From assembly GCA_963663475.2 (NCBI GenBank), contig CAXXJV010000001.1, positions 2,656,001 through 2,720,000 of the forward strand: a DNA stretch of 64,000 nt, in the 5' to 3' direction. This document shows positions 1 to 64,000 of this stretch, piece by piece. The number at the start of each line of letters is the position of its first letter. Positions within the stretch are counted from its first letter, which is position 1. The notes beneath the pieces were generated by a model that was not told where the DNA came from, did not search any database, and saw only the letters and a list, made by a program, of their open reading frames with translations. Made by a program: the position numbers and the translations under genes. Origin of the DNA: Candidatus Cloacimonadales bacterium (lineage in GTDB: Bacteria > Cloacimonadota > Cloacimonadia > Cloacimonadales > JAFGVF01).

Positions 1-183
1 CATAGTATGACTCATACTATAATTGTTGGGATTCAACAGGGAGTAATTATTAGGATTCCATTTCCATGAACTAGGACTCCAATTATTAGCCATAAAGTTA
101 GTCCCATTATCCCCAAATTTAAGCTGTCCATTAACCATAGTTAGCATTAAAACTAAGGCTGTAATTAAGATAATTCTTTTCAT
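1..183 (-). CDS. Secreted hypothetical protein, N-terminal part (runs off window start)
   Basis: Manual translation from ATG at 183: MKRIILITALVLMLTMVNGQLKFG..., signal-peptide-like; AAGGAG RBS upstream. Confidence 0.7.
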   Translation of the reverse strand, partial: MKRIILITALVLMLTMVNGQLKFGDNGTNFMANNWSPSSWKWNPNNYSLLNPNNYSMSHTM

Positions 184-269
184 TTTAATCTCCTTAAAGA
201 TTTCTTCAGTAATGTTTCTCACTCTCTAAAACAAATTTAATCAGATTTAATTTTATGTCAAATTTTATT

Positions 270-1703
270 CTACCAGCCTGCTTTAGATACCTTCCATTTA
301 CCCTTTGAATATAAAAATAATGCTATTAGAACACCAGCACTATTGCTTACAACCATAGCCCACCAAAGTGCTTCATATTGGTAAGGAGCAAGAACTTTTC
401 CCAAAAATCTTACCTCTTCTTCAAAGATAGAAAACCAACCTAAATCTTTTCCAATAAAATATCCTGCAAATATATATGCCAAAGGAATTCTGAATAACCA
501 GAGTCTGCTTACATTAAAAGCCATTGTTGATTTTGAATGACCAGCACCATTGAATACACCCATAAAGACCATTAAAATGCCAAATATCCAGGTAGCATAA
601 GCAGTAATCTTAAACATCCTTTGCCCAACCTCTATAACACTTTGCTCATTAACAAAGAATTTAACTAATTCTCCTCCATAATTATAGATAAAAATACAGC
701 CTACTGTCATTATGGTCATTACTAAAAGCATAGCATAATGGACACTTTTCACTGCTCTTTCTTCTTCTTTAGCCCCTAAATTCTGACCTACAAAAGACGA
801 TAAAGCATTACTGATTCCCATTGCAGGTAACATGAAGATACCAACCATCCGATTACCAATGGAATTAGCAGAAATAACAGTTGTTCCAAATGAATTTACT
901 AGTCCTTGAACTAATAAAAAACCTAGAGAAGTTGTGGATTGTCCTATTGAAGCTGGCAGGCCTATTTGGAAGATATTCTGGAGAACACTTTTTTTAGGAA
1001 TCATGTTTTGTAAACTAGGAATCAAATCATGATATTTTTTAACAAAAATAAGTAAGGCTATCAGTGAAGCTAAAATACGACTAACAAGGGTAGCAATTGC
1101 TGCACCTTTTATCCCCATTTCAGGAAAAATTCCCACTCCAAAGATTAATAAAGGATCAAGAATTAAGTTAAAAATAACAGTTATCACCTGAACAATCATA
1201 GGAGTAACACTATCTCCAAAAGCAGTAGTTATACTTTGATAAACCATAAAAAACATCATGGCTATCATACCATATAAAATATAGGTTATATAGGTATGGG
1301 CATCATTAATAATCTCTGGAGGAGTTTGTAATAATCTTAGGAAAGTGGGTATCATAGTCTCAGTAATAATTATCAGGATTAGACCAAAAACAAGGAGGAT
1401 TGGTACAAACTGACCTATAGCAACCTTTATCTTTTTCGTATCATTCATACCTTTGAATTTTGAAACAATTGCAGTACCAGCTACTGTAAAACCAGCAGCA
1501 AAAGACATGATAAAGAAGCTTAAAGGGAAGGTCATGCCTGTCACAGCTACAGCTTCTTTAGCTCCACTTGCAATTTTACCTAGCCAATAGGTATCTACTA
1601 GATTGTAGAGAGTCCCCATAAAATTAGATAGCATAATTGGTAAAGACAAGAGAATTAGGTTTTGTAGTATATTACCCTCAACAAGATTTATGTTTTTTTT
1701 CAT
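270..1703 (-). CDS. MATE family efflux transporter
   Basis: 477 aa, many TM segments, YNLVDT..LG and NLILDPLLIFG..PEMGIKGAAIAT motifs. Confidence 0.93.
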   Translation of the reverse strand: MKKNINLVEGNILQNLILLSLPIMLSNFMGTLYNLVDTYWLGKIASGAKEAVAVTGMTFPLSFFIMSFAAGFTVAGTAIVSKFKGMNDTKKIKVAIGQFVPILLVFGLILIIITETMIPTFLRLLQTPPEIINDAHTYITYILYGMIAMMFFMVYQSITTAFGDSVTPMIVQVITVIFNLILDPLLIFGVGIFPEMGIKGAAIATLVSRILASLIALLIFVKKYHDLIPSLQNMIPKKSVLQNIFQIGLPASIGQSTTSLGFLLVQGLVNSFGTTVISANSIGNRMVGIFMLPAMGISNALSSFVGQNLGAKEEERAVKSVHYAMLLVMTIMTVGCIFIYNYGGELVKFFVNEQSVIEVGQRMFKITAYATWIFGILMVFMGVFNGAGHSKSTMAFNVSRLWLFRIPLAYIFAGYFIGKDLGWFSIFEEEVRFLGKVLAPYQYEALWWAMVVSNSAGVLIALFLYSKGKWKVSKAGW

Positions 1704-1816
1704 AGTATTTCCTTTACTTCCATTTTTTTAAACCGAGGTTATAGTGTCAATAAAATTATTGACATCTTTCCTATAAACTCTCTTATGGAGACATAAATTC
1801 AAAAAAGGAAAAATAG

Positions 1817-2377
1817 ATGAATATAAAAAAGCTTTTCTTAATAATTTCTCTAACAATTCTCTTTTCTTCTTTATCAGCTTTCGAGTTCGGTAAAGATATA
1901 AGTCTCTTCTTACAAGAACAAGGTATTCCCAAACAATTAATCATAATTTTGATATCAATGTTGCCTATTGTTGAGTTAAGAGGAGCAATTCCTATTGCCA
2001 TAGGTTTATTAGGGATGACTTGGTGGGAAGCCATAAGTCTTGCTATCATTGGAAATATGATACCTATTCCCTTTGTTTTACTTTTTATGGAAAAAATCAC
2101 CCTTATCTTGAATAAATGGTCTTTTACTAGAAAACTTTTAGCTAAGATTTTTGCCAGAACTCGTAGTAAAAGTAAAGTTATTGAAAAATATGAGGAAATT
2201 GGTTTAACTCTCTTTGTTGCAATCCCCCTTCCAATTACTGGGGCTTGGACAGGTTCACTGGCAGCTTATCTCTTAGGATTAAAATTCTGGAAATCTATCT
2301 TGTGTGCCTTAGCTGGAGTCAGCATTGCTGGTGTGATTATGACTTTATTATCACTTGGACTTTTTTCTTTCCTATAA
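1817..2377 (+). CDS. Small multidrug export family (COG2426) membrane protein
   Basis: MLPIVELRGAIP and LFVAIPLPITGAWTG motifs. Confidence 0.88.
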   Translation: MNIKKLFLIISLTILFSSLSAFEFGKDISLFLQEQGIPKQLIIILISMLPIVELRGAIPIAIGLLGMTWWEAISLAIIGNMIPIPFVLLFMEKITLILNKWSFTRKLLAKIFARTRSKSKVIEKYEEIGLTLFVAIPLPITGAWTGSLAAYLLGLKFWKSILCALAGVSIAGVIMTLLSLGLFSFL

Positions 2378-2380
2378 TCT

Positions 2381-2590
2381 AAGGCGGGGAGAGTAAACAA
2401 TCCCCTTTCAGCTCGTAAGAGCGGTATGAGAGGGGTGCCGTTAGGCGGGGAGAATAAACAATCCCCTTCAGCTCGTAAGAGCGTTATGAGAGGGGTGCCG
2501 TTAGGCGGGGAGAGTAAACAATCCCCTTTCAGCTCGTAAGAGCGGTATGAGAGGGGTGCCGTTAGGCGGGGAGAGTAAACATTCCCCTTT
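2381..2590. repeat. Tandem REP-like palindromic repeat, about 3.5 x 60 bp (TCCCCTTTCAGCTCGTAAGAGCGGTATGAGAGGGGTGCCGTTAGGCGGGGAGAG)
   Basis: Near-identical units with no unique spacers; further copies at 4733-4807, 7751-7800 and inverted at 16631-16715. Confidence 0.9.
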
Positions 2591-2736
2591 GATTCTTTAC
2601 ACGAATTAACACGAATTAGAACGAATTTCACGAATAAGAAAAGCTCTTTAACACGGAGTTCATAGAGGTAAAGAGGAGTTTCACAGAGTTTTTTTTTTTG
2701 CATAAATCTACCTTGCTAAAAGCCTGCCCATCTTTG

Positions 2737-4656
2737 ATAGGGGTAGGGGAGCTACCATTACTGACTCCCCTCCCTCCGAACCGTACGTGCGGTTCTCCCG
2801 CATACGGCTCTCCAGATAATAATTTACTCTCTGTGTAGAGATTGACATAATTGACGATGGGTTTCGGTTAATGAGAGAAGCCCAGCGTCTTCAAAGATTT
2901 TGTTTGGATATCTGAAATTATCTCTATATGTTGTTGCAATTCCTTTTCGTTTTTCAAACTTCTTTAGTATACTTCTTAGTCTTCGTCTTATCCATCCGTC
3001 CATATCTGGAAAAGTTGTTTTGTAGCAGTGTTTGTAATATTCAAACCAGCCTCGTATAATCGGATTTATCCTCTTGATTATTTCTTTTAAACTTTTCCCA
3101 TTTGTTCTTCTGGTATGTTTCCTAATACTATCCCTGAATTTCTTTTCACTCTTACGTTTAGGAAACTTTCAGAAAATCTTTGTCTTCTCGTAGTTCTTAG
3201 ATTTAACAAATCTATATCCCAAAAATCCTATCTCATCTTGCATACTATCAAGTATTTTAGTTTTGGTAGGATGGAGAATTAACTCAGCTTTTTCTGTCCA
3301 TTCCTTTACTGTTTCAAGTGCTTCTTCTGATTCTTTCTGGCTTCTACACATAATTATAAAGTCATCTGCATATCTTACCATTTGATAGTTTTTACTACTT
3401 ATTAACCAGTCAAACTTATTTAGATAGATATTTGCTAATAATGGACTTAATACTGCACCTTGTGGTGTTCCTTTTTCGGGAATCCATGTATCTAGCCCAT
3501 TAAATATACTTTGATTCAGAAATTTCTGAATTAGTTCTAGTACACGACTATCAGATATCTCTTCTTTTACTAAATCCATTAACTTTGATTTAGGTATTGT
3601 ATCAAAATATCCTTTTAAGTCTGCATCAACTACATATCGATAGCCTCTTTTAAGGTTATTATACACTATTCTGAGTGCATCTTTACAACTTCTTTTAGGT
3701 CTAAAACCAAAGCTATTTTCTGAAAATTTGATTTCAAATATTGGCTCGATTACATTCCTTATTGCTGTTTGAACTATTCTGTCTTCAACTGTTGGAATGC
3801 CTAAAGGTCGCTTTTCCTTACTTCCAGGTTTATCTATCATTACCCTTTTAATTGCATTTGGCTCGTATTCCTGCATTTCTAATCGCTTAGCTAATCTTTG
3901 CAACCTTTGTTCTACATGTTTCTCATAATGAGAGATACTCATATTATCAACGCCTGCACTTCCTTTATTAGCTTTTACTCTTTTCCATGCTGATAATAGA
4001 TTGTCTTTTGAATATACTTTATCTATTAAGCTAAACCATTTGCCTCCTTTGACTCCCCTTTGGAGAGCTGTCAACATTTTGTCTGTCCAGACAGACGATT
4101 CAGTCCATTTCCACTCTAATCTTATGAGAGAATTTTCTTCTTGTCCTTGTCTAGTCTTTTGTGACACTAACGAACATTTGTCTTTCATCTGTTTTTCCTT
4201 TTAAAATTTTATTATCCTGCTCCCCTTCGCTACTTTCAGGTTATGTTGTCCTGAATATCAACACTACTATGAGAGCTCTGACTCCTGAATACATCTCTAC
4301 CTATATTCAGGTCTCATAGCTTACCGATAACGACCTTCTTACCATTCCATCTCCAACCACATCTAACGTCCTGATATAGCTTACCGTTCAAACATCATAC
4401 AGCTTATCAGGTGTATGGCAAGCGGTGTAGGTTCTCACACCTTCCTGCAATACCATCATCAGTTTTCACCTTGCAATCGGAGGCTCAACACTATTAGCTG
4501 CCGAATCGAGTTCACTTATGTTACGGACTGGTATTTCACTTCCAGTTACTCCCCACCCAACCTCACGGTTACGCAGTTACTTTCAGTTACAGAACTTTTG
4601 ATGTAAGTTCTGAGTAGGACTTTCACCTACCTGATAGTTATCTATCACTATCGTAC
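2737..4656 (-). mobile_element. Group II intron (ribozyme plus RT/maturase ORF)
   Basis: 5' end GUACG at 4656; domain V GAGCCGUAUGCGGGAGAACCGCACGUACGGUUC (2810-2778); DVI ending CCCCUAU at 2737; candidate EBS1 GGUCGU (4335-4330) pairs with 5' exon GCGACC; an empty-site homolog at 15017-15047 supports the boundaries. Confidence 0.9.
2824..4188 (-). pseudogene. ltrA: Group II intron reverse transcriptase/maturase interrupted by an in-frame TGA at 3169-3171
   Basis: RPLGIP, GTPQGAVLSPLLANIYL and YADD motifs; same frame continues after the stop with a domain X-like sequence (INPIIRGWFEYY...DGWIRRRLR) to TAA at 2824; no endonuclease domain. Confidence 0.85.
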
Positions 4657-5108
4657 GGTCGCGGGATTCTAGCCCGCGGTTATGCAGATTACAAGTGGTT
4701 ACGGGAATGGGTCGCGGGATTGTTGTCTCTTAATTCCCCTTTCAGCTCGTAAGAGCGGTATGAGAGGGGTGCCGTAAGGCGGGGAGAGTAACATTCCCCT
4801 TTCAGCTAAAAGTGAAAAATGAAAGAGCTTTTACTCAAAGAGAGAGACATTAATATCGGTGTTTTCAGTGTTTTCGGAGGCAATTTTCTTCCTTCTTCCT
4901 TCCTTTTTCTTAAAAACTCTGTGTTAAGGATTTTAAGATATTGATTATTAGTGTTAATTTGTGTTTATTAGGCTCAAGTTCAAGTCTGGTGTGGGAATAA
5001 TACAATAGGAAAATGAGAATATTTCATTAGAATATTGATGTCAATAGCAGTTTAAATTGGTACAGTTTTGGCAGTTTAAAATGGTACACTATTGTAAATC
5101 ATATTTCC

Positions 5109-5837
5109 TTATAGTTTTCCTTTCATTCTATAACTATTTCCATCTATTAGAACTGTTTCTGCATGATGAACTAATCTATCTACTATAGCAGTAGTTATTA
5201 CATTATCTCCAAAGGATTCTCCCCACTCTTGGAATAGCCTATTAGAGGTAATGATAATAGATCTATATTCATATAACTCATTTATTAGCTTAAAAAATAA
5301 ACTCGCATTTACTGCCTTAATAGGAAGATAGCCTATCTCATCAATAATAATAAGATCATTTTTTACTAACTTTGAAATCCATTTTTTGAAGTTATTTTCT
5401 ACATTAGCAATAATCATTTCATCAATTAGGTCATTCATATTGTAAAAAATAACTTTATATCCTTTTAAGATAGCTTCATATCCTAAAGCTATAGATATAT
5501 GAGTTTTACCTACACCAGGAGGACCCATTAATATTTTGTTTTCTCTGTTATCTATCCAAGTAAAGTCCTTCCACTCAGTAATCATTCTTTTAGTTATTGA
5601 ATGCTGATATTTAAAATCAAAATCATCAAAACTTTTCAAAAGAGGAAATTTTGACCTTCTAATCTGTAAATTTATCATCGTTTGATTTCTACTATTGCAT
5701 TCATTATCAATTACATATGAAAGAAAATTCATATAAGATAACTGATTATCTTGTGCATATTTAAGATATGATTCTAAATTATTAATAGTATGCCTGCATC
5801 TTAGTCTAAATAGATTTTTCTTTAATGTTTCGATCAT
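5109..5837 (-). CDS. istB: IS21 helper ATPase IstB
   Basis: GPPGVGKT Walker A, LIIIDEIGY Walker B, TAIVDRLVHH, GNSYRMK. Confidence 0.95.
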   Translation of the reverse strand: MIETLKKNLFRLRCRHTINNLESYLKYAQDNQLSYMNFLSYVIDNECNSRNQTMINLQIRRSKFPLLKSFDDFDFKYQHSITKRMITEWKDFTWIDNRENKILMGPPGVGKTHISIALGYEAILKGYKVIFYNMNDLIDEMIIANVENNFKKWISKLVKNDLIIIDEIGYLPIKAVNASLFFKLINELYEYRSIIITSNRLFQEWGESFGDNVITTAIVDRLVHHAETVLIDGNSYRMKGKL

Positions 5838-7318
5838 TTTTTTACCACCTTATTATAAATTGATAAATCTCTCTGTATAACTGATTTTTTTGTTTCTATT
5901 ATCCCATTGACTTGATTTTGATAGTTAGCAGATAACTTATTGCCTTTTATCTCTTCTTTGACTATAGACTCTATCTTTGTTGCTTTTATATCTTCTAATT
6001 CTAGTGCTTTAGAAATTATGTTTGACCAATTTAAGTATTTATTTTTATTATACATTTTTAAAAATGCTAATAGTTGCTCTCTGGGATTTCTGTGATTATG
6101 TGCTATGAGTAAATTTAATAAAAGGATTATCTTGTCATTATTGGGGAATAGTGAGCAAATATCTTCCTTTATATTATTAATTGTTTTCGAGTAGTCTATG
6201 TAATGACATTGAGATATGATAGGTTTTGTTCTTTCTCTGGAAATCCTATGAGATGCAACTTTTTTTCTACTATTCCTATCTATTATTTCTAAAGTGTCTT
6301 CATTTTCTTTAACTATAACTATCTTTTGTTGATAGATATAAGGAACTGAATATTTGTTACCATTCCATGAGATAAGACCTGTTTTATCTACTTTTCGTGT
6401 CTCTGCAATATTCAGGTTATATCTTCTTAATAGTTTTTCTTCTTCTTTAAACATTACTATAGGTCTTTCTCTAAGCGTACTGTGGATACGATTATTTACT
6501 TCTTCTAACCAGCTTTTTGATTTCAACTTAACTTCAGATAAACTAGTAAATACTTCACCATCAAGAAAATCATACTTAACTTCTTGAACTTGTCTTTCTA
6601 CCAACCCTTTACTTTCAGGATCATAACCTTCACAAACATAAGGACTTATTGTTAGATTATTCATAAATTGAAAAAACTTATTATTATAAGTTACTTCTCG
6701 ATAAATCTCCTTTATAACGACTAGTTTTGTTTGATCATAAACCATTGTCTCTGGGATATATCCAAAATATTCAAAGCAATCTTTATGGGCTTGGATGAAG
6801 TCTTGAGTCTTATAAGGTCTTGTTTGAAAATGTACATATTTCATTCGTGAATAGCAATAGCTAAACACACAAAAGTATATTTTTAACTTGCTCTTATCAG
6901 ATAAATAGATATTATACTCTCCGGGATCAACCTGCATCTGATTTCCTGGTTCATAATTGACAACTCGATAATAACGCTTAGTTGGTTGTATTAAATTATT
7001 TTTTATTTTTTTTGAAAAATTAAAAAAAGCTCTTTGTTTTACAGGTAATTTTCCATGCTGTTTGGATAATTTACGATATAATTTACTTAATCGCATATTA
7101 GGAAATTTTGTTAAATGTTTGCTAATTTCTTCCCTGTAAATTTCGAGCTTACTTGTTCGATTGACTTTCATTAAAGTTTTTTCTACGGTTTCAATGTCTT
7201 TTTGTAAGTAACCCATAACTGTTGTTTTAGAGATACTTAACTGTTCTGCTATTTCTCTTATACTCTTGCCATTTTCTCTTAATACTCTTATTGCGTGATA
7301 CACTTGGACTCCTTTCAT
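5834..7318 (-). CDS. istA: IS21 transposase IstA
   Basis: N-terminal HTH, PGNQMQVD, YDQ and ESKGLVER DDE motifs; overlaps istB by 4 nt. Confidence 0.95.
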   Translation of the reverse strand: MKGVQVYHAIRVLRENGKSIREIAEQLSISKTTVMGYLQKDIETVEKTLMKVNRTSKLEIYREEISKHLTKFPNMRLSKLYRKLSKQHGKLPVKQRAFFNFSKKIKNNLIQPTKRYYRVVNYEPGNQMQVDPGEYNIYLSDKSKLKIYFCVFSYCYSRMKYVHFQTRPYKTQDFIQAHKDCFEYFGYIPETMVYDQTKLVVIKEIYREVTYNNKFFQFMNNLTISPYVCEGYDPESKGLVERQVQEVKYDFLDGEVFTSLSEVKLKSKSWLEEVNNRIHSTLRERPIVMFKEEEKLLRRYNLNIAETRKVDKTGLISWNGNKYSVPYIYQQKIVIVKENEDTLEIIDRNSRKKVASHRISRERTKPIISQCHYIDYSKTINNIKEDICSLFPNNDKIILLLNLLIAHNHRNPREQLLAFLKMYNKNKYLNWSNIISKALELEDIKATKIESIVKEEIKGNKLSANYQNQVNGIIETKKSVIQRDLSIYNKVVKK

Positions 7319-7421
7319 ATTGTCTCCTAGATTTCTCTATTTTTTTATCTAGGAAACTGTACCAGATTAAACTGCCATTTGTGTACCAATTTAAAATGCC
7401 ATCTACAATTGATTCATCAAA

Positions 7422-7693
7422 AATCCCTGAAAGGGATAAAATAATTTAGCCCAGGGTAAGATGCTGAAAGTATCGCAACCCTGGGTAAAGATGGCTAGCC
7501 CAAAGATATTACCCTGTAAGGGTTTAATAAAATGATAAATAATGCATTATTTGGGATTATAATAAGTCTATGGTATATATGATGTTATTTAACCCTTTCA
7601 GGGTTAGGCTTTGTTTTTCATCACCAGTACCCAGGGTTGCATTCCCTTCAGGAATTTACCCTGGGCTAAACTATTTATCCCCTTTTGGGGATT
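7422..7693. repeat. Non-coding element with ~110-bp imperfect terminal inverted arms built from CCCTGAAAGGG / CCCAGGGT...ACCCTGGG palindromes
   Basis: 7422-7530 is an approximate reverse complement of 7585-7693. Confidence 0.75.
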
Positions 7694-7804
7694 CAAGACT
7701 TATCCCCTCAGGATACATAAAAAAGGTGTCCACTATATTGGTACTTGACATTCAGCTCGTAAGAGCGGTATAAGAGGGGTGCCGTTAGGCGGGGAGAGTA
7801 AGAA

Positions 7805-9091
7805 CTAAATTATATCATACTTCTTCAAGCTTGTGTATAATTCTTTAGAAATTTCTGACACAATATAAACTATTGGTACTGATAGAATCATACCTAAGAC
7901 ACCGAATAAATATCCTCCTGCCACAACAGTCAAGAAAACATAAAGAGGGTGAATATTAGTACTTTTACCTATCACAATAGGGTAAACAATATTGTTATCA
8001 AGAACTTGTACTCCCCACATACTAAAGATAACATAGAGAATCATAGATAAGTCTTGTCCAGTTAATACAATTGAGCTAATCGCAAAAACCACTCCGAAGA
8101 AAGGTCCAAAATAAGGAACCATATTAGCAAAACCAGCTAAAAGTCCAATTAAAATAGCGTAATTAACCCCGATTATAGAAAGCACTAGAGCAGTTAAAAC
8201 ACCAACAATTATGATTTCTATTACTAGGGCTCGGAGAAAACTTGAAACTAGTTCACTAATCTTATGGGTTATGGTAATATATAACTCGAAAAATTTATTA
8301 GGAATAAAGGAATTGAACATTTTAGAAAAGAGATTTTTATCTTTAAGAATAAAGAAACTTATAAAAGGTATCATGAAAACAAAGGCAAAAGTTGAAACAA
8401 TTTTATTAACATTTGATATTAATATTCCAGGAACTTCAATTATCTGATCTTTCAATCCTTGCGTCATATTCTTAAATTCATCAGTAATATCAATGAAGGT
8501 AATTTTATCATCTATATAATTTACATACTCTGTAATCTGAGCTAAAATAGGTATTTCCATAAACTTCTTCAATGATTCTTGCGACAAGGAATCTACCATT
8601 GTTGGCGGATTAGTAATATTTACTTGTGCTTGCTGATTATTAGCAGTATCCAGTGAATCATTTACCAAACGTCCATCATCATCAATCACAAATTTATCAG
8701 TCTCTTTATTGTAATTAAGATGAATATGAATTTCCTTCTTTGCCTCTTCCCCTTGCCCAACTGTTTGTTTTTGCTTGTTGCCCATGGCTTTCTGAACCAT
8801 CTCAGATTTGTTTAAGTAAGAAAAGATACTTTCCCCTTGAGAAATGACCTTAGGTACAACAAAAATCATTGTAATAACTAAACTTAGGCCAATTAGTAGA
8901 TAGATGGCTATGATAGAAAGAGTTCTACTAACCCCATAAGATTGAATGTAAGAAACAGCTGGATTGAGAATAAATGCAAAGATTATTCCTGCTATAACAC
9001 TTGATAAGATGTTCCAGTAGAAGACTGCTGCCACACCTAAGATAAGAAATAAAAAGATATTAAAGACAAGTCTGTTACTTCGTTTCTGCAT
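7805..9091 (-). CDS. AI-2E (PerM) family transporter
   Basis: Membrane protein with AFILNP, VPYFGP and IHPLYV motifs; start placed at ATG 9091 with GAGGA RBS. Confidence 0.88.
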   Translation of the reverse strand: MQKRSNRLVFNIFLFLILGVAAVFYWNILSSVIAGIIFAFILNPAVSYIQSYGVSRTLSIIAIYLLIGLSLVITMIFVVPKVISQGESIFSYLNKSEMVQKAMGNKQKQTVGQGEEAKKEIHIHLNYNKETDKFVIDDDGRLVNDSLDTANNQQAQVNITNPPTMVDSLSQESLKKFMEIPILAQITEYVNYIDDKITFIDITDEFKNMTQGLKDQIIEVPGILISNVNKIVSTFAFVFMIPFISFFILKDKNLFSKMFNSFIPNKFFELYITITHKISELVSSFLRALVIEIIIVGVLTALVLSIIGVNYAILIGLLAGFANMVPYFGPFFGVVFAISSIVLTGQDLSMILYVIFSMWGVQVLDNNIVYPIVIGKSTNIHPLYVFLTVVAGGYLFGVLGMILSVPIVYIVSEISKELYTSLKKYDII

Positions 9092-9611
9092 CTTTTTTAT
9101 CCTCAATAATCTTGGTGTAGAGGGAGTTTGCATAGCGTTCACTAAAGGCATAGAGAATCTTCGAACCAACTCGAGGATTGTTCTTTATCATATTTCTAAA
9201 ATCATATTTTGACATTGCTAGCATCTTACATTTTGTCTTTGCTACTGCTGTTGAAACACGTGTAGAACCTGTAAAGATCTCAATTGAACCTACTAGTCCA
9301 CCCTTGCCAATTGTCATATCTGGCTTATCAGCATCATCTGAATCATATAAATCAACCTCACCCTCTAATATAAAATACATAACTATATTTGGATGACCAA
9401 TTTGATAGATAACCTCACCAGGTTTAAATGTTCTTTCATAAATGATGTTATTTATTGTTTTGATTTGTGACTTACCTAAAGATTCAAAGACACTGAAATA
9501 TTGTAGTTGCTTTTCACTATCAGTAAGATTAATTAAAGCATCCCTTTTCTTCTTGAACCATTTCCAACACATGACAAAAAATTCAATGACTATTTCTAGC
9601 TTTCTTCCCAT
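9075..9611 (-). CDS. Cyclic-nucleotide-binding domain protein
   Basis: F..GEVIY..G....MYFILEGEV and G.IE.F....R.STAVA cNMP-domain pattern; no HTH. Confidence 0.82.
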   Translation of the reverse strand: MGRKLEIVIEFFVMCWKWFKKKRDALINLTDSEKQLQYFSVFESLGKSQIKTINNIIYERTFKPGEVIYQIGHPNIVMYFILEGEVDLYDSDDADKPDMTIGKGGLVGSIEIFTGSTRVSTAVAKTKCKMLAMSKYDFRNMIKNNPRVGSKILYAFSERYANSLYTKIIEDKKDAETK

Positions 9612-10249
9612 CCTGATTCTCCCACTAATGGAACAAAACTGCAGGCTACACTCTCTTCTTCAACAAAGCCTGTTTCAGTTCTGCAAATTGTTATAAGTCT
9701 TTGTAAATCTAATCCACCCACTGGTATCACTAATTTCCCACCTATTTTTAACTGATTCTTCAAAGCATCTGCTACTTTAGGTGCTCCAGCACAGACAATT
9801 ATCTTATCAAACTCTTTGTGAGGAGGATAGCTGTTTACCCAGCCTTTTGTTCCATCTCCAACTTTATAATAAATATTCTTGAAGTTATATAAAGCAAGAG
9901 TATCTTTAGCCTTCTGTGAAAGATTCTTGAATCTCTCTACTGTACATACACAAGATACTAAACTAGCTAAAAGAGCTGTTTGATAACCAGAACCTGTTCC
10001 TATCTCCAAAACAATATCATCAGGTGATAATTCTAATTCCTGCATCATATAAGCAATAATATAAGGCTGTGATATTGTTTGCTGGTCTTCTATAGGTAGA
10101 GCCTGATTCCTATAAGCAAATTCTCTGAAATGCTCTAAAACAAAGTCTTCCCGCTTAATCAACCTAAAAGCTGAAATTACTAAGTCATCATCAATGCCCA
10201 TCTTCTCTAACTCACTAATTAGAGCTTCTCTTTGATCCTCAAATCTCAT
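9596..10249 (-). CDS. pcm: Protein-L-isoaspartate O-methyltransferase
   Basis: QTISQPY, VLEIGTGSGYQTA, FVPLVG. Confidence 0.95.
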   Translation of the reverse strand: MRFEDQREALISELEKMGIDDDLVISAFRLIKREDFVLEHFREFAYRNQALPIEDQQTISQPYIIAYMMQELELSPDDIVLEIGTGSGYQTALLASLVSCVCTVERFKNLSQKAKDTLALYNFKNIYYKVGDGTKGWVNSYPPHKEFDKIIVCAGAPKVADALKNQLKIGGKLVIPVGGLDLQRLITICRTETGFVEEESVACSFVPLVGESGWEES

Positions 10250-10988
10250 AATTATTGATTTTATTTAAGGTCTCAAGATTGAAATGAGAATCTGACTTCC
10301 TCAATAAATGAGTAATCGAAACATAGTTATGAGAGATTGCATAATAATCACTCTGTTCATCTTGAACATATTCAGGAATATCTCCACCTACCCGATAAAC
10401 CCTTTTATTGTCAGTTTTCTCAACATAGTGAATAAAGTTTTTATATCTACGCTCACCAATTTTTGTTATCTTAAAACCTTTAATTTCATCAAATTTAATG
10501 TTGGGAATATTAATGTTGAGTAGTTCATTCTTCTTTAAGTGCTCATGTAGCTTCATAGAAATAATTTTTACAACAATTTCAACACCTGTTTCATAAATCT
10601 GATTCTCGTAGGCACACATAGAAAAAGCTAGGGCTGGATAACCTAAGAAACAAGCTTCTGTAGCAGCTGCAACTGTACCTGAATAGAAAATATCTTCACC
10701 CATATTTTGACCTGCATTAATACCTGAAACAACTAAATCAAAATCATCAGCAATTTCATGTATAGCGTAGATAACACAATCGGCTGGAGTTCCACTTACA
10801 CTGTATATTTTATCATCAATTTTCTTAGCAACTAAATCTCTATGAAGAGTTATCGAATGCGAAGCACCACTTTTCTCTGTTTCTGGGGCGACTAAATATG
10901 TATCGAATCCTAACTCAGTTAAAGTGTTATATAATAGTCTTATTCCTCTGGCAGAATAACCATCATCATTAGTTAATAGAATTTTCAA
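10239..10988 (-). CDS. surE: 5'/3'-nucleotidase SurE
   Basis: ILLTNDDG, GTPADCV, SGINAGQN, YSGTV; adjacent to pcm. Confidence 0.95.
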   Translation of the reverse strand: MKILLTNDDGYSARGIRLLYNTLTELGFDTYLVAPETEKSGASHSITLHRDLVAKKIDDKIYSVSGTPADCVIYAIHEIADDFDLVVSGINAGQNMGEDIFYSGTVAAATEACFLGYPALAFSMCAYENQIYETGVEIVVKIISMKLHEHLKKNELLNINIPNIKFDEIKGFKITKIGERRYKNFIHYVEKTDNKRVYRVGGDIPEYVQDEQSDYYAISHNYVSITHLLRKSDSHFNLETLNKINNYEI

Positions 10989-11167
10989 AATAGCTCTCCT
11001 AAATCATTTTTAATAATTATTTTGATTTAACTCTCTGTTGTCAAGAAAAATTACATTAATTTATTATAAATCTCAAATTATTGAATCTGATTTCCTAAAA
11101 TTAAAAAATCCTTGCCCAAAAGATACTATAAGAGTATTTTATCTTTATAAGACTTAAAGGGGATATT

Positions 11168-13207
11168 ATGAAATATAAACTGACTTTCTTGCTTGTTATA
11201 TTTACTGGATTACTTGCTAGCTATGAGTGGATTAATCTTATGAATGAAGAGAGTAATACTAACCACGTTTTTAACTCTCTCGCTAATGGGAATATCTATT
11301 ATTCAACTAACCAGGGCGTAAAGGTATTCTCTGAAGATACTTCTAACCTATATACTTATGCTGGATTAGGAGCTATTGGTATAGCTGAAACCTGGGCTGA
11401 AAGATACCTTGCCTTAGGCTCAGGATCTTACAGTGATGGACTCTATACTATAGATGATTCAGGTAATATTGACTTAGTAGATTGGTACTATAACCCAAAA
11501 TTCCTGGATACAGGTAAACACTCTAATGATATTTATTTTAGTAGTCAGTCTAATTTCTTAATAAATCAGAACAATGAATGGACAAGGCCTGCAGAATTCT
11601 TTTATAAAGAGGTACATGATATTACAGAATCTTCCTGCTACCGATTTGCTACTACTAATGATGGTTTCTATCATAAGCTAGCAAGTCAGACAGGCCTTTT
11701 TGCTAATAGACAGAATTTTGGAAATGTTCAATCAAATGAAATTAATGAGGCTTCTGGTTTAGTAGCTAGTCGCTATAATCCTGGTGTTTTATGGACTCAT
11801 AATGACTCTGGTGGTGGTAACTTCATTTTTGCTATGAATGAGCTTGGTCATCATCTAGGAATCTACACCCTATCAGGAGCAACAAATAGAGACTGGGAAG
11901 ATATGGCAATTGGTAAGAATCCTAATTCTGGTCAGGCCGAAATCTACTTAGCAGATATTGGAGACAATCAACTGTCTAATGATATCAAATACATCTATAT
12001 TGCCAGTGAACCTCAAGTTTCCCCTACTCAAAATCCCCAAGCAATTACCCTAGATTCAATTAATACTATCCCTTTTATTTATCCTAATGGACAAAACTAT
12101 GATGCTGAAACTCTCCTGTACGACCAAAGGAGCCAAACATTCTATATAATAACTAAAAGACATCCTAATGATCCAGAAACTTATGACCAAATTTTTTCAG
12201 TAACTTATACTATCTCAGAAACTCCTCAAGTAGCTAGCTATGTTGGACAAGTATCTTTCCCAGTAGATGAACTCGTTTATCAAGGTGCTACAGGAGGTGA
12301 TATTTCACCTGATGGTAATTTTATCCTTATTAAAAACTACCAGAACATTTACATGTGGGAAAGAAGAAACATGTCTATTGGCCAAGCATTAAGTCAGCCA
12401 TTTATCCAAGTTCCCTACATCATGGAACCTCAAGGAGAAGCTATAGCTTGGCGATATGATAACAATGGTTATTTCACAGTTAGTGAAGAATATAGTAACA
12501 TTCCGGCAGTGGTTTATTTCTATTCTAAGTTAGGTTGGAGAAAAGCCTCACCTCTCCCCTTCAAAAAAAGCGAGTATAACAACAGCGATGGTAATCTTTA
12601 TGCAATTATAAATGATAATGACCTCTATAATGGTTTTTGGAAAAGTAGTGATGATGGCCTTAACTGGCAACGAATAAATAATTATCCTAGTTATAGTGAT
12701 ATTGCAGTTGATGCCTTAGGACTTGTTTTTCTTTCTCACATGCCAAGTCTTATTCCTGAAGATTGGCAGAGGGTAAGTGGATATTATCAAGGTGAATTTT
12801 TAGATTTGTCTAGCGGACTTGAAAATAAGTTTGTTAATCGCCTAGTAAATAATACAATCTTGGATAGTCCAAGTGTCTTAGCCTGTACTAATGCAGGAGT
12901 CTATTACCTACAAAACTACCAGTCTCTATCTAACCAAGCTAATAATGTTGTCCCCTTACCTGAAATCCAATCATACCCCAATCCCTTTAACGATAAAGTA
13001 ACATTATCTCTCTCTAAAAGCGGGCTTATCTCTGGGAAAGTCTATAATTTAAAAGGTCAGCTAGTTGCCGATTTGACTAAAGATATAAAGAAAGGGAGTG
13101 AACAAGTGATTTGGCAACCAGATAATTCAATCCCTAATGGTATATATATTATTAAATTTAGTAGTTCCCAAGCAAATTTTACTGGGAAAATTCTAAAACT
13201 AAAATAA
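11168..13207 (+). CDS. Secreted beta-propeller protein with C-terminal FlgD-Ig/T9SS-like sorting domain
   Basis: Signal peptide; EASGL..S..NPGVLWTHNDSG / DWEDM / DIGDN propeller motifs; C-terminal YPNPFN...YNLKGQLV...GIYII. Confidence 0.75.
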   Translation: MKYKLTFLLVIFTGLLASYEWINLMNEESNTNHVFNSLANGNIYYSTNQGVKVFSEDTSNLYTYAGLGAIGIAETWAERYLALGSGSYSDGLYTIDDSGNIDLVDWYYNPKFLDTGKHSNDIYFSSQSNFLINQNNEWTRPAEFFYKEVHDITESSCYRFATTNDGFYHKLASQTGLFANRQNFGNVQSNEINEASGLVASRYNPGVLWTHNDSGGGNFIFAMNELGHHLGIYTLSGATNRDWEDMAIGKNPNSGQAEIYLADIGDNQLSNDIKYIYIASEPQVSPTQNPQAITLDSINTIPFIYPNGQNYDAETLLYDQRSQTFYIITKRHPNDPETYDQIFSVTYTISETPQVASYVGQVSFPVDELVYQGATGGDISPDGNFILIKNYQNIYMWERRNMSIGQALSQPFIQVPYIMEPQGEAIAWRYDNNGYFTVSEEYSNIPAVVYFYSKLGWRKASPLPFKKSEYNNSDGNLYAIINDNDLYNGFWKSSDDGLNWQRINNYPSYSDIAVDALGLVFLSHMPSLIPEDWQRVSGYYQGEFLDLSSGLENKFVNRLVNNTILDSPSVLACTNAGVYYLQNYQSLSNQANNVVPLPEIQSYPNPFNDKVTLSLSKSGLISGKVYNLKGQLVADLTKDIKKGSEQVIWQPDNSIPNGIYIIKFSSSQANFTGKILKLK

Positions 13208-14875
13208 CTATTTAGCTATTTCAATTCTGACATTACTCCTACCATATTTAACACCTTTCTTGAATTTTTTCAACAATTCCTTTTCATAAATACTCTCAAC
13301 TTCAAAGAAAGAAAAACCATCTTTGATATCAATCTTACCTATGTTAAGTCTTGGAGCAACCTTTAAATCATTTAAGATACCAATCAGTTTAGGTGGAGTA
13401 AGCTCTTGCCCTCTACCAATATTCATAAAGAATCTAGTAAAACCAGCTTCAGCTCTTCTTGACCTTCCTTTTCCACCACGTTCTCGAGATCTTGAACTCC
13501 TACCAGCAGAGCCATCTGCTAAATGAGCATCAAAATCATTATGGTCACGACGATAATTAATATCACCTGCATCTTTATAATAATCTAAGAACTTGTTAAA
13601 TTCTACTGCCACGAAATGTTTGATTAAATCTTCTCTTTCCAGCCATGAAAGTTTCTTAAAAATTACATCCATAAATGGATCAATCTCAGCATCATTAACT
13701 TCAACTTTTTCCACTACATCAATTAAGTTGAAAAGCTGTCTTTGGCATATCTCTCTTCCTGAAGGAAGCTCTTTAAATTCAAGAGATTTACCTAACCTAC
13801 GCTCAATAAACTTTAATTTTCTACCATCTTTACTATGGGCAATAGTGATACAAATACCAGTCTTACCAGCTCTACCTGTTCTACCTGATCTGTGAATATA
13901 AACATCTTCATCATCAGGTAAACCAAAGTTTATTACATGAGTTAAATCATCAATATCAATTCCACGAGCAGCTACATCAGTTGCTACTAGCATTTGGATA
14001 TGTTTATTTCTAAATTTACCCATAACACTTTCCCTAACTGCTTGAGAAAGATCTCCATGCAATGAATCAGCATTATAACCATCAAATTGAAGTTTCTCAG
14101 CTATCTCTTGAGTCTCTCTTTTAGTTCTACAAAAGACTATCCCATAGATGTTAGGATTCATATCTGCTACTCTTTTTAAAGCTAAATACTTGTCCCTAGC
14201 TCTTACAGTATAAACATGATGGGAGACAGTCTCTGCACCTGTGTTTTTAGACCCTACAGAAATTTCATGAGGTTCATGCATGTAATTTTTAGATATCTGC
14301 TGAATCTCTCTAGGCATTGTTGCTGAGAAAAGTAAAGTCTGTTTATCATTTGGAGTATTAGCTAATATTGCATCTAGTTCTTCTTTGAAACCCATGTTTA
14401 ACATTTCATCAGCTTCATCTAAAACTAACCATTTTACATTAGAAACATCTAAGTTTCCTCGCTTAACAAAATCGTTTACACGACCTGGTGTACCCACCAC
14501 TATGTTTGCTCCTCTTCTCAAATCTCTTAACTGATTTGAAATACTCGCACCACCATAAACAGCTACAATATTCACTCCTCGCATTTGAGAAGCAAAAGAC
14601 ATTAAGTCTCTTGTAATCTGTAAACATAGCTCTCTAGTTGGACATAAAATAAAAGCCTGAACTGCCTTTGAACTTGTATCTAACATATTTAACAAAGGTA
14701 GCCCGAAAGCAGCTGTCTTTCCTGTTCCTGTCTGAGCTAACGCAATTAAATCCTGGCTATTCTCTAAAATATAAGGAATAGTTGCCTCCTGAATTGGAGT
14801 AGGATTGACAAAATTAATTGTCTCCAAGGCTGACTGAAGCTCTATGTTCAGTGCCATTTCTTTAAAGTAGATCAT
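13208..14875 (-). CDS. DEAD-box RNA helicase with DbpA-type C-terminal domain
   Basis: AQTGTGKT, PTREL, DEAD, SAT, HRSGRTGRAG. Confidence 0.95.
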   Translation of the reverse strand: MIYFKEMALNIELQSALETINFVNPTPIQEATIPYILENSQDLIALAQTGTGKTAAFGLPLLNMLDTSSKAVQAFILCPTRELCLQITRDLMSFASQMRGVNIVAVYGGASISNQLRDLRRGANIVVGTPGRVNDFVKRGNLDVSNVKWLVLDEADEMLNMGFKEELDAILANTPNDKQTLLFSATMPREIQQISKNYMHEPHEISVGSKNTGAETVSHHVYTVRARDKYLALKRVADMNPNIYGIVFCRTKRETQEIAEKLQFDGYNADSLHGDLSQAVRESVMGKFRNKHIQMLVATDVAARGIDIDDLTHVINFGLPDDEDVYIHRSGRTGRAGKTGICITIAHSKDGRKLKFIERRLGKSLEFKELPSGREICQRQLFNLIDVVEKVEVNDAEIDPFMDVIFKKLSWLEREDLIKHFVAVEFNKFLDYYKDAGDINYRRDHNDFDAHLADGSAGRSSRSRERGGKGRSRRAEAGFTRFFMNIGRGQELTPPKLIGILNDLKVAPRLNIGKIDIKDGFSFFEVESIYEKELLKKFKKGVKYGRSNVRIEIAK

Positions 14876-15243
14876 AGTCTCCCTTTAATTTGTTTGAATT
14901 TTTGTACTCGGCTATAATAATCACATACGTAATTGTATTTTTTACTCAATTGTACAAATCAATTCCAAAATTCTCAACTAGTTAAGCTTGTCAAGAATCA
15001 TTAATTATTTTTTCTGCTTTGGGTCGTAGGATTCTTACAAGCGGTTACACTGCTGTCAGTCCATAAACTTTTTGCTCCCACATCTTCTGAGACCAGGGGT
15101 GGTCTCAGTCCATAAACTTTTTGCATCCACTCCATAATACCCGACTTCCCAGTTAGAGTCATTGAACATTAGCAAAAAATAGTTCTTGTCAGAAAAACTA
15201 ACTATTAAAATATGTAAATTCAGATTATCAAAAAGAGGGAAAA

Positions 15244-16584
15244 GTGGAAAAAGAACATAAATTATCAGATACAAATATACCCAGACTTTTATTAAAATTA
15301 ACTATTCCAGCGACTTTAGGAATGTTAGTCATGGCTTTCTACAACATAGTAGATACAATGTTTATCGGACATGGAGTAGGGCCAAATGGCATAGCAGGTT
15401 TAGCTATTGTCTTTCCAATCCAGCTCATTGTTATGGGCTTTGGTCAAATGTTTGGTATGGGGGGAGCGTCTATTATTTCCCGAGCTTTAGGGGCTAAAGA
15501 TTTTGATAAAGCTAATTTAACTTTTGGTAATCAAATCTTCTCAGTAATCTTGTTCACTTGTTTAGTAATGCTTCCTGGACTCTTTTTCCCTAGGCAAATC
15601 TTAACTCTTTTTGGTGCTACTCAAGCTATACTTCCTTATGCTCTGGAATATTATAGGATAATTGTTTTTGGTTCAGGACTCTTCATGTTTGCCATGATGA
15701 GCAATAATGTCTTAAGAGCAGAGGGTCATGCCAAAATAGCTATGTCTAATATGATTATCTCTGCTGGGTTAAATATCATACTTGACCCAATATTTATTTT
15801 TGTTTTTGATATGGGAATTAGAGGAGCAGCCCTTGCAACAGTCATCTCTCAAGCTTTAGTTGTCTTTTATCTCATCTATCATTTTACTAAAGGACAGAGT
15901 TTTTTCAAGATTAAACTTAAATCTATCAGACCAAAATTAGCAATCCAAAAAGAAATGTTTGCCATTGGTTTATCAGCTTTTTCAAGACAGGTTGCAGGTT
16001 CATTTATAGTTGTCATAATTAATAACAAGTTGGGTTCATTTAGTCTTGGAGACACTTATATAGCTGTTTATGGTATTATCAACAGACTTTTCTCACTATT
16101 CTTCATGCCAATGTTTGGAATTGCTCAAGGTCTTCAACCAGTCCTAGGTTATAACTGGGGGGCTAAGAGAATTGATTTGGCTAAGAAAGCTATCAGATTA
16201 GCTTTCACATGGGCTACCATAATATCGGTCTCTGCTTTTATTATTATACAGTTATTTCCATCTTCCTTAATGAGCTGGTTTACTACTGATAGTCAGGTAA
16301 TTAAAGAAGGTGCTTATGCTATTAGAAGAATGACCCTTCTCTTCCCTATCTTAGGTTTTCAAATTATTGGTACTATAATATTCCAAGCTCTTGGTCATGC
16401 TACAGAATCACTGATTTTATCATTAGCTAGACAGATACTCTTTTTTATACCCATCTTCTATATTATGACATCATTCTATGGATTCTTTGGCGTATTAATA
16501 ACTTTCCCTATGTCTGACATCTTGGCTTTTGCAGTTACAGCATTCCTCTTAGTTAGGGAATTCAGAAAGTGGAAGCTAGCATAG
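15244..16584 (+). CDS. MATE family efflux transporter (MepA-like)
   Basis: YNIVDTMFIG, NIILDPIFIF..MGIRGAALAT, QPVLGYNWG. Confidence 0.93.
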   Translation: MEKEHKLSDTNIPRLLLKLTIPATLGMLVMAFYNIVDTMFIGHGVGPNGIAGLAIVFPIQLIVMGFGQMFGMGGASIISRALGAKDFDKANLTFGNQIFSVILFTCLVMLPGLFFPRQILTLFGATQAILPYALEYYRIIVFGSGLFMFAMMSNNVLRAEGHAKIAMSNMIISAGLNIILDPIFIFVFDMGIRGAALATVISQALVVFYLIYHFTKGQSFFKIKLKSIRPKLAIQKEMFAIGLSAFSRQVAGSFIVVIINNKLGSFSLGDTYIAVYGIINRLFSLFFMPMFGIAQGLQPVLGYNWGAKRIDLAKKAIRLAFTWATIISVSAFIIIQLFPSSLMSWFTTDSQVIKEGAYAIRRMTLLFPILGFQIIGTIIFQALGHATESLILSLARQILFFIPIFYIMTSFYGFFGVLITFPMSDILAFAVTAFLLVREFRKWKLA

Positions 16585-16715
16585 TAAATGAATTGTATTT
16601 CTCTTGAGTAGAATGGGGTTTAGAAAGAAAAAGGGATTTATACTCTCCCCGGTCTATTCGACCACCCCTCTCAAACGCTCTTACGAGCTGAAAGGGGATT
16701 TATACTCTCCCCGGT

Positions 16716-19547
16716 CTACTTTTCAAGATATGGCTTTAAGTACTTGCCAGTATATGATTCTGCAACTTCAGCTACTTCCTCAGGACTACCTTTAGCAATA
16801 ATAGTGCCACCATTCTCTCCACCTTCTGGACCAACATCAATCAGATAGTCTGCAGTTTTAATCACATCCATATTATGTTCGATAATAACCACTGAGTTAC
16901 CCATTGCTACAAGTTTCTTTAATACTCTTAATAGCTTTTGCACATCATCAAAATGTAAGCCTGTTGTTGGTTCATCAAGCAGATAAAGAGTCTTACCAGT
17001 TGATCTTTTACTCAACTCTTTAGCAAGTTTAATTCTTTGGGCTTCTCCACCAGAAAGAGTAGTTGAAGGTTGTCCCAATTTTACGTAATCCATACCAACA
17101 TCTACAAGAGTTTTGAGTTTGTTAGCAATAGCTGGCACTTTCTCGAAGAAGGTGTAGGCCTCTTGCACATCCATATCAAGTACTTCTGAGATATTTTTCC
17201 CTTTATATTTTATCTGAAGTGTTTCACTATTGAATCTCTTCCCCTTACAGACTTCACAAGTAACATAGATATCAGCCATAAAATGCATCTCAATAAGATT
17301 AACGCCTGCACCTCCGCAATTTTCACATCTACCGCCTTTAACATTGAAAGAAAACCTACCTTGTTTATAACCTCTAAGTTTGGAAGCAGGTAATTCTGAA
17401 AAAAGTTTTCTTATAGCATCAAAAGCTTTTATATATGTTATGGGGTTAGATCTTGGAGTTCTTCCTATGGGTTGTTGATCAATAGTAATTATTTTATCTA
17501 TTTGATCTAAACCGCTTATAGAATCTACTTTTCCCCAGGAAGATTTGGCTTTGAAGAAATGATTATGAAGGTAAGGAGAGAGAGTTTGATTTATTAAGGA
17601 AGACTTTCCTGAGCCAGAGACTCCTGTTACACAGACAAGCATTCCTAAAGGGATATCAACATCAACATCTTTTAAATTGTTATGTTTAGCCCCTCTAATC
17701 TGAATAACATTATCATTAACCTTTAGTCTTTTTTGAGGAACTTGAATTTTGAGTTCTCCTCTTAAGTACTGGGCTGTAAGAGAGTTTTTAGCTTTTAAGA
17801 TTTGCTTAAGACTACCCTGAGCAACAACCTGTCCTCCATAAACCCCGGCATTGGGACCAAAATCTATGATTTCATCAGCATTTCTAATAGTATCTTCATC
17901 GTGTTCAACTACAATAACAGTATTTCCCAAATCTCTTAAATGCTTTAACATTTCGATAAGTCTATCATTATCTCTTTGGTGGAGACCGATACTAGGCTCA
18001 TCTAGAATATACATAACTCCTACCAATTGAGAACCTATTTGGGAAGCTAATCTAATTCTTTGAGATTCTCCTCCTGAAAGGGTTGGAGCTCTTCTATCAA
18101 GAGTTAAATAATGGAGTCCTACACTCATAAGAAAACTTAATCTATTAATAATTTCTTTTAATACTTCTTGGGCAATAATCTTATCATTACCTGATAATTC
18201 CATTTCAGAGAAGAATTTATAAGCATCTTCCACACTCATACTAGTTATTTCAACTATATTTAATTTATTTACAAGTACGGCTAAAGAAGCTGCTTTTAAC
18301 TTATGACCCTTACAGGTTGGGCAGGCTTTATTGGAAATATATTGTGAATAATATCTTTTGGCAGCTTCAGAAGTTGTTTCTCTCATCCTCCGATCTAGTA
18401 CTTTTAATACTCCTTCAAAAGAAGTTTCATATTCGCCTGAAGAAGATTTTGTTTTCCATTGGACAGTAAATTTCTTGCCTTTAGAACCATAAAGAACTAG
18501 GTCTTGTATCTTCTTAGGTAAATCTTTCCAAGGAGTTTTCAGGTCAAAGTCAAAAGCTTGGGCTAGTTGTAAGATAGTATTCTTAGTATGTGATTTGCTT
18601 TTGGAAAGGTCACCATAAGGGACTATTGCTCCTTTATAGATTGAAAGATTTGGATCAGGAACTATTAAATCAGGGTCCATTTCTAAGGTATAACCTAAGC
18701 CCTTACAAGTAGGGCAGGCACCAATTGGACTGTTAAAAGAGAAACTTTGGGGTGAAAGTTCTTCAAAACCTATACCACAACGAGCACAAGCATTTGATTC
18801 AGAGAGAATCTCTTCTCTTTGCTCAGAAACATAATCAATCTTGACTTTTCCTTCAGAAAGCTTTAGAGCAGTTTCAACAGAATCTGTAATCCTACTTCTT
18901 GCTTCTTCTTTAAGCATAATTCTATCTACTACTACATCAATAGTATGTTTACTCTTCTTATCAAGCTTGATTTCTTCTTCTAGTTCCCTGACTTGTCCAT
19001 TGATTTTAACACGGGTAAATCCTTCTGATTTTATCATTTCAAGTTCAGAAACATGGCTACCTTTTCTATTATGAACTAGGGGGGCAAGAATCTGAATTTT
19101 AGTCTTTTCTGGATTTTCCATAATATGATCAACTATTTGATCTATTGTTAAAGAAGTAACTAAATCACCACATTGATGACAGTGTTGTTTACCTATCCTA
19201 GCATAGAGAACTCTTAAATAATCATAAATTTCTGTGACAGTACCAACAGTTGAACGAGGATTCTTACTGGCTGATTTCTGTTCAATTGATATAGCAGGAC
19301 TTAATCCTTCGATGTAGTCGAGTTTAGGTTTTTCCATCTGACCTAAGAATTGACGGGCGTAAGAAGACAATGATTCAACATATCTACGTTGTCCTTCTGC
19401 ATATAAAGTATCAAAAGCTAAAGAAGATTTTCCAGAACCAGATACACCAGTAACAACAACTAATTGATTTCTTTTAAACTCTAAATCTATACATTTTAAG
19501 TTATGCTCACAAGCACCTTTGATTATTATTTTATCTTTCATTTTCAC
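16716..19547 (-). CDS. uvrA: Excinuclease ABC subunit A
   Basis: Two GVSGSGKSS Walker A motifs, LSGGE signatures, zinc fingers. Confidence 0.98.
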   Translation of the reverse strand: MKMKDKIIIKGACEHNLKCIDLEFKRNQLVVVTGVSGSGKSSLAFDTLYAEGQRRYVESLSSYARQFLGQMEKPKLDYIEGLSPAISIEQKSASKNPRSTVGTVTEIYDYLRVLYARIGKQHCHQCGDLVTSLTIDQIVDHIMENPEKTKIQILAPLVHNRKGSHVSELEMIKSEGFTRVKINGQVRELEEEIKLDKKSKHTIDVVVDRIMLKEEARSRITDSVETALKLSEGKVKIDYVSEQREEILSESNACARCGIGFEELSPQSFSFNSPIGACPTCKGLGYTLEMDPDLIVPDPNLSIYKGAIVPYGDLSKSKSHTKNTILQLAQAFDFDLKTPWKDLPKKIQDLVLYGSKGKKFTVQWKTKSSSGEYETSFEGVLKVLDRRMRETTSEAAKRYYSQYISNKACPTCKGHKLKAASLAVLVNKLNIVEITSMSVEDAYKFFSEMELSGNDKIIAQEVLKEIINRLSFLMSVGLHYLTLDRRAPTLSGGESQRIRLASQIGSQLVGVMYILDEPSIGLHQRDNDRLIEMLKHLRDLGNTVIVVEHDEDTIRNADEIIDFGPNAGVYGGQVVAQGSLKQILKAKNSLTAQYLRGELKIQVPQKRLKVNDNVIQIRGAKHNNLKDVDVDIPLGMLVCVTGVSGSGKSSLINQTLSPYLHNHFFKAKSSWGKVDSISGLDQIDKIITIDQQPIGRTPRSNPITYIKAFDAIRKLFSELPASKLRGYKQGRFSFNVKGGRCENCGGAGVNLIEMHFMADIYVTCEVCKGKRFNSETLQIKYKGKNISEVLDMDVQEAYTFFEKVPAIANKLKTLVDVGMDYVKLGQPSTTLSGGEAQRIKLAKELSKRSTGKTLYLLDEPTTGLHFDDVQKLLRVLKKLVAMGNSVVIIEHNMDVIKTADYLIDVGPEGGENGGTIIAKGSPEEVAEVAESYTGKYLKPYLEK

Positions 19548-19642
19548 CTCAATTTGGTCAATCTTGATGATTGCATTAATTAAGTCAAGCTTATTTTTTA
19601 TATTTTTATATAATTAATAATTAATTAAATCTTTTTTATTTA

Positions 19643-21439
19643 CTAAAATCTAATACCAATTGCAGTATTTACAGTATAAACAAATTCTTGGTTTTCTACT
19701 TCATACCTAGGTTTGAAAGAAATTGTTAGGTTAGTGTCATCTGACTGATTATAAGAAAAAGCTGATTCAATCTCATAGATCTGAGTATTACCCCAGCTAG
19801 CTTTAGGTTTGAGACTATAAGTTAAGTAGCCATAAGACTTTTCAGCCTTAAGATAAAGATCATGTTTTTCACTTTCTCCAGTCCTTTCATATAAATCACT
19901 CTTCTTGTCACCAGTTTCATTAGCAAAATACTTATAGCTAAAAATAATATTAAGATAATCTCTAGTTTTCACTAGATTATTACCCCTTTTCCAAATAGCC
20001 TGGTTAAGTCTTAACCTCACAGGAGAATTATCATATCTTAGCTTGAATTCCGCAGAAACTTGCCTATAGAATCTATCATAAATTGTTAGACTTGCATCAC
20101 TGTTAGTAATACTATCATAAATATAGTCATCATAGTTAATTCTAATTGAATAAAGTTGAGAAATGAGAAAATTATCTCCAAGCAGAATATCAATATCAGG
20201 TTGAAAAGAATAACTTGTTTTAATGTTGTTACTAGCAGAATAAGAAGAATTAATATAAATATCTTGAATTTTACTGTATGAAAATTGGTTATTTAAGTTT
20301 ACCACATCTGCAAAAAGTTTTCTAGCCTTCAACCAAGTAATTTCTGAGACATAATCATTATCAAAGCCCTTTTCTGCTTTGGGAAAATTTGTTGATGTCT
20401 TTTCTAAAGAATGAGTTACTGATAGTGAATCAAAGACTACATTAGCAAGGATAAAACCCATTTTAAGCTTTTTAGTATCACTTTCTCGATTGTTAGATTC
20501 TAAGGAAAGGTATCTTTTAGATAGGTTGTAATTATTCTCTAATAACAAAGAAAAATTATCAAAAACTTGATAAGTCATATTAAGAGTCATATCTATATTG
20601 TTATCTTGATTAGTTCTATTATTAGCTACATCTAACCTATTGTTATTTTTACTATAAACACTTTCAAAAAAACCTTGAAATCTATCACCAAAATTATTAG
20701 ACACCTGGGTAACTAACCTGAAATTATCTCTCTTCTGGGTATCAGTCTGTTGATAAGTATCAGCTTCTAACTTGAAAATATCATCTTGCGAAGCTTGATA
20801 ATATACTTGGTTATACATATAAATTAGCTGATTATCAAGGTTATGGCTTAGAACAAAATTAAATTGATTATTATAGTTCCGAGTCCTATTATCATGATTA
20901 TAAGTCAAATCTAAATGAAAGTTATTTTTCAGTGCTTCAAAACCGTAATTACTAGTTACCTTAGCTAAATATCCCTTGTTAGCGAGATTATCATTGATAA
21001 TATTAGGATTATCCTCTTGACTTATAGCATACTTAATATTAGCGGAAGTCGTTAAGCTATCAGTAAGAGGTATATCAATGAAATAGCCACTAATGTATTG
21101 ATCTTCTGTCACATCTCCCGCAATTTGATATTGGGGATAATGATCATATTTCCTCTTATATGTTAAAATCAAACCATGATTAAGCTTACCAGAAGATCTA
21201 GCTATACTAGTATTAAATTGGTTAATTGAATTAATCTGGTCAAAAATCTTATTGTTTGATTTCTGCAGACTATTCTCAAACTTAACATTATACCTTGATA
21301 TGTTTTTGGCATACTTAAACTGATAATTTAACTGGTGATTATCATTATACTCTTGATAATCAGAAGTAAAGCTAATCTCAGAGCTTAAAGTTAAGAACAT
21401 CATTAAGATAAGAATAGAGATTAAGATACTCTTCTTCAC
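19643..21439 (-). CDS. Putative outer-membrane beta-barrel protein
   Basis: Signal peptide, alternating-polarity strands, C-terminal Phe. Confidence 0.55.
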   Translation of the reverse strand: MKKSILISILILMMFLTLSSEISFTSDYQEYNDNHQLNYQFKYAKNISRYNVKFENSLQKSNNKIFDQINSINQFNTSIARSSGKLNHGLILTYKRKYDHYPQYQIAGDVTEDQYISGYFIDIPLTDSLTTSANIKYAISQEDNPNIINDNLANKGYLAKVTSNYGFEALKNNFHLDLTYNHDNRTRNYNNQFNFVLSHNLDNQLIYMYNQVYYQASQDDIFKLEADTYQQTDTQKRDNFRLVTQVSNNFGDRFQGFFESVYSKNNNRLDVANNRTNQDNNIDMTLNMTYQVFDNFSLLLENNYNLSKRYLSLESNNRESDTKKLKMGFILANVVFDSLSVTHSLEKTSTNFPKAEKGFDNDYVSEITWLKARKLFADVVNLNNQFSYSKIQDIYINSSYSASNNIKTSYSFQPDIDILLGDNFLISQLYSIRINYDDYIYDSITNSDASLTIYDRFYRQVSAEFKLRYDNSPVRLRLNQAIWKRGNNLVKTRDYLNIIFSYKYFANETGDKKSDLYERTGESEKHDLYLKAEKSYGYLTYSLKPKASWGNTQIYEIESAFSYNQSDDTNLTISFKPRYEVENQEFVYTVNTAIGIRF

Positions 21440-22178
21440 TTAAAGTTTCCCCCCTACGAGACAAATCGATTATATTTTCCCTTTCTAAGATCTGTAAATT
21501 ATCACTACCTATAAAAGATTTTAAATTATTTCTCAGAGTCTTTCGTCTCATAGCAAATGCAGCATCAACAAGTCTATTGAACAGTGGTAAATTTTCTATA
21601 TTAGGTATATCCTCACGCAATGTTAGCTGAATAACAGCTGAATCAACCCGTGGAGGTGGATAAAATAAATGAGCTGGTACTTTAAAAAGTTGCTTAACAT
21701 TATAGAAAAATTGAGTTTTGAGAGTTAAAGCTGCATATTCTTTAGTGTTAGGCTTAGCCTTGAGTCTATCAGCAAACTCTTTTTGCACCATCAAAGTAAC
21801 AGATGTAATTTTACTAGAATGACGACATATCTTGTATAATAAAGGAGATGTAATCTGATAAGGAATATTAGCAACTATCTTGATAGGTTCTTCTAAAAGA
21901 GGCTGCCAGTCTATCTTTATCACATCACCCTTATGAATAGGAATATTGCTACCAAACTTATCTTTGATAATCTCTATAACATCTTCATCTATTTCAAAAA
22001 GCTCCAAATTAGAAGATATTGCCAGTATCTCTTTTGTTAAAATTCCCTTACCAGGCCCTATCTCCCATATCTTGTCTTCTGCTTTTATCCCAGATTCTAC
22101 TACGATTTTTCTGACTATGTTTGGATCTTTTAAAAAGTTCTGTCCCCATTTCTTTTTGTGCCGAAAGTTATCCTTCAT
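21378..22178 (-). CDS. rsmA: 16S rRNA (A1518/A1519) dimethyltransferase
   Basis: GQNFL, EIGPGKG, VANIPYQIT, PPPRVDS, RRKTLRN. Confidence 0.96.
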   Translation of the reverse strand: MKDNFRHKKKWGQNFLKDPNIVRKIVVESGIKAEDKIWEIGPGKGILTKEILAISSNLELFEIDEDVIEIIKDKFGSNIPIHKGDVIKIDWQPLLEEPIKIVANIPYQITSPLLYKICRHSSKITSVTLMVQKEFADRLKAKPNTKEYAALTLKTQFFYNVKQLFKVPAHLFYPPPRVDSAVIQLTLREDIPNIENLPLFNRLVDAAFAMRRKTLRNNLKSFIGSDNLQILERENIIDLSRRGETLSEEEYLNLYSYLNDVLNFKL

Positions 22179-22502
22179 CTATTAATTCTCACTTGATTAT
22201 AATTTACTTATTTTAATAAATTTAAAATACCCGCCATTTGTGTCAATTGTTATTTACTTAATCTTTATCCTTAAGCAAAATTCTTGCCTTAAATCCAGAT
22301 AGTGTAGTAGAGCTTTTGTAATACTTCGCTAAAGCTAGGTATCACAGGAGAAGAGTGCAGATTATTCTAGCAAAATAGCTTACAGAATTTTGACGCATAT
22401 AATATATTTATTCGGAGAAATTATGGATCTTACTTTTGCAGAAGAATATTCTGCTATTCACAAAGGGCTAGTTCATTATTAGCTTTAACACAAATACCCT
22501 TA

Positions 22503-22583
22503 TCATCCTTAATCCTTCCTTTACAGTCTTTCGATGAAAGTCCCAGTTTCATCGAAAGACTGTAAAGGAAGGATTAAGGATGA
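22503..22583. repeat. Perfect 37-bp inverted repeat with 7-nt loop
   Basis: TCATCCTTAATCCTTCCTTTACAGTCTTTCGATGAAA-GTCCCAG-exact reverse complement. Confidence 0.9.
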
Positions 22584-22599
22584 ATAGAGGAGAATATAG

Positions 22600-22880
22600 T
22601 TTTTTTCTCATTATTTTTGCTAATATTAACAGTTTCTGAGAAAATTAAGGGGGGTAAGAATAAGTGAGAAATAATAAAAGTTGGGTTGTGTGTGTTATAA
22701 GTGGGCTTGCTGGGATTATTGGTATTTTTAATAAATGAGAAAAAAGTGGAATTTCTTAGAAATTCGTAGAAATAAATGAGAAAAATAAAAAAGGCCTATC
22801 TTAGTTGAAAGTCTGCAAAAATAAATGAGAAAAACTAATATAGACCTTTAATAGTCTGCAAGATTAAATGAGAAAACTAT
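22600..22880 (+). promoter_or_regulatory. Left-end array of putative transposase binding sites, consensus AGTCTGCAA(A/G)A(A/T)TAAATGAGAAA
   Basis: Full copies at ~22808-22837 and ~22851-22878; partial copies at ~22731 and ~22772; one inverted partial copy at 22600-22620. Confidence 0.75.
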
Positions 22881-22921
22881 CTATATAGAATTAACTTCAA
22901 CCTCGATTTTGAGAACATTAA

Positions 22922-23347
22922 TTAACTGTTCTGATATTCATCATATAATTTCTGAGCTGTTTGTGTCACAAAATATTGCTGATCTACATCAAATGAGGAT
23001 GGGTAACATTCAGTTCCAATAAGTTTTAAGTTCTTGAAAACAGCGAAACAGTACAGACTGTCATCACCGAATTTAACTAAAGTAGCCAAATACCAAAGAT
23101 CATAATCTGGGGCATTGTCATTTTTTGAACAAAATGGCATCTTGTCTATAGTTGAAATATCAATAAAGCCGTCTATGAGTTCTTTCTGTTCTTCATTATT
23201 CATATTTACAAACTCTAAAGGGAAATGATTTACTAAAGGATATTTAATTATAATAGCTGTTTTTTCATTACCATAAAAATCTCTTGCCACAATGTCATAC
23301 TTCACTGATGAATTTTCAATGATTTCATACTTATAAAAAATCTTCAT
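22922..23347 (-). CDS. Prophage hypothetical protein (possible moron)
   Basis: ORF with AGGAG RBS before ATG 23347. Confidence 0.6.
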   Translation of the reverse strand: MKIFYKYEIIENSSVKYDIVARDFYGNEKTAIIIKYPLVNHFPLEFVNMNNEEQKELIDGFIDISTIDKMPFCSKNDNAPDYDLWYLATLVKFGDDSLYCFAVFKNLKLIGTECYPSSFDVDQQYFVTQTAQKLYDEYQNS

Positions 23348-23481
23348 TATATCTCCTGTTAAGTGGTTAAAGGTCATAAATGTGAATATAGTTTTGTATT
23401 TGTTGCTCCAGGGCAACTATCAATACTATTGTTCACAATAGATTGTTATATATTAAAAAGGATGTAAAATAAATGAGAAAA

Positions 23482-23943
23482 TTAATCCTCTTCTTTGTAA
23501 GCAGCCAAAATTGAATAAACTAAATCACCTAACTCTTTTCTTAAGAGAGTTTCTGTATCTTTACTTGTGCTAACTGGTTTATCTTTGAACTTTATTCCTT
23601 TAGCAGTATAGCTCATGTTGGTATGGAGCTTCTCCATTAACTCAGCACTAAAAGAGAATTCTATGGAGTTAAGATAATACCTAAAGGTTATTATATTGCT
23701 TTTTGCAGTAAAATTGAACGGAGTATCTGAAAATATATCTTTCATATCTAATAATTTTTTGCTGCGAAGAGAGTATTCTTTACAAGTGTCTTCCTGAACA
23801 CTTATTGCTTCAAGTGCATTTTTTACATAATTATGAATATAATCCGATTTGATAAGCGTTTCTAATATTTTTGCATTCCTATTGTTAGTGTTGTTTTGTT
23901 CAATAACTCTTCTTGTGTTTTCTTGTTGTTGCTTTAAATCCAT
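23482..23943 (-). CDS. Prophage hypothetical protein
   Basis: 153-aa ORF with AGGAGG RBS, downstream of the repressor. Confidence 0.65.
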   Translation of the reverse strand: MDLKQQQENTRRVIEQNNTNNRNAKILETLIKSDYIHNYVKNALEAISVQEDTCKEYSLRSKKLLDMKDIFSDTPFNFTAKSNIITFRYYLNSIEFSFSAELMEKLHTNMSYTAKGIKFKDKPVSTSKDTETLLRKELGDLVYSILAAYKEED

Positions 23944-24000
23944 TAATCCTCCTAGTTTTTTCTGTAAGTATTTTATTAGTAAATACTATATTATATAGTA

Positions 24001-24753
24001 TTATTTATAACTCCTTATAAGGAATTCTAATACTCCCAGCATAGCTATTGAGGAGTATTGATTTATTAAAATAGGTTTGTAGTCATCATTGATTGGCATT
24101 AACCAGGAGCATTCATTTTCGTGGTCCAGCTTAAGTAATTTAAGGGTGATACCATCATCTAATCTGACTGCTACAATTCGGTTATCCATATCATCATAGT
24201 CATATATCTTATTAACTATAACGACATCGTTATGCTGTATCTCTGGACTCATGCTCCATCCATTTACCCTGAAGCAAAAAAAGTTTTCAGGATCACTGAT
24301 CAGTTCTGAGGAAACAAGTATTTTACCCAATACATCAACTTCTCTAACTTCTAAAGGGTTACCTGCTGCAATTTCACCTACAATTGGAAGTGAAACAACA
24401 GAGGAAGGATCATTAATGCTCTTAGCTTGTTCATCATCTAGTTTTGATTTACCTAGGTCGATGTACTGTTTGAGTTTGTCGGCATTGAGTTCTGTTTTGT
24501 GTTTAGGAGGATGGTCCTGGTCTTTGGAGAGGAACATCTCCCCTGTCCCATTAGATAACCAATTCAAATTAACATTATACTTATTTGATATATTATTTAG
24601 AACTGAATAGGCTGGTTCAACCTTACCTTTCTCATACCTGTTATAATTACCTTGAGTTAAACCTAAAGTTTCTGCAAAACTTTTCTGAGTTAAATCAAAA
24701 TATTTTCTAAGTTCTAAAAGCCTATCTTTTAACAAGTTATAATACCTCACCAA
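24001..24753 (-). CDS. CI-like repressor (XRE HTH plus S24 peptidase)
   Basis: LTQKSFAETLGLTQGNYNRYEKG HTH; IAAG cleavage site; V.GWSM.P Ser and TLK Lys catalytic motifs. Confidence 0.92.
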   Translation of the reverse strand: MVRYYNLLKDRLLELRKYFDLTQKSFAETLGLTQGNYNRYEKGKVEPAYSVLNNISNKYNVNLNWLSNGTGEMFLSKDQDHPPKHKTELNADKLKQYIDLGKSKLDDEQAKSINDPSSVVSLPIVGEIAAGNPLEVREVDVLGKILVSSELISDPENFFCFRVNGWSMSPEIQHNDVVIVNKIYDYDDMDNRIVAVRLDDGITLKLLKLDHENECSWLMPINDDYKPILINQYSSIAMLGVLEFLIRSYK

Positions 24754-24882
24754 TTTGAATTATATCTGATATGATATTTTTATATTGACAGAACTCATAT
24801 ATGATATATTTATTGTCCTATCTATGGACAGACTAAAAAAGATATTTAGATAAGTCAAGAAAAATAATTAAAGGAGATAAAA

Positions 24883-25167
24883 ATGAAGTATGAAGCAAGA
24901 GAAATAAGAGCTGCTATGACTGCGAATTCTTTATCTAATGATTTATTAACAGATTATATAAATCAGGAGATTGGAAAGGACCTGAAACCTGATAGTATTA
25001 GGAGAATAATCATGGGAGTTCGTAATAATGCAGAAGTTGAGAAAGTGATAGAAGATTTGCTGGGTCCTTGGATTGAAAGTCACAGAGAAGTCCTTAAAAA
25101 CAAGATTATTGAAGGAGCTATGATACCAGAACATGTTGTTAATGAAAAAATAAGCAGAGGAGAGTAA
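24883..25167 (+). CDS. Probable Ner/Cro-like regulator
   Basis: Small helical protein divergent from the repressor, first gene of the early operon. Confidence 0.55.
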   Translation: MKYEAREIRAAMTANSLSNDLLTDYINQEIGKDLKPDSIRRIIMGVRNNAEVEKVIEDLLGPWIESHREVLKNKIIEGAMIPEHVVNEKISRGE

Positions 25168-25168
25168 G

Positions 25169-25579
25169 ATGCTAGATTATAATGACAGTAAATATAATTC
25201 AGGTAAAAAGGTTATAATTGAAGATGATACAATTACAGAATTTATGCATAAGAAAGGTAGTATAGACATTTCAATAGTTAGATATATCATATTAGACAAT
25301 GGTACACTAGGGATTGATCATATGCACAAGTTGTCCTGCATTGATGAAAAGGATGCTTTCAATGAGTTTTGCAAGATAAGAAGATGTGACTATGGAACTA
25401 CGGTAAATTATTATCTTTGGGAGCTTTTTAATAATAAAAGTATCATATTAAGTTCTCGATACCCGACAACTACAGCATGTTTTATGCTTGAAGGCATTCT
25501 TAATGAAGTGAAGAAGGTTGCAATCAAGAAGTTTATGGAAATGAACAATTTAGAATTCAAACCAGATCAATTACATTAG
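25169..25579 (+). CDS. Phage hypothetical protein
   Basis: ORF in early operon with RBS. Confidence 0.6.
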   Translation: MLDYNDSKYNSGKKVIIEDDTITEFMHKKGSIDISIVRYIILDNGTLGIDHMHKLSCIDEKDAFNEFCKIRRCDYGTTVNYYLWELFNNKSIILSSRYPTTTACFMLEGILNEVKKVAIKKFMEMNNLEFKPDQLH

Positions 25580-25590
25580 TAGGAGTAAGC

Positions 25591-25851
25591 ATGATAACCA
25601 CCATAGTAATATTATCAGTAATAGTAGTTTTGTTAGTGATGCACGACATATCAGGGATAGGAAAAGAAACGGATTTAGAGAAGAAGAATTTCGCTTTAAA
25701 AGCTAGTAATTACAGGTTAAATCAAGAGAACACCAAGCTAAAAGCAAGCAATGAAAAAATGAAATTAGCTTGGTGTAACATGAAAAGTGTATTGCCATTA
25801 GATTTAGAGCAGAAAATAAGTCAAGAAAAATCGGGAGAAACCTCCTCCTAG
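25591..25851 (+). CDS. Small membrane-anchored coiled-coil protein
   Basis: N-terminal TM helix followed by a heptad pattern; AGGAG RBS. Confidence 0.6.
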   Translation: MITTIVILSVIVVLLVMHDISGIGKETDLEKKNFALKASNYRLNQENTKLKASNEKMKLAWCNMKSVLPLDLEQKISQEKSGETSS

Positions 25852-25911
25852 TTACCATAAAGAACCCGCATCTTGTGGAGGTGCGGGCTATTATGGTAAT
25901 TAGAAAAGGAG

Positions 25912-28644
25912 ATGCTTATGTGGTTAACATATAAAGAATTGATGGCGTTCTATGATATTAGTAGAAGAACAGCTGTACGTAGAAAAGACAGCGGAGAATG
26001 GCCCACCAGGAAGATTAAGAATCCTAAGGGTGGAAAAGCTATAGCTTTCTTCTTTATTGCAGAAGCAGACCAACATGCCATTTTTGAAGATAATGGTGTA
26101 GATCGTTCTCAAATCCAATGTGCCACTTCTGAAGACCTAGTTATAGAAAATGTAAAAAATTTTGTTTCTGAAGATGGAAAAAAGGAAAAAATGGCAGACC
26201 CGGCTCTGCCAAAAAGTGAAAATCAACGTGCCAAAATTGATAAAAGCTTGAAAAATATAGAAGATAGCATTATGCCACAACGTGCCACCAATATGCCAAA
26301 CAAAAACCAACGTGCCATCAATGTGCAAAATGAAAATCAATGTGCCACCAACGTGCCAAATGAAAATCAAGGTGGAAGTGGTTTTGGTGAAGAGAAGAAC
26401 CACCCCGTCTTGGAAAGGGCGAAAAATGTTTCGCCCCTACGAGGGGAATTAATGCCGACAGGGATGTCGGCGCTCCCAGTAGATCCATTAAGATGGATTC
26501 CTTTAGATAGAGCTAGTGCTTTGTCTGGGTTAAGCGAAAGGACTCTATATAGAAGAATAGAGAGTGGAGAGCTTTATTCAATCACTGTGCCTGATAAATT
26601 GAGTAAGCAGAGAGCATTGATAGAGGTTTCAGGTTTTTCAAATGAGGTTGTGGCTCGGTGGAGAGCAGAGGTATTGGCAAATAATAATGATTTGGCAAGT
26701 ATTCTTCATCAGGAGAAGAAGGAGTTTGAGCTTCATTGCAAAGATGATAAGGATGTAGCTTGGGCTCGTAAAAGCATAATTGAAGAATATTATAATTACA
26801 GGAAATTAGCTAAAGCGAGTGGTACTTCTTTAACGACAGCCTGTAAGCAATTTGAAATAAAGCTAAATAATAATGAGTTGTTACCAGGTATATTAAAGAG
26901 GTTAGGTGCTGTTTCTGTGAGTATAAAGACTATAAAGAAATGGGAGAAAACTTGGAGAGACAGCGGAAATAATACTTACCCAGTTAGTTTATTGGATAAT
27001 AAGAAGGGTAAGGTAGGAAGAAAGAGTCTTGTAAGTAGCAAATTAGAGAAAGAAATAGAGTATTATGCAACATCTTATAAAGATTTTCCTGCCAGTGAGA
27101 TATACAGGGTTTTAAGTGAAAGTGCTGCTTTAATAGGAGAAGAGCTTCCAATAAGTGTAAGGACTTTGACTAATTTAGTAAATAAAATCAGATCTGATAA
27201 AGCTAAGTTAGCTTTGATGAAAGGTAAGAAATGGGAAAAGGATAATTTAAGACCTCATGTAAAGAGAATCAATAATGCTTTACCTGGCCAGATAGTAGAG
27301 AGTGACGGGCATAAGCTGAATAACTTAGTATATTCTCCATTTTATGCTCATAAATCAGAGTTTAAGTATTTAGTAAGACCTCAACTGATGGTTTGGTATG
27401 ATGTAGGAACAGGATTTATATTAGATGGGACTTTGACATTATCAGAGAATAGAAATGTGGTCAGGACTTCTTTAAGATATGCAATTCTAAAAGGTGGATT
27501 ACCTGATGAGGTTAGATTAGATAACGGTCCTGCATATAAGAATGCTGATTTTGTACCTTTAGCTTATGCAGGTAAGAAAAGACTAACACCTGCTGTAAAA
27601 AGAGCTAAAGAGATGTTAAGCAAGGGAGATAAGGGATTATATGCTAATTTGGGCATTTCCTGTAGATTTACGATACCTGGTAATCCTGAATCAAAGAGTA
27701 TTGAACCATTTTGGGGTTTCTGTGTATCAATGTTTGAGAAGATATTCCCTGTTTGGATTGGTAATAATATTCAAAACAGACCTGATATTCTTAAACTTAC
27801 CAATGCTGTTTTAATGAAACGATACGGCAAGTATATACCAACCTGGGAACAATATGATGAACTGCTTCAGAGGTTTATACAGGTATGGAATAACAGGAAA
27901 AGAGGATGTTTAGTTAATGGCAGAGGTGAAACACTTTCTCCACAAGAAGCTTATTCTCAGGTAGAACACAAGACTCTTCCTTTAGAGGAGTTAGAGAGAA
28001 TAACAAAATTTGCTTATCCTAACCCATATATGGTCAGTAGAGGGCGAATAAATGTTAATGGCATATTATATTGGCATCCAAGTTTTAGAGCCTTAGAGGG
28101 CAAGAATGTTAACACTTACTATGACGAGAAGAATATAAAGGAAGTTACTATTGGTACTGAATATGGTGAGATTTTTCAACAACCAGCAATGATAGTTTAT
28201 CCAGGTCTGCAAGTAGGTGATGACATGGGTGCTTATATTGAAGCACGCCACCAAGAAAAAGTAATGATGTCTGTTTATGCTGCAATTAATGAGGCAGGCG
28301 GAAATGTGGCCCGTAATAGGATAATGCTTGAAGCTACTTCAGATACAGTATTTATCCAGGATAAGAAACAAGATAAGATTAAACAAGGTGATAAGATGCT
28401 TATGCCTTCACCAAATAACAATTCTGAACATGCTATTAAGCTTATTCCTGAAGATGAAATCACAATTACTGAAGATGATATAGCTAAATCTAAGCAAGCC
28501 AGTGAAGAGGCTGAGATTGAGAGTGAAGAAATTGAGAATGAGAAGATTAAGAGTATTATGCAGAAGATAAGAGAGAATCAAGAAGAAGAAATTGAAGAAG
28601 ATGATGAGATAGAGAGTATTTTGAGAGAGATGGGAGTGAGTTAA
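25912..28644 (+). CDS. Mu-like DDE transposase (MuA)
   Basis: 910 aa; two N-terminal excisionase-like HTHs; ESDGH, RLDNGPAY and SKSIEPF DDE triad; followed by an AAA ATPase. Confidence 0.9.
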   Translation: MLMWLTYKELMAFYDISRRTAVRRKDSGEWPTRKIKNPKGGKAIAFFFIAEADQHAIFEDNGVDRSQIQCATSEDLVIENVKNFVSEDGKKEKMADPALPKSENQRAKIDKSLKNIEDSIMPQRATNMPNKNQRAINVQNENQCATNVPNENQGGSGFGEEKNHPVLERAKNVSPLRGELMPTGMSALPVDPLRWIPLDRASALSGLSERTLYRRIESGELYSITVPDKLSKQRALIEVSGFSNEVVARWRAEVLANNNDLASILHQEKKEFELHCKDDKDVAWARKSIIEEYYNYRKLAKASGTSLTTACKQFEIKLNNNELLPGILKRLGAVSVSIKTIKKWEKTWRDSGNNTYPVSLLDNKKGKVGRKSLVSSKLEKEIEYYATSYKDFPASEIYRVLSESAALIGEELPISVRTLTNLVNKIRSDKAKLALMKGKKWEKDNLRPHVKRINNALPGQIVESDGHKLNNLVYSPFYAHKSEFKYLVRPQLMVWYDVGTGFILDGTLTLSENRNVVRTSLRYAILKGGLPDEVRLDNGPAYKNADFVPLAYAGKKRLTPAVKRAKEMLSKGDKGLYANLGISCRFTIPGNPESKSIEPFWGFCVSMFEKIFPVWIGNNIQNRPDILKLTNAVLMKRYGKYIPTWEQYDELLQRFIQVWNNRKRGCLVNGRGETLSPQEAYSQVEHKTLPLEELERITKFAYPNPYMVSRGRINVNGILYWHPSFRALEGKNVNTYYDEKNIKEVTIGTEYGEIFQQPAMIVYPGLQVGDDMGAYIEARHQEKVMMSVYAAINEAGGNVARNRIMLEATSDTVFIQDKKQDKIKQGDKMLMPSPNNNSEHAIKLIPEDEITITEDDIAKSKQASEEAEIESEEIENEKIKSIMQKIRENQEEEIEEDDEIESILREMGVS

Positions 28645-28693
28645 TGCGGGTAAGATGCCCGCGTTCCCAGTTAATAAAGATAAAGGAGTAGAA

Positions 28694-29443
28694 ATGAAAA
28701 GTGTATTGTATTCAACACAAAATGTAAAGAAGGCACAGAATGTATTAAAGGATGTGTGCAGAACAAAATCAGGTGATTTAGTGGTATTATACGGCTATAC
28801 TGGGACAGGTAAAAGTCAGTATGCTAAAAAGAATTTCGCCCAGAAAGACTGGGGATATTACAGGATTCAGAGTGTAGAAAGCGGTAGATCCTTTGCAATG
28901 GAGATATATCAGAGACTTCATTACCTGTACACTGGTTCTCATATTCATGCAAGCGGTCATGCTTCTACACTGGTAAAAAAGAGTATCGACTTATGGCAAG
29001 AGATTAACTATATCAGGGCTAATCAAGGTCAACTTCCTTTAGTATTCTTTGTTGATGAGGTTAATAATGCTATAAAACGCAGAGCCTGGGATATTTTGGA
29101 AATCATGAGAGACTTTAGAGATACTGCTGAAGCAAAGATTGTTCTGATTGGAGAAGAAAATACCAGGGCTAAGATAGAGAAATATGACTCCCATTACTCA
29201 GGAAGAGTAACGAATTGGTGCAACTTTGAGATACCTTCACAAGAAGATATAGTTGGTGTGATTACCTCCAGTATGGAAGTAGAAGCTACTCCTGGTGTCT
29301 ATAAAATGATGATAGCTGGAATGGGTGGAAGTTTGCACGCATTAGAGAGATACATAAAACTTTGTGAGAGTGTTGCTAATCAGTATAATTTAGCACTAAT
29401 GGATATTGAATCAATTAAGAAATACAAGATTGAGTTTAGGTAG
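28694..29443 (+). CDS. MuB-like AAA+ transposition ATPase
   Basis: GYTGTGKS Walker A, FFVDE Walker B, MRDFRD, IVLIGE; start at ATG 28694 with AAGGAG RBS. Confidence 0.88.
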   Translation: MKSVLYSTQNVKKAQNVLKDVCRTKSGDLVVLYGYTGTGKSQYAKKNFAQKDWGYYRIQSVESGRSFAMEIYQRLHYLYTGSHIHASGHASTLVKKSIDLWQEINYIRANQGQLPLVFFVDEVNNAIKRRAWDILEIMRDFRDTAEAKIVLIGEENTRAKIEKYDSHYSGRVTNWCNFEIPSQEDIVGVITSSMEVEATPGVYKMMIAGMGGSLHALERYIKLCESVANQYNLALMDIESIKKYKIEFR

Positions 29444-29448
29444 GATAA

Positions 29449-30015
29449 ATGTCAATAGCACAAGAGAGAACAATAAGAAACTATATTTATCAGATGAGAA
29501 CAGCATTTTCACTTCAAGAAGTTCATGAGAATACAGATATACCTAAGACTTCAGCATTTCGGATAATCCATAAGTTATTAGAAAATGGAGAGATTGAAAA
29601 GACAGGTGCTTCAGTAAGTCCACAGAGGTATAAGGCTGTGATAAGAGTTGCTAAATCACCTAAAGGGGACTTTGATAAGAGGGCGGACAAGTTGACCACT
29701 ATCAGACAAGAAGAGGTAGCAGATAAGGCAAAGGAATTAGGTGTAAGTACTAGGACTGTTTACAGGATTGAGAAGAGAGTGGCCGAAGGTAAAGAAGCTG
29801 ATCCATTCGCAGAAGTTGAAGAGTCATATATTTATCCATATATGAAAACCATCGTAGCAGAAGCTTATAAAATAGGTAAAATATCGATAGATAAAACTGC
29901 TGAACTAATGGGATGTGATGAGAATCAAGCCCGTGGAATACTTCAACATATGGAAGTATTAGAATTAGTTCGGTTAGAAGATAAAGAATATATTCCTTTA
30001 AGGAGAATATCATGA
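29449..30015 (+). CDS. Winged-HTH DNA-binding protein
   Basis: Several HTH-like segments (e.g. AKELGVSTRTVYRI). Confidence 0.65.
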   Translation: MSIAQERTIRNYIYQMRTAFSLQEVHENTDIPKTSAFRIIHKLLENGEIEKTGASVSPQRYKAVIRVAKSPKGDFDKRADKLTTIRQEEVADKAKELGVSTRTVYRIEKRVAEGKEADPFAEVEESYIYPYMKTIVAEAYKIGKISIDKTAELMGCDENQARGILQHMEVLELVRLEDKEYIPLRRIS

Positions 30016-30569
30016 GTAGTGCAAATCAAAAGAAGAATGCTCTGGTGGCAGGGATGCCACCAGTCCATAGCCCTAAACAAGAAGCTTATGCTAAGAGCTT
30101 GAGACAGCATATAATGATAAGCAGTAAGAAGCAACACAATTGGAGCAATGAAGAATTTCATGACATGTTGAAGTCCTGGGGATTCGGTAGTTCTTTAAGA
30201 AAGCTAACAATTCAGCAACTTCAGACTGTGCTGAGGATTGTTAAGGGAGACGAAAATCCTAAGCAGAAAGAAGTTTCTCCAAGAGAAAAATACGGAATTG
30301 GTAGGTTTGATAAACAAGGTGATTATGTATGGAGTTTAATCCAACAGGTTGGTTGGACTAATGATAGATTTAGGAAGTTTATTGGAAAGCATTATCAGAC
30401 TGTACATTGGAATGCTTTAGAACCTAAAGAAAGGAGTGGTTGTATTGCTATGCTTAAGAATTATTTGAAGAAAGTGGAGAGGAATCTATCCAGGAGTCTT
30501 CGCAAAGCTACGCCATCCCAGGCTAATTACACAAATTACACTAAAAATCAAGAAGGAGAAAAACGATGA
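30012..30569 (+). CDS. GemA/DUF1018-like protein
   Basis: SSLRKLTIQQLQTVL and C-terminal CIAMLK patterns; typical Mu early-region position. Confidence 0.65.
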   Translation: MSSANQKKNALVAGMPPVHSPKQEAYAKSLRQHIMISSKKQHNWSNEEFHDMLKSWGFGSSLRKLTIQQLQTVLRIVKGDENPKQKEVSPREKYGIGRFDKQGDYVWSLIQQVGWTNDRFRKFIGKHYQTVHWNALEPKERSGCIAMLKNYLKKVERNLSRSLRKATPSQANYTNYTKNQEGEKR

Positions 30570-31312
30570 GTAGAGAATTATTTGGAAGAAGCAAAATTAA
30601 TGGCGGAGATGAAAGGAAGATGCCGACAGGGATGTCGGCGCTCCCAGTGGAGATGACACCAGAAGAGAGATTTAAGGCTGTTGAAGTAATGAAAGGCAGG
30701 TTAGAAGAAGACTTTATTAGCCTAGGAGAGATACTTTCTGAGATAAAGAGCAAACGCATATTCAAGATTAAAGGTTATAAGAACTTTAGAGATTTTGTAG
30801 AGATTGAACATAACCTGCCTGCAAGTGTTGCTAATAAGTTAGTTAAGATTTATGATTACTTTATTAAAGATATGGGCATTGATTCTGCTACAGTTCAGGA
30901 GATAGGTTTGGATAGATTGAATACTATTCATCCTCTTATTAAAGATTCTGATTATGTAGTCCAGGAGGAGTGGTTAAAACAAGCTGAAGAACTATCTCAA
31001 CAAGAGCTTAGTGAGAAGGTGAAGGAGATAAGAGTTAAGAAAAAAGAGGATTCTAAGACATTAAAAGATGTCTTAGTTGAGCAGTTTATTGATAACATGA
31101 AAGGTTACTTTAATTGTTCTGGGAAAGAACTTAACTATAAATTAGCACTCTACTTCCAGGATATGGATTTAGACAAAATTAATGAGGTGATAAGAGAGAA
31201 GCAGAGAAGATTTGAAGAGCAAATTGAAGAGTCCACCCCGTCAGTGAAATACACTGACACCCCTCCACAGAGGGGAATTAATGCGGGCAAGGATGCCCAC
31301 AATCCCAGTTAA
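30566..31312 (+). CDS. Phage hypothetical (helical, possibly DNA-binding) protein
   Basis: 248 aa with LGEIL..IK...GY.NF.DF pattern; REP-derived peptides at both ends. Confidence 0.6.
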   Translation: MSRELFGRSKINGGDERKMPTGMSALPVEMTPEERFKAVEVMKGRLEEDFISLGEILSEIKSKRIFKIKGYKNFRDFVEIEHNLPASVANKLVKIYDYFIKDMGIDSATVQEIGLDRLNTIHPLIKDSDYVVQEEWLKQAEELSQQELSEKVKEIRVKKKEDSKTLKDVLVEQFIDNMKGYFNCSGKELNYKLALYFQDMDLDKINEVIREKQRRFEEQIEESTPSVKYTDTPPQRGINAGKDAHNPS

Positions 31313-31329
31313 TAAAAGAGGAGTAAAGA

Positions 31330-31941
31330 ATGGCAGAAGTAAGAGTTGATGGAAGAACTAAATTATGGATAAATCCTGATGGCTATGAAGTACCAATCAG
31401 GTATATAGATAAAGATGATCAGAATAGAGATAAGCTAGTCACTGAAGTCTTTAGTGAAGTTGATAAACTGGTAAGTGATTTAACTTCATTCAAAAGCAAA
31501 CTAGCAAAAATGGTAGATGATTACCTAGATTCCTTAGCCCATAAACATAATGAGAAATGGAAAGGCAATGCTGTTATAATGGACTTTGCTGAGAAACATA
31601 GAATTGATGTTAGTATTAGTGATAAAATCAGCTTTGATAATAAGCTACAGATTGCTAAATCTAAGATTGATAACTATATCAAAAGCTTAGTAAAAAATGC
31701 AGGCAAAGAGATTGTTATGCTTATAAACAAGGCCTTTAATGTAGATAAAAAGGGAAATGTTGATGTAAAACAGATTCTATCCCTTAGGACATTGAAGATT
31801 GAACATCCTGAATGGCAAGAAGCAATGGATCTAATCTCTGAAGCTATCAGAATTGATTCTACTAAGCGATATTTTAACTTCAAAGAAAAGCAAGAAGATG
31901 GGAGCTGGAAATCAATTACTTTGAATTTTTCAGCACTGTAG
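31330..31941 (+). CDS. DUF3164 family Mu-like phage protein
   Basis: KGN, I.FD.KLQIAK..ID, AF.VDK.G, W.EAM..I. Confidence 0.85.
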   Translation: MAEVRVDGRTKLWINPDGYEVPIRYIDKDDQNRDKLVTEVFSEVDKLVSDLTSFKSKLAKMVDDYLDSLAHKHNEKWKGNAVIMDFAEKHRIDVSISDKISFDNKLQIAKSKIDNYIKSLVKNAGKEIVMLINKAFNVDKKGNVDVKQILSLRTLKIEHPEWQEAMDLISEAIRIDSTKRYFNFKEKQEDGSWKSITLNFSAL

Positions 31942-32008
31942 GGAAAGAACCACCCCGTCTTGGAAATACCAAGCCACCCCTCCGTAGAGGGGAATTAATG
32001 GAGGGTAA

Positions 32009-32197
32009 ATGAATCCAGATAAAAAGCGTGTGGGGTGCTTGGTGCCACTTTGTCAGGAGAGTTGGTGCAGTACTAAGAGAAAGAGGTTCTGTGCCCTCAG
32101 ACGCTGTTTTTTGGAGCATCAAAAGCAGGTACGTAAAGCTGTGGCAGGTAATGTAGAACTTTATCACTATGTGTACTACTGGAGAAAAAAGAAGTGA
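32009..32197 (+). CDS. Small Cys-rich phage protein
   Basis: 62 aa, GGAGG RBS. Confidence 0.5.
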   Translation: MNPDKKRVGCLVPLCQESWCSTKRKRFCALRRCFLEHQKQVRKAVAGNVELYHYVYYWRKKK

Positions 32198-32343
32198 ATA
32201 AGAAGTATAAGAAAATAAGAGTTAGGATTAAAGAACTTAAAGGCAGTGGGTTTCGGTTAAAAGACTGCTTTAAAATTGTAGCAGGGGAATTCTTTTTATC
32301 TGAAGCAAGAGTGGCTGATATTTGGAGATTTAAGAAGAGTTGA
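32194..32343 (+). CDS. Small HTH protein (Mor/C-like C-terminal HTH), absent from ORF track
   Basis: GTG start overlaps upstream TGA; MNKKYKKIRVRIKELKGSGFRLKDCFKIVAGEFFLSEARVADIWRFKKS. Confidence 0.55.
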   Translation: MNKKYKKIRVRIKELKGSGFRLKDCFKIVAGEFFLSEARVADIWRFKKS

Positions 32344-32408
32344 AGGTTAAAGAGCTTTTACACTAATTAGCACGAATTATAACGAATTAACACGAATAGG
32401 AGAAAAGA

Positions 32409-32594
32409 ATGAATGAAAAAAAAAAGCAATGTGTACACAAGTGGGTATTCATGGAGTCAAACAAGTTTTCTGAGTATAGAGGTAATCGAAATTATAATTA
32501 CACTAAAATAGATAGATTTTACTGTGAGAAGTGTTTAAAAACTAAAGAAGTTAAACACGAAGAAACAAGTTATGAAAGACCAGACTGGTACTAA
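32409..32594 (+). CDS. Small zinc-finger-like phage protein
   Basis: C.H.W and YCEKCL motifs; AGGAG RBS. Confidence 0.6.
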   Translation: MNEKKKQCVHKWVFMESNKFSEYRGNRNYNYTKIDRFYCEKCLKTKEVKHEETSYERPDWY

Positions 32595-32619
32595 TAGGAG
32601 AAGAGTGAGGAAACATCAA

Positions 32620-32838
32620 ATGTGTAATTGCATAAAAGAACATTGCCGTGAGATGCGAAAGATACGAAAGGCTCCTAATGAAAGGGTGGGTTATAAGTAT
32701 CAAATACCAGGTAAGAACAAGTATTTTTTACCTTTTAATGTAAGTAATGATAAATATGATACTATTGAAACAATAATCGTCCCAATGGTATTTTGTCCAT
32801 TTTGTGGAGATAGGATAATTAGTAGAGATGATGAATAA
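32620..32838 (+). CDS. Small zinc-binding phage protein
   Basis: MCNC...FCPFCG. Confidence 0.6.
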   Translation: MCNCIKEHCREMRKIRKAPNERVGYKYQIPGKNKYFLPFNVSNDKYDTIETIIVPMVFCPFCGDRIISRDDE

Positions 32839-32850
32839 GGACTAACCACT

Positions 32851-33573
32851 ATGACCACAAAAGAGAAGATTAATCAGATATATAAGGAATTGATAGAGAT
32901 TGTAGGGCTTGAAATCCTGGAAGTCAAGACCCTGCAATTTCTGCAAAGGTTGAAGAAGAAAGAAGTAGCCGGCAAGGATGCCAGCGCTCCCAGCAAAAGG
33001 GGAATAAGTGTAGATATTTATCAACAGATAGTGGAAGAACTTAACCAAAAGACAGGGAAACAATATCGCTGGAATACCACAGAGACAAAAGCCTTGATCA
33101 GAGCCAGGTTAAATGATGGCTTTAGTCCTGAAGACTTTAAAAAGGTGATATTTATTAAGTCAAAACAATGGTTAGGAGATGAAAAATTTACTCCATACTT
33201 GCGACCTAAGACTTTGTTTAGTAGTAAATTTGAGGGATATTTGCAAGAATGGTATTCTTATCAGAAGAAACTTGATCAACAGAAAGCAGAGTATGAGAAA
33301 GCTAAGAGGATTGAGAGAGGAGAAGCTGATCCTGAAATAAGCCAGGAAGAACTTCAAAAGCAAAAAGAGTGGGAGGAGTTGAGTAAGAAGCTACTCGCAA
33401 AGGCTAGTGATGAGGATTATAAGGAGTTTTATAAGCAACTTAAAGCACCCTTTAAACAGATGGCTTTTAAGAAGGGACTAGAAGATAACCTGGTGAAGTT
33501 GTATTATATACAGTGGTTGAAGATGAATCTATCCACGGATCACACTAATAACACGAATAAGGAGGAGAAATAA
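32851..33573 (+). CDS. Protein with conserved phage C-terminal (Phg_2220_C-like) domain
   Basis: LNQKTGKQY...LIRARL..GF..EDFKKVI..K..QW.GD..F..YLRPKTLF..KFEGYL. Confidence 0.8.
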   Translation: MTTKEKINQIYKELIEIVGLEILEVKTLQFLQRLKKKEVAGKDASAPSKRGISVDIYQQIVEELNQKTGKQYRWNTTETKALIRARLNDGFSPEDFKKVIFIKSKQWLGDEKFTPYLRPKTLFSSKFEGYLQEWYSYQKKLDQQKAEYEKAKRIERGEADPEISQEELQKQKEWEELSKKLLAKASDEDYKEFYKQLKAPFKQMAFKKGLEDNLVKLYYIQWLKMNLSTDHTNNTNKEEK

Positions 33574-33574
33574 T

Positions 33575-33844
33575 ATGACAGAAGAAAAAAGAAAAGAAAA
33601 GAATGGCGGAGAGAATCTCCACCGTCCGACAGAAGAGACTAAAGGTGTTGTGCTCAACCCACTAAGTCAGGTGATTGAAGAAGAGAAGATTAAGAAAGTT
33701 GAAAATATGACTATGGACGAACTAAAAGAGATGTTAACCGGGATAGATAAAGACCTGAAGTATGTACGAAATCTAAGTGTGGAGTTGAACAAACAGAGGG
33801 ATAACTTACACAGATATATTAAGATAAGGAGGAGGAAGAGATGA
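33575..33844 (+). CDS. Phage hypothetical protein
   Basis: GGAGGAG RBS, coiled coil. Confidence 0.55.
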   Translation: MTEEKRKEKNGGENLHRPTEETKGVVLNPLSQVIEEEKIKKVENMTMDELKEMLTGIDKDLKYVRNLSVELNKQRDNLHRYIKIRRRKR

Positions 33845-34362
33845 AATTAAGTGACATTAGAGAAAGAGTTGTTTATGGAGTGAAGTTAAAAGAGAGGACA
33901 GATAACAAGTTAGAGGAGTTATTATTAGAAATCCAGCTAGATATAGAAGATGCAAAAACAAAGCTAAAAAACAAGAAAACAATAGACAAGGAAATAAGGA
34001 GACTTCTCAAGCTTAGGAAAAGAGGCTTAGACCCTGGACCAAGACCTAAGATAATACCACCTTCAAAACCTAAAAGAAATAACAATACAACTTCAGGAAC
34101 ATTTTTTAATCAAGAAGCTGTTAAAGAAAAACCTCCAAAACCACAAACACCAACAGTTCATAAATGTGAATGGATATTTAAAGAAAGTAAGAAAGATATG
34201 AAATATTTAGATGATGATGAGGCAGCTAATAAGTTTGTGGTCGAATATACCAAGACAAGCACGTATTACTGTAATAAGTGTTTGAGAGAGACAATAGTAA
34301 CCAGACAATTAATAGTGCCGGTTGATGAAGATATGAAAGCTATAGAGCCTGAGTGGTATTAG
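33841..34362 (+). CDS. Phage protein with C-terminal Zn-finger-like module
   Basis: YYCNKCL...EPEWY, similar to 32409-32594. Confidence 0.6.
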   Translation: MKLSDIRERVVYGVKLKERTDNKLEELLLEIQLDIEDAKTKLKNKKTIDKEIRRLLKLRKRGLDPGPRPKIIPPSKPKRNNNTTSGTFFNQEAVKEKPPKPQTPTVHKCEWIFKESKKDMKYLDDDEAANKFVVEYTKTSTYYCNKCLRETIVTRQLIVPVDEDMKAIEPEWY

Positions 34363-34556
34363 GAGCAGAAATGACAGACATTAGATTTGTGTATTCAATC
34401 ATAGAAAGTAAAGAAAGGCATATTGCTAATCGTAGAAAAGAGAAATTGTATTGGCGTAAAGATATACGGAAACACAAGAACTATATTAGAGGATTAGAAA
34501 CAGAACTTAACCACTATAAAAGTATTTTAAATAAGTTAACACGAGTAACATATTAA
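34353..34556 (+). CDS. Phage hypothetical protein
   Basis: Short ORF; probable start ATG near 34371 after AGGAG. Confidence 0.45.
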   Translation: MVLGAEMTDIRFVYSIIESKERHIANRRKEKLYWRKDIRKHKNYIRGLETELNHYKSILNKLTRVTY

Positions 34557-34669
34557 CTTAATCATAATGCTTAAGAAGATATTTGAAAAGAGAAAGTCGG
34601 CAATAATAAATGAGAAAAATGTTGACCAATATGTGGAAAAGATAATTATTTGTGAAAAAAGGAGTGAAT

Positions 34670-35755
34670 ATGGAACTTATTATCTATGTATTAATTGGTT
34701 TAGTTATAATATCAATTGTTATCTATAGCAGAAAGCCAAAAGAGAATGAGCAAAAACCTAGTACAACCTTAAAGAAAGAAGATATCAAACCGAATAATAG
34801 CAATGTTGTAGAACTACAAGCTAATTTAGAAGTACAAATTGTGGATAAAGAAGAAGAAAACAAGAATGTTGAAGATGATAATCTTCAAGTTGAGTTAGCT
34901 AATTTTGACATGGAAGAAGATGATTATAGCAGTGATAAAGAGTATATGAAGTACATGAGAGAAGGCTTTTCTGAAGATGTATCGGATGAGATGCTTAAGG
35001 CATTAATTGATTTGCTTCATTCTGGAGAAGGGTATTATGGTTTTAGAGAAAAAATAAAAGGTTTATTACCACCAGATTTTTATTACAGATTTTATGATAA
35101 AGATAAGGACGTAAGTTTCAAAGGTTTAAAGAGTGCTTTAAATGTGATGAAAGTAATAACCAAACCAAATTATGTATGCAGTGGGTATTCAGAAAATTCT
35201 TTTTATTACTTTGATAATGAAGAAGATATTGATGCAAGATACTTTACAAGAGTTGAGACTTCAAGAGAGCATTATCAATCTTACATGCTAACACTGAACC
35301 TGAATGACATGAAGAAGATATTGCCTTTTAAGGTAAGAAAAAAAGATGATTATGTTAATGGGATACTTGATAGTGTTGATATTACGGAAGTTGTAGAAAA
35401 ACTTAGCATACCTAAAATGATAACTGTTGAAACTACTGATGAATTTGATCAGATTAGTGACAGTATAAAAGGATATAATGAATTAATTAACCCTAACCTT
35501 TATACGATGTTTAATACATTATTAAAGAAGCATTATAAATATAGAGACTATAAGCAAATGAAAGGAACAGTAGACTTTTTCCCTAAAATTGAAATAAGTG
35601 GAAATGTTGAATATTGTTGTGAGAATTGCAGAAGAAAAATGAAAATCATATCAGTTAATAAACTTCAGTTAAGAGATTTACCACCATACAGTGATTGTGT
35701 CAATGATGCAGAACCTTGTTCGATATATACTGAACTGAAAATGGAAGATGAATAA
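34670..35755 (+). CDS. Membrane-anchored phage accessory (moron) protein with Cys-rich C-terminus
   Basis: N-terminal TM helix, acidic region, CCENC...LPPY..C...C; own RBS and TTGACC upstream. Confidence 0.65.
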   Translation: MELIIYVLIGLVIISIVIYSRKPKENEQKPSTTLKKEDIKPNNSNVVELQANLEVQIVDKEEENKNVEDDNLQVELANFDMEEDDYSSDKEYMKYMREGFSEDVSDEMLKALIDLLHSGEGYYGFREKIKGLLPPDFYYRFYDKDKDVSFKGLKSALNVMKVITKPNYVCSGYSENSFYYFDNEEDIDARYFTRVETSREHYQSYMLTLNLNDMKKILPFKVRKKDDYVNGILDSVDITEVVEKLSIPKMITVETTDEFDQISDSIKGYNELINPNLYTMFNTLLKKHYKYRDYKQMKGTVDFFPKIEISGNVEYCCENCRRKMKIISVNKLQLRDLPPYSDCVNDAEPCSIYTELKMEDE

Positions 35756-35863
35756 ATAAAAGAGAAATATAAGAGACCACCCCGTCTTTTTCGAAGCCAC
35801 CCCTCCACAGAGGGGAATTAAAGCGGGTTGGAAGCCCACGATTCCAGTTAATTAAAATAATTC

Positions 35864-36105
35864 TTGACAGCGTGCAGTTCCTTCTTATTTTAGGAATTGC
35901 ACGTTCCTTAAGGGTTGAGCCTTGCCCTTATCAAAGGCTTTTGTTCTTTTATGCCAATGAAGGCAATGATAATAACTTCGATAACTTAAATAAAAAGTTA
36001 AAGGAGAGCCAATGATTGATAGTTCGGTGACGGCTATCACGTTACTTAAGGAACGGTGCAAATCTTGGCTCTCCTTTTTTTAATGCAAAAAACCTTAAGG
36101 AGCCT
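35864..36105 (+). promoter_or_regulatory. Promoter and structured c4/CI-type leader upstream of the antirepressor
   Basis: TTGACA 35864; TTGCACGTTCCTTAAG (35897-35912) complementary to CTTAAGGAACGGTGCAA (36045-36061); terminator stem AAGGAGAGCCAA/TTGGCTCTCCTT plus T-run; CCTTAAGG repeated over the RBS. Confidence 0.65.
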
Positions 36106-36108
36106 ATA

Positions 36109-36723
36109 ATGGCAAACGCAGTTGAAATTAACGGTCAGAACCTTCCTGTCCGCGAATATGAAGGAGTAAGAGTAGTTTTAGGTCAAGATGTTGCTAAAGT
36201 TCATCAAGTACAACCAGAATCAATTAACAAGTTATTCTACAGAAACAAAAAACACTTTGTTGAAAATGTCGATTATTTTAAACTAAGAGACAAAAAAGCC
36301 ATATACTCAATTTGTCCATATGCCTCTAAAAACGTAACTAAAGTTAATGTTTATACAGAGTCGGGATACTTAATGCTTGTTAAGACATTAACAGACGATT
36401 TGTCCTGGCAGGTACAGAGATTGCTTGTTAATAACTATTTCAAGGTACAGGAAATCAAGAAGGTATATGCCCAGAAGAAGCCGATAGTGGATTTGGTAAG
36501 TCTTTATCCTTTATTGGATGAAGTATATAAGCAGATACTGTATTATCGATTTGAGAAGGGATTAACCCAGGAAGAGACAGCAAAGATATTGGGAGTTGGG
36601 ATTAAAGCCATATACACAAGAGAGAGTGAGCTAAGAGCTGTTGGGATATCACTACCACAACAGAGACGAAATGGAGCTAAGTATCAGCTTACAGCACTAA
36701 AGTTATTGGCAGAGGTGAAATAA
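36109..36723 (+). CDS. ORF6N-domain antirepressor with C-terminal HTH
   Basis: EYEGVRVV...VAKVH...F.RNKKHFVENVDYF, YTESGYLMLVK.L.DDLSW.VQR.LVN.YF. Confidence 0.88.
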   Translation: MANAVEINGQNLPVREYEGVRVVLGQDVAKVHQVQPESINKLFYRNKKHFVENVDYFKLRDKKAIYSICPYASKNVTKVNVYTESGYLMLVKTLTDDLSWQVQRLLVNNYFKVQEIKKVYAQKKPIVDLVSLYPLLDEVYKQILYYRFEKGLTQEETAKILGVGIKAIYTRESELRAVGISLPQQRRNGAKYQLTALKLLAEVK

Positions 36724-36932
36724 TGAAGTTAGAACTAAGAGAAAAGATAGAGAACTTGTTATTGGCTCAAGATGAATATGCCAGGTTGTTGGTTGAGGCT
36801 GGTAGAACTGGGACTCCTGTTAGTGGTGATATATACATAATGCTAAGTGATGCTAAGGATAGATTGATGGAAGAGATGAGGATGATGAGTGGGAATGGAG
36901 TTACAGAATTGTCGGAAGTCGCTACTTCGTGA
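36723..36932 (+). CDS. Small hypothetical protein coupled to the antirepressor
   Basis: TAATG overlap, GAGGTG RBS. Confidence 0.55.
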   Translation: MKLELREKIENLLLAQDEYARLLVEAGRTGTPVSGDIYIMLSDAKDRLMEEMRMMSGNGVTELSEVATS

Positions 36933-37035
36933 GCAAGACCCGTCATTAAGAGAAGACCTTCACACTAATTAAGGCGAATTAAAACGAATTACACGAATAA
37001 ATCTTGCTTGAAGCAAGAAAGTGATTAAGATATAA

Positions 37036-37290
37036 ATAGAAGCACCGAAAGAGCTTAATCCTCGTTTGATTGGTGTGGACGGCTGGAGTTGGATAAGCAG
37101 ACTACGAGCCCCTTGACGGAAAGGGCTAACCTGGAAGCGACGTTTGTTGATTCGTGGCGTGTTAGCGTCTTAATATTAACATAGAAGTGGAGAGAGAGCT
37201 TAATCCTCGTTTGATCAAAGCGGAAACTATGATATGATTAAGGTATCTGATAGACCATAAAAAAGGGAACACGATGTGCTCCCTTTTTCT
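37036..37290 (+). ncRNA. Candidate tandem small structured RNAs (two related units, period 145 nt)
   Basis: ATAGAAG-N7-AGAGCTTAATCCTCGTTTGAT-N6-GGA at 37036-37079 and 37181-37224; promoter-like hexamers before each; 3' hairpins; no ORF. Confidence 0.55.
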
Positions 37291-37294
37291 TTTT
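37259..37294. terminator. Bidirectional intrinsic terminator
   Basis: AAAAAAGGGAACAC-GAT-GTGCTCCCTTTTT between convergent units. Confidence 0.75.
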
Positions 37295-37296
37295 AC

Positions 37297-40086
37297 TCAT
37301 TTCAATAAATAGCCCATTCTCTGCTTGTTCATGTATTTAGCATTAGCATCAAAGAAGTTAAAGTATTCTATGTTTCCTTCTTGGTTGATATAGGTAATAA
37401 CACAGATGTTATCACTATATTTTTTGAGGTAATAGGTTCTGAAGACTTTAGTGCTGTTGTTATTATGCTTCCAGATTTCATCAGGATTTTGAACAACATC
37501 ATCAATAGTATTCATGTATTTTAAGCGACTTGCTACTTCCTTTAGAGGTTTGTTTTCGAAATGCTTAACTGCTTTTGCACTGAGATAAACATCAGTATTG
37601 GTGGAGTCTTTTAAGTGTCTATCCCCCAAGAAGTTTTTATAATCCTCTAGCAATTCATCTTTAGTTTTACCATCTGTATCGTAGAGTTTTGGCAGTTTAT
37701 TCTCTGGCATATCTTTCCAATCCTTAAGCTTTAAATCCTTGTAGGTATTTGCATATAAATCAGGGCAATGCTTTTTACCTGAGTTGAAGATGTGTAAACG
37801 CTTGCTTCTGATAGACATTTCTGGGTATAAAATAGAAATGTTTTTAGCATCTTCACAGCTTAACCAATCCCCAAAGAGAGAATTGTCTTTGCCTACATTG
37901 CGTTTAAATTCTTTTTTAACATTTGAATCAGGAGGAACATCTCTCTTGAGTCCAGGGTCTCCGTTAGCTTCTTCTTCAGTGAGTTGTTCTTTACCACAAC
38001 GACAACCCCAGCCATTAGGAGGATAATACTCATCCCAGAAAGGATCATCTACATGTCTGACTATACCATCTAAGGCTCTATGTTCATCTCTCACCGCATC
38101 ATCTTGCATGGTAATATAACGGAGATAAGGGAAGATTTCTTTAGTGTCCTGGATATCTTTCCATTCTGCAGATGCACGAGCCGATTTAATAGCTTGTTGG
38201 AAGTTGGTTCTTAGGTGATAAGGATTATCAGGTTCAAAACCTTTTAGCTTTAGATTTTCCTGAAACTCTTGAAATGTAGTACCTTGAGTAAAGGCTTTTT
38301 CCGCTTCGGACTTAATCATGTCAAGCATGGATTGAGAAGTAACTCCTGCTACGATAAAGGTTTCAGCTCTGAATGCATGGAGGGCTTTGGTATCTTCCAG
38401 GGTCCAGTCTATTTCGAAGTTGAAGTCAGCCCCTAAATCCCCTGAAGGGGACTTTGAAGAAACCTCACACGAAGGCACGAAGGCACGAAGAGGGGAATTA
38501 AGAGAAGATGCGGGCTGGAAGCCCACGTTCCCAGTTAAGGAAGAGGAAGCTTTCTTCTTTAGAGAAGCTTTTCTTAGCTTATAGTATTCTTTAAGAAGTG
38601 TTTGATACATCTCATTCGCATAGGTTAAATAGAGGTCTTTAGGATAAGACATATTTTCTATATCTTTGAATGACTTGGCTTCTTTGATTTGAGATTTGAT
38701 TTTCTTGAGTTCTTTGAGGGAAGCCCCTAAATCACCTGAAGGGGACTTTGAAGATATACAGTCAGTTGAACTGCCTGTGCGGGCAGGGATGCCCGCGTTC
38801 CCAGTTATGGCGGCAGGGATGCCCGCGTTCCCAGTTATGCCGACAGGGATGCCCGTGTTCCCAGTTATGCCGACAGGGATGCCAGCGTTCCCAGTGGAGC
38901 CAACCCCAACCCTATTCTGAAAAGGGAAGAGCTGAGATGCAACCTCCTTTAGTTTTGCACCAGACTTTGGTACAGGGATGCCATAAGTGGTGTACCAATA
39001 ATCAGGTTCGATTTCGATGATATTATTTAGTTGAGTATCGATGTTTATCTTTGTGTTTAAATCAACATGTTCAGGGATAGTAAGAGTTACTTTAATATCT
39101 TGGTCAACGAAGTTCAATCTGTTTAACCTGGAGCAGATATAAGAGATATACTTAGAGCAGTCTCTGATGTCAGCCTGGAGGATATCCTGTCTGACCATGT
39201 TATGAACCTTAGCTTGAGCATAGGATCCTGTCTTTTCAGTATTAGTTGTGAGAGTTTGGCCAAGTATTCTTTTAGAGATTGATTTTTTACAGAAATCTAA
39301 AAGAGTTGCGTAGAGATTAGCATTAGCTGAAGCATTTTTAAAGTCTGCGAACTCAATTAGAGTATTTTCAGAGATAACAGCTCCTAAGTCTGTACCCAGG
39401 TTCTTTACCATAGACTTGAGTAGGTTCTTCTCTTCAGGAGTTGAACCTGGTTTATATTTACCAATTCTGATAGGTTTTCCATAGGTTTCAACAAAGGAAG
39501 CCCAGTTGTTGAGAGCAAAGGAAAAGAAAGCATAGTATTTGATAATAGACTCATAGACTGAATAATTTTGATATAGACGCACAAATTTATCATCAGAGAG
39601 GCTTTTCTTCTCATCTTCGACATACAAGACCAATTCAGATTTTTCAGCCCTCAAATCGAGGTTTTTGTATTCTATGAACTTGTCTATGGTATAAAGATTG
39701 TTTTCCAGCTTAAAGGTAATCTGACGAAAGAGAGAACCAGTTAGTTTTAAATCAAGAGCCTGGTCAATGAGGACTGTAAAAAAGTTCTCTAAAAAGGCTT
39801 TAAAGAAGTCTTGTTGTTGCTTCGAGAGACCTTCAGGGAAAGTGAAAGAAGCTGATTTAAGAGCTTCTACTCTGACATCAGTATCCCCAGCCAGGTTATC
39901 ATCAAGCTTATATAGTCTATCATATAAGTTATTAAGGTGTTTTAATCTTCCATTGTTGGCATTATGTAGAGCTAAATCCATTTCTGAAGGTGTGATTTTA
40001 GCTGACCAAAGAGGTTTTTCTTCCTCAATTTTATTTTGAGTTAAGATGGTTGTTGATGTTTTTTTAAATAAATCAAGTATATTCAT
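37297..40086 (-). CDS. Fusion of portal (Mu gp29/DUF935), MuF head morphogenesis domain (gp30) and C-terminal PBECR2-like nuclease
   Basis: Portal: W..FVETYGKP.RIGKY, ILGQTLTT...GSYAQAKVH. MuF: YLRY.T..D..VRDEH..LDG...DDPFW..YYPPNGWGCRC. C-terminus: RLKYMNTIDDVVQNPDEIW...YYLKKY. Start at ATG 40086 with AAGGAG. Confidence 0.85.
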   Translation of the reverse strand: MNILDLFKKTSTTILTQNKIEEEKPLWSAKITPSEMDLALHNANNGRLKHLNNLYDRLYKLDDNLAGDTDVRVEALKSASFTFPEGLSKQQQDFFKAFLENFFTVLIDQALDLKLTGSLFRQITFKLENNLYTIDKFIEYKNLDLRAEKSELVLYVEDEKKSLSDDKFVRLYQNYSVYESIIKYYAFFSFALNNWASFVETYGKPIRIGKYKPGSTPEEKNLLKSMVKNLGTDLGAVISENTLIEFADFKNASANANLYATLLDFCKKSISKRILGQTLTTNTEKTGSYAQAKVHNMVRQDILQADIRDCSKYISYICSRLNRLNFVDQDIKVTLTIPEHVDLNTKINIDTQLNNIIEIEPDYWYTTYGIPVPKSGAKLKEVASQLFPFQNRVGVGSTGNAGIPVGITGNTGIPVGITGNAGIPAAITGNAGIPARTGSSTDCISSKSPSGDLGASLKELKKIKSQIKEAKSFKDIENMSYPKDLYLTYANEMYQTLLKEYYKLRKASLKKKASSSLTGNVGFQPASSLNSPLRAFVPSCEVSSKSPSGDLGADFNFEIDWTLEDTKALHAFRAETFIVAGVTSQSMLDMIKSEAEKAFTQGTTFQEFQENLKLKGFEPDNPYHLRTNFQQAIKSARASAEWKDIQDTKEIFPYLRYITMQDDAVRDEHRALDGIVRHVDDPFWDEYYPPNGWGCRCGKEQLTEEEANGDPGLKRDVPPDSNVKKEFKRNVGKDNSLFGDWLSCEDAKNISILYPEMSIRSKRLHIFNSGKKHCPDLYANTYKDLKLKDWKDMPENKLPKLYDTDGKTKDELLEDYKNFLGDRHLKDSTNTDVYLSAKAVKHFENKPLKEVASRLKYMNTIDDVVQNPDEIWKHNNNSTKVFRTYYLKKYSDNICVITYINQEGNIEYFNFFDANAKYMNKQRMGYLLK
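38777..38896. repeat. 4 x 30-bp tandem palindromic repeat inside the portal-MuF ORF
   Basis: Units of type ATGCCGACAGGGATGCCCGTGTTCCCAGTT, translated as TGNAGIPVGI-like repeats. Confidence 0.92.
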
Positions 40087-40226
40087 TTTTTTCTCCTTTA
40101 ATATTTTAAGAGCTTTTACACGAATTAACGCGAATTTAAGCGAATTAACACGAATTAATGCGGGAAAGATGCCCACGTTCCCAGTTAATTAAGATGCCGA
40201 CAGGGATGTCGGCGCTCCCAGTAGTG

Positions 40227-41726
40227 TTACCAGACATCAGAAAATTGAGTGGCCAGACTTGTTTCAACTGTTTCATAGCTTTCTTCTTGAGAGTTAATTC
40301 TAAGGCAATTTACTCCTCCTGCTAAGGCATCAGGACCGTCATCGTTAGGATAATCAGGGAAGCCGAGTAATTGGTCTTCCAGTAGTTGTGTTTCTGCTGT
40401 TTTTTGTTTAGGAAAGAGAAGCCAGCCCCACTCGAAGTAAGGCTCAAGTCTTTCAATTCTAAGTTCTTTCTTCTCTTTGTTTTCAACTCCTGAAAGAGGT
40501 AGCATATAACCCATAACAAGAGCAATATCAGGGATGTAGTCCCAGATAACCTTTTGCCAGAAGTTGGACTCCATATAAAGACGGGCATTGTATCTACTAT
40601 GAACAGAATAGAGGTATTTAAGCATTTCTGTAATAGAAGCTTTTCTTAAGTAGCATTCAAGTAGATAATAGTGTTTTTTATAGAAGCCAATAGTCATGGA
40701 GGCTTTGTAGTCTGAAGTAGATTTTTCACCTAAAGAAGGGTCTGTGTAGTTAACTATTTTCTCAAAGGTGATGTTTTCGATATCTTCAGGTGAGTAATAT
40801 CTAAACCAGGCTTCTTTGAACTTAAGGCCTTCGACTACTGGATTCATCCTAAAGTGGCGTTCATAACCAAAACGACCGATAGTCTGATAGATTTTGATCA
40901 GTTGTTCTTTGGTATGTTTTTCTGGCCATGTTGGATTAAAGTGACCATCATCAACTTTGAAGATAAGCATTTTACGACCAGAGAGATCTCCTGATTCTGT
41001 TGATTTCTTAAAGAGATTTAAAGCTGATTTCTGGTGAGTAAGATTACCAAGCCAGATGATATAGCCTTGTCCATCTTCCAGGGCACCATAAGCTTCTTCA
41101 GTAACGAATTGAAGCTTTTCTTTAGCAATTCTTTCATTAAAAGATAGGTGGTCTTCTAAGTCATCGATGTCTATATAGTCAGGTCTGTGAGTCATATTGA
41201 TAATACCACGAACTCCTGATTTATAACCAAGTGCTATGAAACGACAACCAGTTTTAATAGTAAAATCAGACTCTGAAGATGTTGATGCTAAGAGCTGACC
41301 GAAGTCTTGCTTTATTCTTTCATTAAAGAGGAATTCAGCTCTAATAGCTGCAGTTCTTTCAGCTGCTTTATCATCAGATTTAGCAATTTTGACATTAAAG
41401 AATATTTCTTCCTTAAGAGCTTTCCAGATAGGTTTGATAATAGATAACTGAGTTGTTTTACCCATACCTCTAAAGCCAGCAATAGCTGTAATTTGACCCA
41501 GTACTTGAGTTTCTTCATGAGCTATTTTATGAGGAGTTCCTGACTTACAGCGGATATAGTGAGGAAAGTAAGTTTCAGCAAAGAAAAAGAAGTCTTTTTT
41601 AGCTTTATCAACTCTCTTTGCTTTAGCTAATCTATCATTAGGCAGAGGTGTAGAGAACTTCTTAATATTAGCTATTAAGAGCTCGAGTTTCTTATCAAAT
41701 TCTTTTACTGTAATTTGCTTATTCAT
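40227..41726 (-). CDS. Terminase large subunit
   Basis: GFRGMGKT Walker A, IDIDDLE Walker B, YTDPS and DDGPDAL nuclease motifs. Confidence 0.9.
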   Translation of the reverse strand: MNKQITVKEFDKKLELLIANIKKFSTPLPNDRLAKAKRVDKAKKDFFFFAETYFPHYIRCKSGTPHKIAHEETQVLGQITAIAGFRGMGKTTQLSIIKPIWKALKEEIFFNVKIAKSDDKAAERTAAIRAEFLFNERIKQDFGQLLASTSSESDFTIKTGCRFIALGYKSGVRGIINMTHRPDYIDIDDLEDHLSFNERIAKEKLQFVTEEAYGALEDGQGYIIWLGNLTHQKSALNLFKKSTESGDLSGRKMLIFKVDDGHFNPTWPEKHTKEQLIKIYQTIGRFGYERHFRMNPVVEGLKFKEAWFRYYSPEDIENITFEKIVNYTDPSLGEKSTSDYKASMTIGFYKKHYYLLECYLRKASITEMLKYLYSVHSRYNARLYMESNFWQKVIWDYIPDIALVMGYMLPLSGVENKEKKELRIERLEPYFEWGWLLFPKQKTAETQLLEDQLLGFPDYPNDDGPDALAGGVNCLRINSQEESYETVETSLATQFSDVW

Positions 41727-42192
41727 CAGACATCCTAAAGTTGTTACCAGAAGCATATTTTCTTCTTAGATCATCTGAAATTTCTCTAAGATACTTGCCC
41801 CAGAGCATAAGAAAATCTTCATCTCTTATTTTGTTCTGAATGCAATGAGTAATGTCTTCTAACATATTAAAGATGTTGGAAAGCATCATTTTTTCAGGAG
41901 ATAGCTTCTCTGCTATTTTTGAAATCTTTGCTAAAGCATCAGCAGTTTTAGGATCTGTTAGCTTTCCTTCTTTCATGGCTTTATTCATTTCAGAAAAGAG
42001 AGATTTTGTCATTTCGATAGTTAAACCAATGGTACCTGAAGCTCTGATGGCCTTATCCCATTCATGTTTCTTTTTCCAAGCATAGATTGTCTGCTGAGAG
42101 ACTTTTAGAATAGTAGCAATCTCGTTTATTGGCTTACCTTCCATGATGTAGAGTCTTTCAGCTTGTTCTTTTACAATACGTTTATGAGCCAT
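41719..42192 (-). CDS. Terminase small subunit (DUF1804/HTH-like)
   Basis: A..LY...G....EIA..L.VSQQTIYAWKKK..W; directly upstream of TerL. Confidence 0.8.
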   Translation of the reverse strand: MAHKRIVKEQAERLYIMEGKPINEIATILKVSQQTIYAWKKKHEWDKAIRASGTIGLTIEMTKSLFSEMNKAMKEGKLTDPKTADALAKISKIAEKLSPEKMMLSNIFNMLEDITHCIQNKIRDEDFLMLWGKYLREISDDLRRKYASGNNFRMSDE

Positions 42193-42691
42193 TGAACTTA
42201 CTCCTTATCTTATTATCGTAGTATTTGTTAATAATGTTTGAGATTTGATTTTCATCTTCAGGACTTATAAACAAATAAGGTCTAGCAGGTATTTTTACAG
42301 ACTTCTGAAGCTTATAGAGAGCCTCTACTTTATCCTTTCCCAGATTTCTGAAGATGATGCCTTTACGGATGAATGTATCTTCCCATTCAAGAGGCCTTTT
42401 AACCTTAGCGGCAGGTGTTAGAGGTATTGCTAAGTATTTTGCATTTTTAGGGGTGATTGTTCCTCCTTCCTGATGTATTCTGGCATAAGTTACATTGGTG
42501 CCAACCACAACAGAATTACCTCGAATAACGTAAGTTATTGAGCTCAGAAGATTACCACTATCAGTTAGAGTAGCCTTGTTTTTAAGCTTATTGGGAGTAG
42601 CAGGAGTGATTTTATTTTGTCTTATCCTAGACTTAATGTTCCTGGCAATTACTTGGCCAATTGCTTTAAGGAGTTCTTTGTCTTGAATCAT
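42182..42691 (-). CDS. Virion morphogenesis protein (Mu gpG / tail completion)
   Basis: L.DSG.L.SSI...VGTNV.YARIHQ.GG...IPARPYL. Confidence 0.88.
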   Translation of the reverse strand: MIQDKELLKAIGQVIARNIKSRIRQNKITPATPNKLKNKATLTDSGNLLSSITYVIRGNSVVVGTNVTYARIHQEGGTITPKNAKYLAIPLTPAAKVKRPLEWEDTFIRKGIIFRNLGKDKVEALYKLQKSVKIPARPYLFISPEDENQISNIINKYYDNKIRSKFNGS

Positions 42692-43065
42692 AGCCAGTCT
42701 CCAAAATAGACTTCTTTAGAAGTGATATCATCCTCCAGGGTGTCTTCTTTCATGATTAGAATTTGACCTTTCTGAATTTTAACCAAATCTTTTAAAACTT
42801 GTTTCTCTTGTTCTTTAACTGCTTCTGGGATGTCATTAGAAGCAAAAAGTCTGTAGCATTCAGCTTTAGAAAGAATTATGCAGAGTCTGTTAATTATAGC
42901 ATTTGAACCAGGTAAGGGCAGTTCATATCTAACCTGAAGAAAACTATCAATATAGCTTGATTGATCCTCTAACATTGAGACTAGCTGATCATCTGTAATA
43001 TCTTGTAAAAGTAGGTCTTTTTTAGACCCAAAAGAGTCTTTTAAATTATCTATTGTACCGTACAT
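42688..43065 (-). CDS. Head-tail adaptor (Mu gp36/DUF1320-like)
   Basis: MY.T...L, IDSFL..RY.LPL, L..I.KG.I. Confidence 0.85.
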   Translation of the reverse strand: MYGTIDNLKDSFGSKKDLLLQDITDDQLVSMLEDQSSYIDSFLQVRYELPLPGSNAIINRLCIILSKAECYRLFASNDIPEAVKEQEKQVLKDLVKIQKGQILIMKEDTLEDDITSKEVYFGDWL

Positions 43066-43155
43066 TTTTTCTCCTTATATTTATTTAAGATGCGGGCTGG
43101 AAGCCCACGTTCCCAGTTAATGAAGATGCCGACAGGGATGTCGGCGCTCCCAGTG

Positions 43156-43557
43156 TTAAGATTCATCATGAATAAAGTTTACCTGGTAGGTTATAAATCC
43201 AGGGAAGATAGCAAGTCTTCTAAAGCCATTAAAGTATAAGAATCCCTTAGCGAAGCTTCTTTTATTAAGTGACTTACGCATATCATCAATAATATTAAAG
43301 ATTGCTGTTGGTTTCTTACCTTTTATATGATTTGTGGAGATATAAACAGCTATACTAGTTCTGATAGTGTTTTGTCTGCCATTTGGATTAGTGTCAGCAT
43401 CAGAAAGTTCTACAAAAGCAGAAGGAGGAAATAGAGTATATTCACTAATGTTATCATACTGTCCTTCATAAGGTTCTACCTGCTTAAATAGTTTCCCTTC
43501 CTCTGTTTCCAAGTCTTTCAATTTTACGATTAATTCTTCTAATAAAGTACTTAGCAT
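43156..43557 (-). CDS. Neck/tail terminator (Mu gp37-like)
   Basis: V..YEGQ......PP.AFVE pattern; position next to gp36. Confidence 0.6.
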   Translation of the reverse strand: MLSTLLEELIVKLKDLETEEGKLFKQVEPYEGQYDNISEYTLFPPSAFVELSDADTNPNGRQNTIRTSIAVYISTNHIKGKKPTAIFNIIDDMRKSLNKRSFAKGFLYFNGFRRLAIFPGFITYQVNFIHDES

Positions 43558-43898
43558 TATTACTCCTTTTATAATTTAAGATGCGGGCTAGAAGCCCACG
43601 TTCCCAGTTATGTTTTAAATCTATCCAGGTGGCGTCGCTAAAGCTATGCCAACCCAGGCTAATTACACGAATCACACTAAGAAGAAGGTCCTTAACACAG
43701 AGGTTTTCACAGAGGTTAAAGAAAAGTGTAAAGATACCCGTAACTCCAGAAAAGAACCTCTCCTTCCAGTTATTGGAGCCATGATATCATAGAGTTAATA
43801 AATTACTGAAAAAAGTGGGTATTTTACCCCATTTTTTTTATAAAAATGATTAGCCGTGATATGGTGGTGTTGATTAAAAGAAAGTTTAAGGAGGAACA

Positions 43899-44123
43899 AT
43901 GTTCTTCGATAGTATTAAACAAGCAGTAAAGAATGGTAGTAATGTGATACTAGAGTACGATAACTTCACCAATAGCAGTATTGAGGAATTAATATTTTTA
44001 GCAGCTCAGTCAAAGAGTCATATCACTATTACAAACTGTAGCAAATTATCGACAAGTGAGTTTGAGGGAATGTCGAACTTAGGTAGAAATTTGATTACTT
44101 TTGATATGAGGAAGGTTAAATGA
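43899..44123 (+). CDS. Small hypothetical protein preceding the head protease
   Basis: AAGGAGG RBS, overlaps the next gene. Confidence 0.55.
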   Translation: MFFDSIKQAVKNGSNVILEYDNFTNSSIEELIFLAAQSKSHITITNCSKLSTSEFEGMSNLGRNLITFDMRKVK

Positions 44124-45157
44124 AGTGGTATAAGATAGTTAATAAGGTAGAGCATACTGATGTCTATATCTATGATGAGATAGGCTTCTGGGGTACTAGG
44201 GCTTCTGATTTTGTGAAAGAGATTCGGCAGATTAAGAATGATATCATTTTACATATCAATTCACCAGGAGGGCAAGTCTTTGATGGATTGGCAATTTATA
44301 ATTCTCTTAAAGCTCATACTTCAAAAGTGACAACTAAAATTGAAGGGATTGCAGCTTCAATGGCTTCTATTATAGCCTTAGCAGGAGAGACTATCGAAAT
44401 GGCAGAGAATAGTATGTTTATGATACATAATCCTTTGGTCAATGTTACTGGAGACTCTGAAGAACTTAGAAAGAATGCTGAACTCTTAGATAGAATTAAA
44501 GAACAGATAGTTAATATCTATGTTAGTCACAGTAATCTATCTGCAGATGAGATAGGCAGTCTGATGGATCAGGAAACCTGGTTAACTGCTAAAGAAGCAA
44601 AGGAGAAAGGATTCATTAATTCAATAGTAGATAATGTAGTAGTTAGTAACAACTTTGGTCATCAATTCGAAGGTAAACAAGAGTACCAAGAGTGGATAAA
44701 AAACAATAAAAGAGAGGAGAATATGGAAGAATTATTTGAAGTATTAGGTGTAAAAGATAAGGCTGAAGCAGTTGTTAAGATTGATTCTTTAACTACTGAA
44801 GTAACAGCTTTAAGAACAAAAAATCAGAGATTAGAAACGGAAGTAAAAGACTTAAGAAAAATCAATATCGAAGCTAAAATCAATCAAGCGATAAGTGAAG
44901 GTAAGATAACCCCAGCCCAGAAAGACTTTGCGACAACACTCATTAATAAAGATGAAGCTTTGTTTGATGAGTTTGTTAAAAATGCTGGTAATAGTAAGTC
45001 AGACCTTACTAAAACAATCACCCTGGGTGCAAATGCTGATGAAGAACTAACTTGGGAAGTTTTGATACAGGACCCTGAAAAGGCAGGAGAACTCTATAAC
45101 ACAAATCCTAAGTTATACGAAGAACTAAGAAACAAATACTTGGAGGATAACAGATAA
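44120..45157 (+). CDS. ClpP-type prohead protease fused to scaffolding domain
   Basis: INSPGG, GIAASMAS, MIHNP, ETWL.AKEA..GF; C-terminal coiled coil with GKITPAQ. Confidence 0.92.
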   Translation: MKWYKIVNKVEHTDVYIYDEIGFWGTRASDFVKEIRQIKNDIILHINSPGGQVFDGLAIYNSLKAHTSKVTTKIEGIAASMASIIALAGETIEMAENSMFMIHNPLVNVTGDSEELRKNAELLDRIKEQIVNIYVSHSNLSADEIGSLMDQETWLTAKEAKEKGFINSIVDNVVVSNNFGHQFEGKQEYQEWIKNNKREENMEELFEVLGVKDKAEAVVKIDSLTTEVTALRTKNQRLETEVKDLRKINIEAKINQAISEGKITPAQKDFATTLINKDEALFDEFVKNAGNSKSDLTKTITLGANADEELTWEVLIQDPEKAGELYNTNPKLYEELRNKYLEDNR

Positions 45158-46071
45158 TGCCAAACGCAAGTAACACAATTTTTGGTGATTTAATCACTAC
45201 AGAAACCCTTAATGCAATTAAACGTAAGAGCCAGGATAATAGATATGCAATGAGCTATTTGTATGATGTCTCAAAGTTTGCTAAGAAAGGAATGAAGGTG
45301 ATTCATGTTCCTTATATTACAACTGAATCAGGCCAGACTGTGGGAATTGGTGAAGCTTTCGAAGCTCCTTCAGGTGCTGGGGAAGGTTCTATTGATTTAA
45401 CAGTAGATCAAAAAGCAGGTAATCCTTTTGTAGTGCAAAGAGATACTGATTATCAAACTACCGTAAAAACATTGAAAGAAAAGTCTGAAGATTCTGGTTC
45501 TCACATTTTAACAAAAGAAGATGTTAATATTTTAACAGGTTTGATTGGAGCTATTCCTGCAGGGCAAAAGGTTGATTTTGCGGGTCATGCGACTACAGCT
45601 AATAAGATTACTTTAGATGACTTCATCAACGCAAGAAAACATCTTAATGAAAAGAATGCACCTCTAACAGGTAGATTCTGTTTAATTGGACCTGAACATG
45701 AATCTCAATTGTTCAAAATTGATCAGTTCATTTCTGCTGATAAAATTGGCCAACAGAGTAAAATGCCGATTCCAAATGGTTTGATAGGTCGATTGATGGG
45801 TTTTGATGTGATCCTATTAAATCACTTACCAAAGGTAGATAAAGCTGGTGCTATTAACTCTACTGCAGTAAAAAATGATAGTACTCCTGTTATCTTCGGC
45901 CACAAGTATTGCTATATGTATGGTAATCAATTAATGGAAACTCTATCAAGTACTAATGACTTATCTGCTACTGATAGATATGTACCTTACAGAACATTTG
46001 GTAGAGGTAAATTAGAAGACTCTTGGGTTTACCAGGTCTCTGATAAAACTACTGCAGACCCAACTTCATAA
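45157..46071 (+). CDS. Major capsid protein
   Basis: 304 aa after the protease; L.EKNAP..GR...IGP and G.IGRLMGFDV HK97-fold patterns. Confidence 0.85.
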   Translation: MPNASNTIFGDLITTETLNAIKRKSQDNRYAMSYLYDVSKFAKKGMKVIHVPYITTESGQTVGIGEAFEAPSGAGEGSIDLTVDQKAGNPFVVQRDTDYQTTVKTLKEKSEDSGSHILTKEDVNILTGLIGAIPAGQKVDFAGHATTANKITLDDFINARKHLNEKNAPLTGRFCLIGPEHESQLFKIDQFISADKIGQQSKMPIPNGLIGRLMGFDVILLNHLPKVDKAGAINSTAVKNDSTPVIFGHKYCYMYGNQLMETLSSTNDLSATDRYVPYRTFGRGKLEDSWVYQVSDKTTADPTS

Positions 46072-46082
46072 GGAGGTAGATT

Positions 46083-46613
46083 ATGGCAGGTGTAACACCA
46101 ACTGCATTAGATACACAAGTTAGTGATTTCCAGGAACAGATAGCTGTTTTTAATCATGGTACTTGTTGGTTAGGAGATGGTTCTTTTGAGAATATTGAAG
46201 CTATACCTCCTGAGCAACTTATATCACAAAAAGCGTTTGAAGGTTTTTTAAACTCTAGTTTTGATGAGATTTCTGATCTTGGAGAAAATCCAGGTAAAGA
46301 AGAATCTAAGGTAGCTAAGTTTAAAACAACTAATTTTTTAATTGAAGGTAAGCGTTCTAACACTATCGAACTGACTTTAATAGGTCTTAATCAGGCTAGA
46401 AAAGACTGGCTTGAAAGTCAGTTAAACAAAGCAATTAGAACTATTGCTTTATGGTCAGCTGATAAAGCAAGCTGTTTAATATTCAATGGCATGAGATGGA
46501 GCTATGAGAGAAGTAATGAGTTTAATGGCTTATATACAGCTACTATAAGTACTGAATACTCAGGTCCTACTAAGGATAGGTATTTTATTATTGATTCAAT
46601 TCCTGAAGCTTAA
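46083..46613 (+). CDS. Probable tail tube/major tail protein
   Basis: 176 aa beta-rich protein with strong AAGGAGGT RBS after the capsid gene; call by position and size. Confidence 0.5.
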   Translation: MAGVTPTALDTQVSDFQEQIAVFNHGTCWLGDGSFENIEAIPPEQLISQKAFEGFLNSSFDEISDLGENPGKEESKVAKFKTTNFLIEGKRSNTIELTLIGLNQARKDWLESQLNKAIRTIALWSADKASCLIFNGMRWSYERSNEFNGLYTATISTEYSGPTKDRYFIIDSIPEA

Positions 46614-46627
46614 ACAAGGGAGTTGAA

Positions 46628-46825
46628 ATGTCAGTATGCGAACACCACGAGAGTTTAGTAGGAGATATTAAAGATATCAAAAAGAAGTTAGATGGTAATG
46701 GAAGACCTGGGATATTAGAGAGATTAAGCAGAGTGGAAACTAAGCTAAATATAGTCATCTGGTTGAATGGGTTAATGGCTGGAATAATGATAGCCAGTGT
46801 TTTGAAACCGATAATAGGAGGATAA
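46628..46825 (+). CDS. Small holin/XhlA-like membrane protein
   Basis: GNGRPG..ERL motif and C-terminal TM helix. Confidence 0.55.
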   Translation: MSVCEHHESLVGDIKDIKKKLDGNGRPGILERLSRVETKLNIVIWLNGLMAGIMIASVLKPIIGG

Positions 46826-46826
46826 G

Positions 46827-47234
46827 ATGAGTGAAATACTAAATCATCCTGCAGTAGTATCTGCAATAAGTGTGGTAGTAACAATGATCATTATAGGAGT
46901 AGTTTATCTGATTAGAAAGAAAATGCTTTCTATCGATAGCGTACTCCCTACTGTTCAAAGAGTAATAGAAGCGATACTGGGTGCTTCCAGGTATGAACAT
47001 CCAGCATCACAAATAGAGAAGGATATTAAGAATATTCCTTCTGCTGAAATGGCTAAATTAGCTAAGAAACTAGCAACGGATAATCCAGTGCAGAAAGTAT
47101 ATGATATAGTAACAGAACCTGCTAGGAAAGCAGGAGAACAAGATGGTTCAGGTTGGCTTAAAAACTTAGCAACTGGATTAGGTCGAACGGCTATGACTGG
47201 ACTTGCTCAAGGATTAGCTAAGAAGCTGTTTTAA
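46827..47234 (+). CDS. Holin-like membrane protein
   Basis: N-terminal TM helix, located near the lysozyme. Confidence 0.5.
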   Translation: MSEILNHPAVVSAISVVVTMIIIGVVYLIRKKMLSIDSVLPTVQRVIEAILGASRYEHPASQIEKDIKNIPSAEMAKLAKKLATDNPVQKVYDIVTEPARKAGEQDGSGWLKNLATGLGRTAMTGLAQGLAKKLF

Positions 47235-47275
47235 TCATGGAATGCCTGCAGGATGCAGGCGTTCCCAGTAATATA

Positions 47276-48071
47276 ATGGAGAAATAAAACTTTCGAGAGT
47301 AGTATAATAGGCTGGGTAGGTGGAAAGAGACTTTTAAGAAAAAGGATCATTCCACTTATCCCAAAACATAATTGGTACTGTGAGCCATTTGGTGGAGCAG
47401 GTTGGATTTTATTTGCGAAAAGCAATGATGCGAAAGATTGGAAAATAGAGAATAAACCGAATTACCGAGAGATATTTAATGATATTAATGGTGATTTGAT
47501 AAACTTCTGGCGATATATCAAATACCACCCAGATGCTTTTCATAAGGAGTTAGAACAATACATGGTTTCCAGAGAGCTTTTTAAAGAGATGATAGAAATG
47601 AAAGCTAGAACCGACTTAGAGAGAGCTGTATTCTTTTATTATAAGCTATCTTGCTCTTTTGGTGGATTATCTCGTTCATTTGCTTTAAGAGGTGGCTCTA
47701 ACATTATCCCTCTATTCAATAAGGATAAAGTTGATAAAGCGTCTAAAAGGCTGGCTAATGTGGTAATAGATAACCTTGGCTTTGAGAAGTTAATTACTAA
47801 GTATGACAGGGATTTTACCTTCTTCTATGTAGATCCTCCTTATTATGAGAAAGAGAAACTTTATGACAGAGATTCTGTTGATGCTTTTACTCAGCATAAG
47901 GAACTTAGAGAGCTTCTTGGCAAGGTAAAAGGCAAATGGTTACTCTCTTATAATGATCATCCTAAAGTAAGAGAATTATACAAAGGTTATGATATCCAGG
48001 AGGCTGAAACACTTTATTCTCTATCAGGGAAAACACTACCAAAGACAGAGATTCTGATAAAGAACTATTAA
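47276..48071 (+). CDS. D12-class N6-adenine DNA methyltransferase with disrupted or non-canonical start
   Basis: Open frame from 47277 reads IIGWVGGKRLL...YCEPFGGAG...ND.NGDL...FYVDPPY...LSYND; no in-frame ATG/GTG/TTG before the conserved N-terminus. Confidence 0.85.
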
Positions 48072-48115
48072 ACAAGGGCAGACTACGGTCTGCTTCATCT
48101 CTTAGGGAGAAAGCA

Positions 48116-48565
48116 ATGATGAGACACATTAAAGCTGAATATAAAGAATTAGTTAGAAAGATGTTAGTAAAGCATGAAGGACTAAAACTTAAGCCTTACC
48201 GCTGTACTACAGGCAAGCTAACTATTGGGGTTGGTCGCAATCTACAGGATAATGGGATAAGTGAAGAAGAAGCTTATCTAATGTTAGAGCATGATATTGA
48301 TAGTGTGATTAAAGTTCTTAAAGCAAGATATGACTGGTTTGAGAAACTTAATGCTGTTAGAAAGGCTGTTGTTATTGATATGGCTTTTAACTTAGGAATA
48401 CCAAGATTTGGAGCATTTAAGAAGACAATTGCTTTGATAGAGTCTGAAGACTTTGATGAAGCTAGTAAAGAGATGCTTAGATCAAAATGGGCTGTGCAGG
48501 TAGGTTATAGAGCTAAAGAACTATCTGAGATGATGAAAAGTGGAGAATATAAGGAGATAAGATGA
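48116..48565 (+). CDS. Phage lysozyme (GH24) endolysin
   Basis: HEGLKLKPY.CTTGKLTIGVGRNL...DMAFNLG...SKWA.QVG.RA. Confidence 0.92.
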   Translation: MMRHIKAEYKELVRKMLVKHEGLKLKPYRCTTGKLTIGVGRNLQDNGISEEEAYLMLEHDIDSVIKVLKARYDWFEKLNAVRKAVVIDMAFNLGIPRFGAFKKTIALIESEDFDEASKEMLRSKWAVQVGYRAKELSEMMKSGEYKEIR

Positions 48566-48882
48566 AGGTATATACAAATATTAATACTTTGGTTAAGGTA
48601 AAGAGATTGTTAGATGAAGTAGGTTTGAATGGTGTTCTTGATGGAGAAGCTAAAGCCAATAAGAACTTAGATGAACTGTTAAATGATTTGCTAACAGGTG
48701 GAAAAGCTATTGAATTCTTACAAACAATTACCAGAAACAATGATGTTGATTTTGGAGAAATGGAGCCTGAGGAGGTGCAACAACTTGTATCAGATTTTTT
48801 TACAGGTATCATCAAGTTCTTACCAGAATCAGTAATCAAGAAAATGGGGATTCTAACAAAAACACAGGGAATGTCTTCTTAG
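48562..48882 (+). CDS. Tail assembly chaperone (G); -1 frameshift product GT extends to 48983
   Basis: Upstream of the tape measure gene; T TTT TTT slippery heptamer at 48795-48801; -1 frame open to TAG 48981-48983. Confidence 0.7.
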   Translation: MKVYTNINTLVKVKRLLDEVGLNGVLDGEAKANKNLDELLNDLLTGGKAIEFLQTITRNNDVDFGEMEPEEVQQLVSDFFTGIIKFLPESVIKKMGILTKTQGMSS

Positions 48883-48987
48883 ACTATATCTATATGCTTA
48901 AAAGATTGGGTTTGTGGTATGATGATATTGAGCTTGATGAAGCTGTTTATCTGTTGAGTAAATATAGAGATGAAAGCAAGTAGGAAG

Positions 48988-49191
48988 TTATTTTTGATGA
49001 GATTCATCAAGAGATATGTTGATATGATAGGTCTTTGTTTTAGTTATATTCTCAGCTTTCTTTTTAGATTGAGGATATCTTCCCAAATCTTGAAGCCAGG
49101 TAATTGGTTTACCCCATTTAGCAGGGATAAAAATAATAATGAAAAGTGCTATAATTGGCACAATAACAGACAGAACTTCATTAAAAGTCAT
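48988..49191 (-). CDS. Small membrane moron on the opposite strand
   Basis: ATG 49191 with GAGGTG RBS; single TM helix. Confidence 0.5.
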   Translation of the reverse strand: MTFNEVLSVIVPIIALFIIIFIPAKWGKPITWLQDLGRYPQSKKKAENITKTKTYHINISLDESHQK

Positions 49192-49232
49192 AATTTTCAC
49201 CTCACATAGAAAAAATAAGAAGAAGGTAAGAA

Positions 49233-52160
49233 ATGTCAAATAGTAATTTAAAATTCAGTTTGATGATTGATATAGATAAGGCTCGTAGAGCTATCTCTGT
49301 AATACAAAGTGAGATAAGTGATGTTCGAAAATCATTGGGTAATAATGTTAAGCTGGATATTGATGTAAGTGAGGCTGAAAGCAATCTTGACGATCTTGAT
49401 GGTAAGACTGTTAGTGTTGACGGTGATGCTTCAGGAGTAGTTGATTCTGCTTCTGATGCCCAGGGAGCCATTGAAGAAGTTCCTGATGAAAAAGAGACCA
49501 AGTTTGTGGGCGATGGTCAGCCACTTATTCAGACTATGAGCCAGATAACTTTAGCATTAGGTGGATTATCAATGCTGTACGGTAAAGTCAAATCCGCATT
49601 AGGTGGGTATGTGAGTGCTTCTTATACTCAAGAAAAGGCAGAGTTAGACATTATAAATGCTATGAGAGTTAAAGGTACTGCTACTGAAAAGAATGTTGAT
49701 TTAGTTATGAAATTAGCTAGCGAGACTCAAAAGCTAACTACTGTAGGTGATGAGGAAAGTATGCAACTTCTTACTCTTGCAACTAATATGGGGCTTGCTA
49801 CAGATAAGATGGAAGAAGCTTTACAAGGTTCAATAGGATTGGCTACAGCTTTTGCATCTGCAGGACTTAGCAGAGAGACTGCCATGAAAGGAATAGCTCT
49901 TGCTTATGAAGGTGAGTTTACTCAACTCCAGAGATATATCCCTGCATTGCAGAGTGCTAAAGATGAAACTGAGAAGATGGCTATATTACAAAAAGCTATG
50001 GCCGATGGTTTCGAGTTATCTAAAGCAGAGACAGAAAGCGGTTCAGGTGCAATGGTTCAATATCAAAACTTAGTAGGTGATCTGAGAGAGAAAGTTGGTG
50101 ATTTTATAAATCAAGCTCTAACTCCTTTAATAAAGGTCCTTACTAAAGTCGTTAGCTTCTTGAATGATTACCCAGGTCTTGTAAAAGTGTTAATATCTGT
50201 ATTAGGCGTACTTGCTGTTAGGATAGCATATCTTACAACAAAACAAATAGCCCTAAATGCAGCTAAGGCTGTTGGGGTTGCTTTAACTGGTAATTGGGTT
50301 TCACTTGTAGCAGCTGCTGCAATTGGTGTAGGACTTTATGCCTCTTCAGTAGTATTTGCTGAAGAAAAACAGACTAATTTTAATGAAGCTATTGATGAGT
50401 CTAACAGAGGTATAGAGAATCAAGAGGAGAGGTTTAAAAGACTTACAAAAGAGGCTAGAGCTTATGCCGATACATTAGATTATGCAACAGCTAAGAAAGA
50501 TTTGCAAGATATTAGTGAATCTATAGATAAGCTTTATGCTTCGGTAGGAGCTGATAGAGATAGTGATATAATATACTTTCCTAATGATGATGCTGATGAA
50601 TTCTACAATAAACTGAATGAACTGGAAGCCAAAGAAGCGGTATTAAAACAAAAGATAAGAGATGCTGATGTTCAAGCTACAAGAGATTATTTTGCTGAGA
50701 AGGAACGTCTGCAGTATGAGGCAAGTCTTTCAGGTATAGAACTCTACCAGTATAAGATAAGTCAGCTACAATCTGAATATGATGCTCTTGGAAAGCTTGA
50801 TGCTGAAAATGCTGAAGCTAAATTAGATTTAGACAGACAGATGTTAGTATATAAAAAACAAATTGCTGATGAAGAAAAGCGAATCAAATCAGAGGCACAA
50901 GTTGCAGAAAGCATAGAGGAAGAAAAGTCTAAGCAAGCTTTGCTTGATTCTCTCAATACTAAGAAGTTAGAGATGGTTCAATATTATGCTAACCTTCAGC
51001 AATTATCAGCTATAAGCTATGATAAAATGAAAGCTGACTTTGCTAACTACCTTAAAGAAGTAAAAGAAGCTTATGGAGAAGAAAGCCAGGAGTATCAAAC
51101 TACAAGAGATGAATTAGAAAGCATTCAGAAAGCAAGCCAGATGAGGATGATTCAGGAGAAAGGGAACTTTATTTCTAGAATTAATGCTTTAGATTCAGAT
51201 TCAAACTCAAAGCTCTTAAATCAATATGAAAACTTAATGGCTGAGCTTAAAAGACTATATAAAGAAGATAGTGATGAATATGAGAAGTATAGAGATAAAA
51301 TTAATCAGTTGTCTTCTGAAGAAGCTCTATCAAAATTTGATGAAGAAGATGATGGGCTTGAGGATAAGATAAAGAAAATCAAAAAGTATTATGACTTAAA
51401 TCATGATTGGCTTATTGAATCAGGTAAAACAGAAGTTGAAATTGAAGAAGCCAAAAGTAAAGCTATCCTTGCTGTAAGAGTTCAACAACTCCAAAGCTCT
51501 GTAGCAATAGGTGCAAAGCTGATGAATGCTTATCAAGGTCAATCTAAATCACTATTTTCAATTGGTAAAGGCTTATCAATAGCACAAGCAACAATAAGTG
51601 GTTTCGAGGCTGCAGCTAGAGCATTTAAAGATTATCCTTTCCCATTCAATATGATTGTTGCAGCCACTCAGGGAGCTCTAGTAGTTGCAGAAATTAGCAA
51701 AATTAAAAACACAAAATATATTCCTAAGGCAGAAAAGGGTGGTCTAGCAGGTTTGCTTGCAGGACCTTCACATGCTAAGGGAGGTATTTTGATTGAAGCT
51801 GAAGGGGATGAGTTTATTACTAGAAAGCAGAGAGTTAGAGAACTTGGTGTGCCATTCTTTGAATTCTTGAATAATGCACCAATTAATAAGGTTAAAGAGG
51901 CTTTAACTGGAATACAATTACCAACGATGAATATCCCTGCTGTTCCTAAAGTAGCATACGCTTCTGGTGGTTTAGTATCTTCAAACAATTCTTTCATTAA
52001 TGATCTAATCACTGAAATCAGATCTTTAAGACAAGAATTTAGAGAAAAGAATATGACTGTAAATAACTACATCTCTGCCAATGAAGTAATTGATAAGGCT
52101 GATAGTGCTAAATTTAATGAAAAGAATGAAGAAGGAAGTATTGTGAGGAGCAGATGGTAG
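49233..52160 (+). CDS. Tape measure protein
   Basis: 975 aa helical, TM stretch, C-terminal GG...GPSH..GGI.IEAEG.EF motif. Confidence 0.9.
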   Translation: MSNSNLKFSLMIDIDKARRAISVIQSEISDVRKSLGNNVKLDIDVSEAESNLDDLDGKTVSVDGDASGVVDSASDAQGAIEEVPDEKETKFVGDGQPLIQTMSQITLALGGLSMLYGKVKSALGGYVSASYTQEKAELDIINAMRVKGTATEKNVDLVMKLASETQKLTTVGDEESMQLLTLATNMGLATDKMEEALQGSIGLATAFASAGLSRETAMKGIALAYEGEFTQLQRYIPALQSAKDETEKMAILQKAMADGFELSKAETESGSGAMVQYQNLVGDLREKVGDFINQALTPLIKVLTKVVSFLNDYPGLVKVLISVLGVLAVRIAYLTTKQIALNAAKAVGVALTGNWVSLVAAAAIGVGLYASSVVFAEEKQTNFNEAIDESNRGIENQEERFKRLTKEARAYADTLDYATAKKDLQDISESIDKLYASVGADRDSDIIYFPNDDADEFYNKLNELEAKEAVLKQKIRDADVQATRDYFAEKERLQYEASLSGIELYQYKISQLQSEYDALGKLDAENAEAKLDLDRQMLVYKKQIADEEKRIKSEAQVAESIEEEKSKQALLDSLNTKKLEMVQYYANLQQLSAISYDKMKADFANYLKEVKEAYGEESQEYQTTRDELESIQKASQMRMIQEKGNFISRINALDSDSNSKLLNQYENLMAELKRLYKEDSDEYEKYRDKINQLSSEEALSKFDEEDDGLEDKIKKIKKYYDLNHDWLIESGKTEVEIEEAKSKAILAVRVQQLQSSVAIGAKLMNAYQGQSKSLFSIGKGLSIAQATISGFEAAARAFKDYPFPFNMIVAATQGALVVAEISKIKNTKYIPKAEKGGLAGLLAGPSHAKGGILIEAEGDEFITRKQRVRELGVPFFEFLNNAPINKVKEALTGIQLPTMNIPAVPKVAYASGGLVSSNNSFINDLITEIRSLRQEFREKNMTVNNYISANEVIDKADSAKFNEKNEEGSIVRSRW

Positions 52161-53548
52161 ATTATAGAGTAGAGTTTATTAGAGCTGAATTTGGCTTTAA
52201 TCCTGTAGTTTATAACTTCAATACTGGTTTAGTTAATATAGAATACTCCCCTCAGAAGGTAGCTATCAATAACAACTTTGACCAGGAACCTGATAGAGTT
52301 GAAATTGAGATTATCCTGGATGATTGGCTTAAGGCTAACTTGGTTAATGGACTTGAAGTTAGAAATGCTATTAGTAGCTATGATATTAAGGTTTATAGGG
52401 GTAATATCCTTGATTTTAGAGGTGCTGTGCTTTTAGAGGGACTTGGATTTAAACATCCTGATAAAGTGCTTAAATTTAAGGCTTATTCCTATTCATATTT
52501 GCTGAGTTTAGAAAAGGACACTACTTACTTCCCTGCTAATAGGACTTTAGATCTTATCATGAGTGGGATAAGTCAGAAGGTAGCTGAAAGGTATAACAGA
52601 ACTTCTAACTTCCTAGATAAAAACATTATCTATAATAATACTGAGCTGACTGATTATCCTTTCTATGAGATAGCCTCCTTTTATGAGACTGCCTGCTTAG
52701 AAAGGACTTCAGATATTGGTTATGACAGCTATACTCTTCCTTTTCACAATGATGCTATAATAATTAAGTTTAGGAGGATTGATTGGGTTATCACAGAAAG
52801 AGATGTACTTAATCAAGGAGATAACGACTATACTTTATTAATGAGGAGTTTTGTTGCTGAAATATCAAATAAAGTCTGTATTGATATGGATATCCAGAGT
52901 GAGAAGATTGGAGTTTATTCTTCTCTTGATAGTGCTAGAAACGCTATTGAAACAGCTAAAGAAGATTATCCTGAACACTATGAAGACACTTCTTGGATTG
53001 GCAGGAGAGAGTATTCCTTCCTTGAGATATACGGAACAACTTATAAGGTTGCTTCTGATAACAGAACTCTTACAATTTCAGGCAAGGTATTTCCAACTTC
53101 TTTAATCCTAAAATCTGATAATAGAAAGTATCTTACTGCCTTAAAATGCTTCCTGGTAATTCATAACTTCACTATTATCAAAAGAGAGGCTGATGGCTTC
53201 TTAAGGATAGTCAGGAACCACTGGGGTAATACTGATCATGGAGATCTAACAAGTGATGTAACTGAATGTGAGGAGATTAGAAATTTTAAGCAGATAGTAC
53301 CAGATTTTAGCTGTTTAGATGCTCTTTACAACTCTGCTGAACCTTTAAAAATTCTCTTAACTGACTATTATACTTCAATTGCTAATAAAGCAATCAAATA
53401 TAAGCTTAAAATAGATGATATAAACAAGAATAACCTGTCTGTCTTTGATATAATAAGAGTTAAGGAAGAACAGTTATTCCTTACAGAGCTTAAAAGAGAT
53501 TATGTCAAAGATGAATACCAGGCAATAGCATGGAGGACTAATGTATAA
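52154..53548 (+). CDS. Tail tip/hub protein
   Basis: Beta-rich, directly after the tape measure gene. Confidence 0.55.
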   Translation: MVDYRVEFIRAEFGFNPVVYNFNTGLVNIEYSPQKVAINNNFDQEPDRVEIEIILDDWLKANLVNGLEVRNAISSYDIKVYRGNILDFRGAVLLEGLGFKHPDKVLKFKAYSYSYLLSLEKDTTYFPANRTLDLIMSGISQKVAERYNRTSNFLDKNIIYNNTELTDYPFYEIASFYETACLERTSDIGYDSYTLPFHNDAIIIKFRRIDWVITERDVLNQGDNDYTLLMRSFVAEISNKVCIDMDIQSEKIGVYSSLDSARNAIETAKEDYPEHYEDTSWIGRREYSFLEIYGTTYKVASDNRTLTISGKVFPTSLILKSDNRKYLTALKCFLVIHNFTIIKREADGFLRIVRNHWGNTDHGDLTSDVTECEEIRNFKQIVPDFSCLDALYNSAEPLKILLTDYYTSIANKAIKYKLKIDDINKNNLSVFDIIRVKEEQLFLTELKRDYVKDEYQAIAWRTNV

Positions 53549-53984
53549 TAAAGAAGTAAGATTTATCAGAATAGCTTCCAGTGTTTCAATGCTTACCTTA
53601 GAACATGCTGAAGTAGATTATTCTCCCCATAAGAAGTACTTAATTGATAAGACTAATGCCTATGATCCTACAATAATGATTAGGAGAGAGCCTTATTATG
53701 AAGATAGCTTTAAAGTTGATGCTATTCTAAATACTGATCAATATAACGAGCTTAAGGACTACCTAATGGAAGAAGGGAAACTGTATATAGAATATTATGA
53801 TGAGACTGGTAAGAAGCAATTCCCTGTGATTATAGAGAAATACCCTAGTCAAGTTGATGACTTAAGATACTTTACTGAAGTAACAAGAATTGAATTAAAA
53901 GCAATATATAAAGAACTATCTCCTATTAACTATGATGAGGCTCCTGGGTGGGGTAATTCATGGGGTTTAAGCTGGGGATTCTAA
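53541..53984 (+). CDS. Distal tail-like protein
   Basis: Position; ends in GWGNSWGLSWGF. Confidence 0.5.
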   Translation: MYNKEVRFIRIASSVSMLTLEHAEVDYSPHKKYLIDKTNAYDPTIMIRREPYYEDSFKVDAILNTDQYNELKDYLMEEGKLYIEYYDETGKKQFPVIIEKYPSQVDDLRYFTEVTRIELKAIYKELSPINYDEAPGWGNSWGLSWGF

Positions 53985-53996
53985 AAGGAGGATAAT

Positions 53997-54734
53997 ATGA
54001 CTGAGACAACTAATTATGGCTTAAAAAAGCCTGCTGAAGGCTCTTCTGGATGGGCTAATGATGTGAACGGAAACTTTGATGCGATTGATTCTAAAATGAA
54101 AGCTAATGAAGGGATTGGAGATGCTTTAAGTGAGCATTTATCAGGTACTCCAAGTAAGCATACTGCAGAACAAATAGATTCTCAAACTGCTGATGCATTG
54201 GTAAATGATAGTTTGGAAAGTCTGTTATTAGCTATTGTCGGGACTACTAACCCTGGTGAATTTACTAGGAATTTGAAGGATTTGAGTGATCATTTATTTA
54301 CTGGAGGACACTCGGCTAATTCAATATTATGTAGTTATGGTCAATGGGGTCTATCATATGGAAGTAATGTTTATCAGTTATTGGATTTGATATTTGGAAG
54401 AATGCCTTATATGTATGATTTGAGATATGTAGCAGATAATACTTCTGTTGATATTAATGAAAGCGTATTAAAGAATTTTGCTTATCTTCGCTCAGATTTA
54501 CGAGGATCTGTATCCACTGGCTTAGCAATCCAAATTCTTAAAGATGAAGGTGACTTCTATGTTCAGGAAAACACCATCACTACTAAGATATATAAGAAAA
54601 TAGAAGACTATGCTGGTATTACTAAAGAGCATTTGGATAAGATTAATATAGGTGGTTTAACGGTTGGTTCTACCTATAAAATTATTGTATGGTTTAAGAG
54701 AATTGATGCTTCAGGACCTGAAGATCCATTATAA
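53997..54734 (+). CDS. Tail fibre/receptor-binding-like protein
   Basis: N-terminus MTETTNYGLKKP...W...VNGNFDAID typical of fibre anchors; last phage gene. Confidence 0.6.
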   Translation: MTETTNYGLKKPAEGSSGWANDVNGNFDAIDSKMKANEGIGDALSEHLSGTPSKHTAEQIDSQTADALVNDSLESLLLAIVGTTNPGEFTRNLKDLSDHLFTGGHSANSILCSYGQWGLSYGSNVYQLLDLIFGRMPYMYDLRYVADNTSVDINESVLKNFAYLRSDLRGSVSTGLAIQILKDEGDFYVQENTITTKIYKKIEDYAGITKEHLDKINIGGLTVGSTYKIIVWFKRIDASGPEDPL

Positions 54735-54743
54735 TATTTTATT

Positions 54744-54912
54744 AAAAGTCTGCAAAATTAAATGAGAAATTTCTCTTCTTTTTTTGCAGACTTTTATTTT
54801 TTTACATTCATTTTAAACAATTTCTCATTTATTCTTGCGGACTATTAGAATAGGATTTAACTACTTTTCTCTTTTTTTCTTGCGGATTTTCTCTTTTATT
54901 TTTGCGGATATT
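54744..54912 (-). promoter_or_regulatory. Right-end array of putative transposase binding sites
   Basis: Reverse-complement copies of the left-end consensus (e.g. 54821-54846 = AATAGTCCGCAAGAATAAATGAGAAA on minus) plus one forward copy at 54744-54770. Confidence 0.78.
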
Positions 54913-55039
54913 AAAAATTTCAAACTTAATTTTCAGCCCTATTAGCAGTCTTAATCTCCAAAAAATAAAAATGCTAATAATAATTCTTGACAGTTTTGAA
55001 CCATTGTTCATTATGGCACTATAAAATTTAGGAGTTAAT

Positions 55040-55486
55040 ATGCCCAGACCGAAAATTAAACGTATGGTGGCCAGTCCTCCTCGTTTCAATAGTTTTAAAC
55101 CTGTTGGTGTGCGAAGAAGTAACCTAGAAAAAATAGTGATTAGTTTAGATGAAATAGAAGCTATCAAACTAGCTAATTATGATAAGCTAGGACAGCAAGA
55201 AGCATCTGAAGAGATGAGTGTTTCTCGTCCTACTTTTACTAGACTTCTAGACAGTGCTCAGCAGAAGATAGCTGATTTCTTAATCAATGGGAAAGAGCTA
55301 GTTATTGAAGGAGGAAATATTCACTTTAGAGAGAATTTTTATGAATGCCTTGATTGTGGGCATAAGTTCAAAATAGATATAGAAATCGATGTAAAACAAT
55401 GTCCTTCATGTGGTTCTAACAACCTACTTGATTTTGCTGGCAGATTTGGCCATGGTAGATGTTGTCGCAGAAGAGGACGTAAATAG
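55040..55486 (+). CDS. DUF134 family DNA-binding protein with Zn ribbon
   Basis: MPRP...FKP.G...DE.EAI.L....L.Q.EA...M.VSR.TF.R; CLDC...CPSC. Confidence 0.9.
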   Translation: MPRPKIKRMVASPPRFNSFKPVGVRRSNLEKIVISLDEIEAIKLANYDKLGQQEASEEMSVSRPTFTRLLDSAQQKIADFLINGKELVIEGGNIHFRENFYECLDCGHKFKIDIEIDVKQCPSCGSNNLLDFAGRFGHGRCCRRRGRK

Positions 55487-55494
55487 GAGGAGAA

Positions 55495-55803
55495 ATGCCT
55501 TTTAGAGATGGAAGTGGACCTAATGGTGATGGACCAATGACAGGTCGAAGAATGGGAAACTGCAATGCCAATCTAGATCAGAATGATGCCTACGGCTTCA
55601 GAGGAAGAGGATTTGGTAGAGGCTGTGGAAATGGAAGAAGAAACGGCGGTAGGGGTTTAGGTTACCGCCGAGGAAATGGATTTGAAAACTTTGAAGACAG
55701 TCCCGCTTCATATAACAAATCCTATTTAGAAAGTATAGTAAATTATCTATCAGACAAGTTAGATACTTATAAAAAAAGACTAACTGAGTTAGATAACAAG
55801 TAA
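55495..55803 (+). CDS. DUF5320-like Gly/Arg-rich protein
   Basis: MP.RDG.GP.G.GPMTGR..G.C. Confidence 0.85.
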   Translation: MPFRDGSGPNGDGPMTGRRMGNCNANLDQNDAYGFRGRGFGRGCGNGRRNGGRGLGYRRGNGFENFEDSPASYNKSYLESIVNYLSDKLDTYKKRLTELDNK

Positions 55804-55886
55804 AATATATAAATCTAGTAAGATGTTTTTAATTATAAAACATCTAAGAGTCAAATAACTTTAGACCCGCAATCGAGGTATTAATT

Positions 55887-56750
55887 ATGTATAGAATTGC
55901 CATAGCAAGTGGGAAGGGAGGAACAGGAAAGACAACTGTTTCCACTAATCTTTCTCACTATTTAGCCCAAAGTCAATCAGTATTATTAGCTGATATGGAC
56001 GTAGAAGAACCTGATTCACATATTTTTGTAAATGGTGAATTATGGCAAGAAAAAAAAGTTTTTAAAGAAGTTCCATACTTACTTGCAGACAAGTGTGTTG
56101 CATGTGGAAAATGTAAGCAGGTATGTGCTTTTAATGCCATTACCATGCTAGGAGATAAGGTTTTATTTTTTAATGAACTATGTCATAGTTGTTATTCTTG
56201 TATTGAATTATGTCCCCAAGAGGCTATTCAAATGAAAGACCAAGTTTTAGGTAAATTTACTGAGATTAAAGATAACAATTTAACTTTCTTAGAATCTAGA
56301 TTAGATATTGGTCAAGAACAAGCTGTCCCCCTAATCAAGCAAGGATTTGCCTATATGGATGAAAATATTCCTTGTGATATTGGAATAATAGACTCACCTC
56401 CAGGTTCATCTTGTCCTGTAGTGGAGACAGTCAAGAATTGTGATTATGTCTTTTTAGTTACAGAGCCTTCTCCCTTTGGACTAAACGATCTTAAAATAGC
56501 TGTAGAAACAGTCAAATTACTTAAGAAGGATTTCTCTATAATCATCAATAAAGATGATGGAGAGGAGAATCTAATTAGAGATTTTTGTCGGAAAGAAAAC
56601 CTAGAATTACTTGCAGCCATACCAGAAAAGCAATCTATTGCTGAACTTTACTCAAGTGGTGCTTTGATTTATCAAGAAGACCAAGATTTCTTGAATGAGA
56701 TTAAGAAAATTGAAGATAAAATTATCAGTCTAACAAGGGGGAGAAAGTGA
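55887..56750 (+). CDS. MinD-superfamily P-loop ATPase with 4Fe-4S ferredoxin insert
   Basis: SGKGGTGKT, D.DVEEP, CVACGKC...C, D.PPG.SCP. Confidence 0.9.
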   Translation: MYRIAIASGKGGTGKTTVSTNLSHYLAQSQSVLLADMDVEEPDSHIFVNGELWQEKKVFKEVPYLLADKCVACGKCKQVCAFNAITMLGDKVLFFNELCHSCYSCIELCPQEAIQMKDQVLGKFTEIKDNNLTFLESRLDIGQEQAVPLIKQGFAYMDENIPCDIGIIDSPPGSSCPVVETVKNCDYVFLVTEPSPFGLNDLKIAVETVKLLKKDFSIIINKDDGEENLIRDFCRKENLELLAAIPEKQSIAELYSSGALIYQEDQDFLNEIKKIEDKIISLTRGRK

Positions 56751-57625
56751 AGGAAATAGTAGTTATTTCTGGTAAAGGCGGAACAGGTAAAACAACTATT
56801 ACTGCAGCTTTAGCCTATCATTTAAAAGATAGGTGTATTGTAGCAGACTGTGATGTTGATGCAGCAGACATGCATTTAATCTTCTCAAATAGAGCAATTG
56901 AGAAACGCAGGTTTTATAGTGGTAAAGAAGCTGTTATCAATCGAGAATTATGCAAGAATTGTGGTTTATGCCAGGTCAAATGCCGCTTTGATGCCGTAAT
57001 TTCTTTAAGCAATTATAAAAAGATAGATCCCTTAAGTTGTGAAGGCTGTGGATTATGTTCTCATATCTGCCCTCATAATGCCATAAGTATGGTTGATAGG
57101 TTTGTTGGAGATTTTTACATATCAGAAATCAGAACAAATACAAAGATGGTCCATGCTAAATTATTACCTGGTGGAGAGAACTCAGGCAAACTAGTAGCAG
57201 AAGTTAAAAAAGAATCTAAGCTACAAGCAGAGAAAGATAAGAAAGATTTTATTATTGTTGATGGTTCACCTGGTATAGGCTGTCCTGTCATATCCTCCTT
57301 AAGCGGAGCAGATATGGCCCTCCTAGTCACTGAACCAACCATGTCAGCCCTTCATGACTTAAAAAGAGTTGTGGAACTCTTACAGAAGTTTCAGATTCCA
57401 GCTGCTTGTATAATCAATAAGGCTGATTTAAATAAAGATATTTCGCGGGATATTAAAGACTTTTTACAAGAAAATTCTATTAACCTATTAACTGAATTTG
57501 CTTATAGTAAAAACTTTATCCACGCAGTTAAGAGTGGGCAAGCCATTAATGAATATGATCCTTACTACACCAAAGATCAAATTTCTATGGTTTGGAATAA
57601 ATTAGAAGAACTAGTAAATAAATAA
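56747..57625 (+). CDS. MinD-superfamily P-loop ATPase with 4Fe-4S ferredoxin insert
   Basis: SGKGGTGKT, DCDVDAAD, CEGCGLC, DGSPGIGCP. Confidence 0.9.
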   Translation: MKEIVVISGKGGTGKTTITAALAYHLKDRCIVADCDVDAADMHLIFSNRAIEKRRFYSGKEAVINRELCKNCGLCQVKCRFDAVISLSNYKKIDPLSCEGCGLCSHICPHNAISMVDRFVGDFYISEIRTNTKMVHAKLLPGGENSGKLVAEVKKESKLQAEKDKKDFIIVDGSPGIGCPVISSLSGADMALLVTEPTMSALHDLKRVVELLQKFQIPAACIINKADLNKDISRDIKDFLQENSINLLTEFAYSKNFIHAVKSGQAINEYDPYYTKDQISMVWNKLEELVNK

Positions 57626-57648
57626 ATAAATAAATATTGGAGATAAAT

Positions 57649-57993
57649 ATGAAAATTGCAGTAAGTACAAAGGGTAAAGACAAAGAAGCTATGTTAGAAG
57701 CTCGTTTTGGTAGAGCAGACTTTTTTGTAATTTATGATACAGAAACAGAAGAATATTCTTATATTGATAATCAAGAGATTCAACAAGCAGCTCATGGTGC
57801 AGGACCTCAAACTTCCCAAAAGGTATTTGATGCTGGAGTTAATGTTGTTCTTACAGGAAATGGTCCTGGAAAAAATGCCTTCCAAGTTTTAGAAGCTGGA
57901 AATATTAAAATGTACCTATGTAAAGAAGATATTTCAGCCCAAGAAGCTGTACAAAAATATCTTAATAATGAATTAGAAGAATTTCAAAATTAA
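57649..57993 (+). CDS. NifB/NifX family cofactor-binding protein
   Basis: MKIAV...RFGRA.FF...HGAG...G..GP.A. Confidence 0.88.
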   Translation: MKIAVSTKGKDKEAMLEARFGRADFFVIYDTETEEYSYIDNQEIQQAAHGAGPQTSQKVFDAGVNVVLTGNGPGKNAFQVLEAGNIKMYLCKEDISAQEAVQKYLNNELEEFQN

Positions 57994-58148
57994 ACAAAAT
58001 GGTGCAGTAGAACTTTGATAATACTTCGCTAAAGTTACGCATCACAGGTAAAAAGTGCTAGATTCTTTTAGCAAAATAAGATTCTGTTATTCGCGAAGGT
58101 CTACTGCATTATTTGGGTTAAAATACATTAATTAAATTAGGAGAAAAT

Positions 58149-58487
58149 ATGAAATTAATCGTAGCATTACCAACAGAAAACAAACAGATATGTGCCCATT
58201 TTGGTCACTGTGAAGAATTTGCTTTCGTAACTACTGAAGATGGAAAAATTACAAATATCGAATGGGTAACTCCACCACAACATGTGCCTGGCCTTTATCC
58301 TAAATTTGTAGCTGAAAAAGGTGCAAACATTGTTATCGCTGGTGGGATGGGTAACAAAGCACAAGAACTTTTTAAAGAAAATAATGTAGATGTTTATTAT
58401 GGAGTTGAAACAGATAGTCCTGAAAACATTGTTAATACATATCTTAAAGGTGAGCTCGTAGCTGGTAAAAACCTCTGCGACCACTAA
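58149..58487 (+). CDS. NifB/NifX family cofactor-binding protein
   Basis: HFGHCEEF...H.PG..P...IAGGMG...CDH. Confidence 0.88.
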   Translation: MKLIVALPTENKQICAHFGHCEEFAFVTTEDGKITNIEWVTPPQHVPGLYPKFVAEKGANIVIAGGMGNKAQELFKENNVDVYYGVETDSPENIVNTYLKGELVAGKNLCDH

Positions 58488-58506
58488 ACTTAATACTCTC
58501 CAATCC

Positions 58507-58541
58507 AAAAGCGGGTGCAAAAAAAACACCCGCTTATTTTT
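58507..58541. terminator. Intrinsic terminator between convergent genes
   Basis: AAGCGGGTG...CACCCGCTT followed by a T-run. Confidence 0.75.
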
Positions 58542-58550
58542 ACTTATAAG

Positions 58551-59054
58551 TTACATCTTATAAAACTCTGTCTTTCCTGAAGGATAGATTAATTCAACAG
58601 TTTCTCCATGAAATTTAGCTACTACTTTACTCTCTCCGTCTTTTTCTAATATCCATTCTTGGTCTTGGGAATTAAAGACAAAACTCATATAGTCTCCTAT
58701 ATTCTCTCCATCAAGAGCAACTAAGTCAAATCTATTCTGACTAGCAGTAAGTTCATATCTGCCCTCTTTAGTAGTAATAATCCGAGAATCAATTTCACCA
58801 ATTTTCATTGTTAAAGGATTATCACCTGTCCAAAACTCAACTAGATTGAAGAATGCAGCATCAATTAATGGAGCAGTCATATAAATAGGAATGATTACCA
58901 TACCCCAGCCAACTGCAGATTGGATATACTTATCACCTACTGTACCATTCCAATTATAGATCTTTCTGGTTAGATTAAAATTACCATAACATCCTGATAA
59001 GAGAATTGTTACCAAAAGTAATGATAATATGATAGACTTTCTTAAACTTTTCAT
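58551..59054 (-). CDS. DUF3332 family lipoprotein
   Basis: LSGCYGNF.LT.K...WN...D...FN.VEFWTG.NP. Confidence 0.85.
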   Translation of the reverse strand: MKSLRKSIILSLLLVTILLSGCYGNFNLTRKIYNWNGTVGDKYIQSAVGWGMVIIPIYMTAPLIDAAFFNLVEFWTGDNPLTMKIGEIDSRIITTKEGRYELTASQNRFDLVALDGENIGDYMSFVFNSQDQEWILEKDGESKVVAKFHGETVELIYPSGKTEFYKM

Positions 59055-59280
59055 TATTTCTCCTTTTATTAGTTAATTATTATATAAAATGATTTTTTTT
59101 TAGTAAATTGCAAATTATATTTTGTGAATGAAGACGTCTCATTTGGATCTAGCACTTAGGGTTGCTAATCAGAGAAGAGTCTTCCCTATAACTCTATCAC
59201 TCTTTGTATTTATTTAATAATTTACTTGACTTATCCTCACCATATTTTTTTATTTTAAAAAAGACTAAAGGGAGTTATGA

Positions 59281-60408
59281 ATGATGAAGAAAAATCTCAA
59301 TATTTGCATAATAGCTATGTTTTTATTATTATTGATAGGCTGTCAGAATGAGGGGACTAAGGGAGAAAATACTAGTAATAATGATGAAGCAGTAAATCAG
59401 ATAGAAACTACTAATTTTAGTGAAGCTTATCGTCCAGATTGGTGGAATAATTTAAATGATACTAACAAATTATTTTCTTATGCTTATGCAGACGGTCCTG
59501 ATGAGGCAAGTGCTAAAGCTTCTGCTGAAAAATCAGCTCAAGCAAAACTACTCCATTATAAAAAGGACTATGTGGTTAATTTAACAGCTATGATTCTCAA
59601 AGAAAGTGATTCTCAAGGAAAATTTAAATCAAACCAACTAAATGCTAAAAATCAAAGGATTTTTGAAGGTGATTATTCTCCATATCTACAAGCTGAGAAA
59701 GCAGATTTTATTCCTAAAAATAATGAAATAAGAGCCTTTGTTGCCCTTAGTTTACCACTGGAAAAAATTCAAGCTGAATATGTAAGACTTTTCCATAAAG
59801 ATAAATCATATGCCAAAACATTTATTCATTCTCAAACTTATAGATATCTTCTTCAACAAGCAGGTATTGACTTCAAGTATAATGAGGGAAATATAGCTAA
59901 AAGAGAATTAAAAAAAGATGTAAAAAAAGAGATTAAGAAAGAGACACCAAGTGTTAAATATGACCAAGATATAATGCCTGCCTGGTTCAAAATAAGTTAT
60001 AACACTAATAAAGTTATGGTTAATCAAATCGCTGAGGCTTCAAGCCAAGAAGAATCATTAAAGAAAGCTATGCAAAAATGCCTAAGTAACAAGCTAAATA
60101 TTGCTAACAACTACGCCAGAACAGAAGCTGAAAAATACCGAGGACTGTCTGAGTATGATGAAGTAAAATTCGCTAAATTTAAAAATCAAATATCAGCTGA
60201 AATTATGAAACAGGACTATCCTCTTACTAAAGAGTTTGCTAAAACTATCCATATTGGACAAGATAAATACAAAAGCTATGTTCAGTATTCAATAAATAAA
60301 AAATCTATTCAGAACACTTTGCTAAAAGTTCTTAAAAGTGATGAAGTCCTCTATTCAAGATTAAGAGCAAGTATGGCTTTTGATGAATTAGAAAATGAGG
60401 AATTCTAA
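59281..60408 (+). CDS. Lipoprotein with two LPP20-like repeats
   Basis: Lipobox LIGC; RPDWW and MPAWF starts of two similar domains. Confidence 0.6.
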   Translation: MMKKNLNICIIAMFLLLLIGCQNEGTKGENTSNNDEAVNQIETTNFSEAYRPDWWNNLNDTNKLFSYAYADGPDEASAKASAEKSAQAKLLHYKKDYVVNLTAMILKESDSQGKFKSNQLNAKNQRIFEGDYSPYLQAEKADFIPKNNEIRAFVALSLPLEKIQAEYVRLFHKDKSYAKTFIHSQTYRYLLQQAGIDFKYNEGNIAKRELKKDVKKEIKKETPSVKYDQDIMPAWFKISYNTNKVMVNQIAEASSQEESLKKAMQKCLSNKLNIANNYARTEAEKYRGLSEYDEVKFAKFKNQISAEIMKQDYPLTKEFAKTIHIGQDKYKSYVQYSINKKSIQNTLLKVLKSDEVLYSRLRASMAFDELENEEF

Positions 60409-60429
60409 TAACAAGAAGGAATAAACTTA

Positions 60430-62436
60430 ATGAATGTAATAAAAGTACTTTCCGAAAACGTAACTAATCGGATAGCTGCAGGTGAAGTAATTGAAAGACC
60501 AGTCTCTGTAGTTAAAGAACTGGTTGAGAATTCTCTAGATGCTGGTGCTAAATCAATCTATATTAAAATAGAAAGAGGTGGAAAAGACCTAATACAAGTG
60601 ACTGATGATGGTAAAGGAATGTCTAGTGATGACGCTCTTCTATGCCTAGAAAGACATGCCACAAGTAAGATTAGGAATGTAGATGATATAGTCCATATCT
60701 CAAGTCTAGGTTTCCGAGGAGAAGCTATTCCCTCTATTGCCTCTATTAGCCATTTCAACCTGATTACTAAAGATGAAGAATCAGATGTTGCTGTAGATAT
60801 CTTTGTAGATGGTGGAAAGCTTAAAGATGTAAGAAAAACTGCTGCAAACACAGGTACGACTATCACAGTAAAAAAAATATTCTTCAATGTACCAGCCAGA
60901 AGAAAGTTCTTAAAAAGCGATATTGTTGAATTTAAACACATCTTAAACTACGTTCATTATCAGTCTATACTCTACCCAAACGTTTCCTTTATACTAATCT
61001 CTAATGATAGGGAGAAGCTCAACTATCCAGCTGTTTCTAATTATATAAGAAGGATTAAAGAAGTCTTTGGTAAATCCTTCCAAGAACAAGAATTTGTTGA
61101 ACTAGAATACCAATCTAGCCAGCTCTCTATTAAGGGATATATTGCTGGACTTGAAGAATATCATAAGGGTTTTGAACGCTATAAATATCTCTTTATTAAT
61201 GGACGCTATATAAATGATAAAGTTGTTATCAAAGCTTTAAAGACTGCCTATCAACCATTTATTGCTAAAGAAAGATATATGCAACAAGGAGTCTTACCCC
61301 CCTATATTCTCTTCATCGAAATAGATCCAGAACTAATTGATATCAATGTACATCCAGCAAAAAGAGAAGTTCGTTTTAGAAATACCCATCTAGTTTATAA
61401 CGCTGTTAAAGAATCTATAACTAACAGACTTAATAAGATCCAAGATGAGAAATTCAAATCTATTAGAAATCAATTTGGTGAAGGTTTTGCTAGATCAAAT
61501 AGGGAATATATTGAGCATAATGCTCAATCTACTAGTAGATTTCAAACAGACAATACTATTCAAAGTCCTAGAACAGACTCCCCTATTCCCCATTCTAATA
61601 CAGATGAGAATACTCTTCATAAGCATTCTTTTGCTAATCATAATCAAGAGGTAAAGTCTTCTCCTGCCAATAATTTTGCCTACCAAAAACCAGAACAAGT
61701 TCGCTTTTCTAGCTATAAAAAAGAATTTAGTGAAATTGTTCAACCAAGTATTTTTGACCAGAATAATGACACTGATGAAGCTGATATTTCTCCTGAAGAA
61801 GCAGTAAATAATAAGCACAATACTAGAATTGACCTTCCAGTAATAAGTGAAATTGAAGCAGTCAAACCCTGGCAATTCCAAGATACTTTTATCTTTATTC
61901 AGGTAGGAGATGGTTTAATGGTTATTGATCAGCATGCTGCCCATGAAAGAATCTTATACGAAAAACTTATTGCGCGAATGAAAGGAGTGGAAGCAGAAGT
62001 TCAAAAACTCCTCTTCCCTATTGTCATTGATCTTCCTAATTATATATCTGAAAGTCTAAAAGAACTTATTGAAGAAAATATTGAAGACTTTCATAATATT
62101 GGTTTCTCGATAAAAACATTCAGCGGTAACTCAATAGTAATTGATGAAATACCAGTTGAACTAGAAGAATGGAGTGGAGGAGATATTTTCTTAGAAATTC
62201 TCCAAACCCTTGAACAGGAGTTTGAAGAAACAGAAGATTTCCGAGATAGTATAGCAAAGTCTGTTTCCTGTAAGGCTGCTATTAAAGCTGGAAAAGCTCT
62301 TACTCCAAGAGAAATGATAAAACTAATTAGTGATTTGTTTGGCTGTAAAGTACCATATTACTGTCCTCATGGACGTCCTTTGATTATTAACTATTCTCTA
62401 GAAGATTTTAAAAAGAAATTTAAAAGAATTATCTGA
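60430..62436 (+). CDS. mutL: DNA mismatch repair endonuclease MutL
   Basis: IAAGEVIERP, GFRGEA, DQHAAHERILYE, CPHGRP. Confidence 0.97.
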   Translation: MNVIKVLSENVTNRIAAGEVIERPVSVVKELVENSLDAGAKSIYIKIERGGKDLIQVTDDGKGMSSDDALLCLERHATSKIRNVDDIVHISSLGFRGEAIPSIASISHFNLITKDEESDVAVDIFVDGGKLKDVRKTAANTGTTITVKKIFFNVPARRKFLKSDIVEFKHILNYVHYQSILYPNVSFILISNDREKLNYPAVSNYIRRIKEVFGKSFQEQEFVELEYQSSQLSIKGYIAGLEEYHKGFERYKYLFINGRYINDKVVIKALKTAYQPFIAKERYMQQGVLPPYILFIEIDPELIDINVHPAKREVRFRNTHLVYNAVKESITNRLNKIQDEKFKSIRNQFGEGFARSNREYIEHNAQSTSRFQTDNTIQSPRTDSPIPHSNTDENTLHKHSFANHNQEVKSSPANNFAYQKPEQVRFSSYKKEFSEIVQPSIFDQNNDTDEADISPEEAVNNKHNTRIDLPVISEIEAVKPWQFQDTFIFIQVGDGLMVIDQHAAHERILYEKLIARMKGVEAEVQKLLFPIVIDLPNYISESLKELIEENIEDFHNIGFSIKTFSGNSIVIDEIPVELEEWSGGDIFLEILQTLEQEFEETEDFRDSIAKSVSCKAAIKAGKALTPREMIKLISDLFGCKVPYYCPHGRPLIINYSLEDFKKKFKRII

Positions 62437-63350
62437 TGAAACCAGTTATTATTATTCAAGGCCCTACTGCTGTAGGCAAAAGCTCGCTCGCTTTAGATAT
62501 TGCTCAGAAATTTAAACTTGATATCATCTCTGCTGATTCAAGACAAGTTTATAAATACATGGACTTAGCAACTGCAAAACCGACCAAAGAAGAACAAGCT
62601 TTAGTTAAACATCATTTAATTGATATTATTAATCCTGATGAAACTTATAATGCTGGACTCTTTGCCCGTCAGGCAAGTCATCTGGTTGATGAAACAGACC
62701 TAAATTTTCCCATAATATGTGGTGGAACAGGCTTCTACATCTCCTCTTTCCTAGAGGGACTATGTAAGATACCTGAAATTGATGATAGTATAAGACATGC
62801 CTTAATTCAAGAATGGGAGATTAAAGGCAATGAATACATGTACAAGCAAGTCCAAGCCATTGACCCAATAGTTGCAGAAAAGATTTCAGCTAATGATAAA
62901 CAAAGAATTATTAGAGCTTTAGAAGTTTTCTATGCTACTAAGAAAAAATTGAGTACTTACTGGCAAGAACAAGGTTTTATGCAAACAAGAAAAGTTCTAA
63001 ATATCTTAATTCTTGATGAAAGAGAAGCTATCTATGATAGAATTAATAAAAGATATGATACTATGGTCAAATCAGGCTTGCTGGATGAAATAAAATCTTT
63101 AATCGAAATGGGATATAATGAAAAGTCTCCTGGACTAACAGCTGTGGGATATAAAGAACTACTGCCCTATATCTTACATAAGTCTGACTTAGCTGATTGT
63201 ATCAACTTAGCCAAGCAACATTCCCGTAATTATGCTAAAAGACAGCTTACCTGGTACAAAAGAAATAATTTTAATCTTGTTTTTTATAGAAAATCGATTA
63301 AATATAGTAGTATAGATAATTTTATAAAAAGATTTATCGATAATTATTAA
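62436..63350 (+). CDS. miaA: tRNA dimethylallyltransferase
   Basis: GPTAVGKS, SADSRQVY, GGTGFY, YAKRQLTW; follows mutL. Confidence 0.97.
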   Translation: MKPVIIIQGPTAVGKSSLALDIAQKFKLDIISADSRQVYKYMDLATAKPTKEEQALVKHHLIDIINPDETYNAGLFARQASHLVDETDLNFPIICGGTGFYISSFLEGLCKIPEIDDSIRHALIQEWEIKGNEYMYKQVQAIDPIVAEKISANDKQRIIRALEVFYATKKKLSTYWQEQGFMQTRKVLNILILDEREAIYDRINKRYDTMVKSGLLDEIKSLIEMGYNEKSPGLTAVGYKELLPYILHKSDLADCINLAKQHSRNYAKRQLTWYKRNNFNLVFYRKSIKYSSIDNFIKRFIDNY

Positions 63351-63366
63351 ATATCGGAGATTATTA

Positions 63367-64000
63367 ATGGATATTATTGCAAATGTTTATGATTTTAATA
63401 TTACACAAGAAGATTTTGAATGTGCGAAAGTACATCTTATAGACTGTCAATGCCCTGACAATGCAAGCGATAAAAAAACAATTGATTATTTGATTGATAG
63501 ATATTTGTTACTTAACCAAGCCCAGAAATTTGGGGTTGAAGTAACTGATGATGAGTGGAATGATAAGTTGTTTGATACTGCTCAAGGATTTGATTCAAGA
63601 GAGCATTATTTAGAATTCCTAGAAAATCATAAGCTTACTAGAGTACGCTACGAAGATTTCCTTAAAGAAACAATCCAAATAACTAAGTTCCTCGATAAAT
63701 TCAATGGCTTCATTAAAGAAAGAGTAGCTAAGGATATATCTTCCTTTGCAAATAGTAATTCTGACCTATTCTCTTGTTGCCCTCAAGCCCATGTGTATAA
63801 TATTCTTTTGCAAGGCGTTACTGATGAAAATTTTAAAAAACTAATGAAGATTAGAAAAGATATTGAGACCTTGGAAGATTTTAAAAAGATGGCAGATACA
63901 TATTCAGAATGCCCAGCTGGTGTTAAATGTGGTGATATGGGCTTTGTTTCAGCTGATACCTTCATTGAAGAGTTGGATGATGTTATTTTCTCTCTTCCTC
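63367..64000 (+). CDS. PpiC/SurA-type peptidyl-prolyl isomerase, partial (runs off window end)
   Basis: ATG 63367; FKKMADTYSECPAGVKCGDMGFV rotamase motif. Confidence 0.75.
   Translation, partial: MDIIANVYDFNITQEDFECAKVHLIDCQCPDNASDKKTIDYLIDRYLLLNQAQKFGVEVTDDEWNDKLFDTAQGFDSREHYLEFLENHKLTRVRYEDFLKETIQITKFLDKFNGFIKERVAKDISSFANSNSDLFSCCPQAHVYNILLQGVTDENFKKLMKIRKDIETLEDFKKMADTYSECPAGVKCGDMGFVSADTFIEELDDVIFSLP

What the first reader, a model, noticed from the sequence alone, without database searches (positions are those of the whole stretch)
37004..37290. Tandem small RNAs with constant scaffold, two variable segments and an HDV-ribozyme-like core, facing a virion nuclease gene
Seen: two units exactly 145 nt apart share ATAGAAG-N7-AGAGCTTAATCCTCGTTTGAT-N6-GGA and a TAAG at identical offset (37094, 37239) complementary to the conserved CTTA, suggesting a pseudoknot. 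Each has promoter-like hexamers (TTGCTT-16-TAAGAT; TTGATT-18-TAATAT) and a 3' hairpin. Unit 1 folds like an HDV/theta ribozyme core: 7-bp P1 GCACCGA/UUGGUGU with G1-U wobble, loop UCCUCGU, then GG. In unit 2 the variable segments do not pair in cis. I cannot confidently assign P2 or a catalytic C. Inference, competing models: (a) RNA antitoxin for the convergent MuF nuclease, (b) trans-acting guide or ribozyme with programmable segments, (c) CRISPR-repeat mimic, since the minus strand CCAATCAAACGAGGATTAAG resembles ends of some type I-B/III repeats.
Basis: partly seen in the sequence, partly recalled or inferred. Interest (0 to 1): 0.8.

Follow-up and report, generated by a model that had tools for sequence, protein, structure and literature searches.

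The report
Kissing-loop small RNAs beside phage nuclease
Two neighbouring genes in a Mu-like prophage encode small, tightly folded RNAs of a family not described before, which nearly always sits tail-to-tail with the phage's virion nuclease gene; they are not HDV-type ribozymes, and what they do is still unknown.

Summary
Two units 145 nt apart (37036-37176 and 37181-37295, + strand) share the stated scaffold, each with a promoter-like site and a 3' hairpin.

They belong to a structured small-RNA family with no Rfam match. I found 26 distinct units, all in Cloacimonadota genomes, prophages or metagenome contigs.

Covariation supports this fold:
- Hairpin 1: P1, an asymmetric internal loop, a 3-4 bp P3 and a 6-7 nt loop L3.
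- Hairpin 2, whose loop L2 is complementary to L3.

Contigs from RNA libraries of three studies hold the RNA region.

The HDV-like reading fails: there is no P2, no C at the catalytic place and no Rfam hit, and its P3 overlaps helices shown by covariation.

The "variable segments" are not programmable. They define two conserved paralogue types, and type B does pair in cis around a purine-rich internal loop. Similarity to the host CRISPR repeat is at chance level.

The RNA lies convergent, within about 40 nt, to the portal-MuF-PBECR2 gene, even where PBECR identity falls to 32%. Orphan copies keep PBECR gene remnants.

Best guess (about 0.3): a protein-binding RNA that neutralises the PBECR RNase. 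The function is untested.

The parts
37004..37031 (+). Promoter-like site of unit 1: TTGCTT (37004-37009), 16 nt, TAAGAT (37026-37031). The -35 lies in the palindrome TCTTGCTTGAAGCAAGA (37002-37018).
   Evidence: I9. The same TTGCxx-N16-TAAGAT arrangement stands before units in L002 and L193. Other loci have near-consensus TTGACA-17-TATATT before the unit (L004, L174).
37036..37110 (+). Unit 1 (type A), core fold. Leader 37036-37041; P1 37042-37048 with 37070-37076; J 37049-37050; P3 37051-37053 with 37061-37063; L3 CTTAATC 37054-37060; J 37064-37069; GGA 37077-37079. Hairpin 2: Pa 37081-37084 with 37107-37110, Pb 37087-37089 with 37101-37103, loop with GGATAAGC 37091-37098. L3:L2 pairing is GCTTA(A)TCC:GGAT-AAGC with one bulged A.
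   Evidence: Model R1 81.2 bits, R2 80.2 bits. Pair counts; variant table.
37111..37176 (+). 3' extension of the long form of unit 1: a small covarying hairpin (CCCTT/AAGGG here), GGCTAACC, then GACG...CGTC TTAATAT. It contains the TTGATT-18-TAATAT site that may serve as the promoter of unit 2.
   Evidence: The same extension follows units in L014, L167 and L217, with no unit behind it in L014 and L167. RNA-library contigs are deepest here. The fold is not resolved: only 4 sequences and 1 pair with a double change.
37181..37256 (+). Unit 2 (type B). Leader 37181-37186; P1 37187-37193 with 37215-37221 (G-C, U.G, GGA x AAA internal loop, G-C, A-U); J GA 37194-37195; P3 37196-37198 with 37206-37208; L3 CTTAATC 37199-37205; J GTTTGA 37209-37214; GGA 37222-37224. 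Hairpin 2: CTAT/ATAG and GATA/TATC stems, loop with GATTAAG 37236-37242.
   Evidence: R1 91 bits, R2 83.1 bits. Pair counts; table.
37260..37295 (.). Intrinsic terminator hairpin AAAAAGGGAACAC/GTGCTCCCTTTTT followed by a T run. It has an A run before and a T run after, so it could serve both the RNA and the convergent gene.
   Evidence: I2; fold.
37297..40176 (-). Convergent gene: a 959-aa fusion of Portal_Mu + Phage_Mu_F + PBECR2 (predicted BECR-fold RNase domain, residues about 852-958). Its stop codon lies 2 nt from the end of the RNA terminator tail.
   Evidence: Pfam hits PF06074 9e-57, PF04233 1.5e-16, PF18810 6.1e-16; PHROGs portal / minor head protein.

Best explanation
SHOWN: the two units are genes of an undescribed family of compact structured small RNAs, about 85 nt in the core form and about 140 nt in the long form. 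The family is carried by Mu-like transposable prophages of Cloacimonadota and by prophage remnants.

Each unit is a promoter-RNA-terminator cassette on the + strand. The fold has two parts:
- Hairpin 1: P1 of 5-7 bp, an asymmetric internal loop (usually GA on the 5' side, GUUUGA or GUGAA on the 3' side), a 3-4 bp P3 and a 6-7 nt loop L3.
- After GGA or GAA, an irregular hairpin 2 whose loop L2 is complementary to L3 over 5-7 bp.

Two paralogue types, A and B, differ in P1. Type A has a plain helix. Type B has a helix with an invariant GGA x AAR purine internal loop.

INFERRED (about 0.3): the RNA is a protein-binding RNA made in the lysogen. It binds and neutralises the PBECR2 RNase domain at the C-terminus of the portal-MuF protein encoded tail-to-tail with it. 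That would make it an RNA 'immunity'/antitoxin factor. It would protect lysogens, and cells that kept only the RNA, from the nuclease that related virions carry. The conserved loop nucleotides and the type-specific P1 would be the recognition surface.

The structural part I hold at about 0.9. The confidence figure below is for the functional mechanism.
For: Family and fold:
- Exact and model-based searches gave 26 distinct units.
- On 21 distinct rows, 86.2% of cells pair against 73.4% in shuffles. 15 of 21 pairs carry double changes, and 0 of 500 shuffles reach any of the five measures. Slid controls fall to 30-40% paired.
- The L3:L2 duplex occurs as CUUAAUC:GAUUAAG, CUUAGCC:GGCUAAG, CUUAGAC:GUUUAAG, GCUUAUC:GAUAAGU, CCUGC:GCAGG, GCCUGC:GCAGGC, ACUACC:GGUAGU and CUUGCU:AGCAAG. 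There are also bulged GCUUAaUCC:GGAUAAGC and GUUUAaUCC:GGAUAAAC forms.
- P3 occurs as GAG/CUC, GAG/CUU, GCG/CGC, GUG/CAC, GUG/CGC and GGA/UCC.
- G.U pairs on the + strand fix the strand.

Expression: contigs from RNA libraries of three studies (X1, X2, X8; X3 is probably DNA) lie on 37028-37264. Single-contig word depths reach 490 in X1.

Link to PBECR:
- A PBECR C-terminus is convergent, 17-38 nt from the end of the model match in 15 places and 98 nt in L014. The places are the window, L014, L153, L159, L156/L164/L168, L158, L188, L217, L218 and L384, L387, L393, L395.
- PBECR identity to the window's domain falls to 32-43% in these, and the RNA's own sequence has diverged with it.
- In the 151-genome phylum sample, 9 of the 13 genomes that I accept as RNA-positive also have a PBECR match.
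- Orphan units keep short PBECR 3' remnants beside them: two modules in L157/L199 (50 and 41 aa), L174 (29 aa) and L195 (16 aa).

Immunity position:
- No ORF of 40 aa or more lies between 36947 and 37296.
- Jamet 2017 (PMC5576092, passages read) reports that 89.4% of 191 MuF toxin genes are followed by a small putative immunity ORF.
- Iyer 2017 (PMC5512222, section 19 read) predicts that PBECR domains are RNases or RNA binders packaged in virions.
Against: - No experiment or computation here shows RNA-protein contact.
- Linkage could be plain inherited synteny in one phage lineage. The site between the early operon and the MuF gene also carries unrelated accessory genes: two small membrane proteins in G066.
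- 7 RNA places have no PBECR within the fetched flanks: L161, L154/L012, L167, L193, L394, L401, L398.
- One PBECR prophage with an assessable downstream region (G049, L386) has no family member. It holds a different small cassette instead.
- There is no clear pairing between RNA type (A, B, A') and PBECR clade. The window-like PBECR goes with A+B, A+A'+B or A alone.
- The His expected in the N-terminal helix of active BECR domains is not conserved among these PBECR domains; an Arg is. So activity is uncertain (criterion).
- Known RNA antitoxins (type III) lie upstream of and co-directional with their toxin, not convergent.
- A virion protein made late in a dying cell may need no immunity.
Confidence: 0.3

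Rival explanations
1. A prophage 'moron' regulatory small RNA. It acts in trans by base pairing, through the conserved unpaired stretch CCUCGUUUGA or the L3 loop, on host or phage mRNAs, for example by covering ribosome-binding sites.
For: It has its own promoter and terminator between two phage operons, RNA-library contigs, and orphan copies kept in host chromosomes. The 13-mer AAACGAGGATTAA, complementary to UUAAUCCUCGUUU, occurs 3 times outside the RNA genes against a mean of 0.36 for permuted words. One copy lies on the ribosome-binding site of the 808-aa gene at G000 C1:1502104.
Against: The fold is unusually elaborate for a seed-pairing sRNA, and half of that 13-mer is locked in the L3:L2 helix. 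No outstanding target appeared among 123 translation-start regions of the window. No site combines complements of the two type-B segments. The unpaired stretch is not conserved in the divergent members, where GUUUGA becomes GUGAA or AAUGA. The permuted-word control is crude.
Confidence: 0.2
2. A ligand-binding RNA (a riboswitch-type aptamer without an expression platform) that acts as a sponge or sensor for a small molecule, for example a defence or signalling nucleotide.
For: The architecture fits: a helix with a purine-rich asymmetric internal loop, long-range loop-loop pairing, and invariant junction nucleotides. Recalled, not tested: known aptamers such as lysine and SAM-I riboswitches look like this. 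The contigs in RNA libraries are deep.
Against: No gene lies downstream to control. No Rfam aptamer family matched. Junction nucleotides differ between subfamilies. No ligand is suggested by the neighbouring genes.
Confidence: 0.1
3. An assembly or packaging RNA in the manner of phi29 pRNA. L3 of one molecule pairs with L2 of the next (hand in hand), building a multimer on the portal-MuF-PBECR dodecamer.
For: Two complementary loops covary, and covariation cannot tell intra- from intermolecular pairing. The two hairpins abut with almost no linker. The gene sits beside the portal-MuF and terminase genes. Co-transcribed neighbouring units carry different loop pairs: A with A' in L014 and L217, A with CUUAGAC:GUUUAAG in L193.
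Against: The phage has an ordinary TerS/TerL pair. No helix joins the 5' and 3' ends. Orphan copies with intact promoter, terminator and compensating changes persist without any morphogenesis gene (L161, L199, L394, L398). The promoters are sigma-70-like rather than late-type. The features of pRNA are recalled from memory.
Confidence: 0.08
4. A self-cleaving ribozyme, either HDV/theta-like as the reader proposed or of a new class. It would cut just 5' of P1 and so separate the directly abutting units (A-A', A-A'', B-A'').
For: P1 begins with G.U in type A. GAAG or GUGAA before P1 is kept even in internal units that have no promoter. The junction nucleotides are invariant.
Against: Those alternative pairs show no compensatory change. 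They use nucleotides that covariation assigns to P3 and L3. No P2 partner for the stretch after P1 was seen. The base after GG is A wherever a GGA follows P1, whereas the catalytic C is the first J4/2 position in HDV-like ribozymes (PMC10879173, passages read). No ribozyme family of Rfam matched at E up to 10 or up to 1 in 10 more loci. Promoter-proximal units have only a leader of about 3-4 nt to remove. Contigs from RNA libraries bridge the unit junctions (loose ends at 37264 in X2 and X8).
Confidence: 0.06
5. An RNA anti-CRISPR (a mimic of the host CRISPR repeat) or a programmable guide RNA.
For: The minus strand CCAATCAAACGAGGATT aligns with CCATTAAACCAAGGATT of the host's 88-repeat array at 13 of 17 positions.
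Against: 163 to 897 of 1000 shuffled repeats score as well. The functional strand is the + strand, by G.U pairs, promoters and terminators. No spacer of the array matches the genome beyond 17-21 nt chance hits. The 'variable' segments are fixed within each type, so they are not guides. No RNA-guided nuclease gene was found among the 20 neighbouring proteins scanned.
Confidence: 0.03

Closest known systems
Type III toxin-antitoxin RNA antitoxins (ToxI, CptI, TenpI)
   Same: A pseudoknotted or structured small RNA, often in tandem units, encoded next to an endoribonuclease gene and proposed to neutralise it by direct binding. Basis: abstracts listed (PMC8860590, PMC5772629) and general knowledge.
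   Different: Here the units are 85-140 nt, not about 34-36 nt repeats. Most have their own promoter. They lie downstream of and convergent to the nuclease gene, not upstream and co-directional. The nuclease is a BECR-fold domain fused to a virion portal-MuF protein, not a ToxN/CptN/TenpN protein. Binding is untested.
MuF polymorphic toxin / immunity modules (Jamet 2017) and PBECR polyvalent proteins (Iyer 2017)
   Same: A MuF protein with a C-terminal nuclease-type domain in a temperate phage. The element sits exactly where the immunity gene is expected, and displaced C-terminal remnants lie next to further copies, as with orphan toxin-immunity cassettes.
   Different: The partner is an RNA on the opposite strand, not a small protein ORF. 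PBECR at the end of MuF is common in Mu-like phages, inactive in Mu itself according to Iyer 2017, and has no known immunity factor.
HDV-like / theta ribozymes
   Same: A 7-bp P1 that starts with G.U encloses a 3-bp P3 with a 7-nt loop that pairs with downstream nucleotides. The element is phage-borne.
   Different: There is no P2, no catalytic C after P1.1 and no tRNA neighbour. L3 pairs with a hairpin loop over 5-7 bp instead of forming a 2-bp P1.1. No covariance-model match was found.
phi29 pRNA
   Same: A phage small RNA with two mutually complementary, covarying loops, encoded in a phage with a portal-centred function nearby. The features of pRNA are recalled.
   Different: No sequence or model similarity. 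Different phage type (Mu-like, with TerS/TerL). Orphan copies persist in host chromosomes. No 5'/3' end helix.

Membership tests
HDV-like / theta ribozyme | Nested double pseudoknot with P2 (the strand after P1 5' pairs with the 3' end) | tested here: not met
   Only 2-3 nt lie between P1 and P3. By reading the aligned sequences I saw no complement to (G)AGAGC in the 3' parts. The 3' part forms its own covarying hairpin, Pa/Pb. The feature is taken from PMC10879173.
HDV-like / theta ribozyme | Catalytic cytosine at the first position of J4/2, after P1.1 | tested here: not met
   Every one of the 20 full-length distinct units of A3 has GGA directly after P1. In the wider alignment A5 the G two places before that A is invariant and the next G nearly so. 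The divergent units L395, L396, L398 and L401 have GAA instead, and L394 and L387 have GGGGA. So the base at this place is A or G, never C.
HDV-like / theta ribozyme | P3 with L3, and P1.1 between L3 and the GG after P1 | tested here: inconclusive
They overlap the P3 (GAG/CUC and variants) and L3 that do covary.
HDV-like / theta ribozyme | Match to the curated covariance models (Rfam HDV-type families) | tested here: not met
   No such hit at E up to 10 on 36800-37450, at gathering score on the window, or at E up to 1 on 10 related loci.
Type III toxin-antitoxin | Short tandem RNA repeats upstream of, and co-transcribed with, a ToxN/CptN/TenpN-type endoribonuclease | tested here: not met
   The units are 85-140 nt and lie convergent and downstream of the gene. 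The nuclease domain is PBECR2, PF18810.
Type III toxin-antitoxin | The RNA binds and inhibits the nuclease, and the nuclease processes the repeat array | not testable with these tools
   No RNA-protein prediction tool was on hand. It needs co-expression, gel shift and cleavage assays.
MuF polymorphic toxin with immunity partner | MuF domain with a C-terminal toxin-type domain in a temperate phage | tested here: met
   Portal_Mu + Phage_Mu_F + PBECR2 in one 959-aa ORF of a Mu-like prophage. Catalytic competence is unknown: the His is not conserved, the Arg is.
MuF polymorphic toxin with immunity partner | [quoted passage not shown] | tested here: not met
   No ORF of 40 aa or more lies in 36947-37296 on either strand. 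RNA genes on the other strand fill the space.
RNA anti-CRISPR (repeat mimic) | Sequence and hairpin similarity to the host's CRISPR repeat | tested here: not met
   Local alignment scores of 6-9 are reached by 163-897 of 1000 shuffled repeats. The definition of the class is recalled from memory.
phi29-type pRNA | Intermolecular pairing of two loops that builds a ring on the portal | not testable with these tools
   The complementary, covarying loops exist. Whether they pair within or between molecules cannot be told from sequence.

The most novel reading that the evidence does not exclude
The RNA is the immunity factor of a phage-delivered polymorphic toxin. It would be a structured RNA that binds and silences the BECR-fold RNase domain on the portal-MuF virion protein. 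It would be made constitutively by lysogens and kept as an 'orphan immunity RNA' by cells that lost the prophage. If so, it is the first RNA immunity partner in a polymorphic-toxin system, and a new RNA-antitoxin class (convergent, long units, kissing-loop fold) for a BECR nuclease.
Probability: 0.27. Interest if true: 0.85.

Novelty: new variant of a known kind. Interest (0 to 1): 0.62.

Why it matters
This is a well-supported new structured RNA class: four helices with compensatory changes, at least nine versions of the loop-loop helix, and no Rfam relative. It comes from a little-studied phylum and its Mu-like phages.

It keeps a fixed place tail-to-tail with a virion nuclease gene while both diverge. 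That makes a concrete hypothesis directly testable in E. coli with three small constructs: is an RNA the immunity or antitoxin partner of a phage-injected RNase? A positive result would add RNA to the repertoire of toxin immunity and superinfection exclusion. It would also give a first functional handle on PBECR domains, which are widespread in phage polyvalent proteins and have no assigned target.

Even without that, the fold is a compact natural module of interest to RNA structural biology. It combines a helix with a purine internal loop and a short hairpin whose whole loop kisses a neighbouring hairpin loop.

Tried and rejected
1. My degenerate pattern had the wrong spacing for A/B units and fits only the A' form. 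It returned 116 and 18 loci from unrelated taxa. I judged these chance matches from the taxa listed and did not score them with the model. One genome scan and one viral scan were wasted.

2. Coverage on the flanks. In one search none of the four laid runs had a contig on 36500-36895 or 37292-37800. The holders may also be relatives whose flanks differ.

3. Target searches for the type-B segments (complements CTCTCCA and GCTTYGA within 60 nt) gave only scattered coding-region hits. ATCAAACGAGG with 1 mismatch gave 2 extra sites in the window. Duplex energies against 123 start regions gave no outlier that I trust.

4. CRISPR mimicry and self-targeting spacers were negative.

5. The CGAATTA 10-nt periodic repeats just upstream of unit 1 looked like operators. 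They are a genome-wide repeat with 82 matches, so they are not specific to the RNA.

6. The consensus fold of the long-form 3' extension had too few distinct sequences: 4 sequences, 1 covarying pair.

7. MFE folds of the single units are not better than shuffles (z -0.87 and -1.37). The evidence for the structure is comparative, not thermodynamic.

8. Three hits of model R2 were rejected as chance after reading them: L397 (inside a P-loop ATPase-like coding stretch), L399 and L403 (no promoter, terminator or kissing pair). L386 and L391 hold other small promoter-terminator cassettes in the same slot, which I could not place in the family.

9. L224, a Cloacimonadales MuF-PBECR at 37% identity, has what looks like a group II intron directly after the gene: a 450-aa reverse-strand ORF, not scanned. 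No family member lies within 2.5 kb.

10. The notes of earlier scans held nothing for this place or sequence.

11. A kink-turn reading of the P1/P3 internal loop (GA opposite NNN-GA) is a recalled resemblance only. Type A often has AA or CA on the short strand.
Full report
**1. The observation**

The window sequence holds ATAGAAG-N7-AGAGCTTAATCCTCGTTTGAT-N6-GGA at 37036-37079 and at 37181-37224, start to start 145 nt. The 21-mer occurs only at these two places in the 64-kb window, even with 3 mismatches allowed, against 0 in 100 shuffles.

**2. Setting**

The window is G000:C1:2656001-2720000 of a 3.3-Mb, 33% G+C genome. Exact-match loci elsewhere all bear Cloacimonadota or Cloacimonadales titles.

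The region is a Mu-like transposable prophage:
- On the + strand up to 36932: a MuA-type transposase, a MuB-type ATPase, GemA, DUF3164 and an ORF6N/sigma-70-region-4 protein.
- On the - strand: TerS, TerL and a 959-aa Portal_Mu + Phage_Mu_F + PBECR2 fusion (37297-40176).

The two RNA units fill the 364 nt between the two converging blocks. No ORF of 40 aa or more lies there. There is no tRNA in the window. There is no Rfam family at gathering score in the region, and nothing but terminator-like noise at E up to 10.

**3. Relatives**

- Exact scans with the 21-mer found 3 viral loci (2 contigs) and 10 genome loci.
- The host genome has a second prophage copy near C1:158 kb.
- A looser core pattern found 40 metagenome and 6 viral loci. 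Model R1 kept matches at E below 1e-8 in only 10 of these 46.
- A sample of 151 Cloacimonadota genomes gave 6 with R1 matches.

There are two conserved types:
- Type A: GCACCGA ... UUGGUGU, with covarying versions CACUAA/UUAGUG, CACCAA, CACAGC/GCUGUG and CAUUGA/UCAAUG.
- Type B: GUGGAGA ... UCAAAGC or UCGAAGC, identical in all 9 distinct B units of A3, including the divergent L157.

**4. Structure**

Pairs were counted on 21 distinct rows. P1, the two stems of hairpin 2 (Pa, Pb) and the long-range helix 19-25:58-64 gave these figures:
- 86.2% of cells paired, against 73.4% in shuffles.
- 15 of 21 pairs with changes on both sides.
- 0 of 500 shuffles reaching any measure.
- 30-40% paired when partners are slid by 1-3 columns.

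Type B does form P1: G-C, U.G, three purine-purine oppositions (GGA against AAA or GAA), then G-C and A-U.

*Divergent members.* I scored the DNA next to distant PBECR genes with the filters off. This found weak hits at exactly the expected place and strand. On reading they proved to be diverged family members, each with its own promoter and terminator. A second model, R2, then found more.

*P3 and the kissing loops.* With these members a further helix became visible. A 3-4 bp P3 closes the 6-7 nt loop L3, which is the 5' strand of the long-range helix. P3 occurs as GAG/CUC, GAG/CUU, GCG/CGC, GUG/CAC, GUG/CGC and GGA/UCC. The script mis-parsed 3 of the 26 units: window unit 1, L167 and L217 A'. 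In window unit 1 and L217 A' I read GAG...CUC or GAG...CUU by eye.

So the long-range helix is a kissing interaction between two hairpin loops. It occurs as:
- CUUAAUC:GAUUAAG (13 distinct units)
- CUUAGCC:GGCUAAG
- CUUAGAC:GUUUAAG
- GCUUAUC:GAUAAGU
- CCUGC:GCAGG
- GCCUGC:GCAGGC
- ACUACC:GGUAGU
- CUUGCU:AGCAAG
- CCUGCC:GGCAGG (L387, read by eye)
- two bulged forms

G.U pairs, promoters and terminators all point to the + strand. Single-sequence folding energies are unremarkable. The case for the structure rests on comparison.

**5. The HDV-like reading**

UUAA/UUGA as P3 and GG:CC as P1.1 are compatible in 98.8% and 97.5% of cells. No pair shows a change on both sides, and these nucleotides are the ones that covariation assigns to P3 and L3.

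Only 2-3 nt separate P1 from P3, so there is no P2 strand. Reading the aligned sequences, I saw no 3' partner for it.

The base after GG is A in every one of the 20 full-length distinct units of A3. Several divergent units have GAA at this place. In HDV-like ribozymes the catalytic C is the first base of J4/2 (PMC10879173, passages read). No ribozyme model of Rfam matches.

I file it as not a member. A new self-cleaving class cannot be excluded by sequence alone.

**6. Expression**

Of the 12 runs offered I laid four. All four are held as contigs. Three are RNA libraries from three studies; the fourth is probably DNA.

All four have short contigs (49-279 nt) on 37028-37264. In X1 single contigs reach word depth 490.

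Contigs also show other unit orders: a B unit followed directly by a UUAGAAGCAUUGAG unit in X2 and X8, and the long-form extension followed by an A unit in X1. These fit the tandem variety seen in genomes (L193).

This fits an abundant stable RNA. Contigs cannot show ends, strand or level, and DNA can be present in RNA libraries.

**7. Link to the nuclease gene**

- In the window, L014, L153, L159, L156/L164/L168, L158, L188, L217 and L218, the last unit is followed by the stop codon of a convergent ORF that ends in the PBECR motif. The distance is 18-38 nt from the end of the model match, and 98 nt in L014.
- The same holds at 17-22 nt for L384, L387, L393 and L395. Their PBECR domains are only 43, 35, 32 and 39% identical to the window's.
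- In the 151-genome sample, 15 genomes have a PBECR match and 13 have an R2 match at E up to 0.01. I rejected 3 of those hits (2 genomes and an extra hit in G000) and added G010 and G130, which were found with filters off. That gives 13 RNA-positive genomes, of which 9 also have PBECR.
  - RNA only: G097, G073, G013, G074.
  - PBECR only: G046, G049, G001, G019, G036, G087. Of these, G087 runs off its contig, and three are partial matches at 26-31% identity.
- Among 160 MuF-related loci from other phyla and from IMG/VR, only the 6 Cloacimonadales-type loci carry the RNA.
- Orphan units in host contexts keep remnants of the PBECR 3' end beside them:
  - beside mraZ/rsmH in L199
  - beside a peptidase gene in L174
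  - two modules in L157/L199 (50 aa at 94% and 41 aa at 66% to the L158 type)
  - 29 aa in L174
  - 16 aa in L195
- Seven places have none within the DNA fetched.

**8. Reading**

PBECR domains are predicted metal-independent RNases, or RNA binders, packaged with MuF and portal domains into virions (PMC5512222, section 19). MuF proteins with toxin domains are reported to be followed by a small immunity ORF in 89.4% of 191 cases (PMC5576092, passages).

Here that place holds convergent, self-promoted, structured RNA genes that persist after the prophage decays. I therefore rank first, at about 0.3, an RNA that binds and neutralises the PBECR domain. It would work like a type III antitoxin or an immunity factor without being a member of either family.

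Points against this reading:
- Conserved synteny alone could give the linkage.
- The same slot holds other accessory genes in G066.
- RNA type does not track PBECR clade.
- The catalytic His is not conserved in these domains.

The rivals are a base-pairing regulator (0.2), a ligand-binding RNA (0.1), a pRNA-like multimer on the portal (0.08), a ribozyme (0.06), and a CRISPR mimic or guide (0.03). The remainder is 'something else'.

**9. Prior description**

Rfam 15 has no match. Full-text searches were:
- MuF/PBECR
- Cloacimonadota / prophage / small RNA
- MuF / polymorphic toxin / immunity / prophage
- theta ribozyme / HDV-like / bacteriophage
- type III toxin-antitoxin terms

Judged from titles and abstracts, none of the listed papers describes such an RNA. 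Supplements were not opened. Motif lists in supplements or in subscription journals could hold it.

Noticed in passing
window 2737-2812 (-): Rfam group II intron domain (RF00029, 60.2 bits, E 2.5e-09), far from the finding. A likely second group II intron (a 450-aa reverse-strand ORF, not scanned) sits directly after the MuF-PBECR gene in the related locus L224 (3530-4950).
   Followed up: no
window 2602-2637, 32373-32398, 36975-37000, 40121-40157; 82 matches genome-wide: Arrays of a 10-nt periodic repeat (T/C)ACACGAATTA-ACACGAATTA-... are scattered through intergenic DNA of this genome, often next to other repeat families. One array lies just upstream of the unit-1 promoter, and the same array is conserved in L193. 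Function unknown: repeat element, UP-like module or protein-binding array.
   Followed up: partly
G000 C1:1257810-1264158 (outside the window): A large CRISPR array of 88 repeats of GTCTAAAACCTGAATCCATTAAACCAAGGATTGAAAC with 34-38 nt spacers. No spacer matches the two prophages.
   Followed up: partly
G000 C1:157489-158300 (-), locus L014: A second Mu-like prophage in the same genome, with PBECR 59% identical. It carries a promoter, unit A and, directly abutting it, a diverged unit A' in the long form, but no type B unit.
   Followed up: yes
L156 1599-2409 (G066; four identical prophage copies): Between a truncated unit (broken after GATT) and an intact unit lie two small ORFs of 80 and 179 aa that look membrane-spanning by their hydrophobic stretches, co-directional with the RNAs. 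The slot seems to be an accessory-gene hot spot.
   Followed up: partly
L386 about 1950-2100 (-) and L391 about 1950-2100 (-): In two more distant PBECR prophages (G049, G001), the slot convergent to the nuclease gene holds a different TTGACA-promoter / about 90-nt / terminator cassette that does not fit the family model. These are possibly unrelated small RNAs in the same position.
   Followed up: partly
G000 C1:1502087-1502106: AAAACGAGGATTAATTAAATG: 13 nt complementary to UUAAUCCUCGUUU of the RNA cover the ribosome-binding site of an 808-aa ORF. It looks like a glycoside hydrolase from its sequence but was not scanned. The 13-mer has 3 copies outside the RNA genes, against 0.36 for permuted words.
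   Followed up: partly
L193 2-1567 (+), 1618-2237: A metagenome contig with four units (A, a diverged unit abutting it, B, B) directly downstream of a fused N6-DNA-methylase / type I specificity-domain gene. No phage gene lies within the 2.2 kb held.
   Followed up: partly
L199 1373-1735 (-): A 120-aa GIY-YIG domain ORF lies upstream of the first of the two orphan B units, which stand beside mraZ/rsmH.
   Followed up: no

What the first reader, a model, noticed from the sequence alone, without database searches (positions are those of the whole stretch)
37297..40086. Portal-MuF-nuclease triple fusion with no protein immunity gene
Seen: one ~929-aa ORF joins portal, a REP-filled linker, MuF and a ~150-aa C-terminal domain with the PDEIW motif of PBECR2-like RNase folds; a terminator follows immediately with no small ORF. 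Known: MuF polymorphic toxins are normally followed by an immunity gene, and gp29/gp30 are separate genes in Mu. Inference: a portal-tethered, possibly protease-released, injected nuclease neutralised by RNA or by compartmentalisation.
Basis: partly seen in the sequence, partly recalled or inferred. Interest (0 to 1): 0.7.

Follow-up and report, generated by a model that had tools for sequence, protein, structure and literature searches.

The report
Known portal-MuF-RNase phage head fusion
A Mu-like prophage encodes one long head protein that joins the portal, the MuF head protein and a predicted RNase domain; this layout is already in print and normally has no immunity gene, so it is mostly ordinary, apart from linkers built from the host genome's own short repeats.

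Summary
Window 37297-40086 (- strand) is one 929-aa ORF with Portal_Mu, Phage_Mu_F and PBECR2 domains. A strong terminator follows it and no small same-strand ORF does.

Iyer et al. [quoted passage not shown] Here PBECR2 was the commonest recognised C-terminal domain of Mu-type F proteins, found in 22 of 65 scanned. The genes that follow are the usual Mu G and I head genes, or convergent cargo genes. A missing immunity gene is therefore the norm.

The fusion is real. It is kept in 17 of 32 database hits, in a second prophage of the same genome, and in a deposited Porphyromonas phage.

Two details go beyond the literature I could see:
- Both inter-domain linkers are built, in frame, from genome-wide REP-like repeats that are otherwise mostly intergenic. 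Their content differs between close relatives.
- The PBECR2 module is hypervariable (37-66% identity) in proteins that are otherwise 88-99% identical. It does not co-vary with the neighbouring genes.

RNase activity, cleavage from the portal and injection are all untested. I found nothing to support an RNA antitoxin.

The parts
37297..40086 (-). CDS for the portal-MuF-PBECR2 fusion, 929 aa from the ATG. The open frame runs on to a GTG at 40176.
   Evidence: It equals database protein P0002.
38977..39930 (-). Portal_Mu domain (P0001 residues 83-400)
   Evidence: E 9e-57. It aligns with the separate 390-aa portal gene of relative L009 up to P0002 residue 371.
38722..38970 (-). Linker 1, the portal/MuF junction. 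It is an in-frame translation of REP-like units: four 30-nt units at 38777-38895 and one hairpin unit at 38714-38754.
   Evidence: The full-length model has pLDDT below 50 and no secondary structure over most of P0002 373-460. The sister prophage lacks one 30-nt unit.
38542..38721 (-). Conserved helical N-terminal segment of the MuF part (LKELKKIK...YYKLRK)
   Evidence: Conserved in alignment A2. It lies inside the separate MuF gene of L009.
38428..38541 (-). Linker 2, a second in-frame REP-like insertion: one 30-nt type unit at 38507-38535 and one hairpin unit at 38420-38460. The paralogue in the sister prophage lacks it.
   Evidence: pLDDT is below 50 over P0002 508-586.
37996..38316 (-). 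Phage_Mu_F core domain (P0001 621-727)
   Evidence: E 1.5e-16
37303..37623 (-). PBECR2 domain (P0001 852-958) with PDEIW at 898-902. The hypervariable module begins at about 37649.
   Evidence: DNA similarity to the sister prophage stops at 37649.
37259..37289 (-). Intrinsic terminator hairpin with flanking A and U runs, so possibly two-way
   Evidence: -18.5 kcal/mol, z -4.7
37020..37222 (-). Two copies of a conserved box of about 50 nt (core ATCAAACGAGGATTAAGCTCT), at 37025-37070 and 37170-37215, around a spacer of about 100 nt. Function unknown.
   Evidence: (D5). In the genome it is found only behind the two paralogues. It is also behind the gene in L003 and L004.
40115..40222 (.). REP-like repeats in the spacer between the upstream 509-aa gene and this gene: 10-nt tandem units and two 30-nt type units
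40227..41756 (-). Upstream 509-aa gene, taken to be the large terminase by position only
   Evidence: No Pfam match (protein 14). It lies between a small-terminase-like gene (41719-42192, DUF1804/Terminase_5) and the portal.
44120..45157 (+). ClpP-type protease fused to a Mu I-like region. This is the candidate prohead protease that could cut the linkers.
   Evidence: protein 19. Cleavage is inference only.
34400..36950 (+). Prophage-specific cargo convergent with the fusion gene: ORFs of 367 aa, 204 aa (ORF6N plus sigma-70 region 4) and 69 aa
   Evidence: L003 lacks this cargo although it has the same PBECR2 allele.

Best explanation
This is the head-vertex protein of a Mu-like temperate phage integrated in a Cloacimonadota-type genome. 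In this lineage the portal gene (Mu gp29 type) and the next gene (Mu gp30/F type) have become one reading frame. In many Mu-like phages the F-type gene already carries a C-terminal PBECR2 domain.

Shown here: the three domains, the open frame, its conservation, the disordered repeat-derived linkers and the terminator.

Inferred: a portal's C-terminal end faces the capsid interior (recalled structural knowledge). The fusion would therefore place up to twelve MuF-PBECR2 units inside the head next to the DNA end. The long flexible linkers would let the prohead protease, or another cut, free them so they could leave with the DNA. Once in the cell, PBECR2 would cleave RNA early in infection, as Iyer et al. 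2017 proposed.

No immunity gene is needed, for two reasons. The gene sits in the late packaging operon of a prophage, so it would be made only in cells already committed to lysis. The domain is also a regular part of Mu-type F proteins and not a swapped-in bacteriocin. The fast divergence of the PBECR2 module suggests an arms race with host or rival-phage factors.
For: Domains: Pfam and PHROG matches.

Prophage context: S24 repressor, MuA-like and MuB-like genes, GemA, small terminase, Mu Gp36, Phage_tail_S and a ClpP/Mu-I protease.

The fusion is conserved:
- 29 of 32 database hits of 527-1679 aa carry Portal_Mu and Phage_Mu_F in one protein, and 17 of those also carry PBECR2.
- 8 of 77 genome loci are fused.
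- A paralogue 92% identical lies in a second prophage of the same genome.
- The 852-aa 'portal protein' of a Porphyromonas phage has the same three domains.

PBECR2 is common in F proteins:
- 22 of 65 scanned MuF ORFs have it.
- Of the 33 library representatives that match the C-terminal 160 aa, 8 are 743-879 aa long and 10 are 316-452 aa long.

No linked immunity gene:
- In 6 of 8 Cloacimonadota-type loci the first downstream gene is convergent.
- In other Mu-likes the next recognisable genes are Phage_tail_S, Mu-like_Pro or a D12 methylase.
- L003 shares this PBECR2 allele (91%) but not the neighbouring cargo.

Fold: the AlphaFold model of the last 160 aa has pLDDT 91.2. Its best structural matches are the colicin D tRNase (Z 4.6 and 4.1), CdiA-CT toxins, RelE/YoeB, BrnT and colicin E5.

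Linkers: pLDDT below 50 and coil.
Against: - The structural scores are low. No match reaches Z 5 and Foldseek found nothing at E <= 0.001, so the BECR fold rests mainly on the Pfam profile.
- The alignment shows no invariant His or Ser/Thr. The conserved polar residues are R884, E900 and R953, so catalysis is not assured. The paper says Mu gp30's own C-terminal domain is inactive.
- Twelve tethered copies per head would differ from the one to two copies of SPP1 gp7 per capsid quoted in PMC5576092. Nothing here shows cleavage, packaging or injection.
- A C-terminal module this variable (45% identity against 98-99% for the rest) is the pattern of toxin-immunity systems. That leaves room for an unlinked immunity factor.
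- Close relatives L006, L008 and L009 have portal and MuF as separate frames, so the fusion is not obligatory.
- The full-length model is poor overall (mean pLDDT 55.8).
Confidence: 0.6

Rival explanations
1. The C-terminal domain is a non-catalytic nucleic-acid-binding or structural part of the head, as proposed for Mu gp30's inactive PBECR and as seen in DNA-binding SPP1 gp7. The fusion would then only simplify assembly at the portal vertex, and nothing toxic is delivered.
For: - 32 aligned domains show no invariant His or Ser/Thr.
- The paper calls Mu gp30's domain inactive and suggests RNA binding.
- The domain is widespread in ordinary F proteins that are followed by ordinary head genes.
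- Only weak structural Z scores link it to RNases.
Against: - R884, E900, W902 and R953 are invariant or nearly so across very distant members, which suggests a conserved active or binding site.
- Mu gp30 lacks the Glu in the stretch that hhalign placed opposite it, although that alignment is not significant (E 0.6).
- Hypervariability of the rest of the module is unusual for a purely structural part.
- The paper predicts that orthologues of Mu F with intact sites are RNases.
Confidence: 0.2
2. It is a true MuF polymorphic toxin whose immunity factor is encoded elsewhere. One possibility is a lysogeny-expressed gene of the prophage that protects the lysogen from the RNase injected by related superinfecting phages.
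For: - The C-terminal module is 37-66% identical between proteins that are 88-99% identical elsewhere, and it differs between two prophages of one genome.
- The break in DNA similarity starts exactly at the module (37649).
- Other MuF proteins in the same survey carry CdiA_C (7) or ADP-ribosyltransferase (2) toxin domains.
- Several unannotated small ORFs exist in both prophages.
Against: - No same-strand ORF follows the gene.
- The neighbouring cargo does not co-vary with the allele. L003 has the same allele but different cargo, and L008 shares the ORF6N gene but has a different allele.
- The sister prophage has a type II restriction-modification pair at that place.
- No immunity family is known for PBECR2 in the texts I read.
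Confidence: 0.1
3. The nuclease is held in check by an RNA encoded just downstream, that is, a type III-like or antisense antitoxin.
For: - A conserved non-coding element lies directly behind the gene. In this genome it occurs only behind the two paralogues.
- It includes two 46-nt direct repeats (D5) and is conserved behind the gene in L003 and L004.
Against: - There is no tandem array. The two boxes are 145 nt apart here, L003 has a single box, and in L004 they are about 1.1 kb apart with ORFs between them.
- The box is the same behind different PBECR2 alleles.
- Rfam gives only two chance-level matches, and both lie on the terminator.
- The box lies beyond a strong terminator.
Confidence: 0.03
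4. The single frame is an accident or a decaying gene: repeats inserted between two genes happened to stay open, with no function as a fusion.
For: - The linkers are made of repeats that are otherwise mostly intergenic. Only 15 of 82 copies lie in open frames of 150 aa or more, against 84% of random positions.
- Close relatives have separate genes (L006, L008, L009).
Against: - Fused forms without these repeats exist down to 35% identity and in other phyla.
- Both paralogues keep the frame through different repeat contents.
- Flanking domains are 98-99% conserved between the paralogues.
Confidence: 0.03

Closest known systems
Portal-MuF-PBECR 'simplest polyvalent' architecture (Iyer, Burroughs, Anand, de Souza, Aravind 2017, J Bacteriol; PMC5512222)
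   Same: It has the same three domains in the same order, lies in the packaging module of a (pro)phage, and is predicted to be packaged and delivered as an RNase. [quoted passage not shown]
   Different: This member is from Cloacimonadota. Its two linkers are built from host REP-like repeats. Its PBECR2 module is hypervariable among near-identical phages. I could read only the text and legends, not Fig. 5A or the supplements, so I cannot say whether these relatives were in that data set.
Phage Mu gp29 (portal, H) and gp30 (F)
   Same: Portal_Mu and Phage_Mu_F families are both present. The gene order terminase, portal, F is the same. Mu F also has a C-terminal domain at the equivalent place (MuF_C, E 3.6e-4, below its cut-off).
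   Different: Mu has two separate, slightly overlapping genes. Mu's C-terminal domain matches MuF_C and not PBECR2, and the paper calls it inactive. In Mu, genes G, I and T follow F. Here the packaging operon ends at this gene and the head genes lie on the other strand.
MuF polymorphic toxins of temperate phages (Jamet et al. 2017, BMC Biol; PMC5576092)
   Same: It has a MuF domain followed by a variable C-terminal effector domain, is encoded by a temperate phage next to portal and terminase genes, and is proposed to be delivered by the virion.
   Different: No immunity gene follows, and none co-varies nearby. The C-terminal domain varies within one family (PBECR2) and is not exchanged between unrelated toxin folds.
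Porphyromonas gingivalis phage 'portal protein' (PP754930.1, 852 aa)
   Same: Portal_Mu, Phage_Mu_F and PBECR2 sit in one annotated gene behind the terminase and adaptor genes.
   Different: It is only about 25% identical over the MuF-PBECR2 part. It is followed on the same strand by a 41-aa hypothetical gene and then neck and tail genes. I did not look at its linkers.
Rickettsia palindromic elements inserted in frame into genes (recalled from Ogata et al. 2000; not looked up here)
   Same: Short dispersed palindromic repeats are tolerated inside open reading frames and become extra peptide segments.
   Different: This is a different organism and a different repeat family. At the strict threshold, the long ORFs hit here are only the two portal-MuF genes. 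Looser matches also fall in two other prophage ORFs.

Membership tests
Portal-MuF-PBECR polyvalent virion protein (Iyer et al. 2017) | Phage_Mu_F domain and portal domain in one polypeptide | tested here: met
   Portal_Mu E 9e-57 and Phage_Mu_F E 1.5e-16 in one uninterrupted frame
Portal-MuF-PBECR polyvalent virion protein (Iyer et al. 2017) | C-terminal PBECR-family domain by profile | tested here: met
   PBECR2 scores 59.2 bits against a cut-off of 27.1. The paralogue scores 44.2 bits.
Portal-MuF-PBECR polyvalent virion protein (Iyer et al. 2017) | BECR fold (N-terminal helix followed by a four- or five-stranded sheet) | tested here: inconclusive
   The model (pLDDT 91.2) has helices followed by four long strands. 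The best VIA matches are the colicin D tRNase at Z 4.6 (rmsd 3.0, 80 aligned) and Z 4.1, then CdiA-CT, RelE/YoeB, BrnT and colicin E5, all below Z 5. Foldseek gives nothing at E <= 0.001.
Portal-MuF-PBECR polyvalent virion protein (Iyer et al. 2017) | [quoted passage not shown] | tested here: inconclusive
   R884 is nearly invariant in the helix before PDEIW. No conserved His or Ser/Thr is seen. E900, W902, R953 and G955 are conserved. I could not see Fig. 3D to map the positions.
Portal-MuF-PBECR polyvalent virion protein (Iyer et al. 2017) | Encoded among virion or packaging genes of a (pro)phage | tested here: met
   small-terminase-like, Mu Gp36, Phage_tail_S, protease and capsid genes lie around it, and Mu-type transposition genes lie upstream.
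Portal-MuF-PBECR polyvalent virion protein (Iyer et al. 2017) | Packaged in the virion and delivered into the host | not testable with these tools
   Needs virion proteomics and infection assays
MuF polymorphic toxin-immunity system (Jamet et al. 2017) | MuF domain with a variable C-terminal effector domain | tested here: met
   The PBECR2 part is 37-66% identical where the rest is 88-99% identical
MuF polymorphic toxin-immunity system (Jamet et al. 2017) | Cognate immunity gene immediately downstream | tested here: not met
   No same-strand ORF above 36 aa lies before the convergent genes. The first downstream gene is convergent in 6 of 8 Cloacimonadota-type loci. The neighbouring cargo does not track the allele.
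MuF polymorphic toxin-immunity system (Jamet et al. 2017) | Toxicity of the C-terminal domain | not testable with these tools
   Needs expression and RNase assays
Type III toxin-antitoxin (RNA antitoxin) | Tandem array of short antitoxin repeats next to the toxin gene (definition recalled) | tested here: not met
   The tandem-repeat scan of 36900-40300 found nothing between the gene's stop and the 10-nt genome-wide repeat at 36967-36991. The two 46-nt boxes are 145 nt apart. Relatives have one box or distant boxes.
Phage Mu-type portal (gp29) | Full-length match to the Portal_Mu profile | tested here: met
   profile positions 2-336 of 336

The most novel reading that the evidence does not exclude
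The PBECR2 module is an injected RNase with no immunity partner that is being swapped or diversified quickly among otherwise identical Mu-like phages. The pressure would come from host RNA-based defences or from rival prophages. In this reading the host's own REP-like intergenic repeats have been recruited repeatedly, in frame, as disordered and perhaps protease-cut tethers between portal, MuF and effector. Genome repeats would then supply evolvable protein linkers that set how the effector is released from the portal.
Probability: 0.2. Interest if true: 0.55.

Novelty: new member of a known kind. Interest (0 to 1): 0.3.

Why it matters
For the question asked, the result is deflating. The triple fusion and the missing immunity gene fit a class of virion-borne phage effectors described in 2017, so no new neutralisation mechanism is needed.

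Three things remain useful:
- The locus gives a natural pair of alleles. Two prophages in one genome are identical except for the PBECR2 module, which would suit a test of what these unstudied domains cut and why they diversify.
- It shows that dispersed REP-like repeats can be carried in frame as protein linkers in phage structural genes.
- It raises a concrete structural question for portal biology: how can a twelve-fold portal carry, or shed, twelve MuF-effector units?

Tried and rejected
- Sequence search of solved structures with the C-terminal profile found only chance-level hits with E >= 0.17.
- Foldseek against the PDB gave no match at E <= 0.001. No family is excluded by this.
- Rfam at gathering scores found only a group II intron piece at 2737-2812, outside the prophage. 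A permissive Rfam scan of 36900-37320 gave two matches with E 0.5-0.6, both on the terminator.
- ARAGORN found no tRNA or tmRNA in the window. I had wondered whether the ...CCACACCA end of the downstream element was tRNA-like.
- hhalign of the C-terminal profile against Mu gp30 placed the PDEIW helix opposite gp30 residues 353-375, but without significance (E 0.6).
- The PADLOC scan of the cargo ORFs found only weak PDC-S05 matches for the ORF6N protein, and a restriction-modification pair in the sister prophage. No candidate immunity family appeared.
- The full-length AlphaFold model was too poor (mean pLDDT 55.8, pTM 0.29) to say how the domains pack.
- Two literature searches found nothing on these points: portal + Phage_Mu_F + fusion returned 3 papers, none relevant by title, and Cloacimonas/prophage/Mu-like returned no paper containing 'Cloacimonas' among the 10 listed.
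- I did not use sequencing-run look-ups or complex prediction.
Full report
**1. The observation**

One search shows a single open frame at 37297..40176 on the - strand. Homologues start at the same MNIL.... The 30 codons upstream are translated repeats, so I take 40086 as the start.

Pfam (numbering from the GTG) finds three domains:
- Portal_Mu at 83-400, E 9e-57.
- Phage_Mu_F at 621-727, E 1.5e-16.
- PBECR2 at 852-958, 59.2 bits against a cut-off of 27.1.

PHROGs agrees, matching portal and 'minor head protein and DNA pilot' families. PDEIW is at residues 898-902.

Directly after the stop there is a 14-bp hairpin with a U run: -18.5 kcal/mol, z -4.7, and 0 of 200 shuffles fold as well. The consensus scan had missed it. 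No same-strand frame longer than 36 aa follows before the convergent genes.

**2. Context**

The window holds a Mu-like prophage at about 24000-54900. Its genes include:
- an S24/HTH repressor;
- a 910-aa protein with a Mu transposase C-terminal match;
- an AAA protein in the MuB position, GemA and DUF3164;
- on the - strand, Mu Gp36, Phage_tail_S, a small-terminase-like gene and a 509-aa gene with no Pfam match, which I take to be the large terminase by position only, followed by this gene;
- on the + strand from 44120, a ClpP/Mu-I protease, the capsid protein, a lysozyme and large tail genes.

The packaging operon therefore ends at this gene, convergent with the end of the early/middle region. 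Record titles of the closest loci name Candidatus Cloacimonadales and Cloacimonadota MAGs.

**3. Is the fusion real and conserved?**

Yes.
- Among 32 database hits of 527-1679 aa to residues 600-959, 29 carry Portal_Mu and Phage_Mu_F in one protein, and 17 of those also carry PBECR2. Shorter proteins were not candidates in that search.
- Seventeen of these proteins align end to end down to 35% identity.
- The same genome holds a second, related prophage with a paralogue 92% identical and also uninterrupted.
- Of the 77 genome loci fetched, 8 have portal and MuF in one frame: L003, L004, L005, L007, L010, L013, L026 and L035. L013 is a Pedobacter.
- Close relatives L006, L008 and L009 have two adjacent frames instead. 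In L009 the portal gene ends at the point that aligns with P0002 residue 371, and the MuF gene aligns from residue 455. The join is therefore linker 1.
- In the phage collection, the 852-aa 'portal protein' of a Porphyromonas gingivalis phage has the same three domains.

**4. Is it known?**

Yes. Iyer et al. 2017 defined the PBECR domains. I read section 19 in full and other passages. [quoted passage not shown] They also state that such proteins are likely packaged and injected, that Mu gp30 itself ends in an inactive PBECR-type domain (MuF-C), and that orthologues with intact sites are likely RNases. They suggest host or phage mRNAs, or CRISPR RNAs, as targets. The seven passages that contain the word 'immunity' do not name an immunity protein for PBECR.

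Jamet et al. 2017 describe MuF toxins with immunity genes and note that muf genes follow portal genes (passages only). A 2026 preprint places the PBECRs in a colicin-like group of BECR RNases (passages only).

**5. Is a missing immunity gene unusual?**

No.
- I scanned 65 of the 76 MuF ORFs in the fetched loci. I left out 9 that were cut or short (L019, L023, L040, L050, L055, L058, L063, L065, L071) and 2 with the same ORF coordinates and HMM scores as L073 (L075, L076).
- Of the 65, 22 have PBECR2, 1 PBECR3, 1 MuF_C, 7 CdiA_C, 2 an ADP-ribosyltransferase, and 32 have no recognised C-terminal domain.
- The 33 library representatives that match the last 160 aa fall into three length groups: 8 of 743-879 aa, 10 of 316-452 aa and 15 shorter.
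- Of the 20 genes that my own PBECR profile picked out, one (L017) ends at its contig end, leaving nothing downstream to examine. In L002, L003, L004, L005, L008 and L009 the first downstream gene is convergent. L007 and L010 have small same-strand ORFs, and the four of those I scanned (110, 224, 66 and 92 aa) have no Pfam match. In the other Mu-likes that I scanned, the next recognisable genes are Phage_tail_S (Mu G type), Mu-like_Pro (Mu I type) or a D12 methylase, with three unassigned ORFs of 69-163 aa.
- In Mu itself, G follows F.

**6. The C-terminal domain**

An alignment of 32 domains gave an AlphaFold model with pLDDT 91.2, showing helices followed by four long strands. Foldseek found nothing at E <= 0.001.

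The exhaustive aligner ranked the colicin D tRNase first (Z 4.6, rmsd 3.0, 80 aligned, and Z 4.1). After it came CdiA-CT toxins, a Salmonella toxin-antitoxin complex chain, BrnT, RelE, colicin E5 and YoeB. The list is rich in BECR RNases, but every score is below Z 5, so I count the fold as supported mainly by the profile.

Conserved residues are R884, P898, E900, W902, R953 and G955. There is no invariant His or Ser/Thr. This could be the Arg-type site mentioned in the paper, but I could not see the figure. Catalysis is therefore plausible and unproven.

**7. What goes beyond the paper**

*(a) The linkers.*
- Linker 1 (38722-38970) and linker 2 (38428-38541) are translated REP-like units.
- The 18-nt core occurs 82 times in the genome at up to 2 mismatches, against 0 for the reversed control.
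- Only 15 of those 82 lie in open frames of 150 aa or more, against 84% of random positions. All 10 that lie in frames of 300 aa or more are in the two portal-MuF genes.
- The two paralogues differ by one 30-nt unit in linker 1 and by the whole insertion in linker 2. L003 carries other repeat modules at the same two sites, always in frame.
- The full-length model is poor (mean pLDDT 55.8), but it shows pLDDT below 50 and coil across most of both linkers.

*(b) The PBECR2 module is hypervariable.*
- Against the paralogue, identity is 99% (portal), 99% (MuF) and 98% (middle), but 45% in PBECR2. P0006 shows 96/99/94/44 and P0007 shows 94/88/85/37. P0003 keeps 91% in PBECR2.
- DNA similarity between the two prophages stops at 37649.

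*(c) The neighbouring cargo does not track the allele.*
- L003 shares the allele but not the cargo at 34400-36950. L008 shares the ORF6N gene but has another allele.
- The sister prophage has a type II restriction-modification pair at that place.

**8. The RNA idea**

A conserved box of about 50 nt lies behind the gene, twice here at 37025-37070 and 37170-37215. In this genome the element was found only behind the two paralogues. It also lies behind the gene in L003 and L004.

It is not a tandem array. It is the same behind different alleles, it sits beyond the terminator, and it matches no Rfam family. I see no support for an RNA antitoxin, and the function of the box is unknown.

**9. Mechanism**

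*Shown:* the domain order, the conservation, the disordered repeat-derived linkers, the position in the late operon, the absence of a linked immunity gene, and the variable module.

*Inferred:*
- The C-terminal fusion places the MuF-PBECR2 units inside the capsid. This rests on the recalled fact that a portal's C-terminal crown faces inward.
- The linkers may be cut by the ClpP/Mu-I protease encoded at 44120-45157.
- The freed units may leave with the DNA and cleave RNA early in infection.
- A lysogen needs no protection because late genes are off.

The main unknowns are catalysis, cleavage and copy number.

**10. Verdict**

This is a new member of a known kind. The repeat-built linkers and the allele pair are modest new details. 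Interest is 0.3.

Noticed in passing
window 26461-26480 and 30629-30648 (also 28652-28671): The same REP-like unit lies in frame inside two other prophage ORFs. It reads MPTGMSALPV in the 910-aa MuA-like protein (25912-28644) and in ORF 30566-31312. All 13 copies in the window are on the + strand, whatever the gene's strand.
   Followed up: partly
G000:C1 about 140569-173227 (outside the window): A second, inverted Mu-like prophage lies in the same genome. Its late region is 96-98% identical, while the early genes, the cargo and the PBECR2 module differ.
   Followed up: partly
L081:740-2927 (G000:C1:158239-160426): The sister prophage carries a type II restriction enzyme (DUF6996/DUF6997/DUF7226; PADLOC REase_II, E 5e-120) with a D12 methylase. 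They sit at the place where this window's prophage has the 367-aa, ORF6N and 69-aa genes.
   Followed up: no
window 37020-37222; L002 4400-4575; L003 6834-6927; L004 6824-6912 and 7905-7995: A conserved box of about 50 nt (core ATCAAACGAGGATTAAGCTCT), often followed by a small hairpin with a T run, recurs at the border of the variable cargo region in four related prophages. In L004 two copies flank 179-aa and 80-aa ORFs. It could be a promoter, a small RNA or a recombination site.
   Followed up: partly
window 2737-2812 (-): Group II intron domain match (RF00029, 60.2 bits) next to ORFs on the - strand, outside the prophage.
   Followed up: no
window 47496-48071 (+): A 191-aa ORF matches only the C-terminal three quarters of the D12 adenine methylase profile (positions 55-252 of 253). 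It may be truncated or have a mis-set start. It sits among late genes just after a REP-like unit at 47250.
   Followed up: no
window 44120-45157 (+): The head protease is a ClpP-type domain fused to a Mu I-like C-terminal part, not a plain Mu I protease.
   Followed up: no
L024, L036, L038, L042, L045, L060, L062; L033, L044: Other Mu-type F proteins in the survey end in CdiA_C (7 loci, mostly with Bacteroidota-type record titles) or ADP-ribosyltransferase domains (2 Riflebacteria loci). These are classical MuF polymorphic-toxin forms. I did not examine their downstream genes.
   Followed up: no
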